DNA of 64,000 nt from Candidatus Falkowbacteria bacterium RIFOXYD12_FULL_34_57 (GTDB taxonomy: Bacteria; Patescibacteriota; Patescibacteriia; Patescibacteriales; UBA12075), in contig MFGN01000005.1 of NCBI GenBank assembly GCA_001780285.1, positions 10,200-74,199 on the forward strand, in the 5' to 3' direction. The notes beneath the pieces were generated by a model that saw only the letters and a list, made by a program, of their open reading frames with translations, did not search any database and had not been told where the DNA came from. How positions within the stretch are numbered: the first letter of the stretch is position 1; every line of letters begins with the position of its first letter. This document shows, piece after piece, positions 1-64,000 of this stretch. Position numbers and translations under genes: made by a program.

Positions 1-212
1 GGATTATCATCATCGGCGATCCATTTGGCATTAGGGGGATGGGCTTCTTTAGAAACTATTCTGATCTTTGCCTTTTTGGCTTGAGTATTTAATTCATCCA
101 CGATATCGGTTCCGCCCGGTACGGGTAATTCATCAGGGCAGACATCGGTAAAACAGTTTTGCGGGTCTACATCAAAAGACGCAGTTTTTTCTTTCTTTAC
201 ATACAGAGTCAT
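1..212 (-). CDS. Isochorismatase/nicotinamidase-family hydrolase, N-terminal fragment (gene continues beyond left edge)
   Basis: Reverse-strand ATG at 210-212 with AGGAGG (rc of 218-223) 5 nt upstream, open to position 1. Translation MTLYVKKEKTASFDVDPQNCFTDVCPDELPVPGGTDIVDELN has the D-x-D-x-Q-N-x-F start typical of the isochorismatase/PncA fold. Absent from the ORF track because it is truncated. Confidence 0.5.
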   Translation of the reverse strand, partial: MTLYVKKEKTASFDVDPQNCFTDVCPDELPVPGGTDIVDELNTQAKKAKIRIVSKEAHPPNAKWIADDDN

Positions 213-556
213 GTTTTCCTCCTTATTTAAAAAACGTTATTAAGTTGTTACTCTTTTTAATTGTATAACTTAATATACTTATTAAGAAAAGTCAAAATCT
301 TTTTGTGCTTTTTACATTATGAAGAGAGTGTTATGTCTCTTTTAAAGAACATTAATATAATAATTAGTGTATTATATACACTTATATTATATTACTTTAA
401 AATTTGTGTCAATAGGTATTTTTTTGTTAAATATTAGTTAAATTTATTTTATGTTAGTGTGTATAATACAATTATTATTGATTATTTATTAATTTATGTT
501 AATATCTAATCAAACATAGATGAAAGTTAACAGAAATAAAAAAGAGGTGTTATTTC

Positions 557-856
557 ATGCCGGAAAACAAAAAGACTTATTTGGTTATTGTTGATAATTA
601 CGTGTTTTATAACGCAGATTATGAAATTCACAGACAAGAAATAGAAATTTCAGAAGAAGATTTTAATAAAAAGGAAGTTATTGATATGATCAAGAAAAAA
701 TATAGACCTCAGAAATTTCCGCCGGGAACGCATTGGTTTATAAAAATTTTAACCTATTTGGGTGAAGCCCAAGCCCCCGTAATCGAAAGATTTTATCTGG
801 AATCCTATACAGAAGACGGAGTGTTAAGCAAAACCAGCGAAATATATAATTTTTAA
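557..856 (+). CDS. Hypothetical small protein (99 aa)
   Basis: ATG preceded by AAAGAGGTG and followed by a terminator hairpin. No family recognised. Confidence 0.5.
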   Translation: MPENKKTYLVIVDNYVFYNADYEIHRQEIEISEEDFNKKEVIDMIKKKYRPQKFPPGTHWFIKILTYLGEAQAPVIERFYLESYTEDGVLSKTSEIYNF

Positions 857-863
857 AACAACA

Positions 864-891
864 AAAGACAAGAATAATCCTTGTCTTTTTT
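864..891 (+). terminator. Rho-independent terminator
   Basis: AAAGACAAG / CTTGTCTTT stem with a 7-nt loop, followed by a T-run. Confidence 0.6.
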
Positions 892-1083
892 CTTGTTCAA
901 TTTTGTTAATATTGGTAAACTAATAATAGATTTCAGGTTTAGGATTTACGATTTAAGAATAATAATATTTTTATATTTTTTAATTTTTAATTGTCATTTT
1001 GCATTTTGAAATTTTCAGTCATCAAATATTAATTTAAATTTGGGCTGATCCGCCTTGGGCGGAGCATTTTGATTTTTATAAGT

Positions 1084-2202
1084 ATGAACATTATTTATTT
1101 TTTATTAAGCCTTCTTCTTTTGGGAATTGTTGCGGTTATTTTTCTTTTATTGCGCCGAGTAGAGACCGGCGGCGACAACGAAAGGCTGATTGAAATGAAA
1201 GAACAGCTTAATAACCTATCTGAGCAAAATAAAGATCTGCGGCAGGCAATGGACTCCAGATTAACAGAAACTCACAGAGTAACTCAGGATCAAATCGGAA
1301 AAACTACCAGCATTATGCAGAGTGTAACCGAGCAAACCCACAAGGCTATGGCCAGTATTCATACCCAAAGCCAGAGAATAGTTACCGAGGTGACTGAGAA
1401 GCTTACAAAATTGGATGAGACCAATAAACAGGTGATGAATTTTTCTGCGCAGCTTCAAAATCTGCAGGATATCTTAAAGAATCCCAAGCAACGTGGAGTA
1501 TTGGGAGAATATTTTTTAGAAGAAACTTTAAAAAATGTTTTACCGCCGAATTCATATCAGATGCAATACGGGTTCAAGGATGGATCTATTGTTGACGCGG
1601 TTGTATTTGTGAAAGACAAGGTGATTCCGATTGACTCTAAATTTTCACTTGAAAATTATGAGCGGATTTTAAATTGCAGGGATAAAGAAAAAAGAGAACA
1701 ATTGGAAAAAGCATTCAAGCAAGATCTAAAAACGCGCATTGATGAAACAAGCAAATATGTAAAGCCTGGAGAGGGTACCATGGATTTTGCTTTTATGTTT
1801 ATACCATCTGAGGCTATTTATTATGATTTGCTTGTTAATAAAATAGGCGTGGTGCATGTTAATACCAGAGATTTGATTGAATACGCCTTTATGGACAGAA
1901 GGGTAATTATTGTTTCCCCGACTTCATTTTTAGCCTATTTGCAAACCGTATTACAAGGACTTAAGGCCCTGCAGATTGAAGAGAGCGCTAAAGCTATAAA
2001 ATCTAATGTAGAGAAGCTGGGCCGGCATATTTTAGGTTACGAAAATTTTATGAAAAAGCTCGGAAATAGCATGTCTACAACCGTAAATCATTATAATAAT
2101 GCTTATAAGGAGTTTAAAAAAATAGATAAGGATGTAGTGCGGATTACTGACGGAAAAAGCAAAATAGAGCCCATAGTATTAGATAAACCGAAGGAGGAGT
2201 AG
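1084..2202 (+). CDS. rmuC: DNA recombination protein RmuC
   Basis: N-terminal TM helix, long coiled-coil, then LKNPKQRGVLGEYFLEETLKNVLP ... IPIDSKFSLENY ... FMFIPSEAIY, the conserved RmuC core. First ATG (1084) preferred over the TTG at 1069. Confidence 0.85.
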   Translation: MNIIYFLLSLLLLGIVAVIFLLLRRVETGGDNERLIEMKEQLNNLSEQNKDLRQAMDSRLTETHRVTQDQIGKTTSIMQSVTEQTHKAMASIHTQSQRIVTEVTEKLTKLDETNKQVMNFSAQLQNLQDILKNPKQRGVLGEYFLEETLKNVLPPNSYQMQYGFKDGSIVDAVVFVKDKVIPIDSKFSLENYERILNCRDKEKREQLEKAFKQDLKTRIDETSKYVKPGEGTMDFAFMFIPSEAIYYDLLVNKIGVVHVNTRDLIEYAFMDRRVIIVSPTSFLAYLQTVLQGLKALQIEESAKAIKSNVEKLGRHILGYENFMKKLGNSMSTTVNHYNNAYKEFKKIDKDVVRITDGKSKIEPIVLDKPKEE

Positions 2203-2273
2203 GTTAATTTTGAATTATGAATTTCGATTAAATTTTTTAATTTTTCAACAAATTGATTCGAAATTCAAAATTT

Positions 2274-3287
2274 ATGATAGAAAAATTTAAAAATTTACAA
2301 GAAAGTTTTTTAAAAGAAGAAATTGGAAAGGCGATTATGCGAGTAATTGTTCTTTTTGATATATTTAATTATCCGCTTACGGAATTTGAAGTGTGGCAGT
2401 ATTTGTGCGGCAACGGTAATTCATTGTCATTAAATGATGTTAAAAAAGTTTTAGCTGACCGGCAATTTCTGGAAAAATACGGTATCGTGACAAAACAAGG
2501 ATTTTATTATTTATCTCATTTTTTTTCTTATCATCCCGAGGCTTCAATGGAGCCAGGGGCGGAATTAAAGAACCCGGGATCCATCGTTAAGACTCGCATG
2601 GATCGCTATAACCACACTGATCGTAAATTTAAGATTGCCCTTAAGGTGGCTAGGTGGTTCAAGCTCATTCCATGGATCCGCATGATAGCTGTCGGCAATA
2701 TTATTGGCGCGAATAATCTTGATGATAATAGCGATATTGACCTATTTGTTATTACTGAACGGAACCGAGCTTGGATTACGCGTCTTTTTTGTGCCGGATT
2801 AATGGCGGTATTCAATATGAGACCGAAGCCGGAGAAAAAAAGAGATAAGATTTGCCTGAGTTTTTTTATTGATGAAAATAATATGAATTTAGAAAAAATT
2901 AAAATTTCAAGAAAAGATATTTATTTTGATTATTGGCTTTTGGGACTCAAGCCGATTTATGATGCGGGCAGCGTTTATGCAAAATTTATTGAAGAAAATA
3001 GCTGGATCAGGAAAATTTTTTCAAACTGGATACCCCACAAATCAGTATATTTTCGAGATGCCGGCAAGCCTTTTCCGCGCGTTTATCACGATATTATAGA
3101 TTTGTTTTTCGGTGGGCTTAGTTACAAATTAAAGAATTGGCAAATAAGAATGATGCCGGATATTTTGCGCCAGATGATGAATCGGGATAAGCGAGTGATC
3201 GTGCAGGACGGGATATTGAAATTACATGTGAATGATAGACGAGAAAAGATATTTAATAAATATTTAAAATTGATAGAGAGTCTTTAA
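2274..3287 (+). CDS. Hypothetical protein with nucleotidyltransferase-like G-x-G...SDIDLFV motif
   Basis: Long ORF. AVGNIIGANNLDDNSDIDLFVITE resembles the G[SN]xxG-x(7-9)-SDxDLxV motif of the minimal nucleotidyltransferase fold. ATG at 2274 preferred over the upstream alternative start. Confidence 0.55.
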   Translation: MIEKFKNLQESFLKEEIGKAIMRVIVLFDIFNYPLTEFEVWQYLCGNGNSLSLNDVKKVLADRQFLEKYGIVTKQGFYYLSHFFSYHPEASMEPGAELKNPGSIVKTRMDRYNHTDRKFKIALKVARWFKLIPWIRMIAVGNIIGANNLDDNSDIDLFVITERNRAWITRLFCAGLMAVFNMRPKPEKKRDKICLSFFIDENNMNLEKIKISRKDIYFDYWLLGLKPIYDAGSVYAKFIEENSWIRKIFSNWIPHKSVYFRDAGKPFPRVYHDIIDLFFGGLSYKLKNWQIRMMPDILRQMMNRDKRVIVQDGILKLHVNDRREKIFNKYLKLIESL

Positions 3288-3398
3288 TTTTGCAATTTTT
3301 AATTTTTCGCCCAAGGGCACTTCGTAAATAAATTTTAAATTCTAATTTTTTAAACATTATAAATTATAAAATTAAAGCATTATTTAAAAATTTTTTCA

Positions 3399-4853
3399 AT
3401 GTTAAATTTATACAAAACAATAAAATACGGTTTATGTCTCTTAGTCTTTTTATTGCCCTTGCAGACGCGTTATTTTTTGCGTGAATTTACTTTGGGCGAA
3501 TGGTCTTATGAATATGGCAATATCTCTGTATATGCAACCGATGTTTTGTTGATTTTATTGATTCTTTTCTTTTTAATTTTAAAAATTAAAACATTAAAGG
3601 ATTCAGAATTGATTCAAAATTCAAAATTCAAAATTCAAAATTTAAAAAATACTTGGTTCATAATTGCTATTTTGGAATTTTCAATTTTTATTTCCATTTT
3701 TGTGTCCATAGACAAATGGGCGGCAATTTATGGCTATTTGCGATTTTTGCTGGGACTAGGTTTATTTAGTTTAATAATTTATGCTTCATACAATAAATCA
3801 AAATTGATTTGGAGTTTTGTGGGCGGAGTATTGGTGCAGACCGGTTTAGGAATTTGGCAATTTCTATCGCAAACCACTTTTGCGTCAAAATGGCTGGGAA
3901 TGGCAATTCATAATGGAGGCGATTTGGGCGCCTCTATCATTGAAACTTTGAACGGTGAAAGATGGCTTAGGGCTTACGGAGGGTTGGATCATCCGAATAT
4001 TTTGGGAGGGTTTTTAGTTGTTGCTATATTATTGTTAATAGGTTTATATTTGCGTAAAGCGGGTGAACAAGATGATCAAATTACAAATTACAAATTACAA
4101 ATTACAAATAAATTCAAAATTCAAAATTCCCTCCAATTCGGCGGGCAGGCAAAATTCAAAATTCTAGCTTTTTATCTTGTATCTTGTATCTTTTTGATGG
4201 CTTTATTTTTTACTTTCTCCAGAACTGCCTGGGCAGGTCTTATTGTAGGATTAATTGTAATGCTTATTGGGTATTTTCTAAAATTCTCCCTTAAAAAAAG
4301 GGGGGGGATTTTTAATTCCCGAGGGCTTATGTCAATTTTAAAAATTATTACCATATTTGCTTTTCTGGGAATTATCTTAAGCATTGTTTTTTCTAATTTA
4401 CTTTTAACCCGTTTATCTACAGATACGCGTGCGGAAATTATGTCTGTGAACGAAAGAATGTCTATGTATGAAATATCTAAACGAGTGATAAAAGATAATT
4501 GGTTGTTTGGTACAGGAATCAACAATTACGGCATTACCGCGGAAAAAGAGATCAGGCAAAATGCTCCTTATTATTTTTATCAGCCGGTACATAATGTTTT
4601 TTTGTTAATATGGGCAGAGGTGGGCATCATTGGACTGTTTGCATTCATTTTTTTAATATTTAATACTATATACTTAATACTGCAAAAATTGCGTTCTAAA
4701 GATTATAGAAAAAAACAAAGCATTATTTATAATCTAAGTATTTTAATCTCAGTGTCATTGATGTTTTTACTTGATCATTGGTGGTGGAGTTTGCATTGCG
4801 GCGTATTTTTGTTTTGGTTTGTTCTTGGGGTGTGCATACCCAAAGAAGATTGA
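3399..4853 (+). CDS. O-antigen ligase / O-antigen polymerase (Wzy_C) family membrane protein
   Basis: Polytopic membrane protein. FTFSRTAWAGLIVGL matches the Wzy_C core motif. Contains in-frame heptamer-repeat and 48-nt element insertions (3612-3639, 4080-4164). Confidence 0.7.
   Translation: MLNLYKTIKYGLCLLVFLLPLQTRYFLREFTLGEWSYEYGNISVYATDVLLILLILFFLILKIKTLKDSELIQNSKFKIQNLKNTWFIIAILEFSIFISIFVSIDKWAAIYGYLRFLLGLGLFSLIIYASYNKSKLIWSFVGGVLVQTGLGIWQFLSQTTFASKWLGMAIHNGGDLGASIIETLNGERWLRAYGGLDHPNILGGFLVVAILLLIGLYLRKAGEQDDQITNYKLQITNKFKIQNSLQFGGQAKFKILAFYLVSCIFLMALFFTFSRTAWAGLIVGLIVMLIGYFLKFSLKKRGGIFNSRGLMSILKIITIFAFLGIILSIVFSNLLLTRLSTDTRAEIMSVNERMSMYEISKRVIKDNWLFGTGINNYGITAEKEIRQNAPYYFYQPVHNVFLLIWAEVGIIGLFAFIFLIFNTIYLILQKLRSKDYRKKQSIIYNLSILISVSLMFLLDHWWWSLHCGVFLFWFVLGVCIPKED
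3612..3639 (+). repeat. (ATTCAAA)x4 heptanucleotide tandem repeat inside a CDS
   Basis: Four perfect 7-nt units, translated IQNSKFKIQN. Confidence 0.9.
4080..4107 (+). repeat. (ATTACAA)x4 heptanucleotide tandem repeat inside a CDS
   Basis: Four perfect 7-nt units, translated ITNYKLQITN. Immediately followed by the 48-nt element. Confidence 0.9.
4117..4164 (+). repeat. 48-nt element (heptamer arms + GC-rich core), copy 1, inside the O-antigen-ligase-like CDS
   Basis: aaattcaaaattccctccaattcggcgggcaggcaaaattcaaaattc is identical to 51209-51256. Confidence 0.9.
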
Positions 4854-4887
4854 GGTTTTTTGTGGATAAATTCATTTTTATTTTGAG

Positions 4888-4912
4888 CGCCAATAGTTAA
4901 ATTGGCGTTTTT
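4888..4912 (+). terminator. Rho-independent terminator
   Basis: CGCCAAT-agttaa-ATTGGCG followed by TTTTT, 35 nt after the stop at 4853. Confidence 0.65.
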
Positions 4913-4981
4913 AATTTTTTATTAAAAGAATTATTTATTTTTTTTATACTAATCTTAACTAATTTTTCAAAAAAATAATTC

Positions 4982-5054
4982 TTGACAAATAATTATTAAA
5001 AATTGTTTAATATAGTATTTTTTGATAGTTTTTCTTTCTTAAATATGTTATAAT
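4982..5054 (+). promoter_or_regulatory. Promoter-like block shared with 11039-11102 (TTGACAAA-N7-TAAAAATTGTTTAAT ... TGnTATAAT)
   Basis: TTGACA at 4982-4987. 26 of 30 nt identical to 11039-11068. Extended -10 TGTTATAAT at 5046-5054. Confidence 0.45.
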
Positions 5055-5184
5055 TACATTAATGATGTTGATAAATAAAATAATACTAAAATAAAAGAAA
5101 AGCTTCTTGTTGATGATATGAATTATCTTATAAAAAATTTAAATATACAAATTAATAATTTTTTGATAAAAACAAGCCAAAAAG

Positions 5185-5213
5185 CCGTTTATTTTTTGTA
5201 AACGGTTTTTTTT
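5185..5213 (+). terminator. Terminator-like hairpin in the leader upstream of the 5366 gene
   Basis: CCGTTTA-ttttttg-TAAACGG followed by eight T. No convincing ORF upstream of it. Confidence 0.5.
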
Positions 5214-5365
5214 ATTACTCTTAGTTATTCCCATATTCTGTTCGCAATGTTATGGTTTTTGCGGGTAGAACGCGGGAATCTTAATGAGTGTAAATCGGGT
5301 ATTGGATTTCCGAATTTTTTTCTATACAAAAAAGATAAGGAGATAAAAAATGAAAAATTAATTAG

Positions 5366-7291
5366 ATGAAAAATAATGCAAAGATAATTTGTTTGTTTGT
5401 TGTATTGTTGTTTGTATTAGTTCTGCCGATAGATGTTTTTGCCGCCATGAAAAGCAGCAGCTATGTGATTTATGACAGCGTGATGCACTCTTTTGATGGG
5501 CCGGTGATATCCGGCGTCGCCCACTCAATATCTGGTACAACAGCAACTATCACTTGGAACACGGATGTGGCCGCGGACAGTTTTGTAATTTATGACACCG
5601 ATAATAGTTTTGCCGCCAGCCGCGAGCAGGGAACAAGCAATAAGAATTATATCAGCCATAGCGTAGCTTTAACAGGACTTAGTGCTAACACAGAGTATTA
5701 TTATAGGGTTCGCTCAGAACGGGTAAACGGCGGAATAACGATCGACAATACTACTTATAATTTTACAACAGGATCTGAACCGGCGGGCGAAGATGAGGAA
5801 CCCGCAACCCCTTCTGGCGGCGGCGGAATATTAATTATTGATAAGACAGATAAAATAGCGCCTGTTATTTCTGATATTTCCGTGGCTGTGGTTTCTCCAA
5901 GTTCAGTTGAAATATCATGGACCACAGATGAAGAAGCAACCAGTTTTGTGGAATACGGCGAGAGTAATATTTACGGACGAACTTTTGGAAAATGGGAATT
6001 GGAGCTTGAGCATGCGGTTATTTTAGACAATTTGGATTCCGACACACTGTATCATTTTCGTGCTTTATCAAGCGATGATTGGGCTAATGTGGGATATTCC
6101 GAAGATCGGATGTTTACTACGCAAAAAGGAGAAGTGCCGCCGGAACAAGAGGTGGAAGCAAAAGAGGATCTTGAACAATCAATTTTATCAAGGGTTTCTC
6201 AGGAAATATTTAATTTTTTTCAAAGGTTGTTCCCGGCAGTATCGTTAAACGAAATCGGGCTTGATCCTTTTACGGATATTAAATCGCTTGATGATTTTTC
6301 CAATTTTGTGCCGGCGCCGATTCTCTCGGGAACACCCGGAGTATCTTTTACGGCTACAGAGGCTACTATTACATGGACTACGGATATAGAGTCCGGTTCG
6401 CAGGTAGCTATTTCTTCGGAAAGCGAATATGATCCGAATTCGGTAAATCCATATAAGCAAATCGTGGGAGATGCGGAAGCTTTGAGCACCGAACATGAAG
6501 TAAGAGTTTATGGACTTAGTCCGGATACTGTTTACCATTTTCAACTTAGAAGCAAGTCGCCCTTCGGGCCAACATCGCGATCCAGAGATTTTGTTTTTAA
6601 AACAAATATTGAAGAACTAGTGATTAGTAGTTTGTTTACGCAGATTATAGACAATGAGACAGCGGTTTTTAAGTGGGTAACAAATAAAGAGGCGGATTCT
6701 TCCGTAAAATATGCGCCTTATCGTGAAAATGTTTTAGCTATAGATATGTCCAAGACAATAAAAGACAATGCTCAGGTTATTATTCATGAAATCAAACTGA
6801 CCGATCTGGAAGCCGGCACTTTTTATGAAGTAGAGATATCCAGTACCGATGCGCTTGGAAACAAAGTGATAGAAACTTTGTCCAGATTTTCAACAGCCGA
6901 AGATGATTTGCCTCCTTCTGTGTCAAATATCAAGGCTGACTCTACTATTTTTGTGGATCGCGGAAACAAGATTCAGACAATTGTTTCATGGATTACCAGC
7001 GAGCCTTCAACATCGCGGGTTTATTATCAGGAAGGAGTGCATGGCGCAGGGATAGAGCTAATTGAGTCTACGATTTTAAATACGAATTATACCAAGGAGC
7101 ATGTAATGGTAATTACTAAATTTAAACCAGGAATAGTATATACTTTTAGGGTGGAATCTATTGATTCCGGGGGAAATGTGGTACTGTCGGATCCGCACAC
7201 CTTTATGACCGCCAAGAAAAAGGAATCAATAATACAGGTGATTATCAGAATATTGGAAGAAACATTCGGATGGTTGAAACAGCTGACATAA
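5366..7291 (+). CDS. Secreted protein with repeated fibronectin-type-III-like domains
   Basis: Signal peptide (MKNNAKIICLFVVLLFVLVLPIDVFA). At least five repeats of the pattern ATITWxTDxxAxSxVxYG ... TxYHFRxxS. Confidence 0.75.
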   Translation: MKNNAKIICLFVVLLFVLVLPIDVFAAMKSSSYVIYDSVMHSFDGPVISGVAHSISGTTATITWNTDVAADSFVIYDTDNSFAASREQGTSNKNYISHSVALTGLSANTEYYYRVRSERVNGGITIDNTTYNFTTGSEPAGEDEEPATPSGGGGILIIDKTDKIAPVISDISVAVVSPSSVEISWTTDEEATSFVEYGESNIYGRTFGKWELELEHAVILDNLDSDTLYHFRALSSDDWANVGYSEDRMFTTQKGEVPPEQEVEAKEDLEQSILSRVSQEIFNFFQRLFPAVSLNEIGLDPFTDIKSLDDFSNFVPAPILSGTPGVSFTATEATITWTTDIESGSQVAISSESEYDPNSVNPYKQIVGDAEALSTEHEVRVYGLSPDTVYHFQLRSKSPFGPTSRSRDFVFKTNIEELVISSLFTQIIDNETAVFKWVTNKEADSSVKYAPYRENVLAIDMSKTIKDNAQVIIHEIKLTDLEAGTFYEVEISSTDALGNKVIETLSRFSTAEDDLPPSVSNIKADSTIFVDRGNKIQTIVSWITSEPSTSRVYYQEGVHGAGIELIESTILNTNYTKEHVMVITKFKPGIVYTFRVESIDSGGNVVLSDPHTFMTAKKKESIIQVIIRILEETFGWLKQLT

Positions 7292-7292
7292 A

Positions 7293-10200
7293 ATGAATTT
7301 TAAATTCAAAATTAAGTTGATGAGATATCTAAAAATTACAATCTATACCTTCATTCTAGCAATAACCCTGCTCTTGGTTGGTTATGCTCAAGCTGCTATT
7401 TCTCCACATATTAATTTTATGGGCAAGGTGACAAATATTGACGGCACTGAACTTGCCGACGGTGTTTATAATATGACATTTTCCCTGTTTACTGCGCCTA
7501 CCGGCGGGTCGGCGATTTGGTCGGAAGAATTAACCGCTGACAATCGTTTTTCTGCCGTTATTACCCATGTTACAGAAACTAATGCCGGTATTATTTATAC
7601 TTATTCTTCGGCTTCGGCCAGCACTACTTTGAGTATTGGGCAGTATTTATTCAATGCCAGTACTTCTGAAAACGCTTTAATCATTGATTACGGTTTAGGA
7701 TCTTCTACGGTAACAGTTGCTTCCAGTTCGGCGGTGTGGAGCGTGGGAGAAGGAATAAACAATCGGCCGTTTGTAGAGGGCGGTGTGATTAATGAAAATT
7801 TAGGTTCGGTTACCGATTTGACCGGTGTTGATTTTAATCAAACTTTATACTTAGAAGTAAATTTTAACGGCGAAACCATGGAGCCGCGCAAACTGCTTGC
7901 TTCCGTTCCTTATGCCTTTGAAGCTTCGCGGATAGACGGCAAAACTGGAGATCAATTTGCGGGCTTGCCAGATGATGAAACCGTGACTGGAGAATGGAGC
8001 TTTAATAATATTGTCAGAATATCCACCAGTTCCGCTAGCACCGCTCTGACCATTACTCAAAACGGATCAGGAGATATAATAGAGTTTAAAAAGGGTGCTG
8101 TTTCTTATTTTACGGTGTTTAATGATGGCAGAATCCGATTCGGCAGTTCTACTGCCGGCTATACTTTTCCCGCCAGTCGCACCGGATCTACTGCCGGTTA
8201 TGTCCTGAAAATTAATGCCGCCGGCAACATGTATTGGGATGCTGATTTCGCTGGCTCGGGCGGAGGATCAGGTCTTTGGGCTTCTTCTTCCGACGGCAGT
8301 TTTATTTATCAGGCCGATACGGGCGATATAGTGGTGATTGGAAATAATTCTACCAGCACCTCTGAAATTGGATACCAATTTGAAGTTACGGGCGGCGCTT
8401 GGCTGGAGCAAGTGGCAATATCCGATCAAAATGAGCTCAAGTTTTATGATGCGGACAGCTCGCATTATGTGTCACTTCGGGCGTCCAGCACTATTGCTTC
8501 AAGTTTTATTCTTACCCTGCCGGTTGACGCCGGACTTGTCGGACAAGCTTTAATTACTGATGGCAGCGGAAAATTGAGCTGGGGCAGTCCGTCCGGTTTT
8601 ACATATGTTAATCCGGGAACAGCCGGACAAATCGCTTATTATCAAGAAGATGGTAGCGCTCTATTTGCTACATCATCTATATTTTTGAGCCCGGACGGCA
8701 AATTTGGAATAGGAACCACCACATCTTTATCTCTATTAACTGTGGGTGGAACAAGCGGCAGTCAGTTTTTGGTAAATAATAGCGGGCAGGTTGTGGGTGG
8801 AACTTGGCAAGGTGATATTTTGGGAGTAGCTTTTGGAGGTACAGGAACCACTACCGCTACCTGGACTGGTTTGCCGTTTATAACTGCCGGAGTCTGGAGT
8901 TCTACCTCTTCCCTTTCTCAAATTTATGGCGGTACCGGATTTAGTTCTTATTCTTCAGGCGACATAATTTATGCTGGTAATAATAGTAATTTAGCGAGAC
9001 TTCCCATTGATGTTAATGGAAAGATTTTGACGATTGTAAACGGTTTGCCGGCTTGGACGTCTACCTCGTCGCTTGGTATGGATATTTCTGAAATTTCCGG
9101 AATATTAGGAGTGAATCAGGGTGGAACAGGACAGAATTTTACAGGCGCTACCGGTTTTATTTATTTAGATAATGGGACCGCGGTAGCATCTTCGGTAATC
9201 GCAGTCTCTTTTACTGATTTAGTTGCTAATTCTCCCATTAATTTGTTCGGCAACACACTGTCTCTTGATACGAGCGGAAATTGGAGCGGCACATTTGATA
9301 ATCAGGAAGGTTCTTATTATTTAAATGCTGTGAATTTAACCAATTTTAACATTCCTTTTTCTACAGCGCTTTCCGGAACCACTACCAATGCCTTAGGCGA
9401 GGGTTCCCTTCACTTGTATTGGACTGATGAGCGTTTTGATAGTAGACTTTCTGCGACGACCAGTTTGCCCAATATTACTTCTTTGGGTAGTTTAAATACT
9501 GTTGGTACTATAACTGTGGGGACTTGGCATGGTGATATATTGGGAGTGGCCTATGGAGGAACAGGAACATCCACATTTGAAGCTAACTCTATTTTGTTTG
9601 CGCCCTCTGAAAATACGATTTCAGAGATTCTTGCCGGAACAAATGGTTCTGTTTTGAAAATGGTGGGCGGTGTGCCGACATGGGATAATGATTTGACGGT
9701 GGGGGGAGAAAGTAATTTATGGGCCACATCTAGTGATAATTTATTAATTCATCCCTCTACTCCGAGTTATGTGGTGGTGATTGGCGCAAGTGGTACTAGC
9801 ACTATTGGCTATGACTTGGAGGTGGCCGGAAATGTTCTGGTTGGAGGAGATTTGACTGCTCAAGGATTGTCGCTTACAAATGCTTTAGGAGTGGCTTATG
9901 GAGGTACAGGAACTACTACTTTTAGATCCAAATCATTATTATTTGCATCCAGTGACAATGTTATCGGGCAAATATTACCGGGTACTAACGGTTATGCGCT
10001 CGTTATGAGCGGCGGCCAGCCCACTTGGAGTTCTACTACTCCAGGAATCGCACATGATATTCTTTCCACGCAGCACGCGGACACAGACGCGACATCTACT
10101 AGAATTCGTGGAGACCTACTCGCTGTGGGTGATACCGGCAATTGGACCAGATTAGCACTCGGCGTTAATGGGTACATATTACAATCTAACGGAACTGATG

Positions 10201-10826
10201 CGGTTTGGGCAACCACCACAAATATTACATCCCTAGGCACAATTAATTTTGGAACTTGGAATGCAAGCATAATTGATATTGCTTATGGAGGTACGGGCGC
10301 CGGAACCGTAGCCGGAGCAAGAGCTAATTTGGGGCTTAGTGATATTTATAAATTTGGAATCAATGCCACCGGCACATCCGGATATGTGTGGCAATCTGAC
10401 GGAGATGGAAGGGGGCAGTGGGTTGCTACTAGTTCACTTGGAATTAGTACTGGTGGAACTAAATCTAGATTTGTGGGTACCACTTCAGATTCTTATTATC
10501 CAGATTTTGCCACATCTACTTATACGGGTTATAGGGCGGCAAATGCGATTTGTATCGATGAATACGGGTCTGACGCGCATTTTTGCAGAACATATGATTT
10601 GATTGTATCTATTGAATTGAGTGATATATCTTCCTGGGGTGGCGCTGCTTGGGTAGCTGAGGGCCCTCCGGGTTATACTGCTAATTCTAACGACTGCCAA
10701 GGGTGGACAGCATCTTCATCGGCAATGCTTGGCGCTTATTGGGAGTTTCAGAGTACGGGCGGCGGCATGGGGTGGCTCATCAGCTGCCTGACGCAGATGC
10801 CAATTGCCTGCTGCGCGTGGCAGTAA
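7293..10826 (+). CDS. Large secreted fibre-like protein (1177 aa) with a Cys-rich C-terminal domain
   Basis: Starts 1 nt after the previous stop. N-terminal signal/TM. Repeated GVAYGGTGT-x-TF-x(3)-LLFA...G-x-P-x-W motifs shared at protein level with the 5328-aa giant. C-terminal Cys-rich domain ending ACCAWQ. Confidence 0.75.
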   Translation: MNFKFKIKLMRYLKITIYTFILAITLLLVGYAQAAISPHINFMGKVTNIDGTELADGVYNMTFSLFTAPTGGSAIWSEELTADNRFSAVITHVTETNAGIIYTYSSASASTTLSIGQYLFNASTSENALIIDYGLGSSTVTVASSSAVWSVGEGINNRPFVEGGVINENLGSVTDLTGVDFNQTLYLEVNFNGETMEPRKLLASVPYAFEASRIDGKTGDQFAGLPDDETVTGEWSFNNIVRISTSSASTALTITQNGSGDIIEFKKGAVSYFTVFNDGRIRFGSSTAGYTFPASRTGSTAGYVLKINAAGNMYWDADFAGSGGGSGLWASSSDGSFIYQADTGDIVVIGNNSTSTSEIGYQFEVTGGAWLEQVAISDQNELKFYDADSSHYVSLRASSTIASSFILTLPVDAGLVGQALITDGSGKLSWGSPSGFTYVNPGTAGQIAYYQEDGSALFATSSIFLSPDGKFGIGTTTSLSLLTVGGTSGSQFLVNNSGQVVGGTWQGDILGVAFGGTGTTTATWTGLPFITAGVWSSTSSLSQIYGGTGFSSYSSGDIIYAGNNSNLARLPIDVNGKILTIVNGLPAWTSTSSLGMDISEISGILGVNQGGTGQNFTGATGFIYLDNGTAVASSVIAVSFTDLVANSPINLFGNTLSLDTSGNWSGTFDNQEGSYYLNAVNLTNFNIPFSTALSGTTTNALGEGSLHLYWTDERFDSRLSATTSLPNITSLGSLNTVGTITVGTWHGDILGVAYGGTGTSTFEANSILFAPSENTISEILAGTNGSVLKMVGGVPTWDNDLTVGGESNLWATSSDNLLIHPSTPSYVVVIGASGTSTIGYDLEVAGNVLVGGDLTAQGLSLTNALGVAYGGTGTTTFRSKSLLFASSDNVIGQILPGTNGYALVMSGGQPTWSSTTPGIAHDILSTQHADTDATSTRIRGDLLAVGDTGNWTRLALGVNGYILQSNGTDAVWATTTNITSLGTINFGTWNASIIDIAYGGTGAGTVAGARANLGLSDIYKFGINATGTSGYVWQSDGDGRGQWVATSSLGISTGGTKSRFVGTTSDSYYPDFATSTYTGYRAANAICIDEYGSDAHFCRTYDLIVSIELSDISSWGGAAWVAEGPPGYTANSNDCQGWTASSSAMLGAYWEFQSTGGGMGWLISCLTQMPIACCAWQ

Positions 10827-10916
10827 AGTTTATTTAAAAATAAAACTAAAAATTTTATTTTTCTGTGGATAAATCCGTTTAAATAAAAATAACTTGTTGA
10901 TAAATTCTATAAATAG

Positions 10917-10948
10917 TGTACGCAAAATCATGCGTACATTTTGTTTTT
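10917..10948 (+). terminator. Rho-independent terminator
   Basis: TGTACGCA-aaatca-TGCGTACA followed by TTTTGTTTTT. Confidence 0.65.
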
Positions 10949-11038
10949 GGCAAATATTTAGTAAATATTAAAATAAATATATAGCTAATATTTAATAAAA
11001 ATATATAAACAAAATATAAAAATATTTAAACTTTTTTG

Positions 11039-11102
11039 TTGACAAAAGATAGTTAAAAATTGTTTAATTTTTATAGTTTTTTGTTGTGGATTATGGTATA
11101 AT
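11039..11102 (+). promoter_or_regulatory. Promoter-like block shared with 4982-5054
   Basis: TTGACA at 11039-11044, shared TAAAAATTGTTTAAT, extended -10 TGGTATAAT at 11094-11102. Confidence 0.45.
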
Positions 11103-11372
11103 AAGTAGAGGATAAGCTGTGTATTAAAAATGTATATTATTAATACATTATTTCCAATACAATCACGCAATCACGCAATCATAAAAAATCAAAAATAAAA
11201 ACAATAATAAATAACAAAAATAACAATAATAAATAACAAAAATAAATAACAAAAATAAATATAAAAACATGTAAAAATTTAAAAATGTTAATAGTTTTTT
11301 ATTAGATATTGCGTTAGTAATTCCAGACTTTTGACTTATAAAAGCTTTTAACCCCTAACTTAATATTTCCCC

Positions 11373-11411
11373 ATGCTAAATAATAATTTTTTATATTTGA
11401 AATTATGCTAA
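11373..11411 (+). promoter_or_regulatory. 12-codon leader ORF (MLNNNFLYLKLC) whose stop codon lies in the 5-prime arm of a terminator hairpin
   Basis: ATG in the context ccccatgctaaata, identical to the start context of the 51839 gene. TAA at 11409-11411 is inside the stem at 11408-11416. Confidence 0.35.
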
Positions 11412-11438
11412 CTCGCGTTATGCGAAGTTAGTTTTTTT
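11408..11438 (+). terminator. Terminator-like hairpin 46 nt upstream of the giant ORF
   Basis: CTAACTCGC-gttat-GCGAAGTTAG (one bulged A) followed by seven T. Confidence 0.5.
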
Positions 11439-11483
11439 ATTTTTATTTTGTTGTCTGAAAAATATCGGACCACGGAATGAAAA

Positions 11484-14400
11484 ATGAAAGATAAACAAAA
11501 AAAATCACTAAAAATGAAAAGAATATGGTGGACAATTAAATTTGTTTTACCAATGTTTTTGTTAACATTGGTGTTTTTTAGTATAAACGGAGAAAAAGCA
11601 ATTTCGGCTCCGGCTAGGTGGGAAGATGATTTTAACGATTGTCCGCAGCAGGATTTAACTAATTTTCCGGGTCAGAATTGTTTGGCGGGTCAAGGTATTT
11701 GCGGCGTGGACACAACCGGAGTGGATTTAGCTCAATGTTATTCTAAAGCGTCCATGAATTACCCGACCGCATCTACTACTTCCAGCACGGTTTATGCTTC
11801 AGGCGAAGATGGCGGATATGTTGTCAACTGTTATGTAGATATGGATGCCACTGCTCCATATTGCGATAATTCCGGCACTTGGTGGTGTAATAGGGATGCT
11901 ACTTGTAATGCTCAAAATAGAGAAACAGAGTGTATTGGAGGAGGAACAGCTTTTTCCTGTGAAGATTGTTATTCGGGTTATTATGACTGTACCGGGGATG
12001 CAACTTGCGAAATTCGAAGCGGAGTAACAGCTTGTCCTGATGCGCACGGGACTTATAATACTACTTGTGGATGTAATTGCAGCGCTTATTGGTATAATTG
12101 CGATGGCGATGCGACTACTTGTGAATGGGGCGGTACCAATGTGGATAATGAAAATTACCGGTTTACTTCTGCTTGCGCGACTAGTTCTTTCGAGTGCTTG
12201 CCCGGTTATGATGATTGTAATGCTGATTTAAACGAAGCAAATATTAATGCCGACACTACCGATGGTTGTGAAATTGATGAATGGGATACAAATTTCGGCG
12301 CTGCCGGCTTGAACAATAGATATAATGATAGTTGTACAGTAATTTGTGATGCTAATTATTACGATTGCGATGGTTTTGGCGCTACTACCACCAACGGCTG
12401 TGAAGTGCAGAATGCTGCTAGTTGTACTGTCGGGCAATTATCCGGTACCTGGGACGGTCCGAATTGTAATTGTGTCGTGCCAACCAGTTACTTTGAAACC
12501 GGTGTAATGGCTGAGTTTGCGACTACCAGCCCGCTTCTTTGGGGTTATCAATACGGAACAGGACCATTAATGCAGTTTACCAGTTGGGGTGCCAGTTCTA
12601 CTGGTGGAATATTTTATGTAGGCAATGATGGTAAAGTCGGTATTGGCACTAGTTCTCCGGGTTCAATGCTAACCGTTGGTATGGATAGCGGCAATCAATT
12701 TTTAGTTAATTCAACAGGGGTGGTAACTGCCGGTACATGGAATGGCAGTATTATTGATGTGGCATACGGCGGAACCGGAACTTCTACTTTTGAAGCTAAT
12801 TCTTTGCTTTTTGCTTCTTCAGATAATAATATTTCAGAAGTTTTAATTGGTTTGGAGGGATATTCTTTAGCGGTTGTCGGCGGAAAACCAACTTGGGTAG
12901 CGTCTTCTACGGGAGCTGCACATCCGTTACTTTCTGTATCCCATGCTGATACTTCAGAAGAAGCGGTTTTAAGGGGAGCATTGATAGTGGGTCGGCAAAA
13001 TGCCAGTCTGGAATGGGCAAGGCTCACTCTTGGATCTAATGGATATATTCTGTATTCAGACGGAACAGATGCTATCTGGCAGTCATTTGAAAATCTTTGG
13101 GATATAAATATGCTGGCTACAACCAGTATGCCGCATATTACCGATTTAGGAGGGCTTGCTACTGTGGGCACGATTACATCCGGAATTTGGAACGGCAGCA
13201 CAATTGATGTAGCGCACGGCGGCACAGGACTTACCTCTGTTTCCGGCGGATATTTACTTGTGGGCAATAGTGCATCTGCGCTTCAGGCAACTTCCAGTAT
13301 ATTTGTGGCTGATTCGGGGTTCGTCGGAATCGGTACGACTACCCCGCAATATAATACGGTAATTATTGGTACCACTAGTGTGGATACTATTTGTTTAGGT
13401 GGATCATGTATTGCAGATTGGGGCCAGTCCGGCGCTATAGATGGGTCAGGATCAACCAACTATGTTACATATTGGCAGGATGGTAATACTTTAACTTCCG
13501 AAGCTCAGCTTGCAAATACTCGCGGTGGTACAGGTCAGAATTCATCCGGCTGGACGGGAATAGCCGCCATCAACGGCGGCACCTGGAGCGCTTCCACCTC
13601 CATCCAGAATGTCTATATTGCCGACGACCTCACGGTAACCGGAGGAGTAATCGGATCAAATAATATCTCCGGAACATTAACCACCACCAATACATTGACC
13701 ATCGGAGACGACGGGGATAATATCATTATTTCAGCTTCCAACTGGGACGTGAACGCTTCCGGGCAGATTACGGCGGGAACAGACGAGACCATCAACGGCA
13801 TCGATATCAGCGGCGGCGTGATCAGCGACGTTACCGGGCTGACGGTCAACGGCAACATCATCGTATCCGGATTCGTGGACGGCGTGGATATTTCAGCCGC
13901 TTCGTCAACCTGGGACGCAAAACAAGACGCGATTACCGGAGCGGCGACAACAGTGCTCACGTCGGATTTGACGGCGGATCGGGCGTTGATCTCCAACGGA
14001 TCGGGCAAGATCGCGGTATCCGGAACAATATCATCCACCGAACTGGGATATCTGGACAATGTCTCATCAAGCATCCAGACGCAGTTGAACAGTAAGTGGG
14101 ATGAGCTTTCCGACATGGCGCTGACCCAGGGGTATATTTTCGTGGGTGATTCAAATGATGATCCAAAAGCCACTTCATCCATATTTATTACATCAATCGG
14201 CAATGTCGGCATCGGCTCAACTTCCCCGATGTATGATTTCGTAGTTGTCGGCACCTCCAGCGCCGATACTATCTGCCTGGACGGATCCTGCATTTCCAAT
14301 TGGGGCGAATCCGGCGCTATCAGCGGATCCGGAAATACCGGCTATGCCGCATATTGGTCGAACGCAACTACGCTGGCCGGCGAACAATATCTGGCGACAA

Positions 14401-17400
14401 GCAGGGGCGGCACCAATCAGAATTCATCCGGCTGGAACGGCGTTGTAAATGTCGTAGGCGGTACATGGTCAACCATAACAGGAACAGCTAATAACATTAC
14501 CTATTGGTCTGATGCCAATACCATCAAAGCCACAACCAGCATATATTTGGCTGATTCAAGTTTTGTCGGCATCGGCACCAGCTCGCCTATCAACCAGCTG
14601 GATGTCAGAGGCAATTTAGGAGTGCTCAATCAGAACGAACTCAGATTCTATGAGCAGGAAGGCAGCGGGCACAATTATGTCGCTTTCAAAGCGAGCACCA
14701 CATTAGGATCTAATTTTACATGGATACTTCCGACTACTGCCGGAGCGGACGGGGAGGCATTGATGATGGGATCTAACAATAAATTAGAATGGGGTACTCC
14801 TGTTGGTGCCGGAACCAACGAATCAAGCACGGCCGGATATATCACGTATTACAAAACAGGCGGAACTACCGTATCGGGCACCTCCACTATATTTATCGCG
14901 CCTAATGGCTATGTGGGCATCGGATCAGGAACTCCGAATAATTTGTTATCAATAGGTGATAATATAAACATCAATGCGGCCGGTACGATTACCGGCGGCA
15001 CCTGGCAGGGCGCTCCTGTCGGATTAACCTACGGCGGACTTGGAGGCAACTTCAACAGTTCTACCGGATATCTTTATGTTGCCGGCGGTACAACTATAGC
15101 TACATCTACCATTTATATCGGTAATACCGACTTGAATGCCGGCACCGGACTTACATTGTCCGGCAATACCATAAATCTGGATGAATTCACTATGGGCACC
15201 ACCGATACCGACGCGACTTTGGGCTCCATTTTCTTTGCCGGAACTGGAGGCGCGATGCAGCAGGACAACGCCAATCTGTTCTGGGATGATACGAATAACC
15301 GATTGGGAATCGGTTCTTCTTCACCGCAGCAAACATTAACAATTCAGGGTGTAGTCGGGCAGGGTATATTGAATATCGCCTCTTCGACAGGTGAATCTAT
15401 ATTTTTTGTTAATGAATATGATAATATCGGTATTGGTACTATTAGCCCTAGTGAAAAATTGGTGTTAAATAACGGTAATTTTTTACAAACCGAAGGAACT
15501 CCTATTAAATTGGGCGGTGTAAATTTAGGTGATGATGGTAGGGGGTTGTGGATAAAGGATAATTATGCTTATGTGGTTTCTGCTAATTATTTAAGTGTGG
15601 TCGATATTACTAATCCAAGTCATCCGATCTTTATAGCTAGCACCACTATCGGAACCGGAGTTAGTGCTTATGGTATTAGAATATCTGGTACTTATGCTTA
15701 TGTAGTTGGTGGTTCAGCTTCAGATGATGATGTTCATATTTTTGATATATCAGATCCTTATAACCCTAGTGATGTGGGTGGAATTGAGCTTGGTGCTACA
15801 AATGTCGGTGGTATTTATATTTCTGGTAAGTATTTGTATCTTGGTTCGCTTAAAACAGGAGGTTTTGAAATATACGATATATCAGATCCGTTAAACGCAG
15901 TAAGACTTGGAGGTACTTCGGTAACCGCAAATGATGCTATCAAATCTATCTGGGTAGTCAATAACAAAGCTTATGTAGTTTCTAATTCCAATTCTTATAA
16001 TTTAGAGGTATTTAATGTTTCTGACCCAACTAATCCAACTTTATTAGATGGGTTAAATACTAGTAGTGGTAATGGAGCTGATATATATGTTTCTGGTCGG
16101 TATGCTTATTTTGGTACAGAAAGTACTGGAAATGATTTTCATATTATTGATATTTCGAGTTCAACTAACATGACTGTGGTTAGTGAGTTAAATACCACCG
16201 GATCAATCAGGGGAATATGGGTGGCCGGTAATTATGCTTATACATCGTTATCAACCGGAGGTAATAAGGTTGAAATATTTGATATAGCAAGTTCAACCAA
16301 TCCATCCAGTATTGGTTCACTTGCTACAGCTGATTATGCCTGGGATATTGTTGTTAATGGTAAATATGCTTATGTTGTTTCAGGACCTATTGGAGATGAT
16401 TTAGAAATATTTGATATTACAGGCATCAGCGCTCCGGCTGCTAACATTGGTAATATTGCTACTAATTATATTAATGTTTCAGAAAATGCCTATATTGATA
16501 ATAATCTTTATATTGGTAATGGTCTTAATGTTGGTGTGGGTGGTATAAAATCCGATGGTAGTTTTTCAGCTTATGGCGACGGTTACTTTGGCGGCAACTT
16601 AACAGTTGGTACAACTACTTTTGGCGCAATGCTTACTGTCGGGGCTACCAGCTCCAGTCAATTTTTAGTTGACAGCAATGGTCGTATTACAGACGGTACC
16701 TGGCAGGGCGACGCAGTTGGTCTTACCTATGGCGGATTGGGCGGGAATTTCAATTCCGCAACCGGTTTCTTCTACGTCTCCGGCGGAGTGGTTGTGGCTT
16801 CATCTACCATTTATATCGGTAATACCGACTTGAATGCCGGCACCGGACTTACATTGTCCGGCAATACCATAAATCTGGATGAATTCACCATGGGCACGAC
16901 CGATACCGACGCGACTTTGGGCTCCATCTTCTTTGCCGGAACTGGAGGCGCGATGCAGCAGGACAACGCCAATCTGTTCTGGGATGATACGAACAACCGA
17001 TTGGGAATCGGCACTACTACTCCTTTTTATACTTTAACGGTTGAAGGCACAGTCGGAAATGGTATTTTGAATATTGCCAGTTCATCCGGCAACTCTTATG
17101 TGCAGATAGATAAAAATGGTTTAACTACTTTTACCGGTGGGGTTATTAATCCTCGTCGAGTTGGATATATACAGTCTTCTAATATTGATAATGCTAATGG
17201 TATTTATGTAGTTAAAGATTATGCTTATGTTAGTGGTAAGAGTGGCATTTCAATATTTAACGTAGCCTCATCGTCAAATCCAATATTTATAGCTTCTACT
17301 TCTCAAACATGGTCTACAATATCTTCACCGCGCAAACCTGTTGTGGTTGGTAATTATGCTTATTTGCCTAGTGACGGAGTAACCACCGGTGCGGTTTCTA

Positions 17401-20400
17401 TATTTGAAGTTTCAAATCCGGCTGCGCCAATGCTTGTGGGAAGATATCCTGATTATGTTACGGGAGCTACCAGTATGATAGCTGGCGCAAAAGGTATTGC
17501 TATTTCCGGAAAATATCTTTATGTGGTTGCTGCCGGTCGCGATACTTTTGCCGCTCTTGATATCTCAGATCCTTCAGATCCCAAAATGATATCAGAATAT
17601 AGAACCAATATAGGCGATCCACAGAATGTAATAGTGGATGGAAGCCATGCTTATATTGCTAATTGTAATGCTAACGCGCTTACTATTATGGATATTTCTG
17701 ATCCATTCAATTTAGTTCGTGATGCGCATCTTGTTGATGCTACCAGGCTCGATTGTCTTAATGGAATTGATAAAAAAGGAAATTATATTTATGGATCAGT
17801 TTGGGATACCGGAAGATTTACGGTAATAGACGTATCAAATCCTAAAAATCCATATATAGCCACATCCACAACTGGTCCTACGGGAACAGAGTTTACAAAC
17901 GGAAATGATGTAGTGGTTGAAGGAGATTATGCATATGTAATAGCTTCTAATAAAATAGTAATTATGAATATTAAAGATCCGATTAATCCACGATATATAA
18001 CTGAGATTGGCATTGTTTCAGCAGAAATATTTTTGAGCGGACGTTATCTTTATGCCGTTAGCGGTTCTGATGATTCATTATCGATTTATGATATTGGAGC
18101 ATTAGAAGTGAGTAATATGTATGCAGGAACAATAAATGTTGATACTCTTCATGTGGCTAGTGATGCGATTATCAACACAGATCTTTATGTAATGGGCGGT
18201 CTCAATCTTGGTGAAAATGGTTTATTGTCTCAGGGAGATAGCGCTTTTATTAAACTTGCCACATCAAGTGATACTAATAGTCCGGTTCTTTCCGCAAATA
18301 TTATCGATCTTAATTCTTCCAGTATTTCAAATATATTTAAAATTACTCATATGAGCAATTCGGTTGCTGAAAATGGAATTGGATCGGGATTATTATTTGA
18401 AAGTGAATTTATTAATGCTCACGGTACAGCAACATCAAGCGCCACATCTACTGCTCAAATCGCCTCTTTATTAATAGATGCTTCATATGCTTCACCGGCA
18501 TCAGCGCTTACTTTTTCTACTAAAAATAATTCATCAAATCTTACTGAATGGATGCGTTTAAATGAAAATGGTTATTTGGGAATCGGCACTACAACACCAG
18601 ATGCTAAATTGACGGTTTGGGGCGCTTCTAATGGGAATAATGCTTTAGTAAATTATTATAATTCAGATGCAAGCAATTTATTTACAATTTTAGAAAATGG
18701 CAATGTCGGCATCGGCTCATCTACCCCAAACAGCCTGCTTTCAATTGGCGATAATATTAATATCAATGCCTCAGGCGTAATTACCGGCGGCACCTGGCAG
18801 GGCGCTCCTGTCGGATTAACCTATGGCGGACTTGGAGGCAACTTCAACAGTTCTACCGGATATCTTTATGTTGCCGGCGGTACAACTATAGCTACATCTA
18901 CCATTTATATCGGTAATACCGACTTGAATGCCGGCACCGGACTTACATTGTCCGGCAATACCATAAATCTGGATGAATTCACTATGGGCACCACCGATAC
19001 CGACGCGACTTTGGGCTCCATTTTCTTTGCCGGAACTGGAGGCGCGATGCAGCAGGACAACGCCAATCTGTTCTGGGATGATACGAATAACAGGCTTGGA
19101 ATAGGGACATCTACCCCCGCTTATCAATTTACCTTATTTAATGATGATTTGAATGATTATTTAGCTTATATTTATAATGCTTCTTCTACGGCCAGCTTGG
19201 GCGGAGGTTTAAAGATTCGCGTTGATGGTGACGGTGAGATTTTGAATTTAAATCACAATGGATCTGATATGGTAACCGTGACCGGTGCGCAGACTACTTT
19301 TAATAATCCGGTTAACTTTACCTCTATCGGAGATGTTACACTCGCTTACGACCTCATTATGGCCAATGCTTCTGCCGGAAATATTACCTTTGATGGACCG
19401 GGTTATATTAATACTCAATCAGCTTGGCAAGATTTAGATTTAACTTTAAGCGCTGCTAACTTAGGTTATATCATTCTGGATGATCAAACGACTTTAACCG
19501 GCACCTCAACTATTGCTGATACTTTGTATATTAACGCTTATAATGACCGCGTAGGTATCGGCACTTCTTCTCCCATGGCAAAATTTGCGGTAACGGGAGA
19601 CGCTTATATTACCGGTACTACTACTGTAGGTTCTTTGTTTATTGGTGCTACAGAAATTCACCCCGAATGGGATAATGTGATTATTGTTGACGGCACAACC
19701 TACGCGCAAAACAGTACCGGCATCCAAGCCGCTATCAACGCCCTTCCTGCCGGAGGCGGTAAAGTATTTTTACCGGCCGGTACTTACAATATTACTGCCA
19801 CTACCACCATTCCAAGTAATGTTTGGATTGAAGGTGCGGGGGCTTCTTCTACGATTTTAAGACTGGCCAATAATGCTAATTCAACAATTTTCATAAATGC
19901 TGATACTACTAACGGTAATGAATATATTAAGATTTCTAATTTATTTATTGAGGGCAATAAAAACAACAACAGCTTCGGTCATGGATCATATTTTGCCTCA
20001 AGTAGCTATATTACTATTGAGAATGTCACATATAATGATATTGATAATTCTTCCTTGTATTTTATTAATTCTAGTAACAATATACTTAAAGAAATTCGAG
20101 TAATAAATTCTGATAATTATGCGTTAGTGTTCAATAATTCTTCCTATAACTCAGTGCTAGAATCTTACTTTAATGATAATGATAGTTATGCTGTTTTTCT
20201 TACCAATGATTCTATTTACAATTTAATCAGCGATAGTAATTTTATAGATAATAGCCGTCATATTGTACCTCTAACTGGTGATAATTATTACAATACCGTT
20301 ACCGGTAATTACTTCACTGGTGCTAGCAACGGAGGCTTCGACGGTGATTGGGGTTATTCAGTAATTACGAATAACAGATTTATTGAAAATTATCGTTGGG

Positions 20401-23400
20401 CCATTTATTCATCATGGTTCCAACACAATATTGTCGACGGTAACATATTCTTGAATAATGGCAAGGGTGATGGTACTGCCGGCGGACTTCGTATGCCTGG
20501 TGGAAATAATAATGTAGTATCCAATAATATTTTTAGTGATGATGGCGGTACCGCTCCAGCTATTTATATTGCCGCCTCTTCAGAGGGAAATATTTTGTCA
20601 GGTAATAGATATTTAGGCACCACTAATTTTATAACTGACAATAGTGCAAGTACCAGATATCTTGATTCGAACCGTCTAGCTATTAAAACCAGTAAACAAG
20701 AATCCTTTGACATTCTTAATGTTACCGCTTCAACAACCGGTGCCTTGGTTAGTCTCACTCAACAAAGTACTGGTGACATCATGAATATTTTTGATGGTTC
20801 AACCGAAGTATTCACTATTCTGGACGGCGGGAATGTCGGCATCGGCTCATCTACCCCAAACAGCCTGCTTTCAATTGGCGATAATATTAATATCAATGCC
20901 TCCGGCGTAATTACCGGCGGCACCTGGCAAGGCGCTCCTGTGGGACTTACCTATGGCGGACTCGGAGGCAACTTCAACAGTTCTACCGGCTTCTTCTATG
21001 TATCCGGCGGAGTAGTTGTCGCATCATCCACTATCGCGATTACTTCCACCGATCTGCAGGGCGGCACCGGACTTACATTATCCGGCAATACCATGAATCT
21101 GGACGAGTTTACCATGGGCACGACCGATACCGACGCGACTTTGGGCTCCATCTTCTTTGCCGGAACTGGAGGCGTCATGCAACAAGATAATGCGAAATTT
21201 TTCTGGGATGATACGAATAACCGATTGGGAATCGGCACATCCAGCCCGCAGGCCATGCTTGATATATTCGGTACGAACAACGAGCTTCGATTGTCATACG
21301 ACATGGATACCTATGTCAGCTTGTCCGCTAACTTCAGCGGAAACATCCAGATCAGCGGTTCTAATACCGGCGGTTCGCAGGTGGTTATCGGTTCGGGTCT
21401 GGCCGAGGATACTTCTTTGATTTATGACGGCAATGCTTATGATTATTATCTGGGACTGGATGATACGGATGACATTTTTAAACTTGGACTTGGCCAGACT
21501 GTCGGCACCAATGCTTATCTGGCTATGGATATTAACGGAAATATCGGCATCGGCTCCACCACTCCCTCCAAATTATTATCAATTTACAAGGATTCGCCGG
21601 CCGCCAACCAGGTCTTATTGCAGGTTGGCACCAGCGACGACAATAACAGGTTCTCGGTCGATGAGGACGGGGATGTAAGTCTGGACGGCACTTTAACCGC
21701 TTCCAATATCTCTACTACCACTATTCCGAGTTTGACCATTTCCGGCGGAGGAGCCTTCCCGAGCGCGCCGAATGAAGGCCAGGTTTTTTACAGAACGGAT
21801 CAGGACCAGGTTTATGTCTATACCGGATCAAAATGGCAGGCGGACAGGACTACGGCTTCCAAGATAGTGGCGGCCAATGATTCGCCGAACAAGGAAAAGG
21901 CCGACTATGTCTGCGACGGCACGCATGACGAAGCCGAGATCAATCAGGCTATTGCCGCTGCTTATAACAGCGGAACCGGAGGATTGGTTTATTTGATGGA
22001 GGGTACTTATAATGTCGGTACTTCAACTTATGCGACTTATGCGATTCGCATGGCAACCAGCACTACTTTGATGGGCGCCGGAGATGCGACTGTGATTAAA
22101 CTGCAGAGTAATTTTAACTATGACATTCAAATTATCAGGGGAGATATTTTGCAAAGTAATTTTGTGGTTACTAAATTGGCAATTGACGGCAATAGCGCCA
22201 ATCAAAGCGCTTCAAAAAATCATTACGCTGTTTATTTTGACAATGTTTCCACATCCACTCTGGATAATCTTTATATTCATAACATAAAAGGATTAGCTGT
22301 AGGTTTTGAGAATTATTCGCAATATAATAAATTGCAATATTCCAGGATAGCAGCAATAATTGACGGTTTAACAACTGGTAAAGGTGTTAATTTTCAAACA
22401 GGATCTAATGATAATGAAGTTATAAATAATATTATGGACGGTATTTCTGATACGGGCTTATATATTTATTCTCAAAAAAACAGAATAGTTTCGAATGTTA
22501 TTAGAAATGCATCTTTTTATGGTATATCTCTTGGAATGGGCGGTGAATATAACTATATCGCCTCAAACGATATCCATAATTCCTTAATAGCAATCAGCAT
22601 TAATGGCGATAATTCTTATATATCTCAAAACATTATTTCCTCCAGTTCCCTTGGCATTGATTGTACGGGAGCAAATTGTGAAAATATCAAAGTAACAGAT
22701 AATAATCTTTATGGCAATATAGACGCTATAAGTATTACCGGTTTTTTCCAATCTGTTTTCAGCAATAATAACATATTCAATAATGCGCAATACGGCATTT
22801 ATTCTGACGGAGGGATGGCTCGATATAATATGATTAACGGGAATATTTTCAAAGAAAATGGCGGTGATGGCTCGTATTCCGCCATGTATCTTAACGGCAT
22901 GTCTGATAATATTATTTCCAATAATATATTTTCAGACATAAGCGGCACCGGCGACGCCATTGAGATAATCAGCGGTTCGGATAACAATACTTTTATCGGT
23001 AATAATTACCAGGATCATGCAGGCAAAGTCAGCGACGCCGGTACGGGAAATAAATTTATCGAAAATAATCGTTTGACTGTTGATGCCAATGACACAGATT
23101 ACGGCGGAGCTGTAACCGCTTTGACAGTCACCCAGTCCGGCACCGGAGATTTGTTGAATGTTTTTGACGGCGCTAGCGAAGTATTCACCATTCTGGACGG
23201 CGGGAATGTCGGCATAGGTTCATCCAGCCCGATGTATGATTTAACCGTTGGCAATATCTTGTGGGCAGGTAATAATGGCGGAGGCGGCAATAATAAGGTA
23301 AGAATAAACGATCCGTTTAATTATATCGGCATGAATAACGGCAACGCTACATTCGGGATAATCGGCAATAACGGGGGGGGAGTCCCGATTGTGGACATCC

Positions 23401-26400
23401 GCGCTTATCAAGGTGCGACTCCCCAAAGCGTATTTTATATCAATAGCGATGGTAATATAATGATGGGCACCAGCACTTTAGGCACAGGAATGAATATTGC
23501 CTTGGGAAAGAATATTGGTATCACCGGCGTAGACAGATATTTGAATTTTGTCCCGAATGTTTCAGGATTTACCGATGCAACATCTTCTTACGGCTTCCGC
23601 GATTACGGCGGCAATATGCAGGTCAAGAGCTCCGGCGGGCAATGGGTCAATATCCAGGGCGCGTTTACGGCTGGTACGGGCCTGACTTTGACTGGCAGCA
23701 GTTTGAACTTGGATGAGTTCACCATGGGCACGACCGATACCGACGCGACTTTGGGCTCCATTTTCTTTGCCGGAACTGGAGGCGCGATGCAGCAGGACAA
23801 CGCCAATCTGTTCTGGGATGATACGAATAACCGATTGGGCATCGGCACCACCACTCCGGCAACCGCCCTGACTATTCTTTCAACCGGTTCGCAGCTCAGG
23901 CTTGCTTATGACGCCAGCAATTATGTTGATTTTACAGTCGATGCTAACGGAGCCTTAACCCTGGGCTCGGCCACCACCACCATCGGCACCGGAAATGACG
24001 CTTTATTTATTGATGCTAACGGCAATGTGGGAATCGGCACCTCTACACCAATTGAACAGCTTGAATTAACCGGTAATTTAAGGTTGCAAAATACAGCATC
24101 TACTTCCAATGAATTATCAGGAGTCATTTATCTGGGAGATAAGCCGTTCTTGCACAGATTTGGTACGTATAATGTGTTTGCCGGAGGCGCCGGAAACTTT
24201 ACTTTAACAACAGCGGATTCAAATGCTATATTCGGTTGGGATTCGGGTATTTCCCTGACTACCGGTGATTACAATTCAGTGCTTGGAAATAGCGCGCTCA
24301 GAATGAATACATCGGGAGAGGGCAATGTGGCGGTTGGTATAAATTCACTGAGAGAAAATACTACCGGAGGTAATAATGTGGCTATCGGCAGAGTTGCGCT
24401 TCGAAATAATACCACAGGTTCTTCAAATATTGTTCTTGGATACGAAGCGCTTTACAATAGCGCTACCGGTTCAAGCAATGTAATTATCGGACATTCGGCA
24501 GGTTATAGAAATACTAACGCCGACCAAAACACCATAGTAGGTTATCAGGCCGGATATGGCGTTGCCGGGACTTCTAATGATAATAATACTTTATTCGGTT
24601 ATAGATCCGGTTATGGTCTTTCCACCGGATCAAATAATTTATTATTGGGATATGGTGCCGGAGATAATATTACTACCGGAAGCAATAATATTATTATCGG
24701 CTATGATATTAATGCGCCTCAAGCCGCAGGGTCAAGCCAGCTGGATATCGGAGATTTGATATACGGCAACTTGAGCTCAAAATATTTAGGCATCGGCACG
24801 TCTTCGCCGCTAACAACATTAACAGTACAAGGAACAGCCGGCGCTCCTATTATGAACATCGCCTCGTCTACCGGTGAGTCGCTTTTCTACATCGCAAAAA
24901 ACGGAAATATCGGCTTGGGCGATATCAGTCCGGATTATCAATTTACTATTTTTAATGACAATACCAATGATTATCTGGCTTATATCTACAACGCTTCTTC
25001 TACCGCCAGTTCAGGAGGAGGCTTGGATATCCGCGTGGACGGAGACGGCAATATATTGAATCTGAACCACAACGGCACCGATGTTGTAACCATATCCGGA
25101 GCCAATACCATCTTCAATAATCCTGTAACATTCGGTTCGGCCGGCGATGTGAGCGTCGCTTATGACCTGCTCATGACCAATGATACGGCCGGCAATATCC
25201 TCTTTGACGGCCCGGGATATATCCGCACTGATTCATCTTGGGAAAATCTAAGCTTAACCTTATCGGCTGCCAACCTCGGGGATGTGGTTGTGGATGATGC
25301 CATGATAATTACCGGCACTACCACCATTGACGATGTTTTATATGTAAATACTTTTGATAACGCAGTAGGCATCGGCACCTCCAGTCCGAATGCCATGCTG
25401 GCGATATATGATAGCGCCGCCGGCGTTACCGATAATGTCTTCACTGTCGCTACCGGCACCGGCGGATCAATATTCCGAGTCAATGGCTCGGGCCAGGTTT
25501 ATGCCGACGGCAGCTTCAACGGCGGCGGCGCCGACTATGCCGAGTATTTCTATGCATCCGACAAGGATTTGAAATCCGGAGAAGTGGTTTGCATAGATGT
25601 AACCCGTGAAAATACAGTAAAAAGATGCGACAGAGGTTCGGACAGCAATGTGATGGGAATAGTTTCTACCGATCCTTCTATCGTAGGAAATGCACAAGAA
25701 AGCTATATAAACAATGAAAATTATAAGATTATCGGCATGCTCGGGCAGGTTCCGGCCTGCGTCAGCGCCGAGAACGGCGATATCCGACCCGGAGACTCCC
25801 TGACTTCTGCTGAAAACAATAAAGGATGCGTAATGCGCGCCGAAGCCGGAGATCCGACTGTAGGTGTAGCGCTGGAAGCATTCGCTTCAGAAGATACAAG
25901 CAACAAGATACAAGATACAAACAATAATCAAGCAACAAGCACTAATGACCAAATAAACGTAAATGTAGCAAAAGGTGAAATTAAAGTATTGATTTCCCGC
26001 CGCAATAAATCCTTAACCGTAGAAATGGTGGAATCTGCCATTACTGAGCGTATTGCCAATATGGAGATTGAAGATGAAGTGGCTATCATGCTTGAAAATG
26101 CCATTGAGGATTACAATATCGCTTCAGCCACCAGGGCGGTGGTAGATGAGCAGATTGCGATGCTTGATTCTGTTTTAAGCGTAGAAATGAACAATATTAC
26201 AGGAGAGCTGACAATGATGGCGACAGCTATCGATGATTTGAGCTCGAGAGTAAGCATTATAGAAGGCGATATAGATTCGATTCTCGATTCTCAATCTTCG
26301 ATTTTCAGTAAATTATCGATAATCAATGATCAATTATCAAATATCGGTTCCAGTTCCCATGAAGTACAGCCATTCATGGTAACCGCCGACGGAAACATAA

Positions 26401-27470
26401 AATTAAGGCCTATCTCCGTTGTCATTCCGGATTTCGATTCAGAATCCATGAGCAATGAAGCTGAAAATGCTTCATCTACAGAAGAAAGCGAAACCGCAGA
26501 AGAGCCTGATGTAGCCGTGTTTGACATTGAGACTCTGGAAAATACCGAAATAACAGCATTGGTAGTAAATCAGAAAGGCTCCGGAGACGTGGCTGATTTC
26601 CAGGCTGACGGAGTGTCTATCGTAAATATTGCCGAAACCGGAAAAGTAGCCGTAGTGGGCGAGATGAGCATAGACGGCCGGCTGATGGTCTGTTCCGGTT
26701 CCGGCTGCGGCAGCGCTTTGGATATGGCGGTTGATGAGACCATGGGCGATATGGGAGTGGAAGGCACGGTTGTGGCCGGAGCTTTTGCCGGATATTGCGA
26801 AAACGGATATGTCTGGGTTCCCGGTTCGTCCAAATACGGCACTATGCCTGGTTTCTGCGTGGGCGCTTATGAAGCGCAAATTCCAAATTCCGAATTCCAA
26901 ATTCCGAATTCTAATCCCCATACTTACATTACTCAAGGCGAAGCTTCTTTGGTCTGCCAGGCAGAAGGCGAGGGGTATCATTTAATCAGTGAAAATGAAT
27001 GGCTGACCATTGCTGAAAATATTATCAGAAACAATGAAAATGACATAGATGCCGCAGCCGAAGGATTGCAATTATCTACTTTTGTCATGGCGGGCGACAG
27101 CGAAGCAATTTCGTCGTCAACCGATAATAGCATCGTATTCACTCTGGAAAACGGCAGTCAGATTTATGATTTCGCGGGCGGCGCAGCAGAATGGACGGAT
27201 TATACCATGCCGAGCGCGACATTAATGCAGCCGGCATCGGATGACTGGCAGGAATATTTCGAGATTAACAATTATCAAGGACTCAATATCAATCCTCCGT
27301 ATTATTATACTTCCGAAAACGGCATCGGCCGCATCAAGACCGGCATGGCCAGCTCTACCGACAGCTATCTCAGGGGATTTGTCCGCGGCGCCAATGCCCT
27401 CTATGACCTGGATTTGTCCCATAGCCCGATAGAAGCAGCCGGCAATATCGGTTTCCGCTGCGCGAAGTAA
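11484..27470 (+). CDS. Giant modular surface protein (5328 aa)
   Basis: Single uninterrupted 15,987-nt ORF with an N-terminal signal/TM. Modules in order: four CxxGYYDCxGDxxCE-type Cys repeats; GIGT(S/T)SP fibre repeats; two runs of LVIVD-type repeats (L-x-[IV]-x-D-[IV]-S-x-P); two PbH1-type beta-helix regions; NxxxGxxAL head-like repeats; GGADYAEYF...GIVSTDPSIVGN, resembling the phage tail-spike intramolecular-chaperone/peptidase G2 region; a coiled coil; and a C-terminal FGE/C-type-lectin-like domain ending NIGFRCAK. Confidence 0.85.
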   Translation: MKDKQKKSLKMKRIWWTIKFVLPMFLLTLVFFSINGEKAISAPARWEDDFNDCPQQDLTNFPGQNCLAGQGICGVDTTGVDLAQCYSKASMNYPTASTTSSTVYASGEDGGYVVNCYVDMDATAPYCDNSGTWWCNRDATCNAQNRETECIGGGTAFSCEDCYSGYYDCTGDATCEIRSGVTACPDAHGTYNTTCGCNCSAYWYNCDGDATTCEWGGTNVDNENYRFTSACATSSFECLPGYDDCNADLNEANINADTTDGCEIDEWDTNFGAAGLNNRYNDSCTVICDANYYDCDGFGATTTNGCEVQNAASCTVGQLSGTWDGPNCNCVVPTSYFETGVMAEFATTSPLLWGYQYGTGPLMQFTSWGASSTGGIFYVGNDGKVGIGTSSPGSMLTVGMDSGNQFLVNSTGVVTAGTWNGSIIDVAYGGTGTSTFEANSLLFASSDNNISEVLIGLEGYSLAVVGGKPTWVASSTGAAHPLLSVSHADTSEEAVLRGALIVGRQNASLEWARLTLGSNGYILYSDGTDAIWQSFENLWDINMLATTSMPHITDLGGLATVGTITSGIWNGSTIDVAHGGTGLTSVSGGYLLVGNSASALQATSSIFVADSGFVGIGTTTPQYNTVIIGTTSVDTICLGGSCIADWGQSGAIDGSGSTNYVTYWQDGNTLTSEAQLANTRGGTGQNSSGWTGIAAINGGTWSASTSIQNVYIADDLTVTGGVIGSNNISGTLTTTNTLTIGDDGDNIIISASNWDVNASGQITAGTDETINGIDISGGVISDVTGLTVNGNIIVSGFVDGVDISAASSTWDAKQDAITGAATTVLTSDLTADRALISNGSGKIAVSGTISSTELGYLDNVSSSIQTQLNSKWDELSDMALTQGYIFVGDSNDDPKATSSIFITSIGNVGIGSTSPMYDFVVVGTSSADTICLDGSCISNWGESGAISGSGNTGYAAYWSNATTLAGEQYLATSRGGTNQNSSGWNGVVNVVGGTWSTITGTANNITYWSDANTIKATTSIYLADSSFVGIGTSSPINQLDVRGNLGVLNQNELRFYEQEGSGHNYVAFKASTTLGSNFTWILPTTAGADGEALMMGSNNKLEWGTPVGAGTNESSTAGYITYYKTGGTTVSGTSTIFIAPNGYVGIGSGTPNNLLSIGDNININAAGTITGGTWQGAPVGLTYGGLGGNFNSSTGYLYVAGGTTIATSTIYIGNTDLNAGTGLTLSGNTINLDEFTMGTTDTDATLGSIFFAGTGGAMQQDNANLFWDDTNNRLGIGSSSPQQTLTIQGVVGQGILNIASSTGESIFFVNEYDNIGIGTISPSEKLVLNNGNFLQTEGTPIKLGGVNLGDDGRGLWIKDNYAYVVSANYLSVVDITNPSHPIFIASTTIGTGVSAYGIRISGTYAYVVGGSASDDDVHIFDISDPYNPSDVGGIELGATNVGGIYISGKYLYLGSLKTGGFEIYDISDPLNAVRLGGTSVTANDAIKSIWVVNNKAYVVSNSNSYNLEVFNVSDPTNPTLLDGLNTSSGNGADIYVSGRYAYFGTESTGNDFHIIDISSSTNMTVVSELNTTGSIRGIWVAGNYAYTSLSTGGNKVEIFDIASSTNPSSIGSLATADYAWDIVVNGKYAYVVSGPIGDDLEIFDITGISAPAANIGNIATNYINVSENAYIDNNLYIGNGLNVGVGGIKSDGSFSAYGDGYFGGNLTVGTTTFGAMLTVGATSSSQFLVDSNGRITDGTWQGDAVGLTYGGLGGNFNSATGFFYVSGGVVVASSTIYIGNTDLNAGTGLTLSGNTINLDEFTMGTTDTDATLGSIFFAGTGGAMQQDNANLFWDDTNNRLGIGTTTPFYTLTVEGTVGNGILNIASSSGNSYVQIDKNGLTTFTGGVINPRRVGYIQSSNIDNANGIYVVKDYAYVSGKSGISIFNVASSSNPIFIASTSQTWSTISSPRKPVVVGNYAYLPSDGVTTGAVSIFEVSNPAAPMLVGRYPDYVTGATSMIAGAKGIAISGKYLYVVAAGRDTFAALDISDPSDPKMISEYRTNIGDPQNVIVDGSHAYIANCNANALTIMDISDPFNLVRDAHLVDATRLDCLNGIDKKGNYIYGSVWDTGRFTVIDVSNPKNPYIATSTTGPTGTEFTNGNDVVVEGDYAYVIASNKIVIMNIKDPINPRYITEIGIVSAEIFLSGRYLYAVSGSDDSLSIYDIGALEVSNMYAGTINVDTLHVASDAIINTDLYVMGGLNLGENGLLSQGDSAFIKLATSSDTNSPVLSANIIDLNSSSISNIFKITHMSNSVAENGIGSGLLFESEFINAHGTATSSATSTAQIASLLIDASYASPASALTFSTKNNSSNLTEWMRLNENGYLGIGTTTPDAKLTVWGASNGNNALVNYYNSDASNLFTILENGNVGIGSSTPNSLLSIGDNININASGVITGGTWQGAPVGLTYGGLGGNFNSSTGYLYVAGGTTIATSTIYIGNTDLNAGTGLTLSGNTINLDEFTMGTTDTDATLGSIFFAGTGGAMQQDNANLFWDDTNNRLGIGTSTPAYQFTLFNDDLNDYLAYIYNASSTASLGGGLKIRVDGDGEILNLNHNGSDMVTVTGAQTTFNNPVNFTSIGDVTLAYDLIMANASAGNITFDGPGYINTQSAWQDLDLTLSAANLGYIILDDQTTLTGTSTIADTLYINAYNDRVGIGTSSPMAKFAVTGDAYITGTTTVGSLFIGATEIHPEWDNVIIVDGTTYAQNSTGIQAAINALPAGGGKVFLPAGTYNITATTTIPSNVWIEGAGASSTILRLANNANSTIFINADTTNGNEYIKISNLFIEGNKNNNSFGHGSYFASSSYITIENVTYNDIDNSSLYFINSSNNILKEIRVINSDNYALVFNNSSYNSVLESYFNDNDSYAVFLTNDSIYNLISDSNFIDNSRHIVPLTGDNYYNTVTGNYFTGASNGGFDGDWGYSVITNNRFIENYRWAIYSSWFQHNIVDGNIFLNNGKGDGTAGGLRMPGGNNNVVSNNIFSDDGGTAPAIYIAASSEGNILSGNRYLGTTNFITDNSASTRYLDSNRLAIKTSKQESFDILNVTASTTGALVSLTQQSTGDIMNIFDGSTEVFTILDGGNVGIGSSTPNSLLSIGDNININASGVITGGTWQGAPVGLTYGGLGGNFNSSTGFFYVSGGVVVASSTIAITSTDLQGGTGLTLSGNTMNLDEFTMGTTDTDATLGSIFFAGTGGVMQQDNAKFFWDDTNNRLGIGTSSPQAMLDIFGTNNELRLSYDMDTYVSLSANFSGNIQISGSNTGGSQVVIGSGLAEDTSLIYDGNAYDYYLGLDDTDDIFKLGLGQTVGTNAYLAMDINGNIGIGSTTPSKLLSIYKDSPAANQVLLQVGTSDDNNRFSVDEDGDVSLDGTLTASNISTTTIPSLTISGGGAFPSAPNEGQVFYRTDQDQVYVYTGSKWQADRTTASKIVAANDSPNKEKADYVCDGTHDEAEINQAIAAAYNSGTGGLVYLMEGTYNVGTSTYATYAIRMATSTTLMGAGDATVIKLQSNFNYDIQIIRGDILQSNFVVTKLAIDGNSANQSASKNHYAVYFDNVSTSTLDNLYIHNIKGLAVGFENYSQYNKLQYSRIAAIIDGLTTGKGVNFQTGSNDNEVINNIMDGISDTGLYIYSQKNRIVSNVIRNASFYGISLGMGGEYNYIASNDIHNSLIAISINGDNSYISQNIISSSSLGIDCTGANCENIKVTDNNLYGNIDAISITGFFQSVFSNNNIFNNAQYGIYSDGGMARYNMINGNIFKENGGDGSYSAMYLNGMSDNIISNNIFSDISGTGDAIEIISGSDNNTFIGNNYQDHAGKVSDAGTGNKFIENNRLTVDANDTDYGGAVTALTVTQSGTGDLLNVFDGASEVFTILDGGNVGIGSSSPMYDLTVGNILWAGNNGGGGNNKVRINDPFNYIGMNNGNATFGIIGNNGGGVPIVDIRAYQGATPQSVFYINSDGNIMMGTSTLGTGMNIALGKNIGITGVDRYLNFVPNVSGFTDATSSYGFRDYGGNMQVKSSGGQWVNIQGAFTAGTGLTLTGSSLNLDEFTMGTTDTDATLGSIFFAGTGGAMQQDNANLFWDDTNNRLGIGTTTPATALTILSTGSQLRLAYDASNYVDFTVDANGALTLGSATTTIGTGNDALFIDANGNVGIGTSTPIEQLELTGNLRLQNTASTSNELSGVIYLGDKPFLHRFGTYNVFAGGAGNFTLTTADSNAIFGWDSGISLTTGDYNSVLGNSALRMNTSGEGNVAVGINSLRENTTGGNNVAIGRVALRNNTTGSSNIVLGYEALYNSATGSSNVIIGHSAGYRNTNADQNTIVGYQAGYGVAGTSNDNNTLFGYRSGYGLSTGSNNLLLGYGAGDNITTGSNNIIIGYDINAPQAAGSSQLDIGDLIYGNLSSKYLGIGTSSPLTTLTVQGTAGAPIMNIASSTGESLFYIAKNGNIGLGDISPDYQFTIFNDNTNDYLAYIYNASSTASSGGGLDIRVDGDGNILNLNHNGTDVVTISGANTIFNNPVTFGSAGDVSVAYDLLMTNDTAGNILFDGPGYIRTDSSWENLSLTLSAANLGDVVVDDAMIITGTTTIDDVLYVNTFDNAVGIGTSSPNAMLAIYDSAAGVTDNVFTVATGTGGSIFRVNGSGQVYADGSFNGGGADYAEYFYASDKDLKSGEVVCIDVTRENTVKRCDRGSDSNVMGIVSTDPSIVGNAQESYINNENYKIIGMLGQVPACVSAENGDIRPGDSLTSAENNKGCVMRAEAGDPTVGVALEAFASEDTSNKIQDTNNNQATSTNDQINVNVAKGEIKVLISRRNKSLTVEMVESAITERIANMEIEDEVAIMLENAIEDYNIASATRAVVDEQIAMLDSVLSVEMNNITGELTMMATAIDDLSSRVSIIEGDIDSILDSQSSIFSKLSIINDQLSNIGSSSHEVQPFMVTADGNIKLRPISVVIPDFDSESMSNEAENASSTEESETAEEPDVAVFDIETLENTEITALVVNQKGSGDVADFQADGVSIVNIAETGKVAVVGEMSIDGRLMVCSGSGCGSALDMAVDETMGDMGVEGTVVAGAFAGYCENGYVWVPGSSKYGTMPGFCVGAYEAQIPNSEFQIPNSNPHTYITQGEASLVCQAEGEGYHLISENEWLTIAENIIRNNENDIDAAAEGLQLSTFVMAGDSEAISSSTDNSIVFTLENGSQIYDFAGGAAEWTDYTMPSATLMQPASDDWQEYFEINNYQGLNINPPYYYTSENGIGRIKTGMASSTDSYLRGFVRGANALYDLDLSHSPIEAAGNIGFRCAK
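14988..15313 (+). repeat. Intragenic collar repeat R1 of the giant ORF
   Basis: 14988-15299 equals 18780-19091 (312 nt) with one mismatch. Encodes GGTWQGAPVGLTYGGLGGNFNSSTGYLYVAGG...DEFTMGTTDTDATLGSIFFAGTGGAMQQDNANLFWDDTNNRLGIG. Confidence 0.95.
16801..17011 (+). repeat. Collar repeat R2
   Basis: About 211 nt matching R1 with 4 mismatches by eye. Confidence 0.9.
18702..19091 (+). repeat. Collar repeat R3
   Basis: 3-prime 312 nt match R1. 5-prime 110 nt (18702-18811) match 20832-20941 with 2 mismatches. Confidence 0.95.
20832..21236 (+). repeat. Collar repeat R4 (more diverged in the middle)
   Basis: Shares its 5-prime 110 nt with R3 and its 3-prime part with R1/R2/R5. Confidence 0.85.
23709..23845 (+). 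repeat. Collar repeat R5 (3-prime half only)
   Basis: ttggatgagttcaccatgggcacgaccgataccgacgcgactttgggctcc...gatacgaataaccgattggg is near-identical to the R1/R2 3-prime halves. Confidence 0.9.
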
Positions 27471-27503
27471 GGAAAAAAATTAATTTTATTAAAATTTTAC
27501 CCC

Positions 27504-30500
27504 ATGTTTAAAGATAAAATTTTAAATTTTAAGTTTACCCGCCGGATCGGAGGGATTCTGCTTTCTGTGGTTTTAATGATTGTTTTGACCATAGGCGTTT
27601 TTTTATTTTTTAATCAGCCAAAAGCGGCTGAAGCCACTTGGTGGAATGATGCGTGGCAATTCCGCCAATCGATTCAGGTGACGAATAATACCAGTACTGA
27701 AAATAATGTCTATATTTCCGTAACTTTGGACACAGCCACCGCCTCCACCAGCATGCAGGCCGACTGCGGTGATTTTCGTTTCACTCGCGAAAACGGCGAG
27801 GTCTTGCCATACTACATTGTCTCCGGCTGCCGCACGGCGACGAATGTCATCCATATCAATTTCCCGATTTTTGATGCCGGCCAGCAGGCGATTTATTTTT
27901 ACTATGGCAACGCATCAGCCGAGAACGGCTTTGCGGCCAGCGATTTTGCTACCGAAGCCAGCAACTACACGATCGGCGCCATAGGCACTGCCGAAACCGG
28001 TCCCGGCCCGGTCGGCTACTGGAGTTTTGATGAGGGTTACGGAACGGTGGCGCATGATGAATCTGGGCAGGGCAATGACGGTACAATTACCGGGGCAACT
28101 TGGAAAGATGAGAGTGAGTGTGTGGTGGGGGAGTGTTTGGGGTTTGATGGAATAAATGACAAGGTAATGATTTCCGCCACAACTCCAGTTGTGAATACGG
28201 TTGTTTTTTGGGTCAAGGCCACGACTACAACTGCAAGTTTTCTTAAACTAAACGATGTGGCGCGAATATCGGCAAGCAATGGAATTGTCAGCGCATCCGG
28301 CTTTAGTTCCTCGACGATTTATGTCAATGGCACGGTTAAAAGCGATATGACGGCAAATGCTTGGTATATGATCGCGATAACAACCGCTACCGCGATTAAT
28401 GCGACAAGCACGATAATAGGTTTTTCAAACAATCAATATTTTGGCGGCTATATCGACGAAGTAAAAATCTACCCCTACGCCCGCACCGCCGACCAAATCA
28501 AGCAGGATTATGCCGCCGGATTGGCAGGGATGAAGTCCAATACCGGCGTGTCGGCGACATTCGGCTCCGCTTCGGACAAATGGCTCTCGGATGGCTTGGT
28601 GGGGTATTGGAAAATGGATGAAACCGCGACCACGAGCGGGGCAATTGATTCGAGCGGGAATGGGAATGATGGAATATATTATGGAGATGCCAGCACAACC
28701 GCGGGGAAGTTTGGGAATGGGGGAGTGTTTGATGGGTTTGGCGATCATGTTGATTTTTCGCTAAACAACGATATCCGAACAATTTCATTTTGGTTAAAAG
28801 CCGACAATTTAACGAATAATTATTTCTTTTTTTTTCCGTCTTCATTAGATCATGTCGAGATTTCAAACTATCATATAACTACAGGAAATATTAATTCACT
28901 AGTTTATATAGACGGGATAGCCATAACATCAGTGAATGACTATAATTGGCACCATATAGTTATTATTACGGAAACAGCAATAATTGGTAATTCAATGCAT
29001 ATTGGTGATATGCAAGGCCCGCCATATTATATCGGTCAGATCGACGAAGTCCGTATCTATAATCGTGCTTTATCTCCCCGAGAAGTCCGTCATTTATACG
29101 AATGGGCGCCGGGGCCGGTACTTCACTTGAAGATGGATGAGAAGAGCGGGGTAACGGCTCATGATTCTAGTGGGTATGGGAATAATGGAACGCTTATCTA
29201 TATGGCAACTTCCACGAACAGTGGTTGGACTCGCGGGAAATATGGAAGTGCTTTGAATTTTGATGGCGTGGATGATTATGTTAATGCAGACGCCTCTTTG
29301 TATGCCTTTGACGAAAACGACAATTTTACAATATCTGTCTGGGTTAATTTTGATGATATTACAGCTCAAACCGGATTAATTGCTGGTCAAAGTCATAGTT
29401 CTTATAGATTACTACAATCAAATAATCAAATACTTTGGCAATTAGACAGTGGTAATGTTAATTTATATAGCAATAACACTTTTAATACAGGCAAATGGTA
29501 TTATGTTACAGCATTGTATGAAAATAGTAAAACAGTGAGTTTATATATTAATGGCGTTTTGGATAATAGCGTAGTTGATGCCACTCTAGCTTGGACCGGA
29601 TTTTTAACAATGAGAATAGGAAAACCATTTGATGATAATTTTTATTTTAAAGGTATTATTGATGATGTAAAAATCTACAACTACGCCCGTACACAAAAAC
29701 AAATCCTTGAAGACATGTCTGGATCCGCCTCGGGCGGAAATGGCGGCAGGGCGAGTAAATATCCGGTTTTGCATCTTTCTTTTGACGAGGGATATGGCGA
29801 AACCCCGCATGACTCTTCTGTCTATGGGAATGACGGGACGGTTTTTTGTGGGGTTGGAGGAGCTAATACAGCAACCAGCTCTGTATGGAGCAAGAACGGA
29901 AAAATTAATGGAGGAATGGAGTTGGATGGAATAGATGATTATATTGATGCGTCAGATGAAGATTTTTATGATTTTTGGGGTACTGATTCCTTCGCTGTGT
30001 CTGTCTGGGTGAAATATGCCGGCAATGGTGGTTCTAAACCGAATGAAGCTGCGATTATTGAAAAATGGTCCGGAGGATCAGGGGGTTATACCTTTGTTTT
30101 GCGTAATAGGCGTTTTGCCGGTATGCCTGGGCAATTATATTGTAATCGATATGACGGAAGCAATAGTACTCCCGTACGTTCTGAGCAAACTGATTTGAAT
30201 GATAATGAATGGCACCATATTTTATGTGTTCATAATGGAGAAAATAAAACGATGACTATGTATGTTGATGGAGTATTAAGTAGTAGTACGCCATACACTT
30301 CTGCTCTTGGTGACACTACGAATAGTCAACCATGGCACATAGGAAGGCGTGGAGGTACATACAATAATCAATTTGGAGGTCAAGTTGATGAATTAAAAAT
30401 TTGGAATTACGCTTTGAATGAAGACGAAATAAAACAAGAATATAATTCCAGCTCGGCTTTTATAATGGGCGGTATAGATAAATCAGCGAATGATAACGGT

Positions 30501-32498
30501 ACTACTACGACCGGCGCTTCAACAGAATATTGCGTGCCGGGAGATACGAGTAAGTGCAGTCCGCCGGTTTTGGAGTTGAAGATGGATAAGAAGAGTGGGG
30601 ATACGGCTTATGATACTTCGGGTAATGGGAATGATGGGACATTAATGAACATGGCAACATCAACTAATGGTGGACATGTTCAGGGGATAATCGGCAGTGC
30701 TTTGGGGTTTGATGGAGTGGATGATTGGGTTCGGATAGAAGATTTCGACAGTTCAAATTCAATGACTTGGAGTTTTTGGTTAAAACCAAATATTTTGGAT
30801 GGATCAACGGATCTTTTTTCAAAAACCGATTGGGCAACACAAAAAGAATGGAGAATAAATTTGGATGTTGATGAAATAGAGTTGCAAATTTCAAATAATG
30901 GCGCTGGAGACGAAGAACAAGTAACAACAGATTTTAATTTGGAGATAAATAAATGGACTTATGTAGTTGTGCAGTATGATAATGGAGTATTTAATGTTTA
31001 TAAAAATGGTGTTTTAAAAAATGATGATGGCGATTTTATTTCTCAATTATCTATTTATAATGGTACTAGGTATATAGAAATTGGAGAAGGTTTAATGAAT
31101 GATTATAATGGTGTAATTGATGATCTAAAAATCTATAATTATGCCCGCACTCCAGCTCAAGTCGCCTGGGACTATAACAAAGGCAAACCAATTGCGCATT
31201 GGAAGTTTGATGAGTGTGCGGGGTCAGTGATTCATGACGAATTCGGGAACGGCAATCATGGGGCTTTGGTTTTGGGGGCAAGCGGCGTGACAACCACCGG
31301 CACTTGTGCCAGTTCTTCGAATTCATTCTGGTATAACGGACGAAGCGGGAAGAGAAATAGTAGTGGAGATTTTGATGGACTGGATGATTATATTGATGTT
31401 GGTGATATCAGTTTAAATATTAATTCTGTTTCTTTTTGGTTAAAACAGGATTATATGTATCAAAATATTATTGATCTGGATGGCGGTACGCATACAATCG
31501 GTATATATGATAGCAAGATCACTGCTAATGGCTTTTCTTCTCCGACTATTTATATTGACGGAGAGAATAAAGAGACCCTTCCTGATACTGCCTGGCATCA
31601 TGTACTAGTAACCACTGCTACGGCAATTGATGCGAATAATCTGGATGTTGGCCGCATAGCAAGCGGTTATTTTGTCGGACAGCTTGATGAATTAAAATTA
31701 TATAATTATGAATTAACTACCACACAGGTAATCACAGATTTCTCCGGTGGTTCTCTTGGTTTCGGTTATTCCGGAGCTACAAGCGGTTCAACCCTTACAT
31801 TTAACTGGACTTGTGGTGTTCATACTATTCAGGATATTGATGGTAATACTTATCCTACAGTACTATTAGGAACTCAGTGCTGGATGGCAGAGAATTTAAT
31901 GGTAAGCCGAAATGCTGATGGTAGCGCTGTAAACGGCACCGGAAACAGCAACACCACTCCGCCCGCGGCCTACGGCGATACGAACGGCGGGCATGACGGC
32001 GCGGACGCGAATTGGGAAGAAAAAGAAGGATATTTATATAATTGGCAGGACGCTATGAACGGCTCCACGGCAACGAGCGCCCAGGGAATTTGTCCGGACG
32101 GCTGGCATGTTCCATCGAACTTTGAAGTGGTTGATTTGGAGAGGTATATTTGTGAACAAGAAGGCAATGGAAGCTGTGATACCACTTTCCCCAAAGATTA
32201 TTCTACTAATACCGGATGGATTGGAACAAATGAAGGAAGAGAACTTAAATCAATAACAAATGTAAATGGAGCAGCAGAAGCCTCTAATGGGGATGATGGT
32301 TATGGTTTTAGCCTATATTTAACGGGTTTTAAGTCTGGTACTTCTTTTCTTCAGCGCGGTACAGGAGCATATATTTGGACATCAAACAGTTTAAGTCCTA
32401 ATGCCTGGGTTCATGCTTTTTGGTATGCTGAAAATAGAATTGCTCGTTATCTTACTGATAAAGGAAATGGGATGTCTGTGCGTTGTGTTAAGGATTAG
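27504..32498 (+). CDS. DUF2341/LamG-repeat surface protein with a C-terminal Fibrobacter-succinogenes-major-paralogous (TIGR02145-type) lectin-like domain; not DGR-diversified
   Basis: Signal/TM, then WWNDAWQFRQSIQVTN...DCGDFRFT (DUF2341-like). Multiple LamG/concanavalin-like modules each end in DE[VL][KR]IYN[RY]AL. C-terminal DIDGNTYPTVLLGTQCWMAENL...MSVRCVKD. The 3-prime end has no nucleotide-level match to the TR. Confidence 0.85.
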   Translation: MFKDKILNFKFTRRIGGILLSVVLMIVLTIGVFLFFNQPKAAEATWWNDAWQFRQSIQVTNNTSTENNVYISVTLDTATASTSMQADCGDFRFTRENGEVLPYYIVSGCRTATNVIHINFPIFDAGQQAIYFYYGNASAENGFAASDFATEASNYTIGAIGTAETGPGPVGYWSFDEGYGTVAHDESGQGNDGTITGATWKDESECVVGECLGFDGINDKVMISATTPVVNTVVFWVKATTTTASFLKLNDVARISASNGIVSASGFSSSTIYVNGTVKSDMTANAWYMIAITTATAINATSTIIGFSNNQYFGGYIDEVKIYPYARTADQIKQDYAAGLAGMKSNTGVSATFGSASDKWLSDGLVGYWKMDETATTSGAIDSSGNGNDGIYYGDASTTAGKFGNGGVFDGFGDHVDFSLNNDIRTISFWLKADNLTNNYFFFFPSSLDHVEISNYHITTGNINSLVYIDGIAITSVNDYNWHHIVIITETAIIGNSMHIGDMQGPPYYIGQIDEVRIYNRALSPREVRHLYEWAPGPVLHLKMDEKSGVTAHDSSGYGNNGTLIYMATSTNSGWTRGKYGSALNFDGVDDYVNADASLYAFDENDNFTISVWVNFDDITAQTGLIAGQSHSSYRLLQSNNQILWQLDSGNVNLYSNNTFNTGKWYYVTALYENSKTVSLYINGVLDNSVVDATLAWTGFLTMRIGKPFDDNFYFKGIIDDVKIYNYARTQKQILEDMSGSASGGNGGRASKYPVLHLSFDEGYGETPHDSSVYGNDGTVFCGVGGANTATSSVWSKNGKINGGMELDGIDDYIDASDEDFYDFWGTDSFAVSVWVKYAGNGGSKPNEAAIIEKWSGGSGGYTFVLRNRRFAGMPGQLYCNRYDGSNSTPVRSEQTDLNDNEWHHILCVHNGENKTMTMYVDGVLSSSTPYTSALGDTTNSQPWHIGRRGGTYNNQFGGQVDELKIWNYALNEDEIKQEYNSSSAFIMGGIDKSANDNGTTTTGASTEYCVPGDTSKCSPPVLELKMDKKSGDTAYDTSGNGNDGTLMNMATSTNGGHVQGIIGSALGFDGVDDWVRIEDFDSSNSMTWSFWLKPNILDGSTDLFSKTDWATQKEWRINLDVDEIELQISNNGAGDEEQVTTDFNLEINKWTYVVVQYDNGVFNVYKNGVLKNDDGDFISQLSIYNGTRYIEIGEGLMNDYNGVIDDLKIYNYARTPAQVAWDYNKGKPIAHWKFDECAGSVIHDEFGNGNHGALVLGASGVTTTGTCASSSNSFWYNGRSGKRNSSGDFDGLDDYIDVGDISLNINSVSFWLKQDYMYQNIIDLDGGTHTIGIYDSKITANGFSSPTIYIDGENKETLPDTAWHHVLVTTATAIDANNLDVGRIASGYFVGQLDELKLYNYELTTTQVITDFSGGSLGFGYSGATSGSTLTFNWTCGVHTIQDIDGNTYPTVLLGTQCWMAENLMVSRNADGSAVNGTGNSNTTPPAAYGDTNGGHDGADANWEEKEGYLYNWQDAMNGSTATSAQGICPDGWHVPSNFEVVDLERYICEQEGNGSCDTTFPKDYSTNTGWIGTNEGRELKSITNVNGAAEASNGDDGYGFSLYLTGFKSGTSFLQRGTGAYIWTSNSLSPNAWVHAFWYAENRIARYLTDKGNGMSVRCVKD

Positions 32499-32630
32499 TG
32501 AGATGACAAGTTTTAGTGGCATCTTATTTTGGATTGGTTAATCTTGGTTTGGTCTGATAAAGATATAAATAATTTATAATTTATAAACAACCTGTAATTT
32601 TAAATTTTTTGACTAAGAAAAAAGGTAAAG

Positions 32631-35600
32631 ATGTTAAAAAAGGAAGTGCCCGATAGGAGGGATGTTTATAATCAAAATATGAAAAACATTAAACCAAAAA
32701 TAAAAATTATTATAATAGTATTCGCAGTACTTGTTTTTAGTATTGGTTTTTTTCTATATAATAATAAACCAGAAATCGCCGAGGCTATCTGGTGGAACGA
32801 TTCATGGCAGTATCGCCAATCGATTCAGGTGACGAATAATACCAGTACTGAAAATAATGTCTATATTTCCGTAACTTTGGACACAGCCACCGCCTCCACC
32901 AGCATGCAGGCCGACTGCGGTGATTTTCGTTTCACTCGCGAAAACGGCGAGGTCTTGCCATACTACATTGTCTCCGGCTGCCGCACGGCGACGAATGTCA
33001 TCCATATCAATTTCCCGATTTTTGATGCCGGCCAGCAGGCGATTTATTTTTACTATGGCAACGCATCAGCCGAGAACGGTTTTGCGGCCAGCGATTTTGC
33101 TACCGAAGCCAGCAACTACACGATCGGCGCCATAGGCACTGCCGAAACCGGTCCCGGCCCGGTCGGCTACTGGAGTTTTGATGAGGGTTACGGAACGGTG
33201 GCGCATGATGAGAGTGCTAATAAAATTGACGGAATAATAACTGATGCTACATGGAAAAATGAAGAAGAATGTGTAAGTGGGAAATGTTTGCATTTTGATG
33301 GTAGTGATTATGTCTCGGTGCAAGATGATATGTTAACAACACTTGATAAGGGAACTATTATAGCCTGGGTAAAAATTAATACATTAGGCAGTTATAAAAA
33401 AATATTTAGACATACGTATTCTGGAGCACCACCAGAGTTTGCGGGTTATTTAGATTTTGAAATATATCAGGATACAAATTATTATTTGTCTGTTGGTTAT
33501 AATCAAGCAGGAATGAGTGGTTTTGGTAGCCATATTAGAGGAACTACTCAATTAGAAGAAAATAAATTTTATCATGTAGCCCTTGTTTCAAATGGTAGTT
33601 CTTGGATTATTTATTTAAACGGAAATGAAGAGAATCTGGTGGTAAATAATGGCACTAATAGTGGTAATTGGATAAGTGATGTTAATCATACTAATCATCA
33701 AACACTAATTGGTAACTTATTGGATGGCAACATTGATGAAGTAAAAATATACCCCTACGCTCGCACCGCCGACCAAATCAAACAAGATTATGCTGCCGGT
33801 TTTGCGGGTGTAAAATCAAATTCTGGTGTGGCAGTTTCTTTTGGTTCTCAGAGCGATAAGTGGATGAGTGATGGCTTGGTGGGGTATTGGAAAATGGATG
33901 AAACCGCGACAACCAGCGGTGCGATCGATTCGAGCGGGAATGGGAATAACGGGACATATTATGGAGATGCCAGTACAACCGCGGGGAAGTTTGGGAATGG
34001 GTTTATCGGGGATGGAGCAGGGGATTATATTGATTTGCCGAACGGCGATACGTATTTGAATGAAACAGTCGGTACAATCGCTATGTGGTATAAAGCCAAC
34101 GGTGCGGACAGTAGTGATAGATTTTATGAATATAATAATGGCGGATGCGATGTTGTTTCCATTAATTTCGTTACAAACACCACCCTAAGATTTTCTTATA
34201 ACATCGATTGTTCTGGGTCAGTGGCTGGCGATTTGACAGTCAGTAATATAACAACTGATACGAATTGGCATTTTATTACTTATTCTTGGGATGTTTTAAA
34301 GCAAAAAATGATTCTAAGCTACGATGGAACAGTTTATGAGTATAATAAAACTTTTGGCTCGGGAACATTCAGTAGCGCTAATTCAATAATAAGCGGTACG
34401 GTATCCGGCGGACAAGGGTTTAAAGGCCAGCTCGACGAAGTCCGCATCTACAACCGCGCCCTCTCGCCGTCAGAAGTCAAAAAGCTCTACGAATGGGCGC
34501 CCGGGCCGGTATTACATTTGAAGATGGATGAAATGAATGGAACGAGTACTTATGATGTTAGTGGATATGGGAATGATGGGGTATTTGTAAGCGCGGCCAG
34601 TTCCCCTTCTTGGATAGGTGGGCGATATGGTAATGGATTAGATTTTGATGGAGTTAATGATTATGTTCAAGTTGCTAGTGATGATCATAAAAGTGAAATT
34701 TTTACAGTCGAGGCTTGGATATATCATGATACTTATACTCAATCAGGAGATGCGGTTTTTGGTTGTTCTTCCTGGAGTACAAATTTTACCAAGGGATTTG
34801 TGTTGCGTTTTTGGGGAAGCAATACTACTCTTGCGGCAATTATCGGAGAAACATCAGCGCAAACTTCCATAAGCACTACGGTTTCATTGAATACTTGGAC
34901 ACATGTCGTTATGAGCTATGACGGTACGACCCTTAAGTTGTATAAAAACGGTATATTAGCAAACTCACTAACAGGAAATTATTCTATACCTACTAATGAT
35001 TTACGTATTGGACGTGATTACACAAATGCTGCAGATATATATTTTCATGGAAAAATCGACGATGTTCGTATATACAATTACGCCCGCACGCAAAAACAAA
35101 TCCTGGAAGACATGAATGGCGGAGGGCCGGCGCGGAAATCTCCTGTCCTGCATCTTTCATTCGATGAAGGTTATGGAACGGTCGTGCATGATTCCAGTAT
35201 ATATGGCAATAACGGTACTCCATATCCTGGTACAGCCGGAACGCAGACTGCGACCAGTTCGATGTGGGAAAAAGGCGGGAAATTAAACGGGGCGATGGAG
35301 TTTGACGGGACGGATGATTATGTTGATTTGGGTGATATATATTTTTCCGGAAATCAAATATCAATAAGTATGTGGTTTAAAGCAACTAGCATAGATGCTT
35401 TAGATAAGCTTTTGGCGAAAAGAAACGCACTTTTATATGAATATCTTCTTGGTTTTTCACCCAATGGAACTCTTAGATTTTGGGTTGGCTTTAATGGTAT
35501 TGAAATAGAAACAAAAAAAATTATTAGTACTGGCGAGTGGTATCACGTACTTGGAACAGCTGACGGTTTAAATGCTGCTTTATATATTAATGGTGAATTA

Positions 35601-37817
35601 GCAGGTACAGCTAGTAACGCTTATACAATTACTGATTCGGGTTATAATACAACAATTGGAGCAAGAGACGATAATACTTTAAATTTTAATGGTAAAATAG
35701 ATGAAGTGAAAATCTGGAATTATGCTTTAAATGAATATGAGATCAAATCAGAATATAATTTCGGAGTAGCTGCTGGATTCGGCAATGATGCCAGCCGCGA
35801 CAGCAACGGGACTACTACGACCGGAGCGAGCAAGGAGTATTGCGTGCCGGGTGATACCGCCACCTGCACTCCGCCGACAATTGAGCTTAAAATGGATGAG
35901 ATGGTCAAGGGTGATGCAAAAACTATTTATGATATATCGGGTAATGGAAATAACGGCACAACGGTTGATGGTGCGAATAATACCGGTATGGACTGCACAA
36001 AGCCTGGGAAATACGGAACAGCTTGCGAATTTGACGGGGTGGATGATTATGTTGGTGTTGATAGTCCAATAATAAGCACCACAGAATCTTATACTATTTC
36101 TACATGGTTTAAAACAAATTCTTCTAACCCTGGTTATTTATACAGTGAAACAAATAGCGGATCTGGAGACTTTCGAGTGGGCATTGTTATTTCTGATTTA
36201 GCTCCAGGAACAATAAGTTTCTTATCTATGGAATCAGGTGGCAGTGACAATTTGTTTTATTTTGGGAACTATAATGATAATAAGTGGCATTATGTAGTAG
36301 CAAGAAAGTATTATGATGGTTATATGGATATTTTAGTTGATGGAATAGTGGTAACTACCGGAGGAGGAAATGCTACTTCTTCAAATATTGCAGTAGATCA
36401 GGCATTTGTTGGTGCTGATTATTTTAACAGTTCTATGCAAAAACATTTTGATGGTCAAATAGATGATTTAAAAATCTACAACTACGCCCGCACCCCGGCT
36501 CAAATCGCCTGGGACTACAATCGGGGCAAGCCGGTGGCGCATTATAAATTTGATGAGTGCTCGGGGTCCACTATTCATAATTATGCGGATAATTCTCTTC
36601 ATGGCACATTGAATTTAGGGACTAGTTTAGTAACCGCTACCGGAACATGCGCCAGCTCTTCAAATTCATTCTGGTCATGGGGTGACGGCGGCAAACATAA
36701 ACACGCTGCAATGTTTGACGGGCGGGATGATTATATTGATATTGGGGATACTAATACGAATATCAATACTGTATCATTCTGGTGGACAGGGAATATTGCC
36801 TATTCTTATCCTGTTGCAATTTTGCAGCAGGAATCCCATGTTATTAGCATTAGTAACGGAAAAGTTAGTGCCGGTAATTTTAGCTCGCCAACTTATTATA
36901 TAGATGGAACAGAAGGATTAACATTACCGGATAATAATTGGCACCATGTCGTAATTACCACTAATACAGCAATTGATGTATCCGGTTTAGGAATAGGAGG
37001 AGATGGTCTGGTATTTATGAATGGCTTTATTGATGATTTTAAAATGTATAATTATGCTTTGACTGCGGAGCAGGTGAAGATGGATTATAACGGAGGAGGT
37101 ATTAGTATGGGGACTAATAATGGTTGGACTTGTGGGTCAGATAAATTAACTGATATTGACGGCAATAGCTATGAGACTGTACTCATCGGAGATCAATGCT
37201 GGATGGCGCAGAATTTGATGGTGAGTCGGAATGCCGACGGTTCAGCCGTCAATGGTACAGGCGACGCCGACACCACCCCGCCGGCAGCTTACGGCGATGC
37301 AGATGGCGGGCACGATGATGCCAATGCGAATTGGGAACCAAAAGAGGGATACCTATACAACTGGCAAGATGCCATGAACGGCGCAACCGCTTCCGGTTCA
37401 CAAGGAATTTGTCCGGACGGTTGGCACATACCTAATCATTTTGAATGGACTGATTTGGAGAGGTTTGTTTGTGAGATAGAAGGGAATGGGTCATGCGATA
37501 CTACTTTCCCGAAGAATTTTAGTACTACTGGGTATCGGGGAACGAATGAGGGGACTGAACTCAAAGCAATTAATAATGTGAATGGAATCGGGACAGATCC
37601 GAATGGGGATGATGGGTATGGTTATGCAGGTCTTCTCTCCGGCTACCATCTTATCAATGGGTCGTTCTACAATCGTGGCGCGTACGGCTACTTTTGGTCG
37701 TCATCTGAGAATGGTTCTAATGCTTGGTATCGCAATCTGAATTCGTCTGATGCTGGTGTCAATCGCAATAATGCGGTCAAGGGCTACGGTTTATCGGTGC
37801 GATGCCTCAAGGATTGA
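32631..37817 (+). CDS. DUF2341/LamG-repeat surface protein, DGR target 1 (variable protein)
   Basis: Same architecture as the 27504 gene. C-terminal DIDGNSYETVLIGDQCWMAQNL...LSVRCLKD. The last 188 nt before the stop are VR1. The true start may be the internal ATG at 32679 (MKNIKPK...). Confidence 0.85.
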   Translation: MLKKEVPDRRDVYNQNMKNIKPKIKIIIIVFAVLVFSIGFFLYNNKPEIAEAIWWNDSWQYRQSIQVTNNTSTENNVYISVTLDTATASTSMQADCGDFRFTRENGEVLPYYIVSGCRTATNVIHINFPIFDAGQQAIYFYYGNASAENGFAASDFATEASNYTIGAIGTAETGPGPVGYWSFDEGYGTVAHDESANKIDGIITDATWKNEEECVSGKCLHFDGSDYVSVQDDMLTTLDKGTIIAWVKINTLGSYKKIFRHTYSGAPPEFAGYLDFEIYQDTNYYLSVGYNQAGMSGFGSHIRGTTQLEENKFYHVALVSNGSSWIIYLNGNEENLVVNNGTNSGNWISDVNHTNHQTLIGNLLDGNIDEVKIYPYARTADQIKQDYAAGFAGVKSNSGVAVSFGSQSDKWMSDGLVGYWKMDETATTSGAIDSSGNGNNGTYYGDASTTAGKFGNGFIGDGAGDYIDLPNGDTYLNETVGTIAMWYKANGADSSDRFYEYNNGGCDVVSINFVTNTTLRFSYNIDCSGSVAGDLTVSNITTDTNWHFITYSWDVLKQKMILSYDGTVYEYNKTFGSGTFSSANSIISGTVSGGQGFKGQLDEVRIYNRALSPSEVKKLYEWAPGPVLHLKMDEMNGTSTYDVSGYGNDGVFVSAASSPSWIGGRYGNGLDFDGVNDYVQVASDDHKSEIFTVEAWIYHDTYTQSGDAVFGCSSWSTNFTKGFVLRFWGSNTTLAAIIGETSAQTSISTTVSLNTWTHVVMSYDGTTLKLYKNGILANSLTGNYSIPTNDLRIGRDYTNAADIYFHGKIDDVRIYNYARTQKQILEDMNGGGPARKSPVLHLSFDEGYGTVVHDSSIYGNNGTPYPGTAGTQTATSSMWEKGGKLNGAMEFDGTDDYVDLGDIYFSGNQISISMWFKATSIDALDKLLAKRNALLYEYLLGFSPNGTLRFWVGFNGIEIETKKIISTGEWYHVLGTADGLNAALYINGELAGTASNAYTITDSGYNTTIGARDDNTLNFNGKIDEVKIWNYALNEYEIKSEYNFGVAAGFGNDASRDSNGTTTTGASKEYCVPGDTATCTPPTIELKMDEMVKGDAKTIYDISGNGNNGTTVDGANNTGMDCTKPGKYGTACEFDGVDDYVGVDSPIISTTESYTISTWFKTNSSNPGYLYSETNSGSGDFRVGIVISDLAPGTISFLSMESGGSDNLFYFGNYNDNKWHYVVARKYYDGYMDILVDGIVVTTGGGNATSSNIAVDQAFVGADYFNSSMQKHFDGQIDDLKIYNYARTPAQIAWDYNRGKPVAHYKFDECSGSTIHNYADNSLHGTLNLGTSLVTATGTCASSSNSFWSWGDGGKHKHAAMFDGRDDYIDIGDTNTNINTVSFWWTGNIAYSYPVAILQQESHVISISNGKVSAGNFSSPTYYIDGTEGLTLPDNNWHHVVITTNTAIDVSGLGIGGDGLVFMNGFIDDFKMYNYALTAEQVKMDYNGGGISMGTNNGWTCGSDKLTDIDGNSYETVLIGDQCWMAQNLMVSRNADGSAVNGTGDADTTPPAAYGDADGGHDDANANWEPKEGYLYNWQDAMNGATASGSQGICPDGWHIPNHFEWTDLERFVCEIEGNGSCDTTFPKNFSTTGYRGTNEGTELKAINNVNGIGTDPNGDDGYGYAGLLSGYHLINGSFYNRGAYGYFWSSSENGSNAWYRNLNSSDAGVNRNNAVKGYGLSVRCLKD
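37626..37813 (+). repeat. DGR variable repeat 1 (VR1)
   Basis: Gap-free 188-nt alignment with the TR (38351-38538). 10 mismatches, all at TR adenines. Confidence 0.95.
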
Positions 37818-37848
37818 TTCGATTATTTAATAATTTTATTATTTTTTT

Positions 37849-38190
37849 ATGGCAAGATATGATCATTTACCGGTATACAAGGTAAGTTATGAGTTATTAA
37901 TTTTGATATTTCAAATAACAAAAGATTTTTCGCGAGAATACAAATATACGATTGGGCAGGAGTTAAAAAAAGAAGCAACTCTAATGATTACAAATATATA
38001 TCGTGCAAATTCACGAATTGATAAAAAAGAATTAATACAAAAAGCCGGGGAAAATATTGAAGTAATACGTTTGTATTTTCGCCTGCTTAAGGATTTGGAG
38101 CAAATCGGTGTTAAAAAATTGATTTTAGCTAATGAAAGAATAGAATCTATATCAAAACAACTAGGAGCTTGGGCAAGAGCTTTTTCATAA
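37849..38190 (+). CDS. avd: DGR accessory variability determinant (Avd), four-helix-bundle protein
   Basis: 113 aa, located between VR1 and TR. MARYDHLPVYKVSYELLILIFQITKDFSREYKYTIGQELKKEA fits the four-helix-bundle / 23S rRNA-IVS protein family (PF05635) to which Avd belongs. Confidence 0.8.
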   Translation: MARYDHLPVYKVSYELLILIFQITKDFSREYKYTIGQELKKEATLMITNIYRANSRIDKKELIQKAGENIEVIRLYFRLLKDLEQIGVKKLILANERIESISKQLGAWARAFS

Positions 38191-38350
38191 TAAAATAAAC
38201 GGTCAGAATTGTGCTTTTGTATTTTTATGCAAGCACGAGTGAGCCGAAATCAATCCAATGATATGCCGAATTTTGGCAATATCCGGCTGATCGCCGGCTT
38301 TGTGCTTTGGAAAATTCTTGAGTATGAAGAATAAAACGATCATTAAAGCA

Positions 38351-38538
38351 GCAGGTCTTCTCTCCGGCAACCATAATATCAATGGGTCGTTCAACAATCG
38401 TGGCACGAACGGCAACTTTTGGTCGTCATCTGAGAATGGTTCTAATGCTTGGTATCGCAATCTGAATTCGTCTAATGCTGGTGTCAATCGCAATAATGCG
38501 GACAAGGGCAACGGTTTATCGGTGCGATGCCTCAAGGA
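38351..38538 (+). repeat. DGR template repeat (TR), non-coding RNA template
   Basis: Matches VR1 and VR2 except at adenines. In the VR frame it reads AGLLSGNHNINGSFNNRGTNGNFWSSSENGSNAWYRNLNSSNAGVNRNNADKGNGLSVRCLKD, rich in AAC/AAT codons. Confidence 0.95.
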
Positions 38539-38554
38539 CTGGTGCGTTGACATG

Positions 38555-38591
38555 AGGTGTTTGATGTTCAATGATTGAATGTCAAACACCT
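38555..38591 (+). promoter_or_regulatory. Long hairpin in the TR-RT spacer
   Basis: AGGTGTTTGA-TG-TTCAA-tga-TTGAA-TG-TCAAACACCT: 15 Watson-Crick pairs plus two T/G oppositions, with a 3-nt loop. Confidence 0.6.
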
Positions 38592-38610
38592 TTCAATGTA
38601 AAAATAAAAA

Positions 38611-39850
<1,240 letters not shown>

Positions 39851-39893
39851 AACCATCTGCTACAATAAAGGTATAATTCATTTTTTATACTAT

Positions 39894-40496
39894 ATGGTCA
39901 AAAAACTAAATCCTATTTTAGTGCAAAAAGGCCTGGCGGAGAAGGATATTATTATTTTTAGCCCCAGAGAATTTCAACGGATATTTGCTGTCTCCGGTTT
40001 TGCCGCGCAAAAATTTATTCATCAACATGCACGGAAAGGGTTTTTTAACAAATTGAAAAACGGTTTGTATTGCCTGTCTTCGGCTAAACCGCATTCTTTT
40101 GTTGTCGCCAATAAATTATACGCGCCTTCATATATTTCGCTTGCCACCGCCTTGTCGTTTCATGGCATCATTCCTGAAACAAGCTACGGCATTAGCAGTG
40201 TCTCCACCAAGGCAACCCGCGATATTTATTCATGTCAAAAAGAATTTACCTATAGCAAGATCAAAAAAAGCTTGTTCACCGGCTATGGTTTTTATAGGCA
40301 AAATAATGAAAAATTTTTCATGGCTGAGCCGGAAAAGGCCTTATTGGATTATCTGTATTTTTTAACGCTCAATTCAGGCAAAATAAACAGCCGGATAAAT
40401 ATAACAAAATTGAACAAACAGAAAATCAAAAAATGGCAAAAATTATTTAACAATCCCAAAATAGACAAATTTATCACTGAATTATATGCTGGATAA
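39894..40496 (+). CDS. abiEi: Type IV toxin-antitoxin system AbiEi-family antitoxin
   Basis: About 200 aa, N-terminal wHTH-like region, immediately upstream of and overlapping (11 nt) an AbiEii gene. ATG 39894 preferred over TTG 39837, which would overlap the RT. Confidence 0.65.
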   Translation: MVKKLNPILVQKGLAEKDIIIFSPREFQRIFAVSGFAAQKFIHQHARKGFFNKLKNGLYCLSSAKPHSFVVANKLYAPSYISLATALSFHGIIPETSYGISSVSTKATRDIYSCQKEFTYSKIKKSLFTGYGFYRQNNEKFFMAEPEKALLDYLYFLTLNSGKINSRINITKLNKQKIKKWQKLFNNPKIDKFITELYAG

Positions 40497-41208
40497 AAAT
40501 CAAATTACAAAAATTGCTACCAATCTTCAAACAACGGAATACAATACAGCGGAAGAATATTGCCAGCATATTTTTTTGTCGCAGTTTTATCAATTGCCAT
40601 CAAGCGAACGCGTTTTTTTCAAAGGCGGCACTGCTTTGCGTATCGTTTTTGCTTCTCCGCGTTTTTCCGAAGATTTGGATTTTTCTTCAGATTTAATGAT
40701 CAAAGATTTACAGCCGCTTTTTCAAAAAACCTTAAAAGCAATGGAAACATATGCAATTCAGACCGAAGCCTTGGAAGCAAAAGCCACTTCGGGCGGGTTT
40801 TTGGCGATTTTTGTTTGTAAATTATTGGATTTTTCCGTTCAATTGCAGGTAGAAGTATCAAAGCGTAACAAAAAAGATTTGGAGGGTGAGATTTTTTCAA
40901 TCAATTCCGATTTTATCCAGCCCTATACTTTGTATAATCTCAAAACTGAAATGCTTGTTTCTGAAAAAATCCAGGCAACGCTTACGCGCAAAAAACCTCG
41001 TGATTTTTTTGATATCTATTTTCTTTTAAGATCTCGTTTGATTATACCGAGTCAGAAAAAAGATTTATTAAAAATTAAAACATTGATAGAAAAATCCGAG
41101 ATTAATTTTTCGCGCGAACTAAAACAATTTTTGCCAATATCATTTCATAATATTATTAAAGATTTCAAGAAGACACTGGTAAATGAAATCAATCGGAATG
41201 TGGCTTGA
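40486..41208 (+). CDS. abiEii: Nucleotidyltransferase AbiEii/AbiGii-family toxin
   Basis: FFKGGTALRIVFASPRFSEDLDFSS is the hallmark N-terminal motif of the AbiEii (DUF1814) nucleotidyltransferases. Confidence 0.8.
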   Translation: MLDKNQITKIATNLQTTEYNTAEEYCQHIFLSQFYQLPSSERVFFKGGTALRIVFASPRFSEDLDFSSDLMIKDLQPLFQKTLKAMETYAIQTEALEAKATSGGFLAIFVCKLLDFSVQLQVEVSKRNKKDLEGEIFSINSDFIQPYTLYNLKTEMLVSEKIQATLTRKKPRDFFDIYFLLRSRLIIPSQKKDLLKIKTLIEKSEINFSRELKQFLPISFHNIIKDFKKTLVNEINRNVA

Positions 41209-41315
41209 AACTGTATTGTTAAAAAAGAAATTCAAGCGTTTATCGGTTTAATTGTGTTTATAATGAGAAAGGGTTTTTGAGGGAAAGGTGATGGGGGTGA
41301 TAGATAAAAATTAAC

Positions 41316-41344
41316 TTGACAAGTATAAAAATATCTGATAATAT
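41316..41344 (+). promoter_or_regulatory. Sigma70-like promoter (TTGACA-17-TAATAT)
   Basis: Perfect -35, 17-nt spacer, TAATAT -10, about 40 nt upstream of the 41386 ATG. Confidence 0.55.
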
Positions 41345-41385
41345 ATTACTTACTAAGTATAAAATAATCTATTAATTTTGATAAA

Positions 41386-42585
41386 ATGCTCTATAATAGG
41401 GAAATATTAGAAAAAATAAAGAAAGTGCTAAAAAATGATGAATATATTATTTTGAGCGGTGCCAGACAAACTGGAAAAACCTCAATTTTGATAATGCTTA
41501 AAGATTTTTTAATGGCAGAAGGCAAGGATTGCTATTATTTTAATTTGGAAAATCAAAGCTATTTAAATGTGCTCAATAAACATCCATATAATATTTTTGA
41601 ACTTATTCCCGAGAAAAGCATCAAACAATATGTATTTATTGATGAGATTCAATACCTGGACGACCCAAGCAATTTTTTGAAACTACTTTACGATGAAAAA
41701 AGAAGCCAGATAAAAATAATTGCAAGCGGATCATCTTCGTTTTATATAGATAAAAAATTTCGCGACAGCTTAGCCGGTCGGAAATACCTTTTTGAAATAT
41801 TTGCTCTGAATTTTGATGAATTTATCTTGTTTAAAAATGAAGAAAATATTCTAAAACAGAAAGGGCAAAAGATCAGCGCGTACTACCAAGACAAAATACG
41901 CGCCTTATGGCATGAATATATAGAATACGGCGCATACCCCAAAGTAGCGCTTTCGGAAAATCCGGAACTGCGGCTTATGAATCTGGAAGAAATCGGATCA
42001 TCGTATATCAAGAAAGACATAAATGACGCAGGCATAAGGAATCAAGAAAAATATTTTGCATTGCTCAAAATCTTGGCGGAACAAACCGGATCATTGGTAA
42101 ACTTGCAAGAACTTTCAGGAACACTGGGGCTCGCCCGCAAAACCATAGATGAATATTTATATGTTATCAGAAAATCTTATCAGACAGCATTTATCAAGCC
42201 TTTTTTTAAAAATTTTCGAAAAGAATTGGTAAAAATGCCAAAATGTTATTTTTATGATCTTGGCTTGCGCAATTATTTTTTGGGAAACTACGAAACATTG
42301 GAAAAACGAACAGACAAAGGCGAAGTGGCAGAAAACTTATTTTTTAAAGAGCTATTACGCTTGGCCGGCAATCCGGACAAAATAAAATTTTGGCGCACTC
42401 AAGACGGCAGGGAAGTGGATTTTGTTCTGGGGAAAAAAGCCTGGGAGATAAAATACAATTCAAAAAAAACCCGCTTAAAAAAATCCGAGACTTTTACGAC
42501 AGAGTACCCGGATATCGAGCTTAGTATGGTTTCGTTTGACATGATACTGGAAATATTTTATGGATATAAAATGAATCGTAGTTGA
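41386..42585 (+). CDS. AAA-type ATPase with DUF4143 C-terminal domain
   Basis: Walker A GARQTGKTS, Walker B-like VFIDEIQ. Overall layout matches AAA_14 + DUF4143 proteins. Confidence 0.75.
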   Translation: MLYNREILEKIKKVLKNDEYIILSGARQTGKTSILIMLKDFLMAEGKDCYYFNLENQSYLNVLNKHPYNIFELIPEKSIKQYVFIDEIQYLDDPSNFLKLLYDEKRSQIKIIASGSSSFYIDKKFRDSLAGRKYLFEIFALNFDEFILFKNEENILKQKGQKISAYYQDKIRALWHEYIEYGAYPKVALSENPELRLMNLEEIGSSYIKKDINDAGIRNQEKYFALLKILAEQTGSLVNLQELSGTLGLARKTIDEYLYVIRKSYQTAFIKPFFKNFRKELVKMPKCYFYDLGLRNYFLGNYETLEKRTDKGEVAENLFFKELLRLAGNPDKIKFWRTQDGREVDFVLGKKAWEIKYNSKKTRLKKSETFTTEYPDIELSMVSFDMILEIFYGYKMNRS

Positions 42586-42708
42586 AATAAAACCGCCTGA
42601 ACCGCAGAGATTCTCGCTGATTAACACATACTGTATATAGTTTACAAATAACGCTATTTATAATAGTACATTCTTGCAAATAACTAGAAGTATTTTTATC
42701 ATAATTTT

Positions 42709-43500
42709 ATGAAAATTCCAGATAAATTAAAAAAATTTTCAGGCACCGCTTGGCCTTTTCTGGGATTAGCCGGTTTTTTGATTTGGGGCTGGTTTTATGT
42801 GAAGCCGCTTTTGCCCCGCGATTTTTTTAGTTTTGAGAATATGGGCGATAAAATAGCCGGCATTTTCCAAAAAGAAGAAGAATGGGAGCATCCGGATGCG
42901 AAATATAATTTTCATTATGCGCATAACGGCCTGAAGCCGAAAGGGGCGGAAGATCTTATTGATATCATAAACAATCCGGATATCGCTCCGGCCGGCAGCG
43001 AAGAATCCATGGGGGAGCGGAAAAATATTTCAGTGAATTCCGCCGATGAGCTGCAGGCAGCCGTCAAAGACGCCGCGCCCGGGGATATAATAGAGCTGCA
43101 GCCGGGAATATATAAGACAAATTTATTCATCGATAAGGATTTGACGATTCGGGGCAGGGGAACCAGCACGGTGATTATCGGCGGAGGCAAAGGCACGGCG
43201 GTTTACGCGCAGAACTGCAGATTCAATTTATCGCACTTAATGATTACAGATTCCAACTCCGCCATCAAGCTAAACAATAGCAGCGGCGAGATTCGAGCGC
43301 TAGTTATTCAAAACAATAAAAAGTCAGGAATAGAGCTTCGAAGCAGCCAATTTGCGGTCAAAGGTAATATTATTGCAAAAAACGGCAGCTACGGCGTATT
43401 TGCCGATCAGGATTCGGATGTAGAAATCGAAGGTAATTATATTGATGAAAATGGAGGATTTGAAGCGAGGATCGAGGGGAAGAAGGAGATTTATAGATGA
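42709..43500 (+). CDS. Membrane-anchored right-handed parallel beta-helix (PbH1/NosD-like) repeat protein
   Basis: N-terminal TM. ELQPGIYKTNLFIDKDLTIRG followed by approximately 22-residue repeats (NSAIKLNNSSGEI, KKSGIELRSSQFAVKGNII, GSYGVFADQDSDVEIEGNYI). Confidence 0.65.
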   Translation: MKIPDKLKKFSGTAWPFLGLAGFLIWGWFYVKPLLPRDFFSFENMGDKIAGIFQKEEEWEHPDAKYNFHYAHNGLKPKGAEDLIDIINNPDIAPAGSEESMGERKNISVNSADELQAAVKDAAPGDIIELQPGIYKTNLFIDKDLTIRGRGTSTVIIGGGKGTAVYAQNCRFNLSHLMITDSNSAIKLNNSSGEIRALVIQNNKKSGIELRSSQFAVKGNIIAKNGSYGVFADQDSDVEIEGNYIDENGGFEARIEGKKEIYR

Positions 43501-43553
43501 TTGATTTGCTTCGCTCATGAAATTAGAAATTTGAAATTAGGAAATTTAGTAAT

Positions 43554-43925
43554 ATGGATAATAATAAACAATATATTAAGTTGGGTAATTTGGAGGTGTA
43601 TCAGATTTCAATTGAGTTGTCTGATTTGGTTTGGAATGTTTTTGAAAAACAGGATTGGTAAACTAAGAAAGTTATCGGTCATCAGTTTGTTCGTTCTATT
43701 GATTCAATCGGAGCGAATATTGCCGATAGCTATGGCCGTTTTTATCATCGAGATAAAATAAAATTTTACTATAATGCCCGCGGTTCACTATTGGAATCAA
43801 AACACTGGGCATTATTGCATAATCGGAGAGAGTTGATTGATAATAAAAAATACAACGAAATGATGAAAAAATTAAATGACCTACATAAAAAATTAAATTC
43901 ATACATAGGTTCCTGCGCAAAATAA
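43554..43925 (+). pseudogene. Four-helix-bundle (23S rRNA IVS-type) protein gene with an in-frame TAA
   Basis: MDNNKQYIKLGNLEVYQISIELSDLVWNVFEKQDW-TAA(43659-43661)-TKKVIGHQFVRSIDSIGANIADSYGRFYHRDKIKFYYNARGSLLESKHW. Same frame on both sides of the stop. Confidence 0.6.
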
Positions 43926-44353
43926 ATATAATAATCAAAAAAACGAAATTTCTAATTTCGCTTGCAGAGCTTAATTTCAATAAATATATACCAACAATCA
44001 AACAAAGACTTGCCAATTTGCTTTGGCTCTCTATAACAATTTTTATCTTAAGCGTGATAGCCGGCGCGACTATCCATATTTTCGCGGCTTTTATCGAGCC
44101 GACAGCCGCGCCGAGAGCCTCGGATCAGTACTTCTACAGATATGCCTGGGTAGCCGGCGTCAACGCTTGTTCTTTCGTGTTTTCAATTCTTGTCACTGAT
44201 AGCAACAGGTTTAGGGCAGTGTTTCACCCCTAGAGTTTCCCATTATTTAATTATTTTTATTATTTATTTTTGTTATTGGGCTATTATTGTTAGCATTATA
44301 TCCACGGTATCCTTTACTCCGCTCAGTTCAGGATACTTATAATAATCAGGCAA

Positions 44354-44382
44354 CTTGACAAAAATTAATCCGTATATTATTA
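44354..44382 (+). promoter_or_regulatory. Sigma70-like promoter (TTGACA-17-TATTAT)
   Basis: Perfect -35 and 17-nt spacer. Followed by the small palindrome TGGAT-tgtat-ATCCA before the 44431 ATG. Confidence 0.5.
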
Positions 44383-44430
44383 TTAATTTATGGATTGTAT
44401 ATCCACAAATTAATAATAATTTAAGGAAAT

Positions 44431-45552
44431 ATGTTAAAAAGGTATTTAAATTTAGCTAAATTACTAAAAGAACAAAAAGTTTTGGTTATTTATGGCCCGA
44501 GAAGAGTTGGCAAAACCACTGTTTTGGAAGATTTTTTGAAACAAACAAAATTAAAATATAAAAAAGATTCCGGTGATAACGTGAAAACTCGTCAGATTTT
44601 GGGATCGGATGATTTTGATAAAATCGCGGAATACGCCGCCGGATATGAACTTATTGCCATTGATGAAGCGCAGTTGATCCCAAATATCGGCATGGGTTTG
44701 AAAATTTTGGTTGACAATGTTCCCGGTCTGCGAATAATTGCTACCGGTTCCGCTTCTTTTGCACTATCTCAGCAAATTGGCGAGCCGTTAACGGGCAGAA
44801 AAATTACAAAAAATTTATATCCCCTTTCCCAAATTGAGTTAGCGGAAAAGTATAATAAATTTGAATTAAAAGAAAAATTGGAAGAATTTTTGATTTTTGG
44901 CTCATACCCGGAATGTATCATGGCAGAAAGCCCGGTGAAAAAAATTGAGATTTTGGAAGAAATTGCTAATTCCTATTTATTAAAAGATGTTTTGGCTTTG
45001 GAAAGAGTAAAATCATCCAATGTGCTCATTAAATTATTAAAATTATTAGCCCTGCAAGTCGGTTCCGAAGCGTCTTTGAATGAATTGGCAACGCAAACGC
45101 ATTTAGACGTTAAGACCGTTGACCGCTATTTGGATATTTTAGAAAAAGGCTTTGTGATTAAAAGCTTGGTATCATTTAGCCGTAATCTGAGAAAGGAATT
45201 AAACCGTAAATATAAATATTATTTTTATGATAATGGTATTCGTAATGCTCTTATCTCTCAGTTTAATCCTTTATCTGATCGTAATGACGCCGGTGCTTTG
45301 TGGGAAAATTTTTTGGTGATGGAGCGTTTGAAAAAGCAAATGATTGCTCCGGTTTATTCCAACAATTATTTCTGGCGGACTTATGACCAAAAGGAAATAG
45401 ATTGGATTGAAGAGCGGGACGGAAAACTTTTTGGTTTTGAGTTCAAATGGGGAAGCAAGAATAAAAAAGAACCAAAACTTTGGAAAGAAACTTATAAAGA
45501 AGCTGAATTTTCCGTGGTTAATCGGGAAAATTATTTGGATTTTATTATATGA
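44431..45552 (+). CDS. AAA-type ATPase with DUF4143 C-terminal domain (second copy)
   Basis: Walker A GPRRVGKTT, Walker B IAIDEAQ, same architecture as the 41386 gene. Its stop overlaps the next start (ATGA at 45549-45552). Confidence 0.75.
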   Translation: MLKRYLNLAKLLKEQKVLVIYGPRRVGKTTVLEDFLKQTKLKYKKDSGDNVKTRQILGSDDFDKIAEYAAGYELIAIDEAQLIPNIGMGLKILVDNVPGLRIIATGSASFALSQQIGEPLTGRKITKNLYPLSQIELAEKYNKFELKEKLEEFLIFGSYPECIMAESPVKKIEILEEIANSYLLKDVLALERVKSSNVLIKLLKLLALQVGSEASLNELATQTHLDVKTVDRYLDILEKGFVIKSLVSFSRNLRKELNRKYKYYFYDNGIRNALISQFNPLSDRNDAGALWENFLVMERLKKQMIAPVYSNNYFWRTYDQKEIDWIEERDGKLFGFEFKWGSKNKKEPKLWKETYKEAEFSVVNRENYLDFII

Positions 45553-46784
45553 AAATGTTTAACACAAGATCAAAATTAATAATCATCTTCGTCATGGTTT
45601 TCGCTTTGGCGCATTTTGTCGCGGCCGGCGATATCGGCAACTCCTACGGTTATGCCTGGATGGAGAAGCTGGGATGGATATCATTCAACGGCGGCGGAGC
45701 TGGCGTGGATTACGGAATAACAGTCGGAGAAGCGGCTCTCTCCGGCTACGCCTGGAGCGAGAAGACCGGATGGATCAATTTTGACGATTCCGGATCGTAT
45801 TACGGCGTAACCAATGACGGAACCGGAAATTTGAGCGGTTATGCCTGGAGCGAAAAGCTCGGCTACATCAGCTTCGACGACTCTGGCGCGAATAATTATT
45901 ATCAAGTAACGCTTATTGATTCCGGCATTGTGAAGGAATACAAACCGGGAACAATCACCTTGCGCACCGGAACCACCCTGCGGACAGGCACAACGCTGAG
46001 CCCCGGGCAGTCAGAAGTCGTAAGAAGTTATTTTTCAGGATATGCCTGGTCGGAGCTTGGCGGATATATCAATATGGACGATCCGGAGGCTTTATACAAA
46101 CCGAGCACCGAATACTATTTCGTTTGCGGAACAAATAATATTTACGATATAGACGGCAACAGCTACCCGACCGTGCAGATCGGCGACCAGTGCTGGATGG
46201 CGCAGAATTTGATGGTGAGTCGGAATGCCGACGGTTCAGCCGTCAATGGAACTGGAGACACGGATACGACTCCACCAGTTGCGTATAGTGACGGAAATTG
46301 GGAAGCAGTCGAAGGCTATCTCTACAACTGGCAAGACGCCATGAACGGCTCCACTGCCCAAAGCGCCCAGGGCATCTGTCCGGACGGCTGGCATGTGCCG
46401 TCGCACGACGAATGGACGGATTTGGAGCGGTATATTTGCAATGCCGAGGGGAATGCGGATTGTGATACGGTTTTTCCAAAGGATACGACAACGACCGGTT
46501 ATCTTGGGACGAATGAGGGGACGGAATTGAAGGCTGATGCTCCTGTTAATGGCATCGGGACGGATCCGAATGGAGATGATGGGTATGGGTTCGCAGGTCT
46601 TCTCTCCGGCAACCATAATTTCAATGGGTCGTTCAACAATCGTGGCACGTACGGCGACTTTTGGTCGTCATCTGAGAATGGTTCTGATGCTTGGTATCGC
46701 AGTCTGGATTCGTCTAATGCTGGTGTCGATCGCGTTAGTGCGGGCAAGGGCTACGGTTTATCGGTGCGATGCCTCAAGGATTGA
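45549..46784 (+). CDS. Secreted lectin-like protein, DGR target 2 (variable protein)
   Basis: Signal peptide. Four SGYAWSE-x-[LT]G[WY]I-x-F-type repeats. C-terminal DIDGNSYPTVQIGDQCWMAQNL...LSVRCLKD, homologous to the target 1 C-terminus. The last 188 nt before the stop are VR2. Confidence 0.85.
   Translation: MKMFNTRSKLIIIFVMVFALAHFVAAGDIGNSYGYAWMEKLGWISFNGGGAGVDYGITVGEAALSGYAWSEKTGWINFDDSGSYYGVTNDGTGNLSGYAWSEKLGYISFDDSGANNYYQVTLIDSGIVKEYKPGTITLRTGTTLRTGTTLSPGQSEVVRSYFSGYAWSELGGYINMDDPEALYKPSTEYYFVCGTNNIYDIDGNSYPTVQIGDQCWMAQNLMVSRNADGSAVNGTGDTDTTPPVAYSDGNWEAVEGYLYNWQDAMNGSTAQSAQGICPDGWHVPSHDEWTDLERYICNAEGNADCDTVFPKDTTTTGYLGTNEGTELKADAPVNGIGTDPNGDDGYGFAGLLSGNHNFNGSFNNRGTYGDFWSSSENGSDAWYRSLDSSNAGVDRVSAGKGYGLSVRCLKD
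46593..46780 (+). repeat. DGR variable repeat 2 (VR2)
   Basis: Gap-free 188-nt alignment with the TR. 12 mismatches, all at TR adenines. Confidence 0.95.
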
Positions 46785-46816
46785 TTCGATTATTTAATAA
46801 TTTTATTATTTTTTTT

Positions 46817-46981
46817 ATGGCAAGATATGATCATCTTCCAGTATATAAAGTTAGTTATGAATTGTTGCTTTTGGTATTCCAGATAACCAAGTATTTTTCA
46901 CGGGAATTTAAATATACGATTGGACAGGAGTTAAAAAAAGAAGCAATTGAAATGATGACGAATATTTATCGAGCAAAATAA
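46817..46981 (+). pseudogene. Truncated avd copy (54 codons)
   Basis: MARYDHLPVYKVSYELLLLVFQITKYFSREFKYTIGQELKKEAIEMMTNIYRAK then TAA, where intact avd continues for about 60 more codons. The upstream 36-nt spacer equals the VR1-avd spacer plus one T. Confidence 0.75.
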
Positions 46982-47128
46982 GAGATATAATTATTAAAAA
47001 CGTATTTATTCCAAAAGAGATAATTGAAAAATACGGATTTTGGGAAAAGCAGAAGGTTGTAATTCAAGATAAGGGGAGAGGGGGAATAGAGATTAAGGAT
47101 TGGAAAAAATAAAAAAATAAATATTTTT

Positions 47129-47170
47129 CTAGCACCTTCGCAAGATCTAAGGACCTTCCGAAGGTGCTAG
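47129..47170. repeat. REP-like palindrome upstream of the Y1 transposase gene
   Basis: CTAGCACCTTCG...CGAAGGTGCTAG (12-bp arms) enclosing accttcgcaagatctaaggaccttccgaaggt. Confidence 0.75.
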
Positions 47171-47193
47171 AAAAGTCGTGACATTAAAGTAAT

Positions 47194-47856
47194 ATGAAAA
47201 GACCAAAATTTCAAAATGGAAAATATTATCATATTTGTAATCGTGGAGTAGATAAACGGGAGGTTTTTATGTGTGATGAGGATTATCTTAGATTTTTAAT
47301 TAGTTTAAGATATTTTAATGATGTGAATCCGACAGGAGGACTCTATAATTACCTGCAAAGCTTTAAACTCGAAACCTTCGCAAGGTCTAAGGACCTTCCG
47401 AAGGTACCGGATAATGAACCTTTGGTAGATATTTTGTGTTATTGTTTAAATATAAATCATTTTCATTTATTATTAAAACAAAAAAAAGAAGATGGAGTTT
47501 CAAATTTTATGCAAAAGCTTAGTAATAGTTATACACAGTATTTTAATAAGAAGCATAAACGTTCAGGAGTATTATTTCAGGGAAAATTTAGAGCTTTTGA
47601 AGTAAAAAGTGAAGGAAAATTGTGGGAAACTTCTTTTTATATTAACGGTAATGCAGAAATTCATAAAATTGATAAATGTGATAAATGGCCATGGTCAAGC
47701 TGCTCGGATTATTTAAATATACGAGAAGGGGATTTATGTAGTAAAAATGAAGTTTTAAAACATTTTAAAAATATTTCAGAATATAAAGAATTATTATTTG
47801 ATTATATTCGAGAGAAAAAGGCCTGGAAAGAAGAAAGAAAAGAATTTGAAAAATAG
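47194..47856 (+). CDS. IS200-like Y1 (HUH) transposase / REP-associated tyrosine transposase-like protein
   Basis: YHICNRG, HUH motif in NINHFHLLLK, SGVLFQGKFRA, tyrosine region SFYINGNAEIHK. Flanked by REP-like hairpins. Confidence 0.7.
   Translation: MKRPKFQNGKYYHICNRGVDKREVFMCDEDYLRFLISLRYFNDVNPTGGLYNYLQSFKLETFARSKDLPKVPDNEPLVDILCYCLNINHFHLLLKQKKEDGVSNFMQKLSNSYTQYFNKKHKRSGVLFQGKFRAFEVKSEGKLWETSFYINGNAEIHKIDKCDKWPWSSCSDYLNIREGDLCSKNEVLKHFKNISEYKELLFDYIREKKAWKEERKEFEK
47375..47407. repeat. REP-like unit inside the transposase CDS (in frame, 33 nt)
   Basis: accttcgcaaggtctaaggaccttccgaaggta differs by 1 nt over 32 nt from the upstream copy. Encodes TFARSKDLPKV. Confidence 0.8.
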
Positions 47857-47857
47857 T

Positions 47858-47882
47858 TTAAGGACCTTCCGAAGGTCCTTAA
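47858..47882. repeat. REP-like hairpin just after the transposase stop
   Basis: TTAAGGACCTT-ccg-AAGGTCCTTAA, 11-bp perfect stem. Shares taaggaccttccgaaggt with the other two copies. Confidence 0.8.
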
Positions 47883-48015
47883 TTAATATATTAATATAGG
47901 AAGCTTTTATGCTTCTTTTTCTTGTATTTAAATACTAAAATATGGTATAATAATATTATAATTCAGTATAAATAACTGGCTAATTTTTATATATTTTATA
48001 ATTAATTTATTCCCC

Positions 48016-49098
48016 ATGTTTAAAAAGTTTATATCATTTTTAAAGTATAACAACCTGACGGTTTTCATTGTTTTGGTTGTTTTTTTGCTTACTTCAGGAG
48101 TTTTTGCGCAGACTGAAGCTGGACAGGAGTTTATCGGCGCAAAAGAAATACGTACCGAAGGGGTAGATAATACTCTTCTCTTGGAAGCTGATTTGGAAAA
48201 AATGGATATGGATTATAAAATAGAAAAAATTGAAAGCGATGATAAATATTATTATGTTACCTACACTTATTTGGATTTAATCAAGAAAGATAATGCTTGG
48301 CAATACGGAATTCAGGAAAATGTGCGCAAGGTATCTCAAAAGGCAAAAGTTGATTTGGGAAAATATTTGGCTCAGGAATTGCGCGAAGAATACGAAAGAC
48401 GCCTTTCTGATTTAAAGAAAGAACAGGAAAAAGAGCGTGCCGGCGGAGAAAGTATTAGAACAGAGGTGGAGGAATATACGGGAGTAATCGGACAGGCTCT
48501 GGATGTGGTCGGACGGGTATTTACCGGGTATAAAGCGGTAAAGGTAAGAAAAGTGCCCGCGCCCAACGTACCGCCGACGATATTGGCGCAGAGAGAAGTG
48601 AAAAACGGAGCAGAAGATATAGGCAGCGCGGATAATTTGACTGATGTATATGAAGATTATATTGCCAGCAAAGACCCTGATCATGATGATGTTTTCGGAA
48701 TAATAGATAACTGCCCCAATGATTATAACCCGGCGCAGCTTGATGGTGACGATGACGGAATTGGGGATGTTTGTGATCACGAGCCTGAAAGTCAAAAGTC
48801 GAATGTCGAGAGTGAAGAAGGAACAGGTACCTCTACCTTAGATTTCCTTGAGGGGAGTACTCCGGAGGTAAATGATGAAGATCCAGATCAAACGTTAAAT
48901 AGCAATGATGACGGTAACACCCCCCCCGCTAACGCGGACCCCTCTCAAGAGGGGAATGTAGAAGGGGGTGACGCGGATACTTCTCAAGTGGGGAGTGTAG
49001 ATGATGGAACAAGTTCCGAAGATAGTGGTTTTGGCGCTGAAGAGACTGTAATAACAGAAGAACCGGATGTGGTAATCTTTGAGATAGAAAATCAATAA
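48016..49098 (+). CDS. Secreted protein with thrombospondin-type-3-like calcium-binding repeats
   Basis: Signal peptide. DPDHDDVFGIIDNCPNDYNPAQLDGDDDGIGDVCD. Contains one in-frame copy of the ~125-nt palindromic element. Confidence 0.65.
   Translation: MFKKFISFLKYNNLTVFIVLVVFLLTSGVFAQTEAGQEFIGAKEIRTEGVDNTLLLEADLEKMDMDYKIEKIESDDKYYYVTYTYLDLIKKDNAWQYGIQENVRKVSQKAKVDLGKYLAQELREEYERRLSDLKKEQEKERAGGESIRTEVEEYTGVIGQALDVVGRVFTGYKAVKVRKVPAPNVPPTILAQREVKNGAEDIGSADNLTDVYEDYIASKDPDHDDVFGIIDNCPNDYNPAQLDGDDDGIGDVCDHEPESQKSNVESEEGTGTSTLDFLEGSTPEVNDEDPDQTLNSNDDGNTPPANADPSQEGNVEGGDADTSQVGSVDDGTSSEDSGFGAEETVITEEPDVVIFEIENQ
48844..48954. repeat. ~125-nt palindromic element, copy E1 (in frame in a CDS)
   Basis: ttccttgaggggagtac...acaccccccc...cccctctcaagagggg, translated FLEGSTPEVNDEDPDQTLNSNDDGNTPPANADPSQEG. 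Confidence 0.85.
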
Positions 49099-49114
49099 TT
49101 ATATTTTATAAAAT

Positions 49115-49243
49115 CTCCCCTTGAGAGGAGTACCGCGGAGCGGGGAGGTGTGTAAGACGGTAGATGTCTAGATTAAGCGTTGAGTATCTTAGATCACGGT
49201 CGCACACCCCGTCTGCTTCGCAGACACCCCTCTCAAGAGGGGG
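49115..49243. repeat. ~125-nt palindromic element, copy E2 (intergenic, contains stops)
   Basis: ctccccttgagaggagtaccgcggagcggggaggtgtg...cgcacaccccgtctgcttcgcagacacccctctcaagaggggg. Confidence 0.85.
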
Positions 49244-49271
49244 TTTTAAAAAGATAATTGATTATTAAAAT

Positions 49272-49991
49272 ATGTTTAAACAAACCGTCAATTTAAAAGA
49301 TAAAATGAACAGAGCGTCAAATAGTGATGCTCGTTTTCAACGCGCGGCAGAAGCGCCAAAAACTATTTTCAAAAAGAAAAAGCTTGCGCGTAAAGTTTTG
49401 CAAACTCCGGAGCTTGCGCGGAACAGGCCGCCCGCCGCCAAGGTTATGGAAGGCAAGCATGATATTGACGAACTTTTTGATGCTGATAGGGAAGAAAAAA
49501 ATTCCAGCTTTGCCAATGCAAATATAAAAAGAGATCTGCATAAAATTGATCGTCCGGTTTTGCGGGAACAACAAGAAGGTGATAATATTTATAAAAAAAT
49601 TTCACTTATTTTGTTTATTCTGCTTATCGGTCTTTTTGCTTATTTTTTATTTTTGACGGATAAAAATAAAAGGAATACAGCAGAAGAAATAATTGTCCCA
49701 GCTTGGTACGCGGTAAAGCTTGTTACCGGGGAGATTTATTACGGCGAGATCGGGGATACAGGCGCTGATCCGGTGGTGGTAGAGAAGGTTTATTATGATT
49801 ATGACCAGTTAAACGGCAAGGATGTGTCGGGAGGAGAGGGAGAGACGGGTAATTTGCGCCTGGTAAAGCGCGGCAAAGAGACTCATGGTCCGGAAGGAAC
49901 CATGAATATCGTCCGGTCGCAAGTTCTTTTTATGGAGCCGCTGAAGGAGGAGTCCAAGGTGCTGAAGGCGATTCTAAATTATGAAAAGTAA
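49272..49991 (+). CDS. Hypothetical single-pass membrane protein
   Basis: Long ORF with a central TM helix (ISLILFILLIGLFAYFLFL). No family recognised. Confidence 0.55.
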   Translation: MFKQTVNLKDKMNRASNSDARFQRAAEAPKTIFKKKKLARKVLQTPELARNRPPAAKVMEGKHDIDELFDADREEKNSSFANANIKRDLHKIDRPVLREQQEGDNIYKKISLILFILLIGLFAYFLFLTDKNKRNTAEEIIVPAWYAVKLVTGEIYYGEIGDTGADPVVVEKVYYDYDQLNGKDVSGGEGETGNLRLVKRGKETHGPEGTMNIVRSQVLFMEPLKEESKVLKAILNYEK

Positions 49992-50047
49992 ATTGAAAAT
50001 TGATCATTGATCATTTTAAATTTTTTAAAAAAAGAAAAAATAAATTT

Positions 50048-51418
50048 ATGTATAAAGTGAATAAATTAAGTAATGGAATAAATCTGATTACAGTTCCCAT
50101 GCAAGGCACCAGCACCGCTACTGTTTTGGTGATGGTGGGTACCGGATCTAAATATGAAAATAAAGATAATAACGGCATATCTCATTTTTTGGAGCATATG
50201 TTCTTTAAAGGCACTAAAAAAAGGCCGGATACCATGGCGATATCCGGAGAACTGGACGGGATGGGAGTGGATTTCAATGCTTTTACCGGTAAAGAATATA
50301 CCGGCTATTGGATTAAATCCAGCCGGGAAAAGTTATCAAAATCATTGGATATTTTGAGCGATATGCTTTGCAACTCCAAAATGTCCGCCGCGGAAATCAA
50401 TAGGGAGAAAGGAGTGATCATTGAAGAGCTTAATATGTATCTGGATAATCCGATGATTTTTGTCGATGAGATATTCGAGCAGTGCTTATACGGCGATACT
50501 CCGGCCGGATGGGATACGATCGGCACTAGAAAAAATATTTCAGGATTCAAGCGCAAGGATTTTACGGATTACCTGAACGGCCAGTATGGCGCGAATAATA
50601 TTACAATCGTGGTTGCCGGTGATATTCCTGGCGGGATAAGGATGAAAAAAATTGCCGGTGAATATTTCCAGAATCAGATTTTAAGAAGGCGCGGTAAAAA
50701 TTTCAAGGAAAAAGAAAAGGTCGCAGAGAATCAAAAAAAACCGAGTTTTAAAATAGAATATAAGAAAACCGATCAGGCTCATCTGTCCCTGGGGGTGCGC
50801 ACCATCGGTTATGCCCATCCGGATCGGGTAATACATAAAATCATCGCCTTGATACTGGGCGGATCAATGAGTTCCCGCCTATTTATTAATCTGCGCGAGC
50901 GGCAGGGGCTCGCTTATTATGTGCGTACAGACAGCGAAAATTATACGGACAGCGGATATATGGCAACCAAGGCCGGAGTGCCGGTAAACCAAGCAGAAAA
51001 AGCTATTCAGATAATTTTAAATGAGTATAAAAAGTTAAAGAATATTAAAGTAAGTAATATAGAATTAAAAAGAACTAAGGATATGATCCGCGGGAAGCTG
51101 GCAATACAGCTGGAATCATCAGATGCGCAGGCAGATTGGTATGCGAGGCAGGCGGTGCTCGGCGTTGCGCTTGAAAGAGTAAAAATAAAAGGATACAAGA
51201 GACCCTCTAAATTCAAAATTCCCTCCAATTCGGCGGGCAGGCAAAATTCAAAATTCAGCTTAGTTACCCCAGAGGAGTATTTGGAAAAAATTGATAAAGT
51301 GACAGATGAGGATATTCAAAGAGTGGCGCGGGAGATATTTGTGTCGGAGAGGCTGAATTTGGCAGTGATTGGACCGTTTAGGAATTTTCGATTTCCGATT
51401 TCCGATTTCCGATTTTAA
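50048..51418 (+). CDS. M16-family (pitrilysin/insulinase-like) zinc peptidase
   Basis: HFLEHMFFKGT (HxxEH zinc motif) and a conserved downstream E in VIIEELNMY. ATG 50048 preferred. The C-terminal part carries the 48-nt element (51209-51256) and a heptamer-encoded tail FRNFRFPISDFRF. Confidence 0.8.
   Translation: MYKVNKLSNGINLITVPMQGTSTATVLVMVGTGSKYENKDNNGISHFLEHMFFKGTKKRPDTMAISGELDGMGVDFNAFTGKEYTGYWIKSSREKLSKSLDILSDMLCNSKMSAAEINREKGVIIEELNMYLDNPMIFVDEIFEQCLYGDTPAGWDTIGTRKNISGFKRKDFTDYLNGQYGANNITIVVAGDIPGGIRMKKIAGEYFQNQILRRRGKNFKEKEKVAENQKKPSFKIEYKKTDQAHLSLGVRTIGYAHPDRVIHKIIALILGGSMSSRLFINLRERQGLAYYVRTDSENYTDSGYMATKAGVPVNQAEKAIQIILNEYKKLKNIKVSNIELKRTKDMIRGKLAIQLESSDAQADWYARQAVLGVALERVKIKGYKRPSKFKIPSNSAGRQNSKFSLVTPEEYLEKIDKVTDEDIQRVAREIFVSERLNLAVIGPFRNFRFPISDFRF
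51209..51256 (+). repeat. 48-nt element, copy 2, inside the M16 peptidase CDS
   Basis: Identical to 4117-4164 but translated in a different frame (KFKIPSNSAGRQNSKF versus KFKIQNSLQFGGQAKFKI). Confidence 0.9.
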
Positions 51419-51434
51419 TAATAATTATAAATTT

Positions 51435-51803
51435 ATGAATAAATTTGATTTATAGGATAGGATTAAAAAGTTTGCTTTATAGAATAATTAAATTAGTTGA
51501 AGCGTTGCCCAACACAATCGCTGGTAGAAATATTGGTAATCAAATATTTCGTTCAGGAACATCTGTAGCATCAAATTATAGAGCTAGTTGTAGGGCTAGA
51601 AGTAAAGTAGAATTTATAGCTAAGTTAGGGATTGTAGAAGAAGAAGCTGATGAAACAGTATTTTGGTTAGAAATAATTATTGAAAGTAAATTAATAAATA
51701 TTAAATTATTAAATTATTAAAACCATTATTAAAAGAAGCTAATGAAATAACAGCAATTATAGTAAGTTCAAAAAAATCAGCAAAGAGAAATAAAACAAAA
51801 TAA
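51435..51803 (+). pseudogene. Decayed four-helix-bundle (23S rRNA IVS-type) protein gene
   Basis: Family-like segments occupy three frames: MNKFDL-TAG-DRIKKFAL (frame of 51435); YRIIKLVEALPNTIAGRNIGNQIFRSGTSVASNYRASCRARSKVEFIAKLGIVEEEADETVFWLEII (51445-51720 ORF); KPLLKEANEITAIIVSSKKSAKRNKTK (from 51720). Confidence 0.6.
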
Positions 51804-51838
51804 TTCGACATTCGGAAATCGAAAATTTACATGTCCCC

Positions 51839-54800
51839 ATGCTAAATAGAAAATTTTATAAAATTTTGATCATTTTTTGTCTGGTCTTCATGATCGGTCT
51901 TTTGGCGTATATTTATTTTTTTGATAATTCCATCCCCACTATTGCCGAGGAGCTGGATACCGGAGAAATTTCCAAGAGAAAGGCATTGGAGGATTTGACA
52001 TCTATACCGGTGAGGGATTTGGTGGAGGAAGAAGATAGTTTTCGGGTTGTTGATGAAAAGGATAATATTGGAGTTGAAATAATATATAATTCTCACTCTT
52101 CAAATCTCTCCTATCAAGGGGAGTACCCCGAAGGGGGGAGGGGTGTAAACGGTGAAGGTCAGAATGAAACATTAAATAGCGCTGATGACGGTCACACACC
52201 CCGCCCTAACGGGCACCCCTCTCAAGAGGGGATTTCAGATGATGGTGATGTTTTTCAAATAGATTTTTATAAGGATTATTCAAAGGGAATTGAGGTGGAT
52301 CTTGGAGAGGGTAGATCGTTTTTGATGAAGGATGTTAGTAGTGGTGACTTTAAAGTATCATCTTTGTCATCCGCCCCATTAAATTCTCCTCTTGAGAGGA
52401 GTACTGCGGAGCAGGGAGGTGTGTTAAACCGTGAAGATTCAAGTGATAAGTTAAATAGCAACGGTGACGGCAACACACCCCACCCTTCGGGCACCCCTCT
52501 CGAAAGGGGATTTGTGAAGTACGAGAGCAAGGATGAGCGGAAGAAGATTTATTATGGGTATCAGAAGGATAGCGCTACCGGAGAACGTAAGCTTAAGAAA
52601 TGGATAATATATGAAGAACCTGAAGTTTCTTCTAGTCAAAAGTCAAAAGTTCATAAAGTCGAAAGTGTGGGATACGAATATGAAGAGTATGTTTTTGAAA
52701 ACGCCAAACTTCATAAAAATGAAGATGGCGATGTGGAGGTCTTTTATTGGGGCGACAAAGAAAAGCAGAACGAGTTAACTATGGCGGAAGTGGACCAGAG
52801 CCTGTTGGCGAGAGCACAAAGAGTGCTTGCCCGCGATATGGGCGAAGACTTCATGAAAAACGGAGAGCCGGACTTAATCATCCCGAAACCATTTTACTAT
52901 GACAAAGACAATAATCTTACATATTTAGATTGGCAAATATCCGAAGATGGGCATACTTTGATTTTGGAATTCAGAGTAGAGGAAAATAAATACCCGATAG
53001 CTCTTGATCCGACTCTGGAATTTACTGCGCCGGGTATTCCGGAGGCATCTGATGTTATAACTGGAGAGAAGACAAGCAATGCTTTTGGATCATCCTTGTC
53101 TGTTGGCGATTTAAATAATGACGGCAAGAATGATTTGGTTGTTGGTGCTGGGAGCCATAATTCTTATCGAGGCCGTGTTTATATTTTTTATCAAGACGGA
53201 GGATTGGGAGATAAAGCTAATATGGCAGATGTAATAATAGATGGGGAAAATTCAAGTGATAGGTTTGGGTCTCATTTGGCGATAGGAGATTTGAATGCGA
53301 ATGGGAAAAACGATCTGATTGTTGACGCATATTATTATAATTCTAGTCAAGGCAGAGTTTATATATTTTATAACGATGGTGCATATCCTAATACGGCCGG
53401 GTTAGCGGATGAAATAATAACCGGAGAAGCTGGTATTGGTTATTTTGGAAACTCTCTTGTGATTGGTGATTTCAATTCAAATGGTAAAATAGACCTAGTA
53501 ATTGGTGCTTATGGTTATAACTCTAGCCAAGGCAGAGCTTACATATTTTATAATGATGGTATATATACAAATTTAGCTGCTTCAGCTGATGAAATCATAA
53601 CAGGGGAAGCTTCAAGTAATTTTGGAATAGAATTTACAGTAGGAGATTTAAATGTTGACGGAAAGGATGATTTGGTGATTGGAGCTTATGGATATGATGC
53701 TTCAGATGATGAAGGAAGAGTATACATATTTTATAATGATGGGACAGGGGTATACGTTGATACAGCTGCGACGGCAGATGAAATAATAACCGGAGAAAAT
53801 TTAAGTTTTTTTGGCTATTCTTTAGCTACAGGTGATTTGGATGCAGATGGGGATACAGATTTAGTGGTTGGTGGTTACAAATATGGTATTTTTGATGGTC
53901 GAGTATATATATTTTATAATAATGGGACAGGAGTATACGTTGATACAGCTGCAACCGCTGATGAAATAATTACAGGAGAAGATTCTGCAGATCGTTTTGG
54001 ATTTTTTTTAACCGTAGATGACCTTAATATGGACGGAAAAGATGACTTAATTGCCGGTGCTTATTTATATGACATTACAAGTAATGAGGGTCGAGTTTAT
54101 GTTTATTATAATGATGGGTATTATACCGCCACTTCAACACTTGCTGATGTAATTATTACGGGTGAAGGAACAGATAGTTCTTTTGGTTTTTCTTTTTCTA
54201 CCGGCGACTTAAACTCCGACGGTAAAACAGATTTAGTGGTCGGGGCTCAAGGCTACAACTCTAGTCAGGGCCGCGTCTATATTTTTTATTCCCAAAACGG
54301 GCAGGTTAATTTGAATAAGTCGATTGTGGGAGAGAGCACGAGTGATTATTTCGGCAATGCTATGACTAGCGGAGATTTTGATGCGGACGGGGATATTGAT
54401 TTGGCAGTGGGTGCTTATGAATATAACACTGGTCAGGGTCGGGTTTATATTTTCTATAATGATTATGATTATGGCGATCATGCCTCCACAGCTGATGAAA
54501 TAATTACAGGAGAAACATCAAATTCTTTTGGAAATTCTTTGGTAGCTGGAGATTTGAACGCAGATGGAAAAACAGATTTGGCTGTAGGTGCAAATTGGTC
54601 AACTCAGTGTAGTGTTTATATTTTTTATAACGACGGTAATTATACAAGCTTAGCGAGTACGGCAGATGAAATCATAACAGGAGAAGCTTCAAGTCAATTT
54701 GGTACATCAATGAGTGTGGGTGATTTGAATTCAGATGGAAAAGAAGATTTGGTAGTTGGAGCTGTTAATTACAGTTCATATAGAGGTAGGTCTTATATTT

Positions 54801-57800
54801 TTTATAATGACGGTTCATATGCTGCTTCTGCTGCTTCTGCCGATGAAATCATAACAGGCGAAGCTTCCAGTCAATTTGGTAATTCTCTAGATGTTGGTGA
54901 TTTGAATTCAGATGGAAAAGAAGATTTGGTTGTTGGGGCTTTTATGTATAACAGTTTTCAGGGTCGAATCTATATTTTTTATAATGATGGTACGGGTATA
55001 TATACATATGGTGCAACTACATCAAATGTAACTATCACAGGTTCTGGTGCAAATTTTGGAGAATCTTTGGTTATCGGAGATATGAATTCTGATGATAAAA
55101 CTGATTTGGTCGTTGGAGCCACTTTTTACGGCTCAACAAATGGCCGAGCGTATATTTTTTATAATGACGGTTCATATGCCGCTTCTGCCGCTTCTGCCGA
55201 TGAAATCATAACAGGCGAAGCTTCAAGCCAATTTGGTACATCAATGAGTGTGGGTGATTTAAATTCAGATGGTAAGACAGATTTGATTGTTGGCGCTAAA
55301 TCGTTTAGTTCGTTTACAGGTAGAACTTATATTTTTTACAACGACGGCCAATATCCATTAAACGCCACATCGGCCGACATTATGATAACTGGAGAAAATA
55401 ATGGTGATTATTTTGGCATTGCCATGATTGTTGACGATTTTACAAGTGATGGGAAGGATGATTTATTGGTGGGAGCGTATCAATATAATAATGATACCGG
55501 CAAGATATATTTCTACGAAACCCGTGATAATTATTCATGGGAACTGCAGCCTCAACTCACAAACGACTTCCGCATCTTAAACCACGGCGGTGCAGAGTTG
55601 AAGATTACGGGGGAGGGTGGTGGTGCTCATTTTGGATATGCTTCTGCTATTGGAGATCTAAATGCAGATGGCAAGAATGATTTAGTTATATCAGCTTATT
55701 CACTTTCTAAAGTATATATTTTTTATAATGATGGTTCTTATGCTAATGATGCTGCTTCTGCTGATAAAATAATTATAGGAGATGGCGATAATTTTGGGTA
55801 TCATTTAGCAATAGGTGATTTAAACTCTGATGGTAATGATGATTTGGTGGTGGGAGATTATTATTATGATATGTCCGGTCAATGTAAAGTATATATATTT
55901 TATAATGATGGTGCTTATGTTAACGATGCTGCTTCTGCAGATAAAATAATAACCGGTGATTCTTGGAGTTTTTTTGGTTCATATATATTAATTAGTGATT
56001 TGGATGCAGATGGTGATAATGATTTGGCTGTAAATGCCTGGGGATATAGTTCAAGTCGGGGTAGAGTTTATATATTTTATAATGATGGATCATATCCAGC
56101 AACTGCTAATTCTGCTGATGAAATTATAACGGGTGAAAACGTGGGAAATAAATTTGGAAGAATCTTGGTAAGCGGAGATTTGGATGCTGATGGTGATGAT
56201 GACTTAATAGCGGGAGCTTATGAATATGATCTTGGAGCAAGCACTAATGAAGGAAGAGTTTATATATTTTATAATGACGGGTCATACCCGACTGTTGCTA
56301 CAGGCGCAGATGAAATTATTACCGGTGTAGCGGGGAGTGGTTTTGGCTATTCTTTATCTGTTGGAAATTATAACTTAACAGGAACTAGTACAGAAGATTT
56401 AGTGGTTGGTGCTCCAAGTTATGATTTGGATTTAGGAACTAATACCAACGAAGGAAGGATATATATTTTTTATAATGACGAAACAGGAGTTTATCCTTAT
56501 GGAGCGACTTCTTCCGATATTACTATTACCGGAGAACAAGGCGGATTCTTTGGGGGTACCAGTTTTGTGAATGGTATAGTGAGTGGGGATATAAATAATG
56601 ATAGTCGAACAGATATAATAATAAGTAGTATTGGTTATAACTCTAGTCAGGGTTGCGTATATATATTTTATAATGATAGTGTCTATCCTTGGGGAGCTAC
56701 TAGCGCAGATATTATTTTGACAGGTGAAACAATCGGTTCATATTATGGCTCATCGCTTACTACTGGCGACTTTAACAACGACGGTAAAGACGATCTGGCG
56801 GTGGGTGCTTATGGTTATAATTCGAATCAAGGGCGGGTTTATTTGTATACTTTTAATGATACTGTGATCAGCGGGGAGGGTGCGAATAATAGTTTCGGGA
56901 ATTCTTTAGCTAGCGGAGATTTTAATGGGGATGGGAAGGGGGATTTGGTTGTTGGGGCTTCTGGGTATAACTCTAGTCAAGGCAGAATTTATATTTTTTA
57001 TAATGATAGTGTGATGACGAATTCGGCGGGGGCCGCTGATGTGGTTATTTCAGGAGAAGCCTCTAGTTTATTTGGACACTTATTGGAAACAGGTGATTTG
57101 AATGCAGATGGTAAAACGGATTTGGTTGTTGGGGCTTGGTTGTATAACTCAATTCAAGGCAGAGTTTATGTTTTTTATGGCGGTGAATCATATCCATCAT
57201 CCGCTGCTTCTGCAGATGAGATAATTACGGGTGAATCTGCTTCCGAGCAGTTTGGGTATTCTATTGCCGTTGATGATTTAAATTCTGATGGTAAGGATGA
57301 TTTAATAGTTGGCGCTTGGCAATATGGCGCGCTTGATAATGGTCGGGTTTATATTTTTTACAATGATGGATTATACCCTACTTCTGCCGCTTCTGCCGAT
57401 GTAAAAATCACCGGAACAAGCTTCTTTGATTATTTTGGATTATTGTTGAAGACAGGAGACCTGAACGCAGATGGGAAAATAGATTTGCTTGTCGCTCGAA
57501 CGGATTCAGCAAATATAATATATATATTCTACAACGATGGAACATACCCAGCCTCTTCTGCTTCTGCAGATCAAATAGTACTGGGGGAGCCCTCCGGAAG
57601 ATTTGGCTCATCTGTAGTTATCGGAGATATTAATGCAAACGGAAAAGAAGATTTAGTTATTAGTAATAGTTATTATAATTCTAACTTAGGTAGAATATAT
57701 ATTTTTTATAACGATGGCACAGGAGAATATCCTTATGGCGCTACAAGCTCTGATGTTACTATAACAGGGTCATTTTTGAGCGAGCAGTTTGGTATTTCAT

Positions 57801-58159
57801 TGCAAAAAGGTGATTTAAATTCAGACGGTAAAACAGATTTGATTGTTGGCGCCAGAGCTTATAATTCCAACCAAGGTCGAACATACGTTTTTTATAATGA
57901 CGGTTCATATCCAGATTTATCAAGTGGAGCCGATATAAAATTAACCGGAGAAAATACCGGAGATTATTTTGGAGCTTCAATTTTAACTGAAGATATGAAT
58001 TTAGATGGTATAAATGATTTGATCGTTGGCGCGTATGGGTATAATTCTAGTCAAGGGCGAGTTTATATTTATACGAATGAGACGAGGGCGGTGGATGGGT
58101 TTAAGAAGGGGGAGATAAGGGGGAATGCTAGTTTTAAGGGAGACGTAATTATACGGTAA
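51839..58159 (+). CDS. Giant FG-GAP (integrin-alpha-like) repeat surface protein (2106 aa)
   Basis: N-terminal TM. About 30 repeats of FG-x-S-[LM]-x-x-GD[LF]N-x-DG-x-x-DL[VI]VGA ... GR[VA]YIFYND. The N-terminal region carries two in-frame copies of the ~125-nt element. Confidence 0.85.
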   Translation: MLNRKFYKILIIFCLVFMIGLLAYIYFFDNSIPTIAEELDTGEISKRKALEDLTSIPVRDLVEEEDSFRVVDEKDNIGVEIIYNSHSSNLSYQGEYPEGGRGVNGEGQNETLNSADDGHTPRPNGHPSQEGISDDGDVFQIDFYKDYSKGIEVDLGEGRSFLMKDVSSGDFKVSSLSSAPLNSPLERSTAEQGGVLNREDSSDKLNSNGDGNTPHPSGTPLERGFVKYESKDERKKIYYGYQKDSATGERKLKKWIIYEEPEVSSSQKSKVHKVESVGYEYEEYVFENAKLHKNEDGDVEVFYWGDKEKQNELTMAEVDQSLLARAQRVLARDMGEDFMKNGEPDLIIPKPFYYDKDNNLTYLDWQISEDGHTLILEFRVEENKYPIALDPTLEFTAPGIPEASDVITGEKTSNAFGSSLSVGDLNNDGKNDLVVGAGSHNSYRGRVYIFYQDGGLGDKANMADVIIDGENSSDRFGSHLAIGDLNANGKNDLIVDAYYYNSSQGRVYIFYNDGAYPNTAGLADEIITGEAGIGYFGNSLVIGDFNSNGKIDLVIGAYGYNSSQGRAYIFYNDGIYTNLAASADEIITGEASSNFGIEFTVGDLNVDGKDDLVIGAYGYDASDDEGRVYIFYNDGTGVYVDTAATADEIITGENLSFFGYSLATGDLDADGDTDLVVGGYKYGIFDGRVYIFYNNGTGVYVDTAATADEIITGEDSADRFGFFLTVDDLNMDGKDDLIAGAYLYDITSNEGRVYVYYNDGYYTATSTLADVIITGEGTDSSFGFSFSTGDLNSDGKTDLVVGAQGYNSSQGRVYIFYSQNGQVNLNKSIVGESTSDYFGNAMTSGDFDADGDIDLAVGAYEYNTGQGRVYIFYNDYDYGDHASTADEIITGETSNSFGNSLVAGDLNADGKTDLAVGANWSTQCSVYIFYNDGNYTSLASTADEIITGEASSQFGTSMSVGDLNSDGKEDLVVGAVNYSSYRGRSYIFYNDGSYAASAASADEIITGEASSQFGNSLDVGDLNSDGKEDLVVGAFMYNSFQGRIYIFYNDGTGIYTYGATTSNVTITGSGANFGESLVIGDMNSDDKTDLVVGATFYGSTNGRAYIFYNDGSYAASAASADEIITGEASSQFGTSMSVGDLNSDGKTDLIVGAKSFSSFTGRTYIFYNDGQYPLNATSADIMITGENNGDYFGIAMIVDDFTSDGKDDLLVGAYQYNNDTGKIYFYETRDNYSWELQPQLTNDFRILNHGGAELKITGEGGGAHFGYASAIGDLNADGKNDLVISAYSLSKVYIFYNDGSYANDAASADKIIIGDGDNFGYHLAIGDLNSDGNDDLVVGDYYYDMSGQCKVYIFYNDGAYVNDAASADKIITGDSWSFFGSYILISDLDADGDNDLAVNAWGYSSSRGRVYIFYNDGSYPATANSADEIITGENVGNKFGRILVSGDLDADGDDDLIAGAYEYDLGASTNEGRVYIFYNDGSYPTVATGADEIITGVAGSGFGYSLSVGNYNLTGTSTEDLVVGAPSYDLDLGTNTNEGRIYIFYNDETGVYPYGATSSDITITGEQGGFFGGTSFVNGIVSGDINNDSRTDIIISSIGYNSSQGCVYIFYNDSVYPWGATSADIILTGETIGSYYGSSLTTGDFNNDGKDDLAVGAYGYNSNQGRVYLYTFNDTVISGEGANNSFGNSLASGDFNGDGKGDLVVGASGYNSSQGRIYIFYNDSVMTNSAGAADVVISGEASSLFGHLLETGDLNADGKTDLVVGAWLYNSIQGRVYVFYGGESYPSSAASADEIITGESASEQFGYSIAVDDLNSDGKDDLIVGAWQYGALDNGRVYIFYNDGLYPTSAASADVKITGTSFFDYFGLLLKTGDLNADGKIDLLVARTDSANIIYIFYNDGTYPASSASADQIVLGEPSGRFGSSVVIGDINANGKEDLVISNSYYNSNLGRIYIFYNDGTGEYPYGATSSDVTITGSFLSEQFGISLQKGDLNSDGKTDLIVGARAYNSNQGRTYVFYNDGSYPDLSSGADIKLTGENTGDYFGASILTEDMNLDGINDLIVGAYGYNSSQGRVYIYTNETRAVDGFKKGEIRGNASFKGDVIIR
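52108..52231. repeat. ~125-nt palindromic element, copy E3 (in frame in a CDS)
   Basis: ctcctatcaaggggagtaccccgaaggggggaggggtg...cacacaccccgccctaacgggcacccctctcaagagggg. Confidence 0.85.
52386..52509. repeat. ~125-nt palindromic element, copy E4 (in frame in a CDS)
   Basis: ctcctcttgagaggagtactgcggagcagggaggtgtg...caacacaccccacccttcgggcacccctctcgaaagggg. Confidence 0.85.
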
Positions 58160-58273
58160 GGATACAAATTAAAATTGTTTATAATTTATTATTTGAGATT
58201 TTTAGTTTGTTTGTTACTTGTATCTTTATATCTTGTTTCTTAATTGATATATATAAAAAGGAAAAAAATAAAA

Positions 58274-58631
58274 ATGAATAACTATGCGTTTATTGATAGC
58301 CAGAATTTGAATTTGGGTATCCAAAGGATAGGATGGCATTTAGATTATAGAAGATTTAGAGTATATTTAAAATAAAAATACCATGTAAATATGGCATATA
58401 TGTTTATTGGCTATGTTGAGGGAAATTCTAGAATATATCAATCATTACAAGAAGCAGGATTTATTGTGATTTTTATTGTTTAGTAGAACATTTAGTTGGT
58501 AAAAATAAATTATTTTCTTTGTTAGCTCCTGATAGTAAAAGGTTTTCATCGTTATTTAGAAAATTTATGAAGAATATTAGGTTTATGAATAATTTAAAGA
58601 AAAAATTGGAATATAAAAAAAAGAGGCATTA
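58274..58631 (+). pseudogene. NYN-domain (LabA-like) protein gene remnant
   Basis: MNNYAFIDSQNLNLGIQRIGWHLDYRRFRVYLK-TAA(58373-58375)-KYHVNMAYMFIGYVEGNSRIYQSLQEAGFIVIF, then a break. A C-terminal-like piece (LLAPDSKRFSSLFRKFMKNIRFMNNLKKKLEYKKK) follows in another frame. The central part is missing. Confidence 0.5.
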
Positions 58632-58935
58632 ACCTTCGGACGAAACCTTAGGTGTAACCTCTTATCGTAATTATATTATAATTATAGCATAATTATATAT
58701 ATAATGTCTCAAGGGGTATAAAATCCAAAAGGCATCGGAGTAGGAACGTATCACTACTCGTAGCCTTTTATCGTGATTAGTTATATTATAACAAGAAATA
58801 AAAATGTTAAGGGGAAATAGAAAAAAGAAGAAAAAAGATTTACGATTTAGGATTTACGATTTAAGAAGGATGTTTTATATTAGTTTTTTTAAATTGTAAA
58901 TCTTACATCTTAAATCCATAATTTGAAAATTATAT

Positions 58936-61900
58936 ATGAAAAAGAAATACAATGCACAACAAAAGGAAGCTATTGAACATGATGACGGGACGGCTTTGAT
59001 CGTGGCCGGAGCGGGAACGGGCAAAACGACAGTGCTGATCGGGCGCTTGCAGCATTTAATTGAAAAAAAGCTGGCCGGTACGGATGAAATATTATTATTG
59101 ACTTTTACGGAGAAGGCCGCCGGCGAGATGTATGATCGCGCCGTGGAAATACTTCCTTACGGTTATGTTGATCTGTGGATTAATACTTTTCATGGATTCT
59201 GCGAACGCCTTTTGCGCGAACATGCGCTGGATATCGGACTGGATCCTTCGTTTAAACTTGTCAATGATACTGAACAATGGATTTTGATAAAAAAGAATCT
59301 GGATAAGTTTAATTTGGATTATTACCGGCCCTTGGGCAATCCCAATAAATTCATATTTGAGTTGGTCAAGCATTTTTCACGCCTGAAGGATGAATACATT
59401 GAACCGAAGGAGTATTTACAATTTGTTGAAAATTTAATACAGGGTGGAGATCAAATGTTAAGTGGAAGACAAATTACTAGTCATAGGTCTATAAAGTTGA
59501 AAGTTGAAAGTAAGAATGTCATTCTGAATGAAGCAAAGCGTAATGAAGAATCTCGTGAAGTAAAAGTTAAAGATAATAGCACGGGATCCTTCTCCGCCCA
59601 GTTGGCGGATCAGGATGACATGAGCAGCCAAGAACTTTCTCGTTTAGAAGAATTGGCAAATGCTTATCATGCTTATAACAAATTATTACTTGATAATGGA
59701 TATCTGGATTTTGGCGATCTGATCAATTATTGTATTAAGTTATTTCAAGAACGACCAAACATATTAAAATATTATCAGGAAAAGTTTAAATATATTATGG
59801 TGGATGAGTTTCAGGATACTAACTGGTCACAGTATGAGCTACTAAAGCAGCTAGTTAAAAGTCATCCGCCCGAGGCGGATCAATCAAAAAACAACAAAGA
59901 GTTGTTGATTGAAAAGTCCATAAAGTCAAAAGTAAACAAGAAAAAAATCGAAAATCGAAAATCGAAAATCGAAAATTCGAACTTGATGGTCGTTGGGGAT
60001 GATGATCAGGCTATTTATAAATTTCGGGGGGCATCTCTTTCTAATATTATGCAATTCAAAGAAGATTATCCGGACGCCAAAGAGATTGTGCTTATGAAAA
60101 ATTACCGTTCCGGGCAGAATATTCTGGATAAGGCTTATAATTTTATCAAGCATAATAATCCCAACAGGCTGGAAGTCAAATTAAATATCGATAAGCAGAT
60201 AAAATCCCAGATTAAAGAAAAGGGTAGTGTAGAACATATGGTTTTTAGTCAAAAGAGCGAAGAATCTGTGTGGGTAGCAGAGCAGATTATGAATATGAGA
60301 GAAAATAATCCGGAATTAAAATGGTCGGATTTTGCCATATTGGTACGGGCCAATAACACGGCGCAGGAATTTGTGGATGAGTTAAAGAGAAAAAATATTC
60401 CATGCCTGTTTTATTCTATGCGCGGACTTTATTATAAGCCGATTATTATGGATGTACTGGCTTATTTCAAGCTTTTGGATAATTATCACGAATCCAGCGC
60501 CCTTTTCCGCGTATTGAATATGGAAGCATTCAAAGTGGGGCATGCGGATATTATAAATATTAATAAATTTGCCCGCAAAAAGGTGTGGTCGCTTTTTGAA
60601 GCCCTGCAGCATATCAATGCCATACCGGATGTGAGCGCGGAAGCCGTATCAAATATTAATAAATTATTGGATTTAATTCGCAAACATTCTCTTTCGGCGC
60701 AAAACCAGAAACCTTCGCAAGTCTTTGCTAAATTTGTGTGGGATGCCGAACTCAACAAAAAAGATTTTGACGCGGAACAGGAGTATTATAGCTATCTTAA
60801 TCAATTTTATAAGAAAATCAAATCATTTGAAGAAAATGAGGCTGATGCGCGCGTAAAAGATTTTATGGAGTATATGGAAATGGAGCTGGAATCTGGCGAA
60901 ACCGGCGCACTTCGTTTAGATTTTGAAGATGATGATGTGGTCAGGGTGATGACCGTGCACGGCTCCAAGGGGCTTGAATTTGATACTATATTCTTAGTCG
61001 ATTTGGTAGATAAAAGATTTCCCACTGTTAATCGCAGTGAAAAAATATCCATTCCCGACGCGCTGGTGCGGGAAAAATTGCCGGAAGAAGGGGACGCGCA
61101 TATTGAAGAAGAGCGCCGTTTGTTTTACGTAGCTTTGACCCGAGCCAAGAATAATTTATTTTTGACCAGCGCGCGGGATTACGGCGGAGCGCGGGATAAG
61201 AAGCCATCACCGTTTATTTCCGAAGCCCTTTTAAATTCTCCCCTTGAGGGGAGTACCCCGGAGGGGGGAGGGGTGTTACGGTCACCAAAAGAAAAAACGT
61301 TGAATAGGGATAGTGATGATAACACACTCCCCGCTACCGCGGACCCCTCTCGAAAGGGGAATCATAAAAATAAATACGAATTAATGCGTGATTTGGAATT
61401 GATTAATCAACCTGTTGTAAAAAAAGAGTGTACATATAAAATCCCGAAAAATTTTTCTTTTTCGCAAATTGAGGCTTTTTCCAATTGCCCCTTGCAATAT
61501 AAATTTAATTTTATTTTAAAAATTCCGGTTTTAACAAAGGACGCTTTTATTTACGGCCGGGTAATGCATAATACTTTAAAAGATTTTTTAGCGCCCTTGG
61601 AGTCTACTGCCTCTATTCAACCCGATCTTTTTGCTTCTGTTGAAAATAAAAATGTCATTCTGAATGAAGCGAAGCGAAATGAAGAATCTCGCGAAAGTCG
61701 GAATGGCGACGGGATTCTTCGCTGCGCTCAGAATGACAATTATAAGAATAAGTTGGCCCAAAAGAATTTAAAAGAAGCATATGAGAAGCACTGGCAGAAT
61801 GACGGATATGAATCAAAAGAAACCAGGGAGAAATACAAAAAGAAAGGGTGGCGGGAATTAAAAATGTTTTATGAATATTTGGAGAAAGAGGGATGGCCCG

Positions 61901-62301
61901 AGGTATTATTCTTAGAAAAAGTATTTTCGTTTAAATTGGGAGATTATTTTTTTCGAGGGGCGATCGATCGTGTAGACAGGCTTCCTGATGGCAGCGTAGA
62001 AGTAATGGATTATAAAACCGGCAATGCTAAAGAAAAATTAACATATCAACAAAAAAGGCAATTGATTTTATATAAAATAGTTTTAGAAGAGGCGTTTGGA
62101 TTAAAAGTATCTAAGTTGTCGTTTTATTATTTGGAAAATGGTACAAAAGCCTCTTTTAAGTCTACTGTAAAACAAGAAGAGAAGTTAAAAGAGGAGATTA
62201 ATGAGGTGATAGAAGAGATAAAGAAGTGTGAGTTTTTGCCAAAACCGTCGATGCTTTGCTCGTTCTGCGATTTTAATAGTATTTGCGAGTTTAGACAATA
62301 G
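58936..62301 (+). CDS. UvrD/PcrA-like superfamily-1 helicase fused to a C-terminal PD-(D/E)XK (Cas4/AddB-type, Cys-cluster) nuclease domain
   Basis: AGAGTGKTTVL (Walker A), DEFQDTN, VGDDDQAIYKFRGA, TVHGSKGLEFD, RRLFYVALTRAK. C-terminal CPLQYKF ... GAIDRVDRL...VEVMDYKTG ... CSFCDFNSIC. Several repeat-derived in-frame insertions. Confidence 0.85.
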   Translation: MKKKYNAQQKEAIEHDDGTALIVAGAGTGKTTVLIGRLQHLIEKKLAGTDEILLLTFTEKAAGEMYDRAVEILPYGYVDLWINTFHGFCERLLREHALDIGLDPSFKLVNDTEQWILIKKNLDKFNLDYYRPLGNPNKFIFELVKHFSRLKDEYIEPKEYLQFVENLIQGGDQMLSGRQITSHRSIKLKVESKNVILNEAKRNEESREVKVKDNSTGSFSAQLADQDDMSSQELSRLEELANAYHAYNKLLLDNGYLDFGDLINYCIKLFQERPNILKYYQEKFKYIMVDEFQDTNWSQYELLKQLVKSHPPEADQSKNNKELLIEKSIKSKVNKKKIENRKSKIENSNLMVVGDDDQAIYKFRGASLSNIMQFKEDYPDAKEIVLMKNYRSGQNILDKAYNFIKHNNPNRLEVKLNIDKQIKSQIKEKGSVEHMVFSQKSEESVWVAEQIMNMRENNPELKWSDFAILVRANNTAQEFVDELKRKNIPCLFYSMRGLYYKPIIMDVLAYFKLLDNYHESSALFRVLNMEAFKVGHADIININKFARKKVWSLFEALQHINAIPDVSAEAVSNINKLLDLIRKHSLSAQNQKPSQVFAKFVWDAELNKKDFDAEQEYYSYLNQFYKKIKSFEENEADARVKDFMEYMEMELESGETGALRLDFEDDDVVRVMTVHGSKGLEFDTIFLVDLVDKRFPTVNRSEKISIPDALVREKLPEEGDAHIEEERRLFYVALTRAKNNLFLTSARDYGGARDKKPSPFISEALLNSPLEGSTPEGGGVLRSPKEKTLNRDSDDNTLPATADPSRKGNHKNKYELMRDLELINQPVVKKECTYKIPKNFSFSQIEAFSNCPLQYKFNFILKIPVLTKDAFIYGRVMHNTLKDFLAPLESTASIQPDLFASVENKNVILNEAKRNEESRESRNGDGILRCAQNDNYKNKLAQKNLKEAYEKHWQNDGYESKETREKYKKKGWRELKMFYEYLEKEGWPEVLFLEKVFSFKLGDYFFRGAIDRVDRLPDGSVEVMDYKTGNAKEKLTYQQKRQLILYKIVLEEAFGLKVSKLSFYYLENGTKASFKSTVKQEEKLKEEINEVIEEIKKCEFLPKPSMLCSFCDFNSICEFRQ
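59944..59971 (+). repeat. (AAAATCG)x4 heptanucleotide repeat inside the helicase CDS
   Basis: Four perfect units plus one variant, translated KIENRKSKIENS. Lies between helicase motifs II and III. Confidence 0.9.
61238..61359. repeat. ~125-nt palindromic element, copy E5 (in frame in the helicase CDS)
   Basis: ctccccttgaggggagtaccccggaggggggaggggtg...aacacactccccgctaccgcggacccctctcgaaagggg. Confidence 0.85.
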
Positions 62302-62427
62302 TATTACGGCATGGATTCCGGATAAGTATTCCGCTATCTCTCCATACTTTCCAGGATGACAGAGGGAATAAATTTTTAAAATTAAAACATTAGAGTTTAT
62401 TTAAAAATTAAAAATTTATAAAATTAT

Positions 62428-64000
62428 ATGAAATTAAAAACATTATTTAAAACTTTAATTTTACTTTGTTGTTTTGTATTTGTTTTATTTTTAGGATTTA
62501 ATAAGCCTTGTGTTAATGTTTGGGCGCAAACTAGTCCGGACGCTATTGCGGTAAGAGTGGTGCCAAATCCTAATCATTACAGCGCTAAAAATTGGTACAA
62601 GAAGCAGGGATTCACTGGTTCTCCGCAATCTATTATTGTTGATGACTATGAAGGTGTGCGTGAAGGCCGGACAGTTTATGTAAATGCCGCCAATGTAGAC
62701 GACAAAGGAACGGCAAATCCGGCAGATGATGAATTATTTACAAATATTTATTTAATTTCATATAATCAATCGGCAGAAAATGTGACTCGCGATATTTTCG
62801 GACAGATGCTGTCTCATTGGAAATTCAACACCAATTTAACCATCGTTAATACCTGCAATAAAAGTACTAACCTTTTTTGTTTAATAGATTCAGATTGTCC
62901 TAAAAGCGAGTATTGTTTAAGTCAGAAGGCAAAAGTGATTCGAGATACCAGAAGGCTGGCTGATTTAAATAGTATTAATGGGCTGGCGAAAAAATATTAT
63001 GAAACAAGAAAAAGCTATCCCCGCCTTCAAGCCGGTACATATCTACCGGGAATATCTATTTCGGCGTGGCCCAGTTGGCAGAAAAACTTGGCGCAAGAAT
63101 TGGGTGAGTTATTGCCGTTTGATCCGGTTAACAAACTAGGTCCTTGCGGAAGCATTAGTTTTAATGAAACCACCTGCTGGGATGAGCAAGCAAAGCGTTT
63201 TGCTGATCCAATCCCCTTTAATAATCAGTTTGATCTGCCTGCGGATAGTTATGTTTATGTATATAAAGGCGAGGTAGACGGCTCTGCTTATGATCTTTGT
63301 GCTGTAATGGAATCAGGATTGATTGGCGCTTCCGGAGGAGCATGTTCTTCATCGGTGCTTACCAACAACCCTCCGGAATTTATAGATTATTATCTGCCGG
63401 TAACATATATTAACACCCCGTTTGAAGGATTTATTAAAATTCATGATCAGGACGGAGATCCTTTGATATGGAGAACTATACCGGCTGCGCTTCCTATCTG
63501 GGGCGGATGGACAGGGCCTATTGCCATAGAGCCGACCGCGACCCTGAATCATCTCCGTGTCTTTAATGACCAAGGAAGTAGTGCAATAGGTCAATTTTCT
63601 TTTACCCTTGAAATTGATGACAGTCGAGGTGGGGTGGTTTCTAAAATTTTTACAATTACCATGATAGTAGCTCCGCCAAAATTAAGTTTTAGCAACTTAG
63701 TTTACGAAGCAAGCTCCACAAATCCTTTGTATTTTAATATTAGAGTAAGCGACAATCCTGCCAGTTTTCCGTTAACTTATACGCTTAATTCAGGGGTTAT
63801 ACCACTGGGACTTACAGATCCGCCTATTTTTGTACAAGCCGGAGCAAACTATTATAATTTTACAATATCCGGAATAATAGACACTTCTGTCGCAATCCCC
63901 GTAACAACAGATTATCAATATCAAGCTACATTTACTAATAATCCGGGCGGATTTGTTGATACCGGTTTTGTGATTACTGTTGTAAATGATGCTCCGATAA
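62428..64000 (+). CDS. Secreted protein with Ig-like/cadherin-like repeats, partial (runs off right edge)
   Basis: ATG at 62428, signal peptide MKLKTLFKTLILLCCFVFVLFLG, frame open to position 64000. Repeats of the type PPEFIDYYLPVTYINTPFEGFIKIHDQDGDPL and APPKLSFSNLVYEASSTNPLYFNIRVSDNP. Absent from the ORF track because there is no stop in the window. Confidence 0.7.
   Translation, partial: MKLKTLFKTLILLCCFVFVLFLGFNKPCVNVWAQTSPDAIAVRVVPNPNHYSAKNWYKKQGFTGSPQSIIVDDYEGVREGRTVYVNAANVDDKGTANPADDELFTNIYLISYNQSAENVTRDIFGQMLSHWKFNTNLTIVNTCNKSTNLFCLIDSDCPKSEYCLSQKAKVIRDTRRLADLNSINGLAKKYYETRKSYPRLQAGTYLPGISISAWPSWQKNLAQELGELLPFDPVNKLGPCGSISFNETTCWDEQAKRFADPIPFNNQFDLPADSYVYVYKGEVDGSAYDLCAVMESGLIGASGGACSSSVLTNNPPEFIDYYLPVTYINTPFEGFIKIHDQDGDPLIWRTIPAALPIWGGWTGPIAIEPTATLNHLRVFNDQGSSAIGQFSFTLEIDDSRGGVVSKIFTITMIVAPPKLSFSNLVYEASSTNPLYFNIRVSDNPASFPLTYTLNSGVIPLGLTDPPIFVQAGANYYNFTISGIIDTSVAIPVTTDYQYQATFTNNPGGFVDTGFVITVVNDAPI

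Follow-up and report, generated by a model that had tools for sequence, protein, structure and literature searches.

The repeat shared by two unrelated genes in the 64,000-nt stretch of DNA analysed here (the window) is probably a discrete, non-autonomous insertion module of 21 nt, belonging to a low-copy family that is dispersed through many lineages of Patescibacteria (CPR), resembles REPs and small dispersed repeats (SDRs), and is tolerated in translation.

Two identical copies in unrelated protein-coding genes

The 48-mer aaattcaaaattccctccaattcggcgggcaggcaaaattcaaaattc occurs at positions 4117–4164 and 51209–51256 of the window with 48/48 identity, confirming what an earlier note on this DNA had reported. 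The first copy lies in a gene for a Wzy_C/O-antigen-ligase family protein (3399–4853, + strand; 484-aa ORF with a Pfam Wzy_C match), and the second in a gene for an M16 (pitrilysin-family) peptidase (50000–51418, + strand; 472-aa ORF with Peptidase_M16 and M16_C matches). The genes are unrelated and use two frames, as that note had stated: the translation is ...KFKIQNSLQFGGQAKFKI... in the Wzy-like protein, with the core read as SLQFGGQ, and ...SKFKIPSNSAGRQNSKF... in the M16 protein, with the core read as PSNSAGR. Its description of a GC-rich core between direct AAAATTC heptamers also holds. At site 1, the core is preceded by AAATTCA ×2.9, i.e., AAAATTC units (4110–4129, + strand), and followed by CAAAATT ×2.1 (4150–4164, + strand), which keeps the phase of the left array despite the 21 nt between them; at site 2, it stands between aaattc aaaattc (51209–51221, + strand) and CAAAATT ×2.3 (51242–51257, + strand). 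The left side contains three AAAATTC-type units at site 1 and two at site 2, and because 7 = 1 mod 3, the one extra heptamer shifts the core by one frame, just as had been proposed. A slippery-heptamer frameshift signal was considered and rejected, since AAAATTC is not of the form X XXY YYZ and each ORF continues in frame through the repeat. The 20-nt core matched the window exactly twice, even with three mismatches allowed, and gave no match in 100 dinucleotide-preserving shuffles of the window.

In the Wzy-like protein, the insert falls in a length-variable loop that contains heptamer- or REP-encoded peptides in many homologues. The same loop includes an array of CAAATTA ×4.7 (4077–4109, + strand), translated as QITNYKLQITN, and an array of TATCTTG ×2.9 (4173–4192, + strand) lies on the opposite side of the insert. 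The first variable loop of the gene carries an “empty” AAAATTC-type array, ATTCAAA ×5.1, without the core (3612–3647, + strand). A 97% identical Wzy variant that has lost 75 aa from the heptamer region onward (P0122) was rejected as an empty site because its deletion takes part of the Wzy_C domain. In the M16 protein, the insert occupies a variable linker approximately 50 aa before the C-terminus. Comparison with the 40 nearest homologues (≤72% identical), which lack approximately 19 aa at exactly this spot, upheld the view that the repeat is an inserted element; both the core and the heptamers are absent from these homologues, and PDB homologues are gapped over approximately 30 aa at the insert. 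Furthermore, an array of ATTTCCG ×4.6 (51384–51415, + strand) encodes an aberrant M16 C-terminus, FRFPISDFRF, where homologues have KDxxKFEKLLKI.

Although assemblers can be misled by repeats and the DNA comes from a metagenome-assembled genome, it is exceedingly improbable that the repeat is an assembly or chimerism artefact or arose by chance. The expected number of chance matches is zero, both host ORFs are intact and in frame, and the Wzy-like protein is 100% identical to an NCBI protein of Candidatus Falkowbacteria bacterium RIFOXYD2_FULL_34_120 and to a protein found in several public sources on 6 contigs. Meanwhile, a 99% identical M16 fragment has the same insert, and many independent projects, among them a single-cell genome and the closed genome CP066685, together provide more than 130 distinct sites with the core. 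A chimeric assembly, which the earlier note had named as something that could overturn its reading, is thus contradicted by the intact ORFs, the identical Wzy-like protein, and the M16 fragment.

The unit and its insertion sites

Comparison among sites indicates that the discrete unit is not 48 but 21 nt long, CCTCCAATTCGGCGGGCAGGC, with one ambiguous junction C, because the AAAATTC heptamers belong to the host array and the core also occurs within other heptamers and in REP loops. The length is fixed by empty and filled REP loops and by the heptamer phase. Therefore, the earlier claim of a 48-nt element stands with regard to insertion but not with regard to size. Scored with model R1, core copy 1, cCCTCCAATTCGGCGGGCAGGc (4129–4150, + strand; the 21-nt module plus the ambiguous junction C), gave 38.4 bits and an E-value of 2e−6, and core copy 2 (51221–51242, + strand), scored with the same model, is identical to it. 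A possible degenerate third copy, CCCTCCGATCCGGCGGGTAAAC (27533–27554, − strand; 19.8 bits, E-value 0.027), assigned with low confidence, adjoins a TTAAAAT heptamer pair and lies antisense in the N-terminus of the ORF at 27504–32498. With similarly low confidence, a weak family-like hairpin (TCCGCC..GGCGGA; 59588–59609, − strand; 16.4 bits, E-value 0.15) was located in the loop of a REP-like hairpin within a UvrD-like gene, an example of nesting.

Two kinds of site carry the core: unit boundaries in arrays built from a wide range of heptamers, and the loops of CGTC/TGTC-tagged REP hairpins, whose tags read (C/T)GTCAT. A strict heptamer context was found at 16 of 130 sites, compared with 0.2% of random positions, and flanks that pair perfectly over 6 bp or more at 30 of 130, compared with 2.5% of control positions; period 7 was specifically enriched among tandem repeats. 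When REP loops with the same 6-bp stem were matched, ACAAG corresponded to AC+core+AAG, TCAAG to TC+core+AAG, and CTTC to CTTC+core, and this correspondence between empty and filled loops held over nine stem variants. These pairs show precise insertion in one orientation without target-site duplication. The module has no terminal inverted repeats, and no target duplication was found in the REP-loop insertions. In the arrays, the heptamer period continues unbroken over the insert, 21 nt being three heptamer periods. The base at −1 was C in 53 of 57 junctions, +1 was C in 52 of 57, and +2 was A in 33 of 57, placing the insertion point immediately after a C, with TC^AA as the preferred context.

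These data bear on whether the 48-nt identity within the genome instead arose by homology-driven copying, in which template switching or gene conversion between AAAATTC arrays carried the embedded core along. Both copies are flanked by the same heptamer, with 13 and 14 nt of flanking identity, and the coreless array at 3612–3647 indicates that homologous arrays were available. The array and core may also have arrived together, given that the M16 homologues contain neither. However, each junction between AAAATTC units offers a TC^AA target, and two independent insertions would therefore yield the same 48-mer; outside the 48 nt, the flanks have only “agctt” in common, displaced by 1 nt. Moreover, homology-driven copying cannot be general, because elsewhere the core lies in many different heptamers and REP loops without common flanks. 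We therefore consider it unlikely as the source of the identity within the window, and favour insertion of a 21-nt module at each site.

Distribution and conservation of the core

The exact 20-mer was found at approximately 55 low-GC loci in approximately 40 of the species-representative genomes scanned, representing many Patescibacteria phyla (record titles: Kuenen-, Levy-, Magasanik-, Roizman-, Collier-, Berkel-, Andersen-, and Saccharibacteria, WWE3, and “Patescibacteria group”). Low-GC metagenome contigs yielded 93 further copies, with close variants on approximately 90 contigs. The genome-wide core search proposed in the earlier note thus contradicts the absence of further copies, the other observation that could have spoken against an element, and the copies support its idea of a miniature element that has spread. 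They do not support its view that the spread was recent, since the 20–21 nt are equally invariant across approximately 40 genomes and many phyla. The fetched loci comprise one to six per genome, a low copy number that is unusual for a selfish repeat and counts against a mobile module.

In total, the exact core had 78 matches in the species-representative genomes, including high-GC ones. None of the 78 was cyanobacterial, and the informative titles of the low-GC matches were all Patescibacteria-type metagenome-assembled genomes. The high-GC matches from the genome and metagenome searches (Actinobacteria, Proteobacteria, and others) were rejected as family members: they lie in ordinary coding contexts, several of them in orthologous genes, and were treated as chance or codon-level matches. 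An exception among them was observed in L007/L028, where the core lies inside a hairpin loop. An origin from rRNA or tRNA was also rejected, because a conserved cellular RNA gene would give thousands of genome matches rather than 78. The exact core was not found in viral contigs, which gave no evidence for a phage vector. The copies share no larger sequence context and no recurring neighbour gene; all-against-all BLAST of 2,219 ORFs from the low-GC loci recovered only housekeeping families and small GIY-YIG, DUF559, and four-helix-bundle genes, none adjoining the core.

In two Collierbacteria species, the core is identical at orthologous sites with diverged flanks; in the pair L052/L070, the left flanks are 55% and the right flanks 88% identical. 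The orthologous pairs were chosen by requiring an exact core, so this invariance is ascertainment-biased. The Collierbacteria core lies just upstream of an rpsF-like start.

Proposed hairpin structure of the module

The core can form an imperfect hairpin with a 6-bp stem (CCCTCC/GGCGGG) containing one T·C mismatch, a 5-nt loop (AATTC), and a 5-nt tail (CAGGC), an architecture like that of REPs, which are short imperfect palindromes of 20–40 bp with a 5–13-bp stem and a small loop. In the dominant type the central pair is U·C; diverged members have G:C, U:A, or C:G instead. The covariation score of the hairpin exceeded those of all 500 shuffles and all slid controls, in an alignment that was fitted to the model and is therefore biased in favour of the modelled structure. 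On their own, neither the core nor the 48-mer folded better than shuffles, whether as RNA or as DNA (z −0.9 to +1.5), and so support for the hairpin comes only from the variants. No Rfam family reached threshold anywhere in the 64-kb window, and there was nothing at E ≤ 1 around the REP+core composite in locus L147. Isolated 3′ halves were considered as 5′-truncated copies, a signature of target-primed reverse transcription, but most were short-loop variants, CCTCCAGAGGCGGGCAGGC, rather than truncations.

Reading frames, orientation, and translation

The core contains no stop codon in any of six frames, going beyond the earlier statement that it is stop-free in at least two, whereas the heptamers on either side lack stops only on the sense strand. 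Because 21 nt equal seven codons and no frame contains a stop, an in-frame copy leaves its host gene unbroken. Among 132 distinct sites, open frames spanning 150 aa or more contained 68 copies in sense and 8 in antisense orientation. All three sense frames are used, giving the peptides PSNSAGR, PPIRRAG, and LQFGGQ, in unequal proportions (39:16:13; chi-square p = 1e−4). Outside ORFs, copies were co-oriented with neighbouring genes in a ratio of 35:13. The conserved entity, as judged by comparing the copies, is the nucleotide sequence and not the peptide, which bears out one part of the earlier argument against protein-level selection. The frame-independent use in that argument needs qualifying: the unequal frames and the strongly sense orientation (68:8) show that copies are filtered to some extent, whether at the level of protein, mRNA, or mechanism, so that they are not fully neutral.

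Is the 21-mer a selected functional motif, e.g., a binding site or RNA hairpin for a conserved Patescibacteria factor, whose invariance reflects purifying selection? The identity of 20–21 nt across phyla and at the orthologous sites with diverged flanks (L052/L070), the co-orientation with transcription, the apparently compensatory variants of the hairpin, and the Collierbacteria copy upstream of the rpsF-like start are all compatible with this; exact cross-phylum conservation could also reflect a selected function, and in that respect counts against a mobile module. However, the copies are sporadic among the species-representative genomes scanned (approximately 40 genomes with one to six loci each), occupy non-homologous positions (unrelated protein loops, REP loops, and intergenic arrays), and match no Rfam family. 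In addition, the empty/filled REP pairs represent insertion events rather than conserved sites, and the invariance of the orthologous pairs is affected by the way in which they were chosen. A selected motif is therefore improbable, and the module, as an inserted repeat, most likely has no host function, being selfish or neutral.

Relationship to known repeats

Among described repeats, SDR1–8 of the cyanobacterium Nostoc punctiforme and its relatives, reportedly described by Elhai et al. in 2008, are said to be 21–27 nt long and confined to a cyanobacterial subgroup. They reportedly often lie within tandem heptameric repeats or miniature palindromic elements, occur as nested or tandem copies, and form hairpins with compensatory changes. 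To our knowledge, they encode no protein and have no known mobilising enzyme. According to these descriptions, the module resembles SDRs in size class, in its embedding in heptamers and palindromes, in nested or tandem copies, in precise insertion at a short target, and in encoding no protein. A small hairpin with compensatory changes may be a further likeness, with the qualification that the core alignment is model-fitted and the lone fold no better than shuffles. In contrast, the core occurs in Patescibacteria, has another sequence, is low in copy number per genome yet exact across phyla, and lies to a large extent in the sense direction inside ORFs. SDR5 has been found precisely inserted inside HIP1 (PMC4390886).

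CGTC REPs have a (C/T)GTC tag, a stem starting with AT, a loop of 4–5 nt, and a CCA tail; they form head-to-head doublets, include occasional intragenic units, and are not known to possess a transposase of their own (Di Nocera et al. 2013, PMC3733652). The core-carrying hairpins match this description, and GTAG-tagged REPs/REPINs provide a comparison class (Bertels and Rainey 2011, PMC3116915). The core itself resembles REPs as a short imperfect GC-rich palindrome with a conserved terminal tag, but it lacks the GTAG or CGTC (TGTC/CCTC) tag, its end reading ...CAGGC (reverse complement GCCTG), and its 6-bp stem has no AT foot; the core is also nested inside other REPs. Furthermore, REPs number tens to thousands, are mostly extragenic, and often form inverted doublets, whereas the core occurs twice in 64 kb, lies in long frames at 68 of 132 sites, and was not seen in doublets. 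REPs are also tied to a RAYT (Y1) gene flanked by the same repeat, whereas no flanking RAYT gene was found for the core. MITEs are defined by terminal inverted repeats, target duplication, and a length of approximately 50–500 bp, none of which applies to the 21-nt module.

Rickettsia palindromic elements (RPEs) have been termed “selfish DNA in protein-coding genes” (summarised in PMC10969869). Like the module, they are palindromic repeats inserted in frame in unrelated housekeeping genes and translated, apparently where the protein tolerates them; unlike it, they are approximately 100–150 bp long, encode one conserved peptide, and belong to one genus, whereas the module has 21 nt and uses three frames. 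Tandem heptamer arrays (STRRs) were reportedly described in cyanobacteria by Vioque in 1997. TAACTGA heptamer repeats are present in Beggiatoaceae, cyanobacteria, and Bacteroidetes (PMC4679880). The arrays of the window type share with both a period-7 excess, adjoining arrays of mixed heptamers, and a patchy cross-phylum spread without a known mechanism, and, like STRRs, lie within functional genes (in cyanobacteria that of RNase P RNA, and in the present case stretches encoding protein loops). However, TAACTGA contains stops and is mostly intergenic, whereas window-type units are diverse, A-rich, stop-free on the sense strand, and commonly within ORFs.

Proposed mobilisation and implications

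The module enters heptamer unit boundaries or REP loops; in the window, these are AAAATTC arrays in permissive, length-variable loops of the Wzy-like protein and the M16 peptidase, where the insert would simply be translated in a frame probably set by the number of upstream heptamers. It may be mobilised in trans by a putative enzyme recognising the hairpin plus tail in single-stranded nucleic acid. A biased orientation and the absence of duplication would fit either an HUH/Y1 (IS200/IS605- or RAYT-like) ssDNA mechanism or an RNA/reverse-transcriptase route. IS200/IS605 elements have no terminal inverted repeats or target duplication, are recognised by hairpins, insert by a short specific sequence, and show strand bias. 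The module is similar in its lack of inverted repeats and duplication, imperfect hairpin, short specific target, and orientation bias, whereas those elements need two subterminal hairpins (left and right ends) and TnpA (Y1), and the module has one hairpin, with no Y1 linkage found. The window contains a Y1_Tnp (RAYT-like Y1 transposase) gene at 47194–47856, but this is flanked by AAGGACCTTCCGAAGGTCCTT hairpins and not by the core, and Y1 homologues lie near the core at only 2 of 145 other loci (L035 and L084). A more far-reaching proposal, which we regard as possible but tentative, is that the 21-mer spreads actively and horizontally as a mobile element in the smallest size class known, moved by an unrecognised trans-acting HUH/Y1-type ssDNA enzyme or reverse-transcriptase/Avd-type system and targeting single-stranded TC^AA in REP loops and slipped heptamer arrays; this machinery might also generate the heptamer arrays of Patescibacteria, cyanobacteria, Beggiatoaceae, and Bacteroidetes.

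How repeats as short as 21–27 nt are able to move has been a puzzle from the time of the first SDR reports in cyanobacteria. Patescibacteria offer an analogous system with a clean empty/filled signature, a target after C (TC^AA preferred), strict orientation, and cross-phylum invariance, and because of these features and genomes of approximately 1 Mb, the question can be approached by comparative genomics and ssDNA biochemistry. If the module is indeed mobile, phylogenetic profiling of these small genomes could reveal the machinery behind it. The odd short peptides in many Patescibacteria proteins (IQNSKFK, PSNSAGRQ, FSIFNFQ, and “RMT”-type REP translations) probably stem from repeat DNA translated in permissive loops and are not functional motifs. 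Such translated repeats affect annotation, alignment, and structure prediction for Patescibacteria, and they are one route by which protein loops gain new sequence.

Two identical copies in unrelated genes

The 48-mer described in the earlier note is present at 4117–4164 and 51209–51256 of the window (39% GC) with 48/48 identity, and both copies lie inside long plus-strand ORFs, which encode a protein of the Wzy_C/O-antigen-ligase family (ORF 3399..4853) and an M16 peptidase (ORF 50000..51418). With up to three mismatches allowed, the 20-nt core still matched the window only twice, and it had no match in 100 shuffles. The two translations proposed previously were correct, and the core is read in different frames because the first site has one more heptamer on its left side and 7 = 1 mod 3. 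A covariance model of the core family recovered both canonical copies, together with two minus-strand hits, a weak candidate at 27533–27554 (E = 0.027) adjoining a TTAAAAT pair and a hairpin in the loop of a small palindromic repeat (REP) at 59588–59609 (E = 0.15).

Residues 386–422 of the M16 protein correspond to residues 384–390 of 1hr6_B, the solved homologues being much shorter here. As the suggested comparison with genes lacking the insert showed, approximately 19 amino acids (YKRPSKFKIPSNSAGRQNS) are absent at this spot, a variable hydrophilic linker, from the 40 closest database M16 homologues (best full-length identity, 72%); the insert is shared by a 99%-identical M16 fragment. A CGATTTC array (FRFPISDFRF) likewise takes the place of the M16 C-terminus. 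An NCBI protein of Candidatus Falkowbacteria bacterium RIFOXYD2_FULL_34_120 matches the Wzy-like protein at 100% identity, which places the window DNA in Patescibacteria (CPR). The Wzy-like family has two length-variable loops (approximately residues 70–80 and 225–262), which in many Falkowbacteria homologues contain heptamer-encoded peptides (IQNSKFK, FSIFNFQ, and QITNYKL) and also REP-encoded peptides. In the window gene, the first loop holds an empty AAAATTC-type array (3612–3647), and the second holds a CAAATTA array, the AAAATTC array with the core, and a TATCTTG array.

Extent and distribution of the element

When one genome per species was scanned, 78 loci contained the exact 20-mer, and approximately 55 of them were low-GC, with titles naming Kuenen-, Levy-, Magasanik-, Roizman-, Collier-, Berkel-, Andersen-, and Saccharibacteria, WWE3, and “Patescibacteria group.” A metagenome scan with three positions of the core left free (CCNCCAATNCGGNGGGCAGGC) added 93 copies on low-GC contigs. 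Many further copies exist beyond the two in the window. In the metagenome copies, position 3 was T in 73, G in 15, and A in 5, loop position 9 was T in 61, A in 16, C in 11, and G in 5, and position 13 was C without exception. The exact core was not found in viral contigs. High-GC matches in ordinary coding contexts, some of them in orthologous genes, were taken as chance.

When the flanks were aligned, only c-CCTCCAATTCGGCGGGCAGG-c was common to the copies, and everything further out differed; the junction bases were C at −1 in 53/57, C at +1 in 52/57, and A at +2 in 33/57. The repeat is confirmed, but its unit is 21 nt, not 48 nt. Nor does the perfect identity demonstrate recent spread, since the core is invariant across phyla.

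Two fetched loci, L007 (2766–2785) and L028 (1814–1833), from genomes of 53–55% GC (UBP15 UBA6099 and ADurb.Bin236), also have the exact core at orthologous positions, within the loop of a hairpin (ggcgaac...gttcgcc); therefore, the element is not strictly limited to Patescibacteria. Several core-bearing low-GC MAGs (L005, L014, L016, L021, L025, L035, L036, L047, L048, L062, L076, and L077) are titled “uncultured Gammaproteobacteria.” MAGs so titled also carry REP hairpins and heptamer arrays, one with at least four core copies; these titles may be wrong, as the sequence features are like those of Patescibacteria loci.

Heptamer arrays

The enrichment is specific to period 7: four exact arrays of at least three copies occur in the window versus none expected, with no such arrays at periods 5–6 and 8–12, and the low-GC loci (945 kb) contain 33 period-7 arrays versus 1–4 for neighboring periods. 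Because each cyclic trinucleotide falls in all frames once there are three or more units, only heptamers that are stop-free in the sense strand can be used within ORFs, and on direct reading all checked in-ORF arrays of at least three units were of this kind. AAAATTC is open in sense and contains TGA in antisense. AAAGTTG (59493–59511) has a TGA, but with fewer than three units and out of frame.

The latter array lies in a UvrD/PD-(D/E)XK helicase-nuclease gene (58936–62301) with at least five small translated inserts, the others being an array at 59944–59981 and REP-like hairpins at approximately 59517–59552, 59584–59620, and 59861–59884. Further arrays occur in giant ORFs: AAGATAC, TCGATTC, AATTATC, and CAAATTC at 25891–26911 (5328-aa ORF 11484..27470), GAAAGTC at 48787–48813 (ORF 48016..49098), and AGTCAAA at 52634–52666 (2106-aa FG-GAP-like ORF 51839..58159). 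Intergenic 58837–58916 has GATTTAC ×3.9 followed approximately 30 nt downstream by complement-type TTAAATC/GTAAATC ×4, and these inverted arrays, which lie upstream of the helicase gene, could pair with each other as a long hairpin.

Insertion into arrays and REP loops

The core occupies two contexts. In the first, it lies between units of tandem arrays that differ widely in sequence (aaaattc, aaagttc, aaagtcc, aaaagtc, aaagatc, tggaaac, ggttatc, and others), and the heptamer period stays in phase across the 21-nt insert; the strict form was found at 16/130 distinct sites versus 0.2% of random positions. In the second, it lies in the loop of small hairpins, flanked by a perfect stem of 6 bp or more at 30/130 sites versus 2.5%, many further stems being imperfect. 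These hairpins agree with the CGTC/TGTC-tagged REPs, which have a tag, an AT stem foot, a 4–5-nt loop, a CCA tail, and head-to-head doublets (PMC3733652), in all of these features. Locus L147, for example, has a REP doublet with the core in one of its two loops, and a membrane-protein gene contains one doublet copy in frame.

A search of low-GC loci for exact hairpins (AT-6 bp-loop-6 bp-ATGA(C)) gave TCAAG as the commonest short loop, and the long loops were TC+CCTCC...CAGGC+AAG, AC+core+AAG, or CTTC+core. Five stem variants were found both empty and filled on the same stem: CCTGAA (ACAAG; AC+core+AAG), CCCGCA, CCCGGA, and CCCGTG (TCAAG; TC+core+AAG), and TCCCGC (CTTC; CTTC+core). Therefore, a block of exactly 21 nt was added after C, with nothing duplicated. 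The core orientation is constant relative to the asymmetric loop and ATGAC tag, and the nine different REP stems that carry the core argue for repeated insertions and not descent from one composite. A 19-nt short-loop subfamily (CCTCCAGAGGCGGGCAGGC), whose length is no multiple of 3, occupies the same TC^AAG position of REP loops in L120, L148, and L173 (e.g., L120 5498–5540) and in L048 (6454–6473).

Orientation, reading frame, and structure

Among 132 distinct sites, 68 had the core in sense orientation within open spans of 150 aa or more, 8 had it in antisense, and 56 lay outside (binomial p = 6e−13). Copies outside ORFs were also co-oriented with neighboring genes (35:13), so the bias reflects more than peptide tolerance. 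An antisense core would put GGAGGG, which is Shine-Dalgarno-like, inside mRNAs, and selection against this might explain the orientation. On direct reading, the core is stop-free in all six frames, beyond the two or more claimed before. The proposed frame-independent use stands insofar as all three sense frames occur, but they are unequal (PSNSAGR 39, PPIRRAG 16, LQFGGQ 13; chi-square p = 1e−4) and orientation is biased.

The predicted fold pairs CCCTCC with GGCGGG around a central T·C mismatch, with an AATTC loop and then a CAGGC tail; the stability of the core alone is not unusual. A small covariance model recovered family variants in 100 loci, and the central pair in distinct sequences was G:C in 21, U:A in 4, C:G in 3, G:U/U:G in 3, and unpaired in 24. 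The covariation score was higher than in any of 500 shuffles or any slid register, although the alignment itself had been fitted to the model. The mismatch type is the most widespread and is reminiscent of the imperfect palindromes that Y1 transposases recognize.

Candidate movers

No gene recurred next to the core in the loci compared, Rfam gave no match, and no 5′ truncation signature was found. The window encodes a RAYT-like Y1 transposase (47194–47856), above the Pfam Y1_Tnp threshold and weakly matching NCBIfam REP_Tyr_transpos. A hairpin distinct from the core, AAGGACCTTCCGAAGGTCCTT, flanks this gene (47149 and 47860), with a third copy in frame inside it (47389; peptide KDLPKV), and the layout of 47130–47900 is REPtron-like. 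No link between Y1 and the 21-mer was found; Y1 homologues were near the core only in L035 and L084.

The window also has a complete diversity-generating retroelement (37626–39850), comprising a variable region (37626–37821; C-terminus of ORF 32631..37817), Avd (37849–38190), a template repeat (38351–38546), and a reverse transcriptase. Template and variable region are 93% identical, and template adenines account for 10/13 differences. Two ORFs (38611–39117 and 39167–39850) beside a (GA)14 microsatellite (39086–39114) share the reverse transcriptase between them, and this split could reflect either a pseudogene with a frameshift or phase-variable switching. In principle, either enzyme class could act on the core in trans; an HUH single-strand DNA mechanism would fit slightly better, given that the target is not duplicated, that the core has one orientation, and that a hairpin would be recognized.

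Two small genes of the four-helix-bundle family (23S rRNA-intervening-sequence protein/bAvd) were observed at 51445–51720 and 37849–38190, one of them 30 nt downstream of the array ending the M16 gene. Speculatively, this family may be abundant in the phyla with reported heptamer arrays (cyanobacteria, Bacteroidetes, Beggiatoaceae, and CPR). The region 39837–46784 has the look of a defense or mobile-element cluster, with an AbiEii toxin (40486–41208), preceded by a possible antitoxin ORF (39837–40496), and two AAA_14/DUF4143 ATPases (41386–42585 and 44431–45552).

Relation to known repeats

Among known repeats, the SDR family of Nostoc comes closest; its members are reportedly 21–27 nt long, have a hairpin, are nested, and lie in heptamer arrays or mini-palindromes. 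Precise insertion is also alike, SDR5 being precisely inserted inside HIP1 (PMC4390886). The carrier hairpins belong to the CGTC-type REPs, and the core has an architecture like theirs but does not match REPs in tag, copy number, extragenic placement, or RAYT. The palindromic repeats of Rickettsia (RPEs) are translated in frame, as the 21-nt core would be, but are approximately 150 bp long (PMC10969869). Within the limited literature searched, no paper was found on this element or on heptamer arrays in Patescibacteria.

The observation and the element are both real. A miniature insertion element, as first suggested, is right in kind, but its unit is not 48 nt, and its frame and orientation are biased. 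The 21-nt core is a kind of “very small dispersed repeat” in a lineage where the mechanism may be tractable.

Follow-up and report, generated by a model that had tools for sequence, protein, structure and literature searches.

What kind of molecule is encoded by an open reading frame of about 16 kb in which diverse domain cassettes are separated by repeats that are nearly identical at the nucleotide level, and what do these repeats, which we call collars, do? Patescibacteria live attached to other microbes, and to our knowledge the molecules by which they recognise their hosts are largely unknown. The frame, recovered from aquifer and groundwater metagenomes, is a chromosomal gene of an uncultured member of the Patescibacteria (CPR) and was analysed within a window of 64,000 nt (the whole stretch of DNA considered here). 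On balance, we think that its product forms a surface fibre of great length, probably a trimer, similar in kind to phage tail fibres and to the mosaic adhesive trimers (MATs) of Bdellovibrio, which would probably recognise and hold the surface of a host cell and perhaps degrade it locally.

Architecture of the giant protein

The frame is open from its ATG throughout, in agreement with a previous description made from the DNA letters (hereafter the sequence-only reading), and its product can be divided into the segments of Table 1. The fibre would be tethered to the cell by a putative signal peptide or anchor together with a base rich in Cys. No Pfam family was found for the Cys-rich region, and a word-indexed search with it gave three homologues, none named Bdellovibrio. 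The N-terminal shaft holds a diverged duplication with a period of 882 nt (13323-13475 versus 14205-14357, 68.6%), and a third, in-frame 882-nt unit is present upstream of C1 in a JGI contig (L002, 3300025081). Overall, a beta-rich shaft would bear five cassettes, globular or enzymatic, namely a pair of LVIVD propellers, a pair of pectate-lyase-like beta-helices and a block of head-like repeats.

Table 1. Segments of the giant ORF and their positions in the window
Feature	Position (nt)	Strand	Residues (aa)	Basis or remark
Giant ORF	11484..27470	+	5,328 aa	ATG start, without internal stop
Putative signal peptide/anchor	11484..11600	+	1-39	Lys/Arg-rich start, then hydrophobic helix; by eye from translation
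Cys-rich region	11631..12488	+	~50-335	YYDC..G.ATCE repeats; translation
N-terminal shaft	12489..14903	+		GIGTxxP and GGTG motifs; motif and repeat comparison
Collar C1	14904..15326	+	core 1171-1281	~30-aa pre-collar in common with C3 and C4
Cassette K1, LVIVD beta-propeller 1	15327..16685	+		Pfam LVIVD E 2e-41, TIGR04312 E 9e-27
Collar C2	16686..17024	+	1737-1847	
Cassette K2, LVIVD beta-propeller 2 and ~230-aa tail module	17025..18695	+		Pfam LVIVD, phrog_22523
Collar C3	18696..19118	+	2435-2545	311/312 versus C1 over 18780-19091
Cassette K3, module A then right-handed beta-helix 1	19119..20825	+	helix ~2739-3060	Pfam NosD, Pect-lyase; phrog_2234 tail spike
Collar C4	20826..21248	+	3145-3255	full copy with most divergence
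Cassette K4, right-handed beta-helix 2 and flanking modules	21249..23703	+	helix ~3476-3860	Pfam Beta_helix E 7e-21
Collar C5	23704..23858	+	~4075-4125	3' half alone; phrog_5906 match
Cassette K5, ~14-residue head-like repeats, then module A'	23859..25523	+	repeats ~4224-4423	phrog_6002, phrog_4636, phrog_23837
Peptidase_G2 / phi29-gp12-like autochaperone domain	25524..25994	+		PF11962, fold match
Long alpha-helical, coiled-coil-like segment	26019..26345	+	~4846-4954	AF2 helices 207-315 of model
C-type-lectin / FGE-like domain, end NIGFRCAK	26793..27467	+	~5104-5328	pLDDT 80-94, Foldseek

The LVIVD and beta-helix labels of the sequence-only reading hold, as the cassettes pass the gathering scores of LVIVD (PF08309, E 2e-41) and of the beta-helix families (PF13229, PF05048 and PF12708; Beta_helix, NosD and Pect-lyase, E 7e-21 to 8e-7). 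The repeats of K5, which it labelled a head-repeat region, match phage virion and tail-spike PHROGs and belong to no Pfam family. The same reading took the segments between collars to be unrelated, which is incorrect. K1 and K2 share 32% identity over 434 aa (E 1e-39) and K3 and K4 share 31% over 466 aa (E 2e-34), and both pairs are old paralogues. In addition, module A (19121-19567, after C3) recurs as A' (24935-25381, before the G2 domain), with 64% aa identity over 173-180 aa. PDB sequence searches with single segments gave no matches, and the AF2 monomer models had a mean pLDDT of 67-69.

The view of the protein as a tail-fibre-like adhesin, proposed earlier, is supported by tail-spike and virion PHROGs, capping loops like those of Bd2133 and Bd3182, the gp12 fold described below and the phage tail genes that neighbour collar ORFs elsewhere. 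We infer that the protein is probably a trimer displayed at the surface, and that it may cleave itself and bind a ligand. LVIVD propellers are unusual passengers of a trimeric shaft, which speaks against a fibre.

A conserved C-terminal unit

The last 689 aa of the protein are conserved as a unit in ~45 proteins of Patescibacteria, which differ in the domains that precede it; the closest named homologues, on which the assignment to the phylum is based, are from Falkowbacteria and Parcubacteria. PF11962 matches aa 4647-4737 with 26.6 bits (gathering score 25), covering profile positions 10-99 of 228 only, and is a precomputed annotation on many homologues of the unit. Within the match, the ADYAEY motif (aa 4683-4688) is almost invariant among 34 homologues. 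The modelled domain (pLDDT 75-90) resembles phi29 gp12 in Foldseek searches (3suc, E 4.6e-5; 3gqh_A, E 2.1e-4, TMt 0.58), so that both profile and fold bear out the intramolecular-chaperone/G2 region first noticed by its motif. The coiled coil said to follow it corresponds to a predicted long helix with weak profile matches to the trimeric coiled coils of sigma-1 and gp26. As for the proposed FGE/C-type-lectin end, the fold supports it (TaqVP 5vf4, E 5.7e-5; Mtd 1yu4, E 0.02), but by sequence the FGE-sulfatase family PF03781 is weak, at 15.7 bits versus 23.3. In the fibre we envisage, the Peptidase_G2 domain would nucleate trimer folding, and the coiled coil would lead to a C-type-lectin tip as the distal binding site.

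The C-terminal domain of phi29 gp12 acts as an autochaperone and is cut off once folded (PMC3357383). Here the domain lacks this C-terminal position: ~490 aa follow it, and cleavage would therefore detach the lectin tip. This leads to a different view of the whole protein, as a secreted "tool belt" of enzymes and lectins or the source of a toxin-like tip and not an attachment fibre, in which G2 autocleavage frees a soluble 645-aa fragment (G2, coiled coil and lectin) and the beta-helices act as polysaccharide depolymerases. The conserved G2-type cleavage motif, the internal position of the domain, from which cleavage would liberate the tip, and the resemblance of the beta-helix cassettes to pectate-lyase-like and tail-spike families all fit. 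However, in the MAT and phage precedents the fibre is retained and carries its binding domains distally, at the tip, and the lectin is conserved jointly with the G2 domain and the helix as one unit; we consider the tool belt unlikely. For a retained fibre, the G2 domain may not cleave at all, the cleaved fragment may stay bound, or the tip may have another role.

Collars and the reliability of their assembly

Five collars had been counted. The second half (DEFTMGTTDTDATLGSIFFAGTGG...WDDTNNRLGIG) does occur five times (aa 1233, 1799, 2497, 3207 and 4077; nt 15180, 16878, 18972, 21102 and 23712), but the first half (G/DGTWQG...YGGLGGNFNS...) only four times (aa 1171, 1737, 2435 and 3145), so there are four full copies of ~111 aa (C1-C4) and a half copy, C5. 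The collar starts given earlier (14988, 16801, 18702, 20832 and 23709) all lie inside collars, in differing registers. Elsewhere in the window there is no further copy. All collars terminate in a "capping-loop" motif, GIGTxxPxxxL, as found in Bdellovibrio MAT and phage S74 fibres, and the giant protein holds 19 sites of this type (G[IL]G[TS]xxP). The monomer model of the collar (AF2, pLDDT 69) is mostly extended without a globular fold, which is what an oligomeric shaft would predict. A Foldseek search with this model gave a best E of only 3.4; the trimeric-shaft look-alikes that head its list were not counted as evidence.

The reported identity of 311/312 nt is exact for 14988-15299 (C1) versus 18780-19091 (C3). 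The remaining pairs share 80.6-85.5% across the 330-nt core, while the 3' half reaches 96-97.5% among C1, C2, C3 and C5. Could this near-identity, or the number and order of cassettes, be a product of short-read assembly, by consensus collapse (including bubble-merging) or mis-joins? The sequence-only reading had warned of assembly errors, and with reason. MEGAHIT-type and JGI contigs break inside C1 (15151, 15173), others begin just ahead of it (14382, 14788, 14860), 99 nt inside C1 are missing from GCA_001778325.1 (an in-frame deletion), and the extra 882-nt unit of JGI 3300025081 has a 23-nt shared word as its joint. Moreover, P0022 and P0172, both from protein-level (SRC) assembly, run from K2 through a collar back to K2, and on through a collar to K1. 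These were dropped as variants of cassette order: they are protein-level read assemblies (run SRR3989339) with no nucleotide contig on record, and we read them as repeat-induced loops. Against an artefact, the stretch from C1 to C5 is exactly the same in no fewer than eight nucleotide contigs, which represent several samples and were drawn from ENA (ANAN16 scaffolds), JGI (3300025053, 3300025088, 3300025107) and NCBI MAGs, which carry the same sequence from residue 967, 1103 or 1127 through the stop with 0 mismatches inside the ORF. This agreement indicates that a one-off misassembly does not account for the five collars or their order. The ~16-kb frame is also uninterrupted in a genome of 33-45% GC, and when each segment is used once the order in the window is the sole linear route across the C1=C3 repeat. 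An assembly artefact is very unlikely, although some bubble-merging is conceivable. As a practical warning, genes of the giant-fibre kind break or loop assemblies, and their diversity is therefore under-counted.

Homogenisation of the collars

The tracts of identity between collars are mosaic: the partner changes along the collar and the boundaries are sharp. Upstream, C3 equals C4; from about -180 to +120 it equals C1; and C2 joins at -60. A permutation test of collar pairs gave p<=1e-4 in four of six. Between C1 and C3, five codons differ synonymously and none non-synonymously, while the cassettes next to the collars share only ~31% aa identity and no nucleotide similarity. High within-gene identity of collars is likewise seen at nine other loci (0.75-0.92), compared with a mean of 0.49 between loci.

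If the collar is a connector critical to the structure, purifying selection might keep its copies alike with no gene conversion, and the WDDTNNRLG core is indeed invariant among very distant proteins, which places the peptide under strong constraint. But synonymous sites of C1 and C3 are all but identical across the 312 nt, tract edges are sharp with a nearest partner that shifts along the collar, and collars with the same motif in other species have ~49% nt identity. Selection as the only cause is accordingly highly improbable. Together, the switching tracts, the identical synonymous sites and the permutation result argue for gene conversion and not selection alone, and so for the ongoing homogenisation that had been proposed. 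In this mechanism, the five dispersed collars would trade sequence through intragenic gene conversion, remaining near-identical while the cassettes diverge. As protein segments, they would serve as standard shaft connectors that let dissimilar cassettes thread onto one fibre. High GC3 was rejected as a collar-specific sign of biased conversion: it is common to all shaft segments, and part of the compositional signal may thus have another cause.

Collars and cassette exchange

The sequence-only reading also saw in the collars a substrate for cassette loss, gain and shuffling. No such event was seen: order and length are the same in all spanning nucleotide assemblies, and the two structural outliers, the 99-nt deletion in C1 and the 882-nt duplication upstream of it, are neither of them collar-to-collar. 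Among JGI metagenome contigs, a search for strain variants gave 446 relatives, all at <=71% identity, the source population not being among them. Collar homology could nevertheless also drive deletion, duplication or exchange of cassettes, and collar-mediated shuffling is plausible. A stronger version, in which the collars act as a recombination scaffold (a homologous-recombination "shufflon") by which a tiny-genome episymbiont deletes, duplicates, reorders or imports the cassettes of its host-recognition fibre, is tentative and in our judgement rather unlikely. If it were true, the collar motif of phages and other bacteria would be a common currency for exchange, the module composition of the fibre would differ within populations, and the contrast between GC3-rich shaft and AT3-rich cassettes would be a trace of frequent conversion. 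More generally, an architecture of standard, homogenised connectors and divergent cassettes could explain how fibres diversify in very small genomes.

The neighbouring DGR

The stop codon of the giant ORF is followed, 10.4-12.4 kb downstream, by a diversity-generating retroelement (DGR; Avd, TR, RT), which diversifies two other lectin-ended genes, with TR-paired variable regions and adenine-specific differences. With a tip folded like DGR variable proteins, so near to a DGR active on two lectin-ended genes, the giant ORF might be a further target and its fibre tip hypermutated. Yet the 3' end of the ORF has no TR alignment, and the tip is invariant in all assemblies while VR1 varies; 27200-27470 is not repeated within the window. 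There is very little chance that this lectin is diversified by the DGR, and with neither template repeat nor variation among assemblies the ORF was rejected as a target.

Distribution of the collar family and origin of the gene

A word-indexed search with one collar returned 21 short matches only and proved insensitive, so that an exhaustive phmmer search was needed; this found 5,734 cluster representatives. The collar motif is present in 541 stretches of viral contigs, where some of the ORFs that carry it adjoin a virion structural protein and one tail-protein-like ORF adjoins an endolysin, and in genes of Bdellovibrionales MAGs. There was no match to the collar in the cultured-phage collection. 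The collar is a widespread domain, with no counterpart in the Pfam copy searched.

Phage-type modules are found all along the giant protein, but an origin as a prophage or phage tail-fibre gene is extremely improbable given cellular neighbours (RmuC, Wzy, adenylosuccinate synthase (purA), isochorismatase, M16 peptidase and a UvrD/AddA-type helicase), no phage or tRNA genes around the ORF and no capsid, portal or terminase close by, a contig of >200 kb, and 0 matches for the C-terminal unit among 50,697 cultured-phage records.

Comparison with known systems

The last ~225 aa share their fold with the DGR variable proteins TaqVP (5vf4) and Mtd (1yu4), and stand at the end of a fibre as in Mtd, but without template repeat or adenine-directed variation. 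Trimeric autotransporter adhesins (Bartonella BadA, the YadA family) are long and modular, with repeated neck and stalk modules and repeat-driven length variation. The giant fibre resembles them in its length, modularity and connectors repeated between head-like modules, and probably also in being trimeric and varying in length through its repeats. Its polarity is opposite, with an N-terminal anchor where theirs is C-terminal, its organism probably lacks an outer membrane, unlike the bearers of autotransporters, and no segment of the protein has a Pfam match to the YadA_anchor beta-barrel or to Hep_Hag/HIM heads.

In T-even phages, short conserved motifs of the distal tail-fibre genes reportedly recombine and swap adhesin segments (Tetart and colleagues, in 1998). 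There too, conserved junctions flank divergent receptor-binding segments and serve as recombination substrates; exchange is between genomes in the phages, whereas the giant ORF has five copies in one gene that are mutually homogenised. Like phi29 gp12 (3suc, 3gqh), the fibre has a beta-helix passenger ahead of an autochaperone domain of similar fold, with a Pfam match, and a conserved motif containing D-x-x-E, with a presumed catalytic role. The phage domain is terminal and discarded, while that of the giant fibre, in a cellular gene, is 645 aa away from the end.

The closest comparison is with the MATs of Bdellovibrio bacteriovorus (Bd2133, Bd3182; Caulton et al. 2024, PMC10769870), with capping-loop consensus V-G-G/N-pi-x-x-P-x-x-x-L. 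Besides its 19 sites of this type, the giant protein has profile matches to Bd2133 (8ond_A, E 2.8e-5) and to the capping loops of Bd3182 (8ojn_C, E 8.4e-4). It has no Pfam match to Peptidase_S74 (SDxxxK), and so does not belong with the MATs through that domain; its G2 domain, helix and lectin may be a case of the alternative MAT tip (NS74). It is ~5x longer than a MAT, has an internal Peptidase_G2-type domain followed by coiled coil and lectin in place of S74, and carries several internal globular cassettes beyond a variable tip. After a signal-like start its N-terminal region is Cys-rich and, judged via homologue names, appears to lack the conserved ~130-aa beta-rich N-domain that follows the signal peptide of MATs, and its dispersed homogenised collars have not been described in MATs. 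Alike in both are the capping loop VG[G/N]xxxPxxxL and a chaperone-type domain near the C-terminus; like the MATs, the giant protein would be a cellular, tail-fibre-like surface fibre with variable binding modules, and the lifestyle of both organisms relies on contact with other bacteria. The giant fibre thus ties the Patescibacteria to an experimentally characterised kind of fibre, that of Bdellovibrio MATs and phage tail fibres.

Collar copies and gene conversion

The frame of the giant ORF is open throughout, giving 5,328 aa. Its collars, C1 to C5, each precede a cassette (K1 to K5; see table). The first half of the collar (GGTWQG...YGGLGG...) is present in four copies and the second half (DEFTMG...WDDTNNRLGIG) in five, which leaves the fifth collar with its second half alone; no collar copies were found in the window beyond this gene. 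The sequence-only reading had reported 311/312 nt identity between 14988-15299 and 18780-19091, and re-comparison returned exactly this value. The remaining collar pairs are 80.6-85.5% identical across a 330-nt core, and C1, C2, C3 and C5 are mutually 96-97.5% identical in the collar 3' half.

Features of the giant gene and its neighbourhood (window positions)
Feature	Position	Strand	Remark
Giant ORF	11484-27470	+	
Collar second half	15180, 16878, 18972, 21102, 23712	+	5 copies
K1, K2			LVIVD propellers (Pfam)
K3, K4			Beta_helix, NosD, pectate-lyase-like families (Pfam)
K3, K5			tail-spike and virion structural families (PHROGs)
DGR, complete	37626-39850, 46593-46783		
bAvd	37849-38190		DGR component
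Template repeat	38351-38541		DGR component
Reverse transcriptase	38611-39117, 39167-39850		DGR component, split
(GA)14G microsatellite	39086-39114		
DGR target ORFs	32631-37817, 45549-46784		3' variable repeats; both end in Fib_succ_major lectin domain
Mobile-element/defence-like cluster	39837-47856		adjoins DGR
Partner ORF upstream of AbiEii toxin	39837-40496		no family match
AbiEii toxin	40486-41208		
AAA_14/DUF4143 ATPases	41386-42585, 44431-45552		two genes
Small beta-helix protein	42709-43500		
IS200-like Y1 transposase	47194-47856		
FG-GAP repeat protein	51839-58159		2,106 aa; 24 Pfam repeat stretches

When aligned, the collar copies form a mosaic: C3 equals C4 across ~90 nt upstream of the core and then equals C1 for ~310 nt, C2 is ~70% identical to C1 and C3 up to 60 nt before DEFTMG and identical thereafter, and farther along C2, C4 and C5 have variants in common against C1 and C3. 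A Sawyer-type permutation over 152 polymorphic sites gave p<=1e-4 in four of six collar pairs. All five codon differences between C1 and C3 are synonymous. The cassettes, on the other hand, are old paralogues (amino-acid identity 32% for K1/K2 and 31% for K3/K4), and no nucleotide similarity was detectable within either pair. Units that arose by joint duplication have thus drifted apart in all but their collars, which stay alike even at silent sites; this is the signature of concerted evolution. Among other multi-collar genes of GTDB-representative genomes, within-gene collar identity is raised in nine, at 0.75-0.92 where the mean between loci is 0.49, but in many it is not. On the best-supported reading, the collars are standard connectors held uniform by gene conversion; that they also allow cassettes to be shuffled is a hypothesis.

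Codon composition of the giant ORF is a strong mosaic as well, with GC3 of 0.45-0.77 in shaft and collar segments and 0.14-0.36 in the LVIVD, beta-helix-core and head-repeat cassettes; GC1 and GC2 are alike in both. The GC3 maximum lies at aa ~720-840, outside any collar. Biased gene conversion, or parts of different origin, could account for this mosaic.

Reproducibility across assemblies

The locus is found in two NCBI MAG contigs of ~207 kb, GCA_001778205.1 (5,328 aa) and GCA_001778325.1 (5,295 aa), and in ENA 'ANAN16' scaffolds, JGI contigs and Logan contigs. Exact-product look-ups recovered the window protein from aa 967, 1103 or 1127 to its stop on at least 8 further contigs (ERZ28563756; ERZ28563808 and two similar; JGI 3300025053, 3300025088 and 3300025107), whose DNA has no mismatch within the giant ORF. 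Across 17504-42498, five loci are identical save for 1-3 differences, all outside it. On these grounds the arrangement C1-K1-C2-K2-C3-K3-C4-K4-C5-K5 is reproducible, and so are the 99 nt missing from GCA_001778325.1.

The collar repeats do harm assembly: contigs end inside C1 (15151, 15173) or start just before it (14382, 14788, 14860). There are two structural outliers. GCA_001778325.1 carries an in-frame 99-nt (33-codon) deletion in C1 (15111-15209) with a 4-nt microhomology (TACC) at the junction; the segment is present in every other assembly reaching that point. In JGI contig Ga0208953_1000692 the 294-aa unit of the N-terminal shaft is present three times: an in-frame insertion of 882 nt lies upstream of C1, and its join falls on a 23-nt word that both window units contain (13535-13557, 14417-14439). 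This is a genuine product of unequal crossover, or else a low-k misjoin. Neither outlier is a collar-to-collar event, and either may be genuine or an assembly artefact. Two assemblies made at the protein level, P0022 and P0172, loop through collars in an order unlike that of the window; as neither has a nucleotide contig on record, we treated them as artefacts rather than cassette-order variants.

Genomic neighbourhood

The genes flanking the giant ORF are cellular, and no tRNA genes were found in the window. It and the neighbouring ORFs encode a series of large surface proteins over ~32 kb. Two adjacent LamG-rich giant genes, of 1,664 and 1,728 aa, have in common 571 nt at 89% identity (27580-28150 vs 32731-33301), with 98.3% in a 422-nt core; elsewhere the two genes are ~65-81% identical. 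This pattern suggests conversion between these paralogues too. The FG-GAP protein, whose gene has extensive internal tandem repeats (64-71% nt identity), is another large surface protein of the region. Two pairs of 57-nt direct repeats were also seen: one (96%) links otherwise unrelated Wzy and M16 peptidase genes (4114-4170, 51206-51261), the other (91%) lies within a UvrD/AddA-type helicase gene (59503-59559, 61639-61695).

The diversity-generating retroelement (DGR) downstream diversifies two other lectin-ended genes, not the giant ORF. Differences between template (TR) and variable repeats (VR) fall at TR adenines in 10/11 and 12/13 cases for its two targets. Both VR1 sites that differ between one other sample and the window are at TR adenines, and in one MAG VR1 lies under an N-gap. 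The (GA)14G microsatellite splits the reverse transcriptase; gain of one GA unit or loss of two would join the halves. The tract looks like a slipped-strand ON/OFF switch of the DGR. Its length is equal in 5/5 assemblies examined.

Collar family and comparison with known fibres

With the collar as query, an exhaustive phmmer search reached 5,734 cluster representatives at E<=1e-3, 469 of them at E<=1e-10; among them are several proteins of 3,600-5,200 aa with 18-29 matched stretches. No Pfam model in the library searched covers the collar. GTDB representatives contain 163 stretches with its invariant core WDDTNNRLG, mostly from Patescibacteria (CPR) but also from MAGs of Bdellovibrionales, uncultured Gammaproteobacteria, Bacteroidota and Dependentiae. 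The core is also seen in 446 relatives on JGI metagenome contigs and in 541 stretches of IMG/VR viral contigs, where motif-bearing ORFs adjoin a virion structural protein and one, itself tail-protein-like, adjoins an endolysin.

All collars end with GIGTxxPxxxL, which the giant protein contains 19 times, and it is precisely on this motif that our profiles match chains from the crystal structures of Bdellovibrio Bd2133 and Bd3182. The paper on these structures gives the motif as the capping loop (V-G-G/N-pi-x-x-P-x-x-x-L) of intertwined trimeric beta-helix fibres in the superfamily of mosaic adhesive trimers (MAT), kin of phage S74 fibres with a role in prey recognition (PMC10769870). The AF2 collar monomer model is extended, without a globular fold; an oligomeric shaft would fit this, though the model is no proof of one.

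The C-terminal 689 aa form a unit that is found whole in ~45 mostly partial Patescibacteria proteins (40-57% identity, ~100% coverage), downstream of varying domains that include FG-GAP, LVIVD, Hint-like and DUF5011. Three parts of its AF2 model are predicted with confidence: a beta domain, then a helix of ~70 residues, then a terminal domain. The first matches the folds of premature phi29 gp12 and the gp12 C-terminal fragment, in agreement with a PF11962 match and a nearly invariant ADYAEY; the last matches the C-type-lectin fold of the DGR variable proteins TaqVP and Mtd. The phi29 gp12 counterpart of the beta domain serves as an autochaperone and is taken off once folding is complete (PMC3357383); in the giant protein the domain is internal, with the lectin tip beyond it.

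The reading best supported is that the giant protein serves a CPR bacterium as a host-attachment fibre, one that is MAT-like, phage-derived and probably trimeric. Since the MAT features N-domain, S74 and trimer state are not established for it, we describe it as MAT- or tail-fibre-like in the way it works and do not claim membership. Adhesins with intragenic concerted evolution are already well known, as are bacterial fibres of a phage-like type; what is new is the scale of this fibre gene, the dispersed homogenised collars separating divergent cassettes, the internal G2-helix-lectin terminal unit (G2 being the Peptidase_G2, gp12-type domain) and the link between a CPR fibre and the MAT fibres.

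Follow-up and report, generated by a model that had tools for sequence, protein, structure and literature searches.

A probable second, non-adjacent target of a single DGR in a Candidatus Falkowbacteria genome, retained on the putative stump of a once fuller cassette

The segment 45549-46981 is probably a true additional target of the only DGR of the window (the whole 64-kb stretch of DNA that was analysed), located apart from it, and what is left of a formerly more complete paralogous cassette rather than a fresh partial duplication. The window originates from a groundwater genome (Rifle samples) of Candidatus Falkowbacteria, a CPR bacterium. It contains one TR, two VRs and one RT. At the locus of target 1 the order is target-VR, avd, TR, RT; the TR-RT lies 8 kb upstream of VR2. 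A second VR within 10 kb was seen at no other of 82 related loci. The features are listed in Table 1.

Table 1. Coordinates of the features of both target loci in the window.
Feature	Position	Strand	Remarks
Target 1	32631..37817	+	1728 aa; VR1 at 37626-37813
Post-VR1 element	37814..37848	+	reference copy of the spacer
avd, full length	37849..38190	+	113 aa; Pfam bAvd 55 bits (cutoff 40 bits)
TR	38351..38538	+	divergent, IMH*-like end after the repeat; strong hairpin at ~38544-38600
DGR reverse transcriptase	38611..39850	+	ORFs of 168 aa and 227 aa; frame change at (GA)14, 39086-39113
AAA_14/DUF4143 ATPase 2	44431..45552	+	Pfam DUF4143 128 bits, AAA_14 88 bits
Target 2, N-terminal module	45549..46123	+	signal-peptide-like start and four ~31-aa GYAWSEKxGWINFDD repeats
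Target 2, C-type-lectin (Fib_succ_major) scaffold of the target 1 type	46124..46592	+	59-nt gene conversion tract at 46191-46249
VR2	46593..46780	+	variable repeat of target 2; 12/12 TR mismatches at TR adenines
Post-VR element at VR2	46781..46816	+	IMH-like region end, stop codon 46782-46784, degenerate tandem repeats GATTATTT/AATAATTT/TATTATTT
avd' relic	46817..46981	+	54 codons and stop; under half of the 113-aa Avd (residues 1-53)
MazE/AbrB-like antitoxin fragment	46999..47112	+	5'-truncated, no start codon

The ORF 45549..46784 was confirmed as the gene of the 411-aa protein whose end had been assigned to VR2. Over 188 nt, TR and VR2 differ by 12 mismatches and TR and VR1 by 10 mismatches. 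Because all 12 mismatches of VR2, and likewise all 10 of VR1, are located at TR adenines, VR2 is a true target of this DGR that does not adjoin it. With adenine at 47 of the 188 positions, 12/12 adenine mismatches would arise by chance with a probability of ~6e-8. VR1 and VR2 differ from each other at 16 positions, all 16 of which are TR-adenine positions and none of which is among the 141 others. At these 141 non-adenine positions VR2 is identical to TR, whereas the lectin scaffold next to it has an identity of just 73% to that of target 1. The nucleotide identity is 91.5% between VR1 and VR2, and 78-79% between either of them and the VR of the sister species (locus L012). Eleven of the 12 codons changed in VR2 compared to TR are nonsynonymous, and mostly AAY codons are affected. 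At the 3' end, following GGTGCGATGCCTCAAGGA, both VRs continue with TTGATTCG... and the TR with CTGGTGCG..., which differ at non-adenine positions. The VRs consequently possess a putative IMH-like end that is distinct in sequence from the IMH*-like end of the TR. The upstream paralog 27504..32498 was considered as the carrier of a third VR and discarded: it has a related lectin end, but its TR-mismatch columns are not confined to adenines and the post-VR motif is absent.

Servicing of VR2 in trans by the single TR-RT, as proposed in the initial annotation, agrees with the presence of one TR and one RT and with the complete non-adenine match; it is qualified by the finding that the RT is frameshifted here. 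An alternative is that VR2 is dormant or dead, that homologous gene conversion between the two modules, rather than retrohoming, has preserved its similarity to VR1 and the TR, and that the identity of the spacers is a by-product. This would be in line with the out-of-frame RT of the consensus, with the invariance of VR2 among the assemblies compared while VR1 is variable, and with the conversion that has taken place between the lectin scaffolds. The identical stretch 37197-37255 = 46191-46249 noted earlier proved to be exact and maximal over its 59 nt. The probability of such a run at a background identity of 73% is ~1e-6. Because the sister species is identical in only 41/59 positions of this block, it is regarded as a gene conversion tract. 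However, conversion from VR1 would bring VR1 alleles to VR2, but only two of the 12 VR2 substitutions (46650 and 46752) are common to VR1. The confinement of all VR1-VR2 differences to TR adenines also argues against conversion, and the conservation of the spacer between species is beyond the reach of conversion within a genome. It is therefore highly improbable that VR2 is a dead copy maintained in this way.

Both VRs were compared among public assemblies. In VR1, two positions, 37749 and 37767, set assembly L006 apart from the rest, and each of them is a TR-adenine site. Since these are the only two differences across the 21 kb compared, the DGR appears to be active in the population. The sequence of VR2 is identical in all public assemblies compared across it, which are L001-L008, several of them the same contigs fetched twice, and L095. 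Sixteen long contigs with the exact avd' ORF, all of which collapse to one place, stand outside this comparison. An exact-match scan of metagenome contigs with the T2-specific DNA adjoining the 5' end of VR2, in a collection that apparently lacks those from Rifle, gave 0 matches, and the 411-aa sequence was retrieved neither by cluster look-up nor by homolog search. Two contigs break off at 46619, and the next base is the first variable site; a repeat-induced break is an equally possible cause.

The RT contains an RVT_1 match and the motif LPIGNLTSQ, which conforms to [I/L/V]GxxxSQ. In the window and in most assemblies it is out of frame at a (GA)n tract. Three alleles of this tract were found, between which all other bases are identical: (GA)13 in L096-L098, (GA)14 in the window and in L001/2/6/7/9, and (GA)15 in L095. 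The predicted products have 181 aa, 168 aa and 413 aa, respectively, the last of which is the intact RT. A (GA)n tract occurs at the same RT linker in L012, in L025 (out of frame) and in L045 (in frame); at least four CPR DGRs have (GA)n at this site, in differing phases. A repeat tract within the ORF, polymorphism in the number of units, and both in-frame and out-of-frame alleles together characterize the RT as a putative SSR contingency gene. The split RT could also be explained by programmed -2/+1 ribosomal frameshifting at (GA)n-TAA. Such frameshifting may still occur but need not be assumed, since in-frame and further out-of-frame alleles exist at the DNA level. A literature search revealed no paper that connects SSRs or phase variation with the RTs of DGRs.

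Target 2 has a composite origin. Its N-terminal module shows no relationship to target 1 and has an identity of 62-64% to P0138 and P0139, two T2-like proteins. Residues 209-410 match Pfam Fib_succ_major with 118 bits, and this lectin domain has an amino acid identity of 76-77% to target 1 and the L012 target compared to ~30% to the T2-family orthologs P0138/P0139. These values show target 2 to be, at the level of sequence, a chimera in which the N-terminal module of a separate protein family was joined at ~46124 to a lectin scaffold, VR, post-VR element and avd of the target 1 type. The nucleotide identity of the scaffolds is 73.1% between targets 1 and 2, 73.8% between target 1 and L012, and 71.2% between target 2 and L012. 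The corresponding values for the 5' end of avd are 82.6% (avd-avd'), 85.1% (avd-L012) and 82.0% (avd'-L012). As judged from these comparisons, the 3' module of target 2 and its ortholog in the sister species are roughly equally distant from target 1, and the copy is old. Among the T2-like orthologs, L099 and L100 are 78% identical in the scaffold and only 40% in the stretch equivalent to the VR. The T2-like gene of L100 also ends with ...RCLKN; behind it lie a motif-like spacer and a remnant of avd consisting of the six codons of MAYDHL. The generality of a target followed by an avd stub is to be read from the window and this six-codon remnant; 82 related loci contained no other partial avd copies.

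The initial annotation had derived target 2 from a duplication of the 3' target/VR/avd segment. The homology of the 3' module bears this out in part, but target 2 is a chimera with an unrelated N-terminus, and the age of the copy equals that of the divergence from the sister species. In its strict form, this explanation would imply that the segment from the lectin domain to the middle of avd was duplicated as such, that the copy ended at codon 54 of avd and has been a dead stub since, and that it is serviced in trans by the one TR-RT. The homology of the two loci is limited to the segment from ~37135/46130 to ~38009/46977, as expected for such an event, and no remnant of a second TR or RT was found in the 64-kb window. 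The avd-like ORF is homologous to avd and stops after 54 codons, as had been described. It does not diverge after 13 residues, but is identical to Avd in 46/53 residues (87%) throughout, and the homology at the DNA level (83%) reaches up to the stop codon. Avd adopts the fold of a four-helix bundle. Because avd' covers only residues 1-53 and its Pfam match (23S_rRNA_IVP) scores below the family cutoff, it is to be classified as a fragment of Avd and not as a member protein.

Comparison of avd' and avd yielded a saturated dS of 1.24 and a dN of 0.074. The resulting dN/dS of 0.06 (avd versus the avd of L012: 0.03) at saturated dS suggests that avd2 was a selected gene through almost all of its history. 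If the stub had been dead since the duplication, about half of the dS would be neutral and the dN would be several-fold above the observed value. Furthermore, 18 nt past the stop codon of avd' begins a MazE-like fragment lacking its first ~11 residues. It matches Pfam MazE_antitoxin at profile positions 12-41 of 48 (E=4e-4; 20.7 bits, which is below the cutoff of 24.7). A truncated neighbouring gene is expected of a deletion and not of the end of a duplication, and the boundary between avd' and the mazE-like fragment can be read as a deletion junction. With the long and strong purifying selection on avd2 and the adjoining truncated fragment, the truncation of avd can no longer be taken as the boundary of a duplication. 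Given the age of the copy as well, a duplication that ended at codon 54 is unlikely. It is more plausible that avd' was formerly a full avd, which probably was cut by a recent deletion. From the selection on avd2 and the deletion junction we infer a lost second cassette; the same dN/dS would be expected from a redundant but functional second avd without an RT of its own.

The spacers that follow the two VRs, 37814-37848 and 46781-46816, are indeed equal save one extra T, which is located in a T-run. The 24-nt core occurs only at these two sites of the window, with none expected by chance. A third spacer-like copy at 44242-44272 was dismissed as an AT-rich chance similarity, as it fails to match within 3 mismatches. 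Between species, 30/32 and 30/33 positions of the spacer are identical, which makes it the best-conserved segment; the values are 71-85% for the 5' end of avd and 46-74% for the lectin scaffold. In the spacer, tandem (T)TGACTATTT repeats are present in degenerate form; such repeats are found directly after the VRs across this DGR clade, where they are ~130-fold enriched. The density of the motif GAC[TA]ATT is 18.4 per kb after VRs versus 0.14 per kb elsewhere. It is absent after all but one of 48 TRs, and this one is followed by a single copy. With an identity between species above that of its neighbours and a clade-wide, VR-linked motif of which it is a variant, the spacer appears to be constrained, as had been supposed. 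Part of the perfect identity of the two spacers may be due to gene conversion between the modules. A search of the literature for the motif string returned nothing.

Alternatively, the avd-TR-RT operon could have its promoter or translation-initiation region in the post-VR element, with TTGACT-like -35 boxes, and the copy at VR2 would then be a passenger that has not yet decayed. The tandem unit does contain TTGACT, which resembles the -35 consensus of sigma-70, and the spacer includes a promoter-like match at 46781-46809 (TTGATT, 17 nt, TATTAT; 9/12). In most loci avd directly follows the motif. However, the motif stays next to the VR in L016, L022, L025 and L030, where avd is 450-700 nt off, and it is perfectly kept at VR2 beside a truncated avd. 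In addition, the promoter scan detected 14 sites compared to 13.5 expected, which is not above chance. We therefore consider a promoter function somewhat unlikely; the linkage of the motif to the VRs supports a candidate cis role of the element. A hairpin or cruciform was also considered for the spacer and rejected, as the DNA fold of both copies yields ~-2 kcal/mol with z ~-0.5 to -0.6. Relatives such as L034 carry a downstream hairpin (z = -4.1), and the hairpin after the TR of the window has -15.4 kcal/mol and z = -4.9.

The gene upstream of target 2 encodes a DUF4143 ATPase, for which translational coupling to target 2 had been proposed. The underlying ATGA overlap at 45549-45552 is present, but it is not conserved: the corresponding gaps are ~100 nt in L099 and 84 nt in L102. 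It is very unlikely that this ATPase is a translationally coupled functional partner of target 2, for example a chaperone, an export factor or an accessory factor of the DGR. Besides the 4-nt overlap and the lack of a convincing terminator between the two genes, one could cite that in L099 and L102 a T2-like gene is preceded by a DUF4143 gene, and that in L012 such a gene precedes the target and overlaps it. However, the adjacent ATPases are different paralogs with an identity of only 27%, and any DUF4143 gene is present in only 5/82 related DGR loci. Moreover, these genes occur in island-like tandem arrays, and the one of L012 sits between two ORFs that jointly align along target 1. The ortholog of ATPase 2 (75% identical) is found in L099 at 3191-4303, 3.7 kb from the T2-like gene. 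The promoter scan, at chance level overall, contains a promoter-like site (11/12) at 44355-44383 upstream of ATPase 2. No publication on DGRs and DUF4143 was retrieved. The ATPase is probably part of the genomic neighbourhood in which the N-terminal gene family occurs. Its co-transcription with target 2 is likely, and it is probably not a component of the DGR.

Taken together, the following course of events is proposed for the stump of a once fuller cassette. Mutagenic retrohoming in trans would have replaced the sequence of VR2 with adenine-mutagenised cDNA of the TR, which is located 8 kb upstream, and the IMH-like VR end plus the tandem repeats of the post-VR element would constitute the recognition signal. 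During nearly all its history, avd2 would have been under selection and probably of full length, until a recent deletion cut it at codon 54 and took the 5' end of the mazE-like gene. The intervening DNA, possibly including a second TR-RT, would have been lost. Target 2 would now depend on the surviving avd-TR-RT, whose RT would be gated by the length-variable (GA)n tract.

To our knowledge, the determinants of target sites have been worked out experimentally for only a few DGRs (Bordetella phage, Legionella), and the regulation of DGR activity is, as far as we know, largely open. The tandem (T)TGACTATTT repeats offer a testable candidate for a signal that discriminates VR from TR in a large environmental clade. 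The three (GA)n phases in assemblies of one population make stochastic on/off control of the RT testable with existing reads. A combination of both in a two-level evolvability device has, in our estimation, even chances of being correct. Here, slippage of (GA)n between RT motifs A and B would stochastically toggle the hypermutation of both targets, with (GA)13 and (GA)14 being off and (GA)15 being on. On the second level, targets would be recognised through a VR-linked signal that is not known to have been described, in which 2-4 (T)TGACTATTT repeats in tandem immediately follow the VR stop. This signal, which is shared by many phyla of the Avd/RT clade, would let a surviving TR-RT capture the orphaned target of a decayed cassette. 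Both elements are by-products of the analysis that may matter more to DGR specialists than the second target itself. The footprints in this one genome, namely the graft boundary, the co-inherited post-VR element, the avd stub with its selection history and the deletion junction, jointly illustrate a path by which a target survives the loss of its cassette and passes to a related TR-RT.

The arrangement resembles the DGR of Bordetella phage BPP-1 (mtd-VR/avd/TR/brt) in the order of target-VR, avd, TR and RT, in the adenine-only differences between TR and VR, and in the non-adenine differences that distinguish the IMH-like VR end from the IMH*-like TR end just past a GC-rich stretch. Also common to both are an Avd of the bAvd family and an RT with the IGxxxSQ motif. 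In contrast to BPP-1, which has an IMH with a downstream GC hairpin, AT-rich degenerate tandem repeats are found here, with a post-VR fold of -2 kcal/mol (z = -0.6). The GC-rich inverted repeat downstream of the IMH is required in BPP-1 and Legionella, and present in only 34% of DGRs. Furthermore, the element is cellular and not phage-borne, has two targets, and contains a (GA)n tract in the RT. Non-adjacent DGR targets are known from Treponema denticola and from 45/372 DGRs (Wu et al. 2018, PMC5758913). In these cases too, one TR-RT serves a VR that does not adjoin it, and the assignment is based on adenine-only differences. The second target described here differs in that it keeps a piece of avd and a deletion junction, which show a route to orphaning. 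The targets of the Legionella LdtA type (CLec2 VR class; DUF1566/Fib_succ_major, category 'd' of Wu et al. 2018) likewise bear the VR in a C-terminal Fib_succ_major lectin-type domain, here assigned by Pfam, and combine an N-terminal export signal with variable N-terminal modules. The modules of the window are, however, LamG repeats in target 1 and GYAWSEK repeats in target 2. Chimeric targets formed by intragenic recombination have been proposed by Roux et al. (2021, PMC8144416), who inferred them from domain modularity. As in those chimeras, an unrelated N-terminal module precedes a C-terminal lectin/VR region 'ready for mutagenesis'. Unlike there, a single genome displays the graft boundary (~46124) together with the post-VR element and the avd piece that were transferred along. 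Non-adjacent targets being known and chimeric ones already proposed, the locus is an instructive example and no new kind of system. Finally, the (GA)n tract is comparable to the SSR contingency loci of Haemophilus, Neisseria and Campylobacter, where the repeat number within an ORF sets the frame and ON and OFF alleles coexist in a population. In contrast to these loci, the gated gene here is the RT of a hypermutation system and not a surface or restriction-modification gene, the repeat unit is a dinucleotide, and the host is a CPR bacterium.

Both VR1 and VR2 align with the TR without gaps. The TR differs from VR2 at 12 positions and from VR1 at 10, and all mismatches (12/12 and 10/10) fall on TR adenines; with 47 adenines in the 188 nt of the TR, the probability of 12/12 by chance is about 6e-8. 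All 16 differences between VR1 and VR2 are likewise located at TR-adenine positions. The codon changes are nonsynonymous in 9/10 cases for VR1 and in 11/12 for VR2, and the altered codons are mostly AAY. Past positions 38538, 37813 and 46780, respectively, the TR and the two VRs differ at non-adenine positions (C>T, G>A, G>T), and this divergence past the repeat ends reads as the classical IMH*/IMH pattern. A strong hairpin directly following the TR (-15.4 kcal/mol, z = -4.9) has no counterpart behind the VRs; it probably belongs to the DGR RNA required for priming. No third VR was found in the 64-kb window. The paralog just upstream of target 1 was considered as a further VR carrier and rejected: its alignment with the TR contains many non-adenine differences, and a post-VR motif is missing. 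This paralog (48% amino acid identity, related lectin end) serves as a natural negative control.

Features of the two target loci and their surroundings (window positions)
Feature	Position	Remarks
Giant ORF	11484-27470	5328 aa, upstream of the target paralogs
Target 1 paralog	27504-32498	1664 aa
Target 1	32631..37817	1728 aa, LamG repeats and Fib_succ_major domain
VR1	37626-37813	
Spacer after VR1	37814-37848	35 nt
avd	37849..38190	bAvd family
TR	38351-38538	
Hairpin	38544-38600	
RT	38611..39850	
(GA)14 tract	39086-39113	
AbiEi/AbiEii	39837..41208	AbiEi-like/AbiEii toxin-antitoxin pair
DUF4143 ATPase 1	41386..42585	
Beta-helix protein	42709..43500	
Four-helix-bundle ORF	43555-43925	81 bits, in-frame TAA at ~43663-43665
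DUF4143 ATPase 2	44431..45552	
Target 2	45549..46784	
VR2	46593-46780	
Spacer after VR2	46781-46816	36 nt
avd'	46817..46981	54-codon avd-like ORF
MazE-like fragment	46999-47112	no start codon
41-nt repeat	47134-47174, 47374-47414	88% identical copies
Y1-transposase-like gene	47194..47856	
Four-helix-bundle ORF	51472-51720	82 aa, upstream of a 2106-aa FG-GAP protein

The toxin-antitoxin pair begins within the final codons of the RT gene, an arrangement suggestive of a DGR-linked island. Neither of the two additional four-helix-bundle ORFs (23S_rRNA_IVP, Avd superfamily) is close to the DGR avd.

According to an identity profile, the two target loci are homologous over ~37135-38009 and ~46130-46977. 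Residues 1-190 of target 2 comprise a start resembling a signal peptide plus four GYAWSEK repeats; this part shares 62-64% identity with P0138 and P0139, T2-like proteins from contigs L099 and L100, respectively. Residues 191-411 share ~30% identity with the lectin domains of these proteins and 76-77% with target 1 and the target of L012 (GCA_054039075.1), the closest relative, whose Avd is 89% identical to that of the window. Target 2 is a chimera. Nucleotide identities between the target 1 module (W1), the target 2 module (W2) and L012 are 73.1% (W1-W2), 73.8% (W1-L012) and 71.2% (W2-L012) for the lectin scaffold, and 82.6%, 85.1% and 82.0% for the 5' end of avd; judged by these values, the graft of a T1-type module onto target 2 is old. 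For the VRs, the corresponding identities are 91.5%, 79.3% and 77.7%, and the TRs of the window and L012 are identical at 167/188 positions. Because VR1 and VR2 differ at adenines only and both are much further from the VR of L012, the resident TR evidently served to rewrite VR2 at a time when the modules had long diverged. This presumed late rewriting is the main evidence for servicing in trans. A 59-nt exact block common to both lectin scaffolds was confirmed; since L012 is identical at just 41/59 positions there, the block is considered a conversion tract. Between the T2 orthologs of L099 and L100, the scaffold is 78% identical, whereas the VR-equivalent stretch is only 40% identical, as expected of DGR targets.

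Re-examination bore out the sequence statements of the initial annotation (VR2 position, spacers, 59-nt block, ATGA overlap) but corrected its description of avd'. This ORF had been regarded as diverged after 13 residues; in fact, it is identical to Avd in 46/53 residues over its full length. Comparison of avd' with avd over 53 codons yielded a dS of 1.24 (saturated), a dN of 0.074 and a dN/dS of 0.06, which is in the same order as that of avd versus L012 avd (0.03). Had avd' been a dead stub ever since the duplication, several-fold more replacements would be expected; the gene was therefore under selection during almost all of its past. Three replacements are specific to avd' (D26Y, Y31F and I47M), and Y31 is a nearly invariant Avd position, which hints at a recent relaxation of constraint. 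The ORF fragment that starts 18 nt past the avd' stop resembles MazE/AbrB antitoxins, with the profile match starting at position 12 (E = 4e-4, below the family cutoff). As avd' and this fragment are two truncated genes back to back, they point to a deletion junction. The T2 locus would be the stump of a fuller cassette, consisting of target-VR-IMH-avd and possibly TR-RT, the lost part of which we infer; no remnant of a second TR or RT was found in the window. The T2-like gene of L100 likewise ends with ...RCLKN*, followed by a motif-like spacer and then by ATGGCTTATGACCATTTG (MAYDHL), a 6-codon avd remnant that supports the stump reading. The initial annotation had proposed a duplication of the 3' target/VR/avd segment that is serviced in trans. 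The servicing is upheld by the rewriting of VR2 from the resident TR; with respect to origin, the old graft, the dN/dS of avd' and the junction argue instead for a decayed cassette captured in trans.

Beside the deletion junction, a 41-nt repeat with 12-bp palindromic arms (CTAGCACCTTCG...CGAAGGTGCTAG) occurs once upstream of the Y1_Tnp-like ORF and once inside it with the frame kept. This repeat is possibly a REP-like element belonging to a RAYT-type transposase.

The ATGA overlap between the stop of ATPase 2 and the start of target 2 is real. Together with a promoter-like site (11/12) upstream of ATPase 2, it makes co-transcription of the two genes plausible. DUF4143/AAA_14 genes upstream of T2-like (GYAWSEK-repeat) genes form tandem arrays of two to four in other CPR genomes: L099 (35-7900) contains four and L102 (257-2656) two. 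The four of L099 include an ATPase 2 ortholog (75% identity), which is not the gene next to the T2-like one. The gaps between ATPase and T2-like genes are 84-100 nt in these contigs, without overlap. In L012 (3099-9463), the counterpart of target 1 consists of two ORFs (804 aa and 831 aa) that jointly align along target 1, with a DUF4143 ATPase gene in between. The second ORF is the DGR target, with its own signal-like N-terminus, and the end of the DUF4143 gene overlaps its start. Among 82 related DGR loci, only five contain any DUF4143 gene. The ATPase thus appears to be linked to the N-terminal gene family and to ATPase-rich islands, not to the DGR, and no DGR-DUF4143 link was found in the literature.

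The spacers following VR1 and VR2 are identical except for one T; this perfect agreement may partly be owed to gene conversion. No other part of the module is as well conserved between species: the spacer is identical to L012 at 30/32 positions and to L015, whose Avd is 72% identical, at 30/33. For a wider comparison, 48 related DGRs were found by an Avd profile, with one genome per species, from CPR, Bacteroidota, Gammaproteobacteria, Marinimicrobia and archaea. In ~41 of these 48, two to four tandem (T)TGACTATTT units are located directly behind the VR stop, 0-90 nt past the VR; the consensus unit is TTGACTATTT. GAC[TA]ATT reaches 18.4 copies per kb within the 100 nt behind VRs and 0.14 copies per kb in the rest of the loci (either strand), which corresponds to a ~130-fold enrichment. 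After the TRs, it is absent in 47/48 cases and present as a single copy in one. The TTCGATTATTTAATAATTTTATTATTT of the window is an AT-drifted version of the motif, common to L012 and L015. Many relatives possess a GC hairpin behind the repeats (e.g. L034, z = -4.1); none follows the repeats of the window (fold z about -0.5). Interspecies conservation and the clade-wide motif support the earlier proposal that the spacer is a selected cis element. It could alternatively be a promoter, as TTGACT in the repeats resembles a -35 box and a promoter-like match of 9/12 lies inside the spacer. The motif directly follows the VR even where avd is 450-700 nt off (L016, L022, L025, L030), and its linkage to VRs would fit a cis element with a role in target recognition. 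No mention of the tandem motif was found in the literature searched.

At 44018-44272, a short ORF whose start is TM-like contains a YRYAW motif; the AT-rich sequence behind it (44242-44272) resembles the spacer at 74-77% similarity. No match to the spacer core within three mismatches was found there; the resemblance may be fortuitous, or the stretch may be what is left of a third, strongly decayed junction.

The window belongs with contigs of a Candidatus Falkowbacteria (CPR/Patescibacteria) population from the Rifle aquifer. It matches GCA_001778325.1 MFGO01000008, GCA_001778135.1, JGI 3300025088 and several ENA re-assemblies at 100% identity for more than 21 kb. The only differences that set assembly L006 (ERZ28563808) apart from the others in 21 kb are at 37749 and 37767; these are both TR-adenine sites of VR1, and the change was confirmed at the protein level. 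Hence, the DGR has been at work in this population. No VR2 variants were detected among the assemblies whose VR2 was compared, one of them being the contig with the intact RT. The exact avd' ORF is present in 16 long contigs. Two contigs stop at 46619, one base short of the first variable VR2 position, which could be due to heterogeneity or to a 27-nt identity with the TR. Independent assembly breaks at 37794 (L009, 3' end of VR1), 39086 (L003/L010, start of the (GA)n tract), 46220 (L011, 59-nt block) and 46619 (L009/L010) are consistent with repeats or population heterogeneity.

In the window, the RT is broken into ORFs of 168 aa and 227 aa, with the frame change exactly at (GA)14, where two contigs also begin. 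Three tract alleles exist among public assemblies of this one population, every other base being identical. The predicted product has 181 aa for (GA)13 (L096-L098) and 168 aa for (GA)14 (window, L001/2/6/7/9), and (GA)15 yields an intact RT of 413 aa (P0134) in L095, a 158-kb contig with 25x coverage. Three other CPR DGRs carry such a tract at the same place, in the linker joining RT motifs A and B, and in differing phases: (GA)8 in L012 (10756-10771), after an A10 run and an in-frame TAA (10730-10746), (GA)18 out of frame in L025 (4693-4728), and (GA)27 in frame in L045 (4151-4204). Furthermore, protein P0262 contains an (RE)4 stretch in this linker. L015 (= L013/L014) has a G4A5-run frameshift instead (11353-11392). 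The two other closest RTs (L015 and L012) are thus also broken at slippery runs, whereas most of the more distant RTs of the clade are intact. The tract looks like a case of slipped-strand (SSR) phase variation, for which no description in a DGR RT was found in the literature searched.

Non-adjacent targets have been catalogued in 45 of 372 DGRs, CPR DGRs usually have one target, and Fib_succ_major/DUF1566 targets are a known class (Wu et al. 2018, PMC5758913). Chimeric targets arising via intragenic recombination were proposed by Roux et al. (PMC8144416). The second target described here is a well-documented further case of the known non-adjacent DGR targets; by-products of the analysis are the post-VR tandem motif and the apparently (GA)n-gated RT.

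Follow-up and report, generated by a model that had tools for sequence, protein, structure and literature searches.

Palindromic repeats inserted within protein genes of a Candidatus Falkowbacteria bacterium: probable non-autonomous, REPIN/MITE-like elements

The genome of Candidatus Falkowbacteria bacterium RIFOXYD12_FULL_34_57 contains, within one stretch of 64,000 nucleotides (hereafter the window), five old and diverged copies of a structured repeat, designated E1 to E5, most of which are translated as part of a host protein. We consider them probably to be a non-autonomous, selfish repeat of REPIN/MITE-like character, the ends of which are recognised as hairpins and which behaves in this lineage much as the Rickettsia palindromic elements (RPEs) do.

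Results

Copies in the window

Scans of the 64 kb with a DNA HMM and with a covariance model both return these five copies and no others. Every copy is on the + strand and lies where the initial annotation had placed it, with forward scores of 38–93 bits vs 36–62 in reverse. The end motif CCCCTCTCRARAGGGG was observed at 5 sites vs 0.05 expected, and CTCCYCTTGAGRGGAGTAC at 5 forward sites vs 0.00 expected. The copies have a GC content of 52–57%, the window one of 39%, and pairwise identity among E1–E5 is 59–75%; hence nothing shows recent movement, which counts against the explanation that we prefer.

E1 (48844..48954, + strand) lies in the gene for a TSP3-repeat protein (48016–49098), where it supplies residues 274–316 of the acidic C-terminal tail; it is decayed (38 bits), the 5' arm of its first helix (P1) being degenerate and a 12-nt deletion having taken out P3a (GGGAGGTGTG). 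E2 (49115..49243, + strand), the sole intergenic copy in the window and the most intact (93 bits), starts 16 nt past the stop codon of the TSP3 gene and ends 28 nt ahead of the next start. E3 (52108..52231, + strand) and E4 (52386..52509, + strand) are in frame in the gene for a giant FG-GAP protein (51839–58159), as residues 88–134 and 181–227 respectively, upstream of the FG-GAP repeats. E5 (61238..61359, + strand) is in frame in the gene for a UvrD/PcrA-type helicase-nuclease (58936–62301), as residues 766–811 of a linker, given that UvrD_C ends at residue 746 and the PD-(D/E)XK nuclease domain (PDDEXK_1) starts at 840. The insertion points of all genic copies fall in non-domain regions, bearing out an earlier suggestion that the repeat is tolerated in linkers.

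Structure of the element

Across the family the element is ~105–140 nt long, and its left half, P1-P2-P3a, is homologous in inverted orientation to its right half, P3b-P4-P5. The left half reads (A)TT, P1 (CTCCTC-TTGA-GAGGAG), TAC, P2 (a variable hairpin) and P3a (GG-A-GGTGTGT), after which come a variable 12–55 nt; the right half consists of P3b (ACACACCCC), P4 (again a variable hairpin), (C)A, P5 (CCCCTC-TCAA-GAGGGG) and AA(T). In E2 these parts occupy 49115–49130 (P1), 49131–49133 (TAC), 49133–49143 (P2), 49144–49153 (P3a), 49203–49210 (P3b), 49211–49225 (P4) and 49227–49242 (P5). The end hairpins, the inverted-repeat relation between the ends and the pairing of GGGAGGTGTG with CACACCCC, all proposed from inspection, proved real, as did the compensatory pair distinguishing E4 from E5, which family-wide is T-A 26 times, C-G 4 times and A-T once. 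The element as a whole is a five-helix structure and not a plain long palindrome.

The sequences of P1, P3 and P5 are almost invariant, and P2 and P4 pair through 15–25 different arm sequences. A hairpin is present at P2 in 33/35 copies, with 15 or more different arms and a mean stem of 4.16 vs 2.47 ± 0.10, and at P4 in 34/35, with ~25 different arms and a mean stem of 4.56 vs 2.85 ± 0.11; P2 is not complementary to P4 in most copies. In a MAFFT alignment not fitted to structure, 91.9% of cells are paired vs 86.8 ± 0.6 in shuffles and 47–65% in slid controls, pairs with double changes number 9 vs 4.2, and covariation is 0.156 vs 0.068. E2 folds at -62.7 kcal/mol (z -5.5); relative to shuffles, z ranges from -3.3 to -5.5 for E2–E5 and is -0.6 for E1. 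By RNA folding energy both strands fold about equally, the reverse slightly better in 22/32 copies. The conserved difference between T-A in P1 and C-G in P5 leaves each end hairpin perfect, and owing to it a long P1:P5 helix would contain U.G and A.C. Minimum-free-energy folding gives 27/32 copies a cloverleaf in which P1 and P5 form one long stem, an observation that weighs against our explanation.

Reading frames, orthologues and recombination

The four genic copies had been described as sharing one element frame, which is correct for their centre but not for the 5' third of E3 or the 3' end of E4. Over its first ~40 nt E3 departs from the frame used by E4 and E5 (LSYQGEYPEGGRGV vs SPLERSTAEQGGV) and returns to register through a 1-nt indel in GGTGTGT. 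At its 3' end E4 departs from the frame of E1, E3 and E5 (TPLERGF vs DPSQEGN); the frame shifts within E3 and E4 are due to 1-nt indels. Since the genic copies are read in differing frames, their homology is at the nucleotide and not the protein level. The stops reported for the intergenic copy are present, 2–3 of them in every + frame of E2. Stop-free frames are frequent in such GC-rich elements, making up ~1/3 of all frames, and the stop-free genic copies therefore represent survivorship, not a signal.

Comparison of helicase orthologues, as the initial annotation had proposed, found E5 missing in ~105 of them, the linker being 38–68 aa long in these vs 76 aa here. The closest orthologue (P0002; 71% identity) is without E5 but has another family copy at a different site, which is independent of E5; within this CPR lineage the sites of insertion differ between orthologous genes. 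Copies can also recombine with each other: in a strain variant (P0241) a 170-nt deletion joins P5 of E3 to P1 of E4, and modelling this deletion gives the P0241 N-terminus exactly. An unrelated protein on another CPR contig (P0245) contains two further, decayed in-frame copies, which add to the four in the three window genes and the one in P0002. Copies within genes appear to decay, as in E1 and in locus L030.

That the genic segments represent a protein domain or linker motif of ancient, conserved origin is extremely unlikely. Their central ~25 residues are indeed alike among the four genic copies, but reading frames differ within copies, the intergenic copy contains stops and the ~105 helicase orthologues lack the segment. 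Furthermore, among 1.84 billion representatives a peptide profile had no matches apart from strain variants and a single other CPR protein, and a profile/word search of 5.8 billion proteins, with a query too short for the purpose, gave no match. We rejected this reading on the mixed frames, the narrow profile matches and the absence from orthologues; the original proposal of inserted repeat DNA is sustained by nucleotide homology that extends across the frame shifts, to the stop-bearing E2 and to ~30 intergenic copies elsewhere.

Distribution outside the window

Pattern scans located ~35 more copies, distributed over assemblies of CPR, Bacteroidota, Rhodohalobacter and Francisella and over unassigned metagenome contigs. 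These are without exception intergenic, and intergenic copies mostly lie 4–60 nt past a stop codon, 11 co-oriented with the upstream gene vs 6 opposed. The family is interspersed, multi-copy and normally intergenic, and it occurs in several phyla, several of these being represented by metagenome-assembled genomes whose phylum label depends on their binning; the most secure hosts outside CPR are a Francisella chromosome (1.72 Mb) and a Rhodohalobacter contig (263 kb). The initial annotation, which spoke of an RPE-like mobile repeat family in this lineage, was right about repeat insertion, but the family is multi-phylum and not confined to the lineage.

E2 had no blastn match in plasmid and phage collections, and the pattern scan of IMG/VR returned 0 matches. 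Rfam gave no match at gathering score in the window, and in five loci no family covered the element even at E<=1. A full-text literature search retrieved no paper printing the motifs, and on CPR palindromic, MITE or in-frame elements it retrieved nothing relevant beyond one MITE review.

Candidate enzyme and insertion site

A RAYT-like Y1 gene (47194–47856) lies 1 kb upstream of the copies, flanked by its own AAGGACCTTCCGAAGGT-type palindromes; within the window, its flanks are not P1/P5. The gene and its palindromes show that HUH/REP biology exists in this genome. Neither a transposase linked to the element nor an autonomous IS with P1/P5 ends was found in the window or in ~190 kb of fetched loci. 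An all-against-all blastp of the ORFs of loci L001–L029 (~190 kb) disclosed no recurrent neighbour gene, the window's Y1 protein matched none of the L001–L029 ORFs, and in the sequences read there were no P1/P5 hairpin peptides within the variable loop of Y1 homologues. The different palindrome flanking the window's Y1 gene and the lack of a linked transposase, of a recurrent neighbour gene in the ~190 kb and of the hairpin in the Y1 homologues read all count against our explanation.

All copies have the ends (A)TTCTCCTC ... GAGGGGAA(T) and insertion sites are A/T-rich. T at -1 and A at +1 are found in 27/28 copies, 'AT' stands on both sides in ~20/28, and no flank duplication longer than AT exists among the 28. 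AT is self-complementary and may be just two more bases of the inverted repeat. An integron attC site was rejected as a candidate, there being no R''/R' boxes (RYYYAAC ... GTTRRRY) and no GTTRRRY.

Discussion

The probable origin of these repeats is transposition in trans, by an enzyme that would read the end hairpins P1 and P5, both conserved, together with P3 as a subterminal motif, while P2 and P4 would need only to form hairpins. A single-strand DNA mechanism of HUH/Y1 type (RAYT or IS200/IS605-like) is favoured over a double-strand DDE transposase because pairing is kept while sequence varies and there is no convincing target duplication; a Y1 (HUH) transposase is our favoured guess for the mobilising enzyme. 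Genic copies would persist only where the host frame is stop-free and the inserted peptide, ~40–45 hydrophilic residues rich in P, G, D, E, N, S and T, falls in a linker or tail, and would subsequently decay (E1, L030), as with Rickettsia palindromic elements.

It is rather unlikely that the family is instead a conventional MITE, that is, an IS deletion derivative moved as double-stranded DNA by a DDE transposase that would bind ~20-bp terminal inverted repeats (ATTCTCCTCTTGAGAGGAGTAC and its complement) and leave a 2-bp AT duplication. The inverted repeats of P1 and P5, a size below 150 nt, the A/T-rich sites and the AT flanks described above are as such an element would have them, and that AT on both sides could be a 2-bp duplication, fitting a DDE enzyme, counts against our preferred explanation. 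However, AT is its own reverse complement and may belong to the inverted repeat, the duplication is never longer than AT, the pairing of P2 and P4 is kept with many sequences, which double-strand binding does not require, and a parent IS with these ends is absent from the window and loci. We think it quite improbable that the element serves above all as a functional structured RNA or as a regulatory module (a bidirectional terminator, mRNA 3'-end stabiliser or small RNA) conserved by host function, its genic copies being accidents. The covariation of P2 and P4, the position of most intergenic copies shortly beyond stop codons and the minus-strand P1 of E2, which is followed by ATTTTAT in terminator-like fashion and was the sole qualifier in a terminator scan, are in keeping with such a role, and a host-level function could equally account for P1, P3 and P5 being almost invariant across phyla, to the detriment of our explanation. 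But P5 of E2 on the + strand fails the same scan, no Rfam family matches in the window or on the element in five loci, both orientations to the upstream gene occur, neither strand folds much better than the other, orthologous sites vary in whether they have a copy, and in-ORF copies decay.

A more far-reaching reading, which we hold to be unlikely, is that the repeats form an undescribed, horizontally spreading and structure-constrained class, with a five-helix/cloverleaf architecture and a near-invariant core in CPR, Bacteroidota, Balneolota and Francisella, recognised by one conserved enzyme (e.g. a new Y1/HUH or recombinase lineage) or acting as functional RNA. Were this true, the compensated hairpins, even those in genes, would be selected and not merely inherited from different source copies.

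For the selfish repeat that we prefer, REP, REPIN and BIME sequences offer one close comparison; these go with RAYT (TnpA_REP) Y1 transposases, as reportedly described by Nunvar 2010, Bertels & Rainey 2011, Ton-Hoang 2012 and Messing 2012. A REPIN is a doublet of inverted REP hairpins, and the element here likewise has two inverted halves, each with a short hairpin and, beside it, a candidate tetranucleotide (GTAC on the left here, GTAG in REPs); the halves together form one larger hairpin, the long-range fold noted in 27/32 copies. Both are mostly extragenic near gene 3' ends, both have mosaic variants (L013 and L019 here), and a RAYT-like gene is in the same window. In contrast to REPINs, each half here has two hairpins and a conserved GGAGGTGTGT motif; (G)TAC follows P1 in every copy, but in front of P5 stands NCAC and neither GTAC nor GTAG, so that the right-hand tetranucleotide differs; the palindromes on either side of the window's RAYT-like gene are of another family; and the present repeat is near-identical from phylum to phylum, REPs being normally specific to a lineage. 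The IS200/IS605-derived palindrome-associated elements (PATE) have ends recognised via subterminal hairpins on single-stranded DNA, and share with our element hairpin end recognition (proposed here), the lack of a target duplication (no clear one here) and left and right ends that differ; PATE ends, however, are not inverted repeats of each other, and a conserved 5' target tetranucleotide was not identified here. Bacterial MITEs (Correia of Neisseria, ERIC, BOX, RUP and cyanobacterial MITEs; PMC10969869) are similarly small and non-coding, with terminal inverted repeats, multiple copies and occasional in-frame fusions with host ORFs (PMC10969869), but here neither a parent IS nor a clear target duplication was found and the inner hairpins keep their structure by compensatory change.

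As far as the summary of RPEs in PMC10969869 extends (after Ogata et al. 2000, 2002), the two systems have in common palindromic repeats of ~100–150 nt in many dispersed copies, which sit in unrelated genes and are tolerated there as a translated part of the host protein, with intergenic copies too and no transposase known (PMC10969869). Set against that same summary, the host here belongs to another phylum, CPR/Patescibacteria, with no known sequence relation between the repeats; the family extends to other phyla, in which all of its copies lie between genes; its layout comprises five helices, the inner hairpins covarying; and its reading frame is not uniform along copies. Membership of the described Rickettsia RPE families is unlikely because the host is a CPR bacterium, and the likeness that we claim is of working mode only.

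A practical effect of such repeats is to produce inflated or fragmented gene calls, spurious 'hypothetical' peptides and deletions such as the E3–E4 join. A core almost identical across distant phyla, combined with covarying inner hairpins, is unusual for REPs and MITEs, and points to conserved, transferable recognition machinery. The phenomenon of selfish DNA in protein genes, familiar from Rickettsia, would extend to the CPR/Patescibacteria. Their small genomes are usually regarded as streamlined, yet in this one 64-kb window the translated genes include sequence from at least three families of palindromic repeat.

Copies in the window

All five copies of the ~125-nt repeat reported in the initial annotation were confirmed at their positions: E1 (48844-48954) in a TSP3-repeat protein gene, E2 (49115-49243) between genes, E3 (52108-52231) and E4 (52386-52509) in a giant FG-GAP gene, and E5 (61238-61359) in a helicase-nuclease gene. 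Their alignment has a mean column identity of 78%, and both a DNA HMM trained on 32 family members and a covariance model recovered exactly these five from the window. The 3' end motif CCCCTCTCRARAGGGG has five sites in the window against 0.05 expected, and the 5' motif five forward sites against 0.00 expected; the family is real and beyond chance. The copies are all on the plus strand, confined to 48.8-61.4 kb of the 64-kb window, with a GC content of 52-57% compared to 39% for the window, and they are old, since pairwise identity is 59-75%. Folding is far more stable than in shuffled controls for E2-E5 (z -3.3 to -5.5) and not for E1 (z -0.6), a decayed copy in which a 12-nt deletion has taken out GGGAGGTGTG.

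Architecture of the element

A single layout is common to all members: (A)TT, the end hairpin P1 (CTCCTC-TTGA-GAGGAG), TAC, the inner hairpin P2, the motif P3a (GG-A-GGTGTGT), a variable stretch of 12-55 nt, its pairing partner P3b (ACACACCCC), the inner hairpin P4, (C)A, the end hairpin P5 (CCCCTC-TCAA-GAGGGG) and AA(T). P1, P3 and P5 are near-invariant in sequence; P2 and P4 remain hairpins across wide differences in both sequence and stem length (3-8 bp). P2 forms a hairpin in 33 of 35 copies from 15 or more distinct 5' arms (mean best stem 4.16, shuffled 2.47 ± 0.10), and P4 in 34 of 35 from about 25 (4.56, shuffled 2.85 ± 0.11). On a MAFFT alignment, which was not fitted to the structure, 91.9% of cells were paired, compared with 86.8 ± 0.6 in shuffles and 47-65% with slid partners; nine pairs changed on both sides against 4.2, and the covariation score of 0.156 (against 0.068) was reached by none of 500 shuffles, with three of four P2 pairs and four of four P4 pairs covarying.

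Complementarity between P2 and P4 is generally lacking, which means that the element is no simple long hairpin. In 27 of 32 copies the thermodynamically preferred fold is a cloverleaf with P1:P5 pairing. At pair 2, T-A is conserved in P1 and C-G in P5, so that both local hairpins are perfect and a hypothetical P1:P5 helix would contain a wobble and an A.C mismatch; this difference speaks for hairpins formed locally at the two ends, or at the least for left and right ends that can be told apart.

Reading frame and host genes

One common, stop-free frame had been proposed for the intragenic copies, and this holds for their centre. It fails for the first ~40 nt of E3, which are framed unlike E4 and E5 and regain register via a 1-nt indel, and for the 3' end of E4, framed unlike E1, E3 and E5. 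The TAA of E2 is also present in E3 (GTGTAAAC compared to GTGTAAGAC), which passes over it in another frame. As roughly one third of all frames among family members are stop-free anyway, the open frames of genic copies reflect survival of insertions, and these copies are homologous at the DNA level.

By Pfam coordinates, genic copies fall outside assigned domains: E5 between UvrD_C (end 746) and PDDEXK_1 (start 840), E3 and E4 upstream of the FG-GAP repeats, and E1 in an acidic C-terminal tail. The helicase's best named relatives are from Candidatus Falkowbacteria, Parcubacteria and Patescibacteria (at most 59% identity). All of ~105 orthologues lack the element in the helicase-nuclease linker, which is 38-68 aa long in these and 76 aa in the window's helicase. 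The closest (P0002, contig L011; 71% identity) lacks E5 and has a clear family copy elsewhere, ~560 residues upstream, co-oriented and in frame (L011 1931-2065). Several of the helicases P0006, P0013, P0026, P0033, P0056, P0074, P0077, P0086 and P0119 are of 1350-1430 aa with Hint/intein domains (PF01079, PF14890); these orthologous CPR (candidate phyla radiation) helicases have an intein, and the window's helicase palindromic repeat insertions instead.

A four-peptide profile had five matches among 1.84 billion representative proteins. Three represent the FG-GAP and TSP3 proteins encoded in the window, as strain variants; P0244, a weak match, is a repetitive and apparently unrelated protein; and P0245, on another CPR contig (L030), holds two decayed in-frame copies. 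A 170-nt deletion from the P5 3' arm of E3 to the P1 3' arm of E4 (window ~52225-52396), with its crossover within five nucleotides common to both (AGAGG), yields exactly the N-terminal sequence of P0241, an FG-GAP variant that is a public 1480-aa protein from a near-identical strain; the deletion shifts the frame, and the P0241 gene call restarts at an ATG within E3.

Other repeats were observed in these sequences. A second palindromic family (GTCATTCTGAATGAAGCGAAG...CTTCGCTGCGCTCAGAATGAC) occurs twice in frame in the window's helicase (59516-59640 and 61651-61741), giving the repeated peptides NVILNEAKRNEESRE and ILRCAQNDN, and is also translated in P0245 (L030 2063-2150). Palindromic repeats from three or more families, read as protein, make up most of a 297-aa CPR ORF at L030 1977-2870; among them are both decayed copies of the present family (2556-2666, 2687-2805). 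At 11484-46784 of the window, very large ORFs of repetitive sequence (5328, 1664 and 1728 aa) carry long direct repeats, internal and between genes, at 65-94% identity (families D8-D16), with a ~200-nt segment duplicated at 37626, 38351 and 46593; these ORFs have the appearance of surface-protein paralogues that are recombining.

Distribution and mobilisation

Two pattern scans yielded 10 loci from species-representative genomes, by record title Chitinophaga and Flavobacteriales MAGs, a 263-kb Rhodohalobacter contig, a 1.72-Mb Francisella chromosome and a Magasanikbacteria MAG, and 18 metagenome loci. Outside the window's lineage there are ~35 elements, including extra copies found by the HMM and covariance models, all intergenic and mostly 4-60 nt past a stop codon; intergenic copies are co-oriented with the upstream gene in 11 cases and opposed in six. 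Genic copies were seen only in the window, L011 and L030. Mosaic relatives at L013 14065-14184 and L019 5900-6000 (minus strand), one of which in L019 directly adjoins a full copy, have a TCCGCCAGCTGGCGGA hairpin in place of the P1 3' arm and TAC, a BIME-like organisation.

T precedes and A follows the element in 27 of 28 copies, with AT on both sides in ~20 of 28; AT is self-complementary, and no longer stretch is duplicated in the flanks. Plasmid, phage and viral collections gave no match, and in the ~190 kb of loci compared no recurrent gene family adjoins the copies, so that no mobilising gene is linked to the element there. The window encodes a 220-aa RAYT-like Y1 (IS200-like) transposase (47194-47856, plus strand; PF01797, E 1e-7), which matches NCBIfam REP_Tyr_transpos weakly, below cutoff, and some homologues of which carry the JGI name RayT. 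Tested locally, its gene is not bounded by the studied repeat, as a RAYT gene would be, and the P1/P5 hairpin is absent from those homologues whose sequences were read. The gene is bracketed by a palindrome unlike P1/P5, with a AAGGACCTTCCGAAGGT core (47131-47172 and 47858-47882), a third copy of which lies in frame within the ORF (47374-47410, peptide ETFARSKDLPKVP). Of ~100 CPR homologues with an extractable loop, nearly all have a hypervariable peptide at this position; many of these peptides resemble translated palindromes (e.g. ELSSEASELSS, KASDALAKASDAF, RGSTSIMEVEPL), which suggests that Y1 genes each have their own cognate hairpin there. Because the element's hairpins are conserved and no clear target duplication is seen, HUH/Y1 mobilisation is inferred as the most likely mechanism.

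Relation to known repeats

Rfam contains no family matching the element, and a literature search found no paper printing its motifs. Its inverted two-half design, extragenic habit and mosaic variants resemble REPIN/BIME, and its in-gene behaviour matches that of Rickettsia palindromic elements (RPE), summarised in PMC10969869. The initial reading, an RPE-like selfish repeat inserted in frame, was judged right, and by this analogy the element can be regarded as selfish DNA that behaves like an RPE, inserted in frame into genes of a CPR bacterium. With a mobilising enzyme that is putative, it is set apart by a multi-phylum family and a five-helix covarying architecture.
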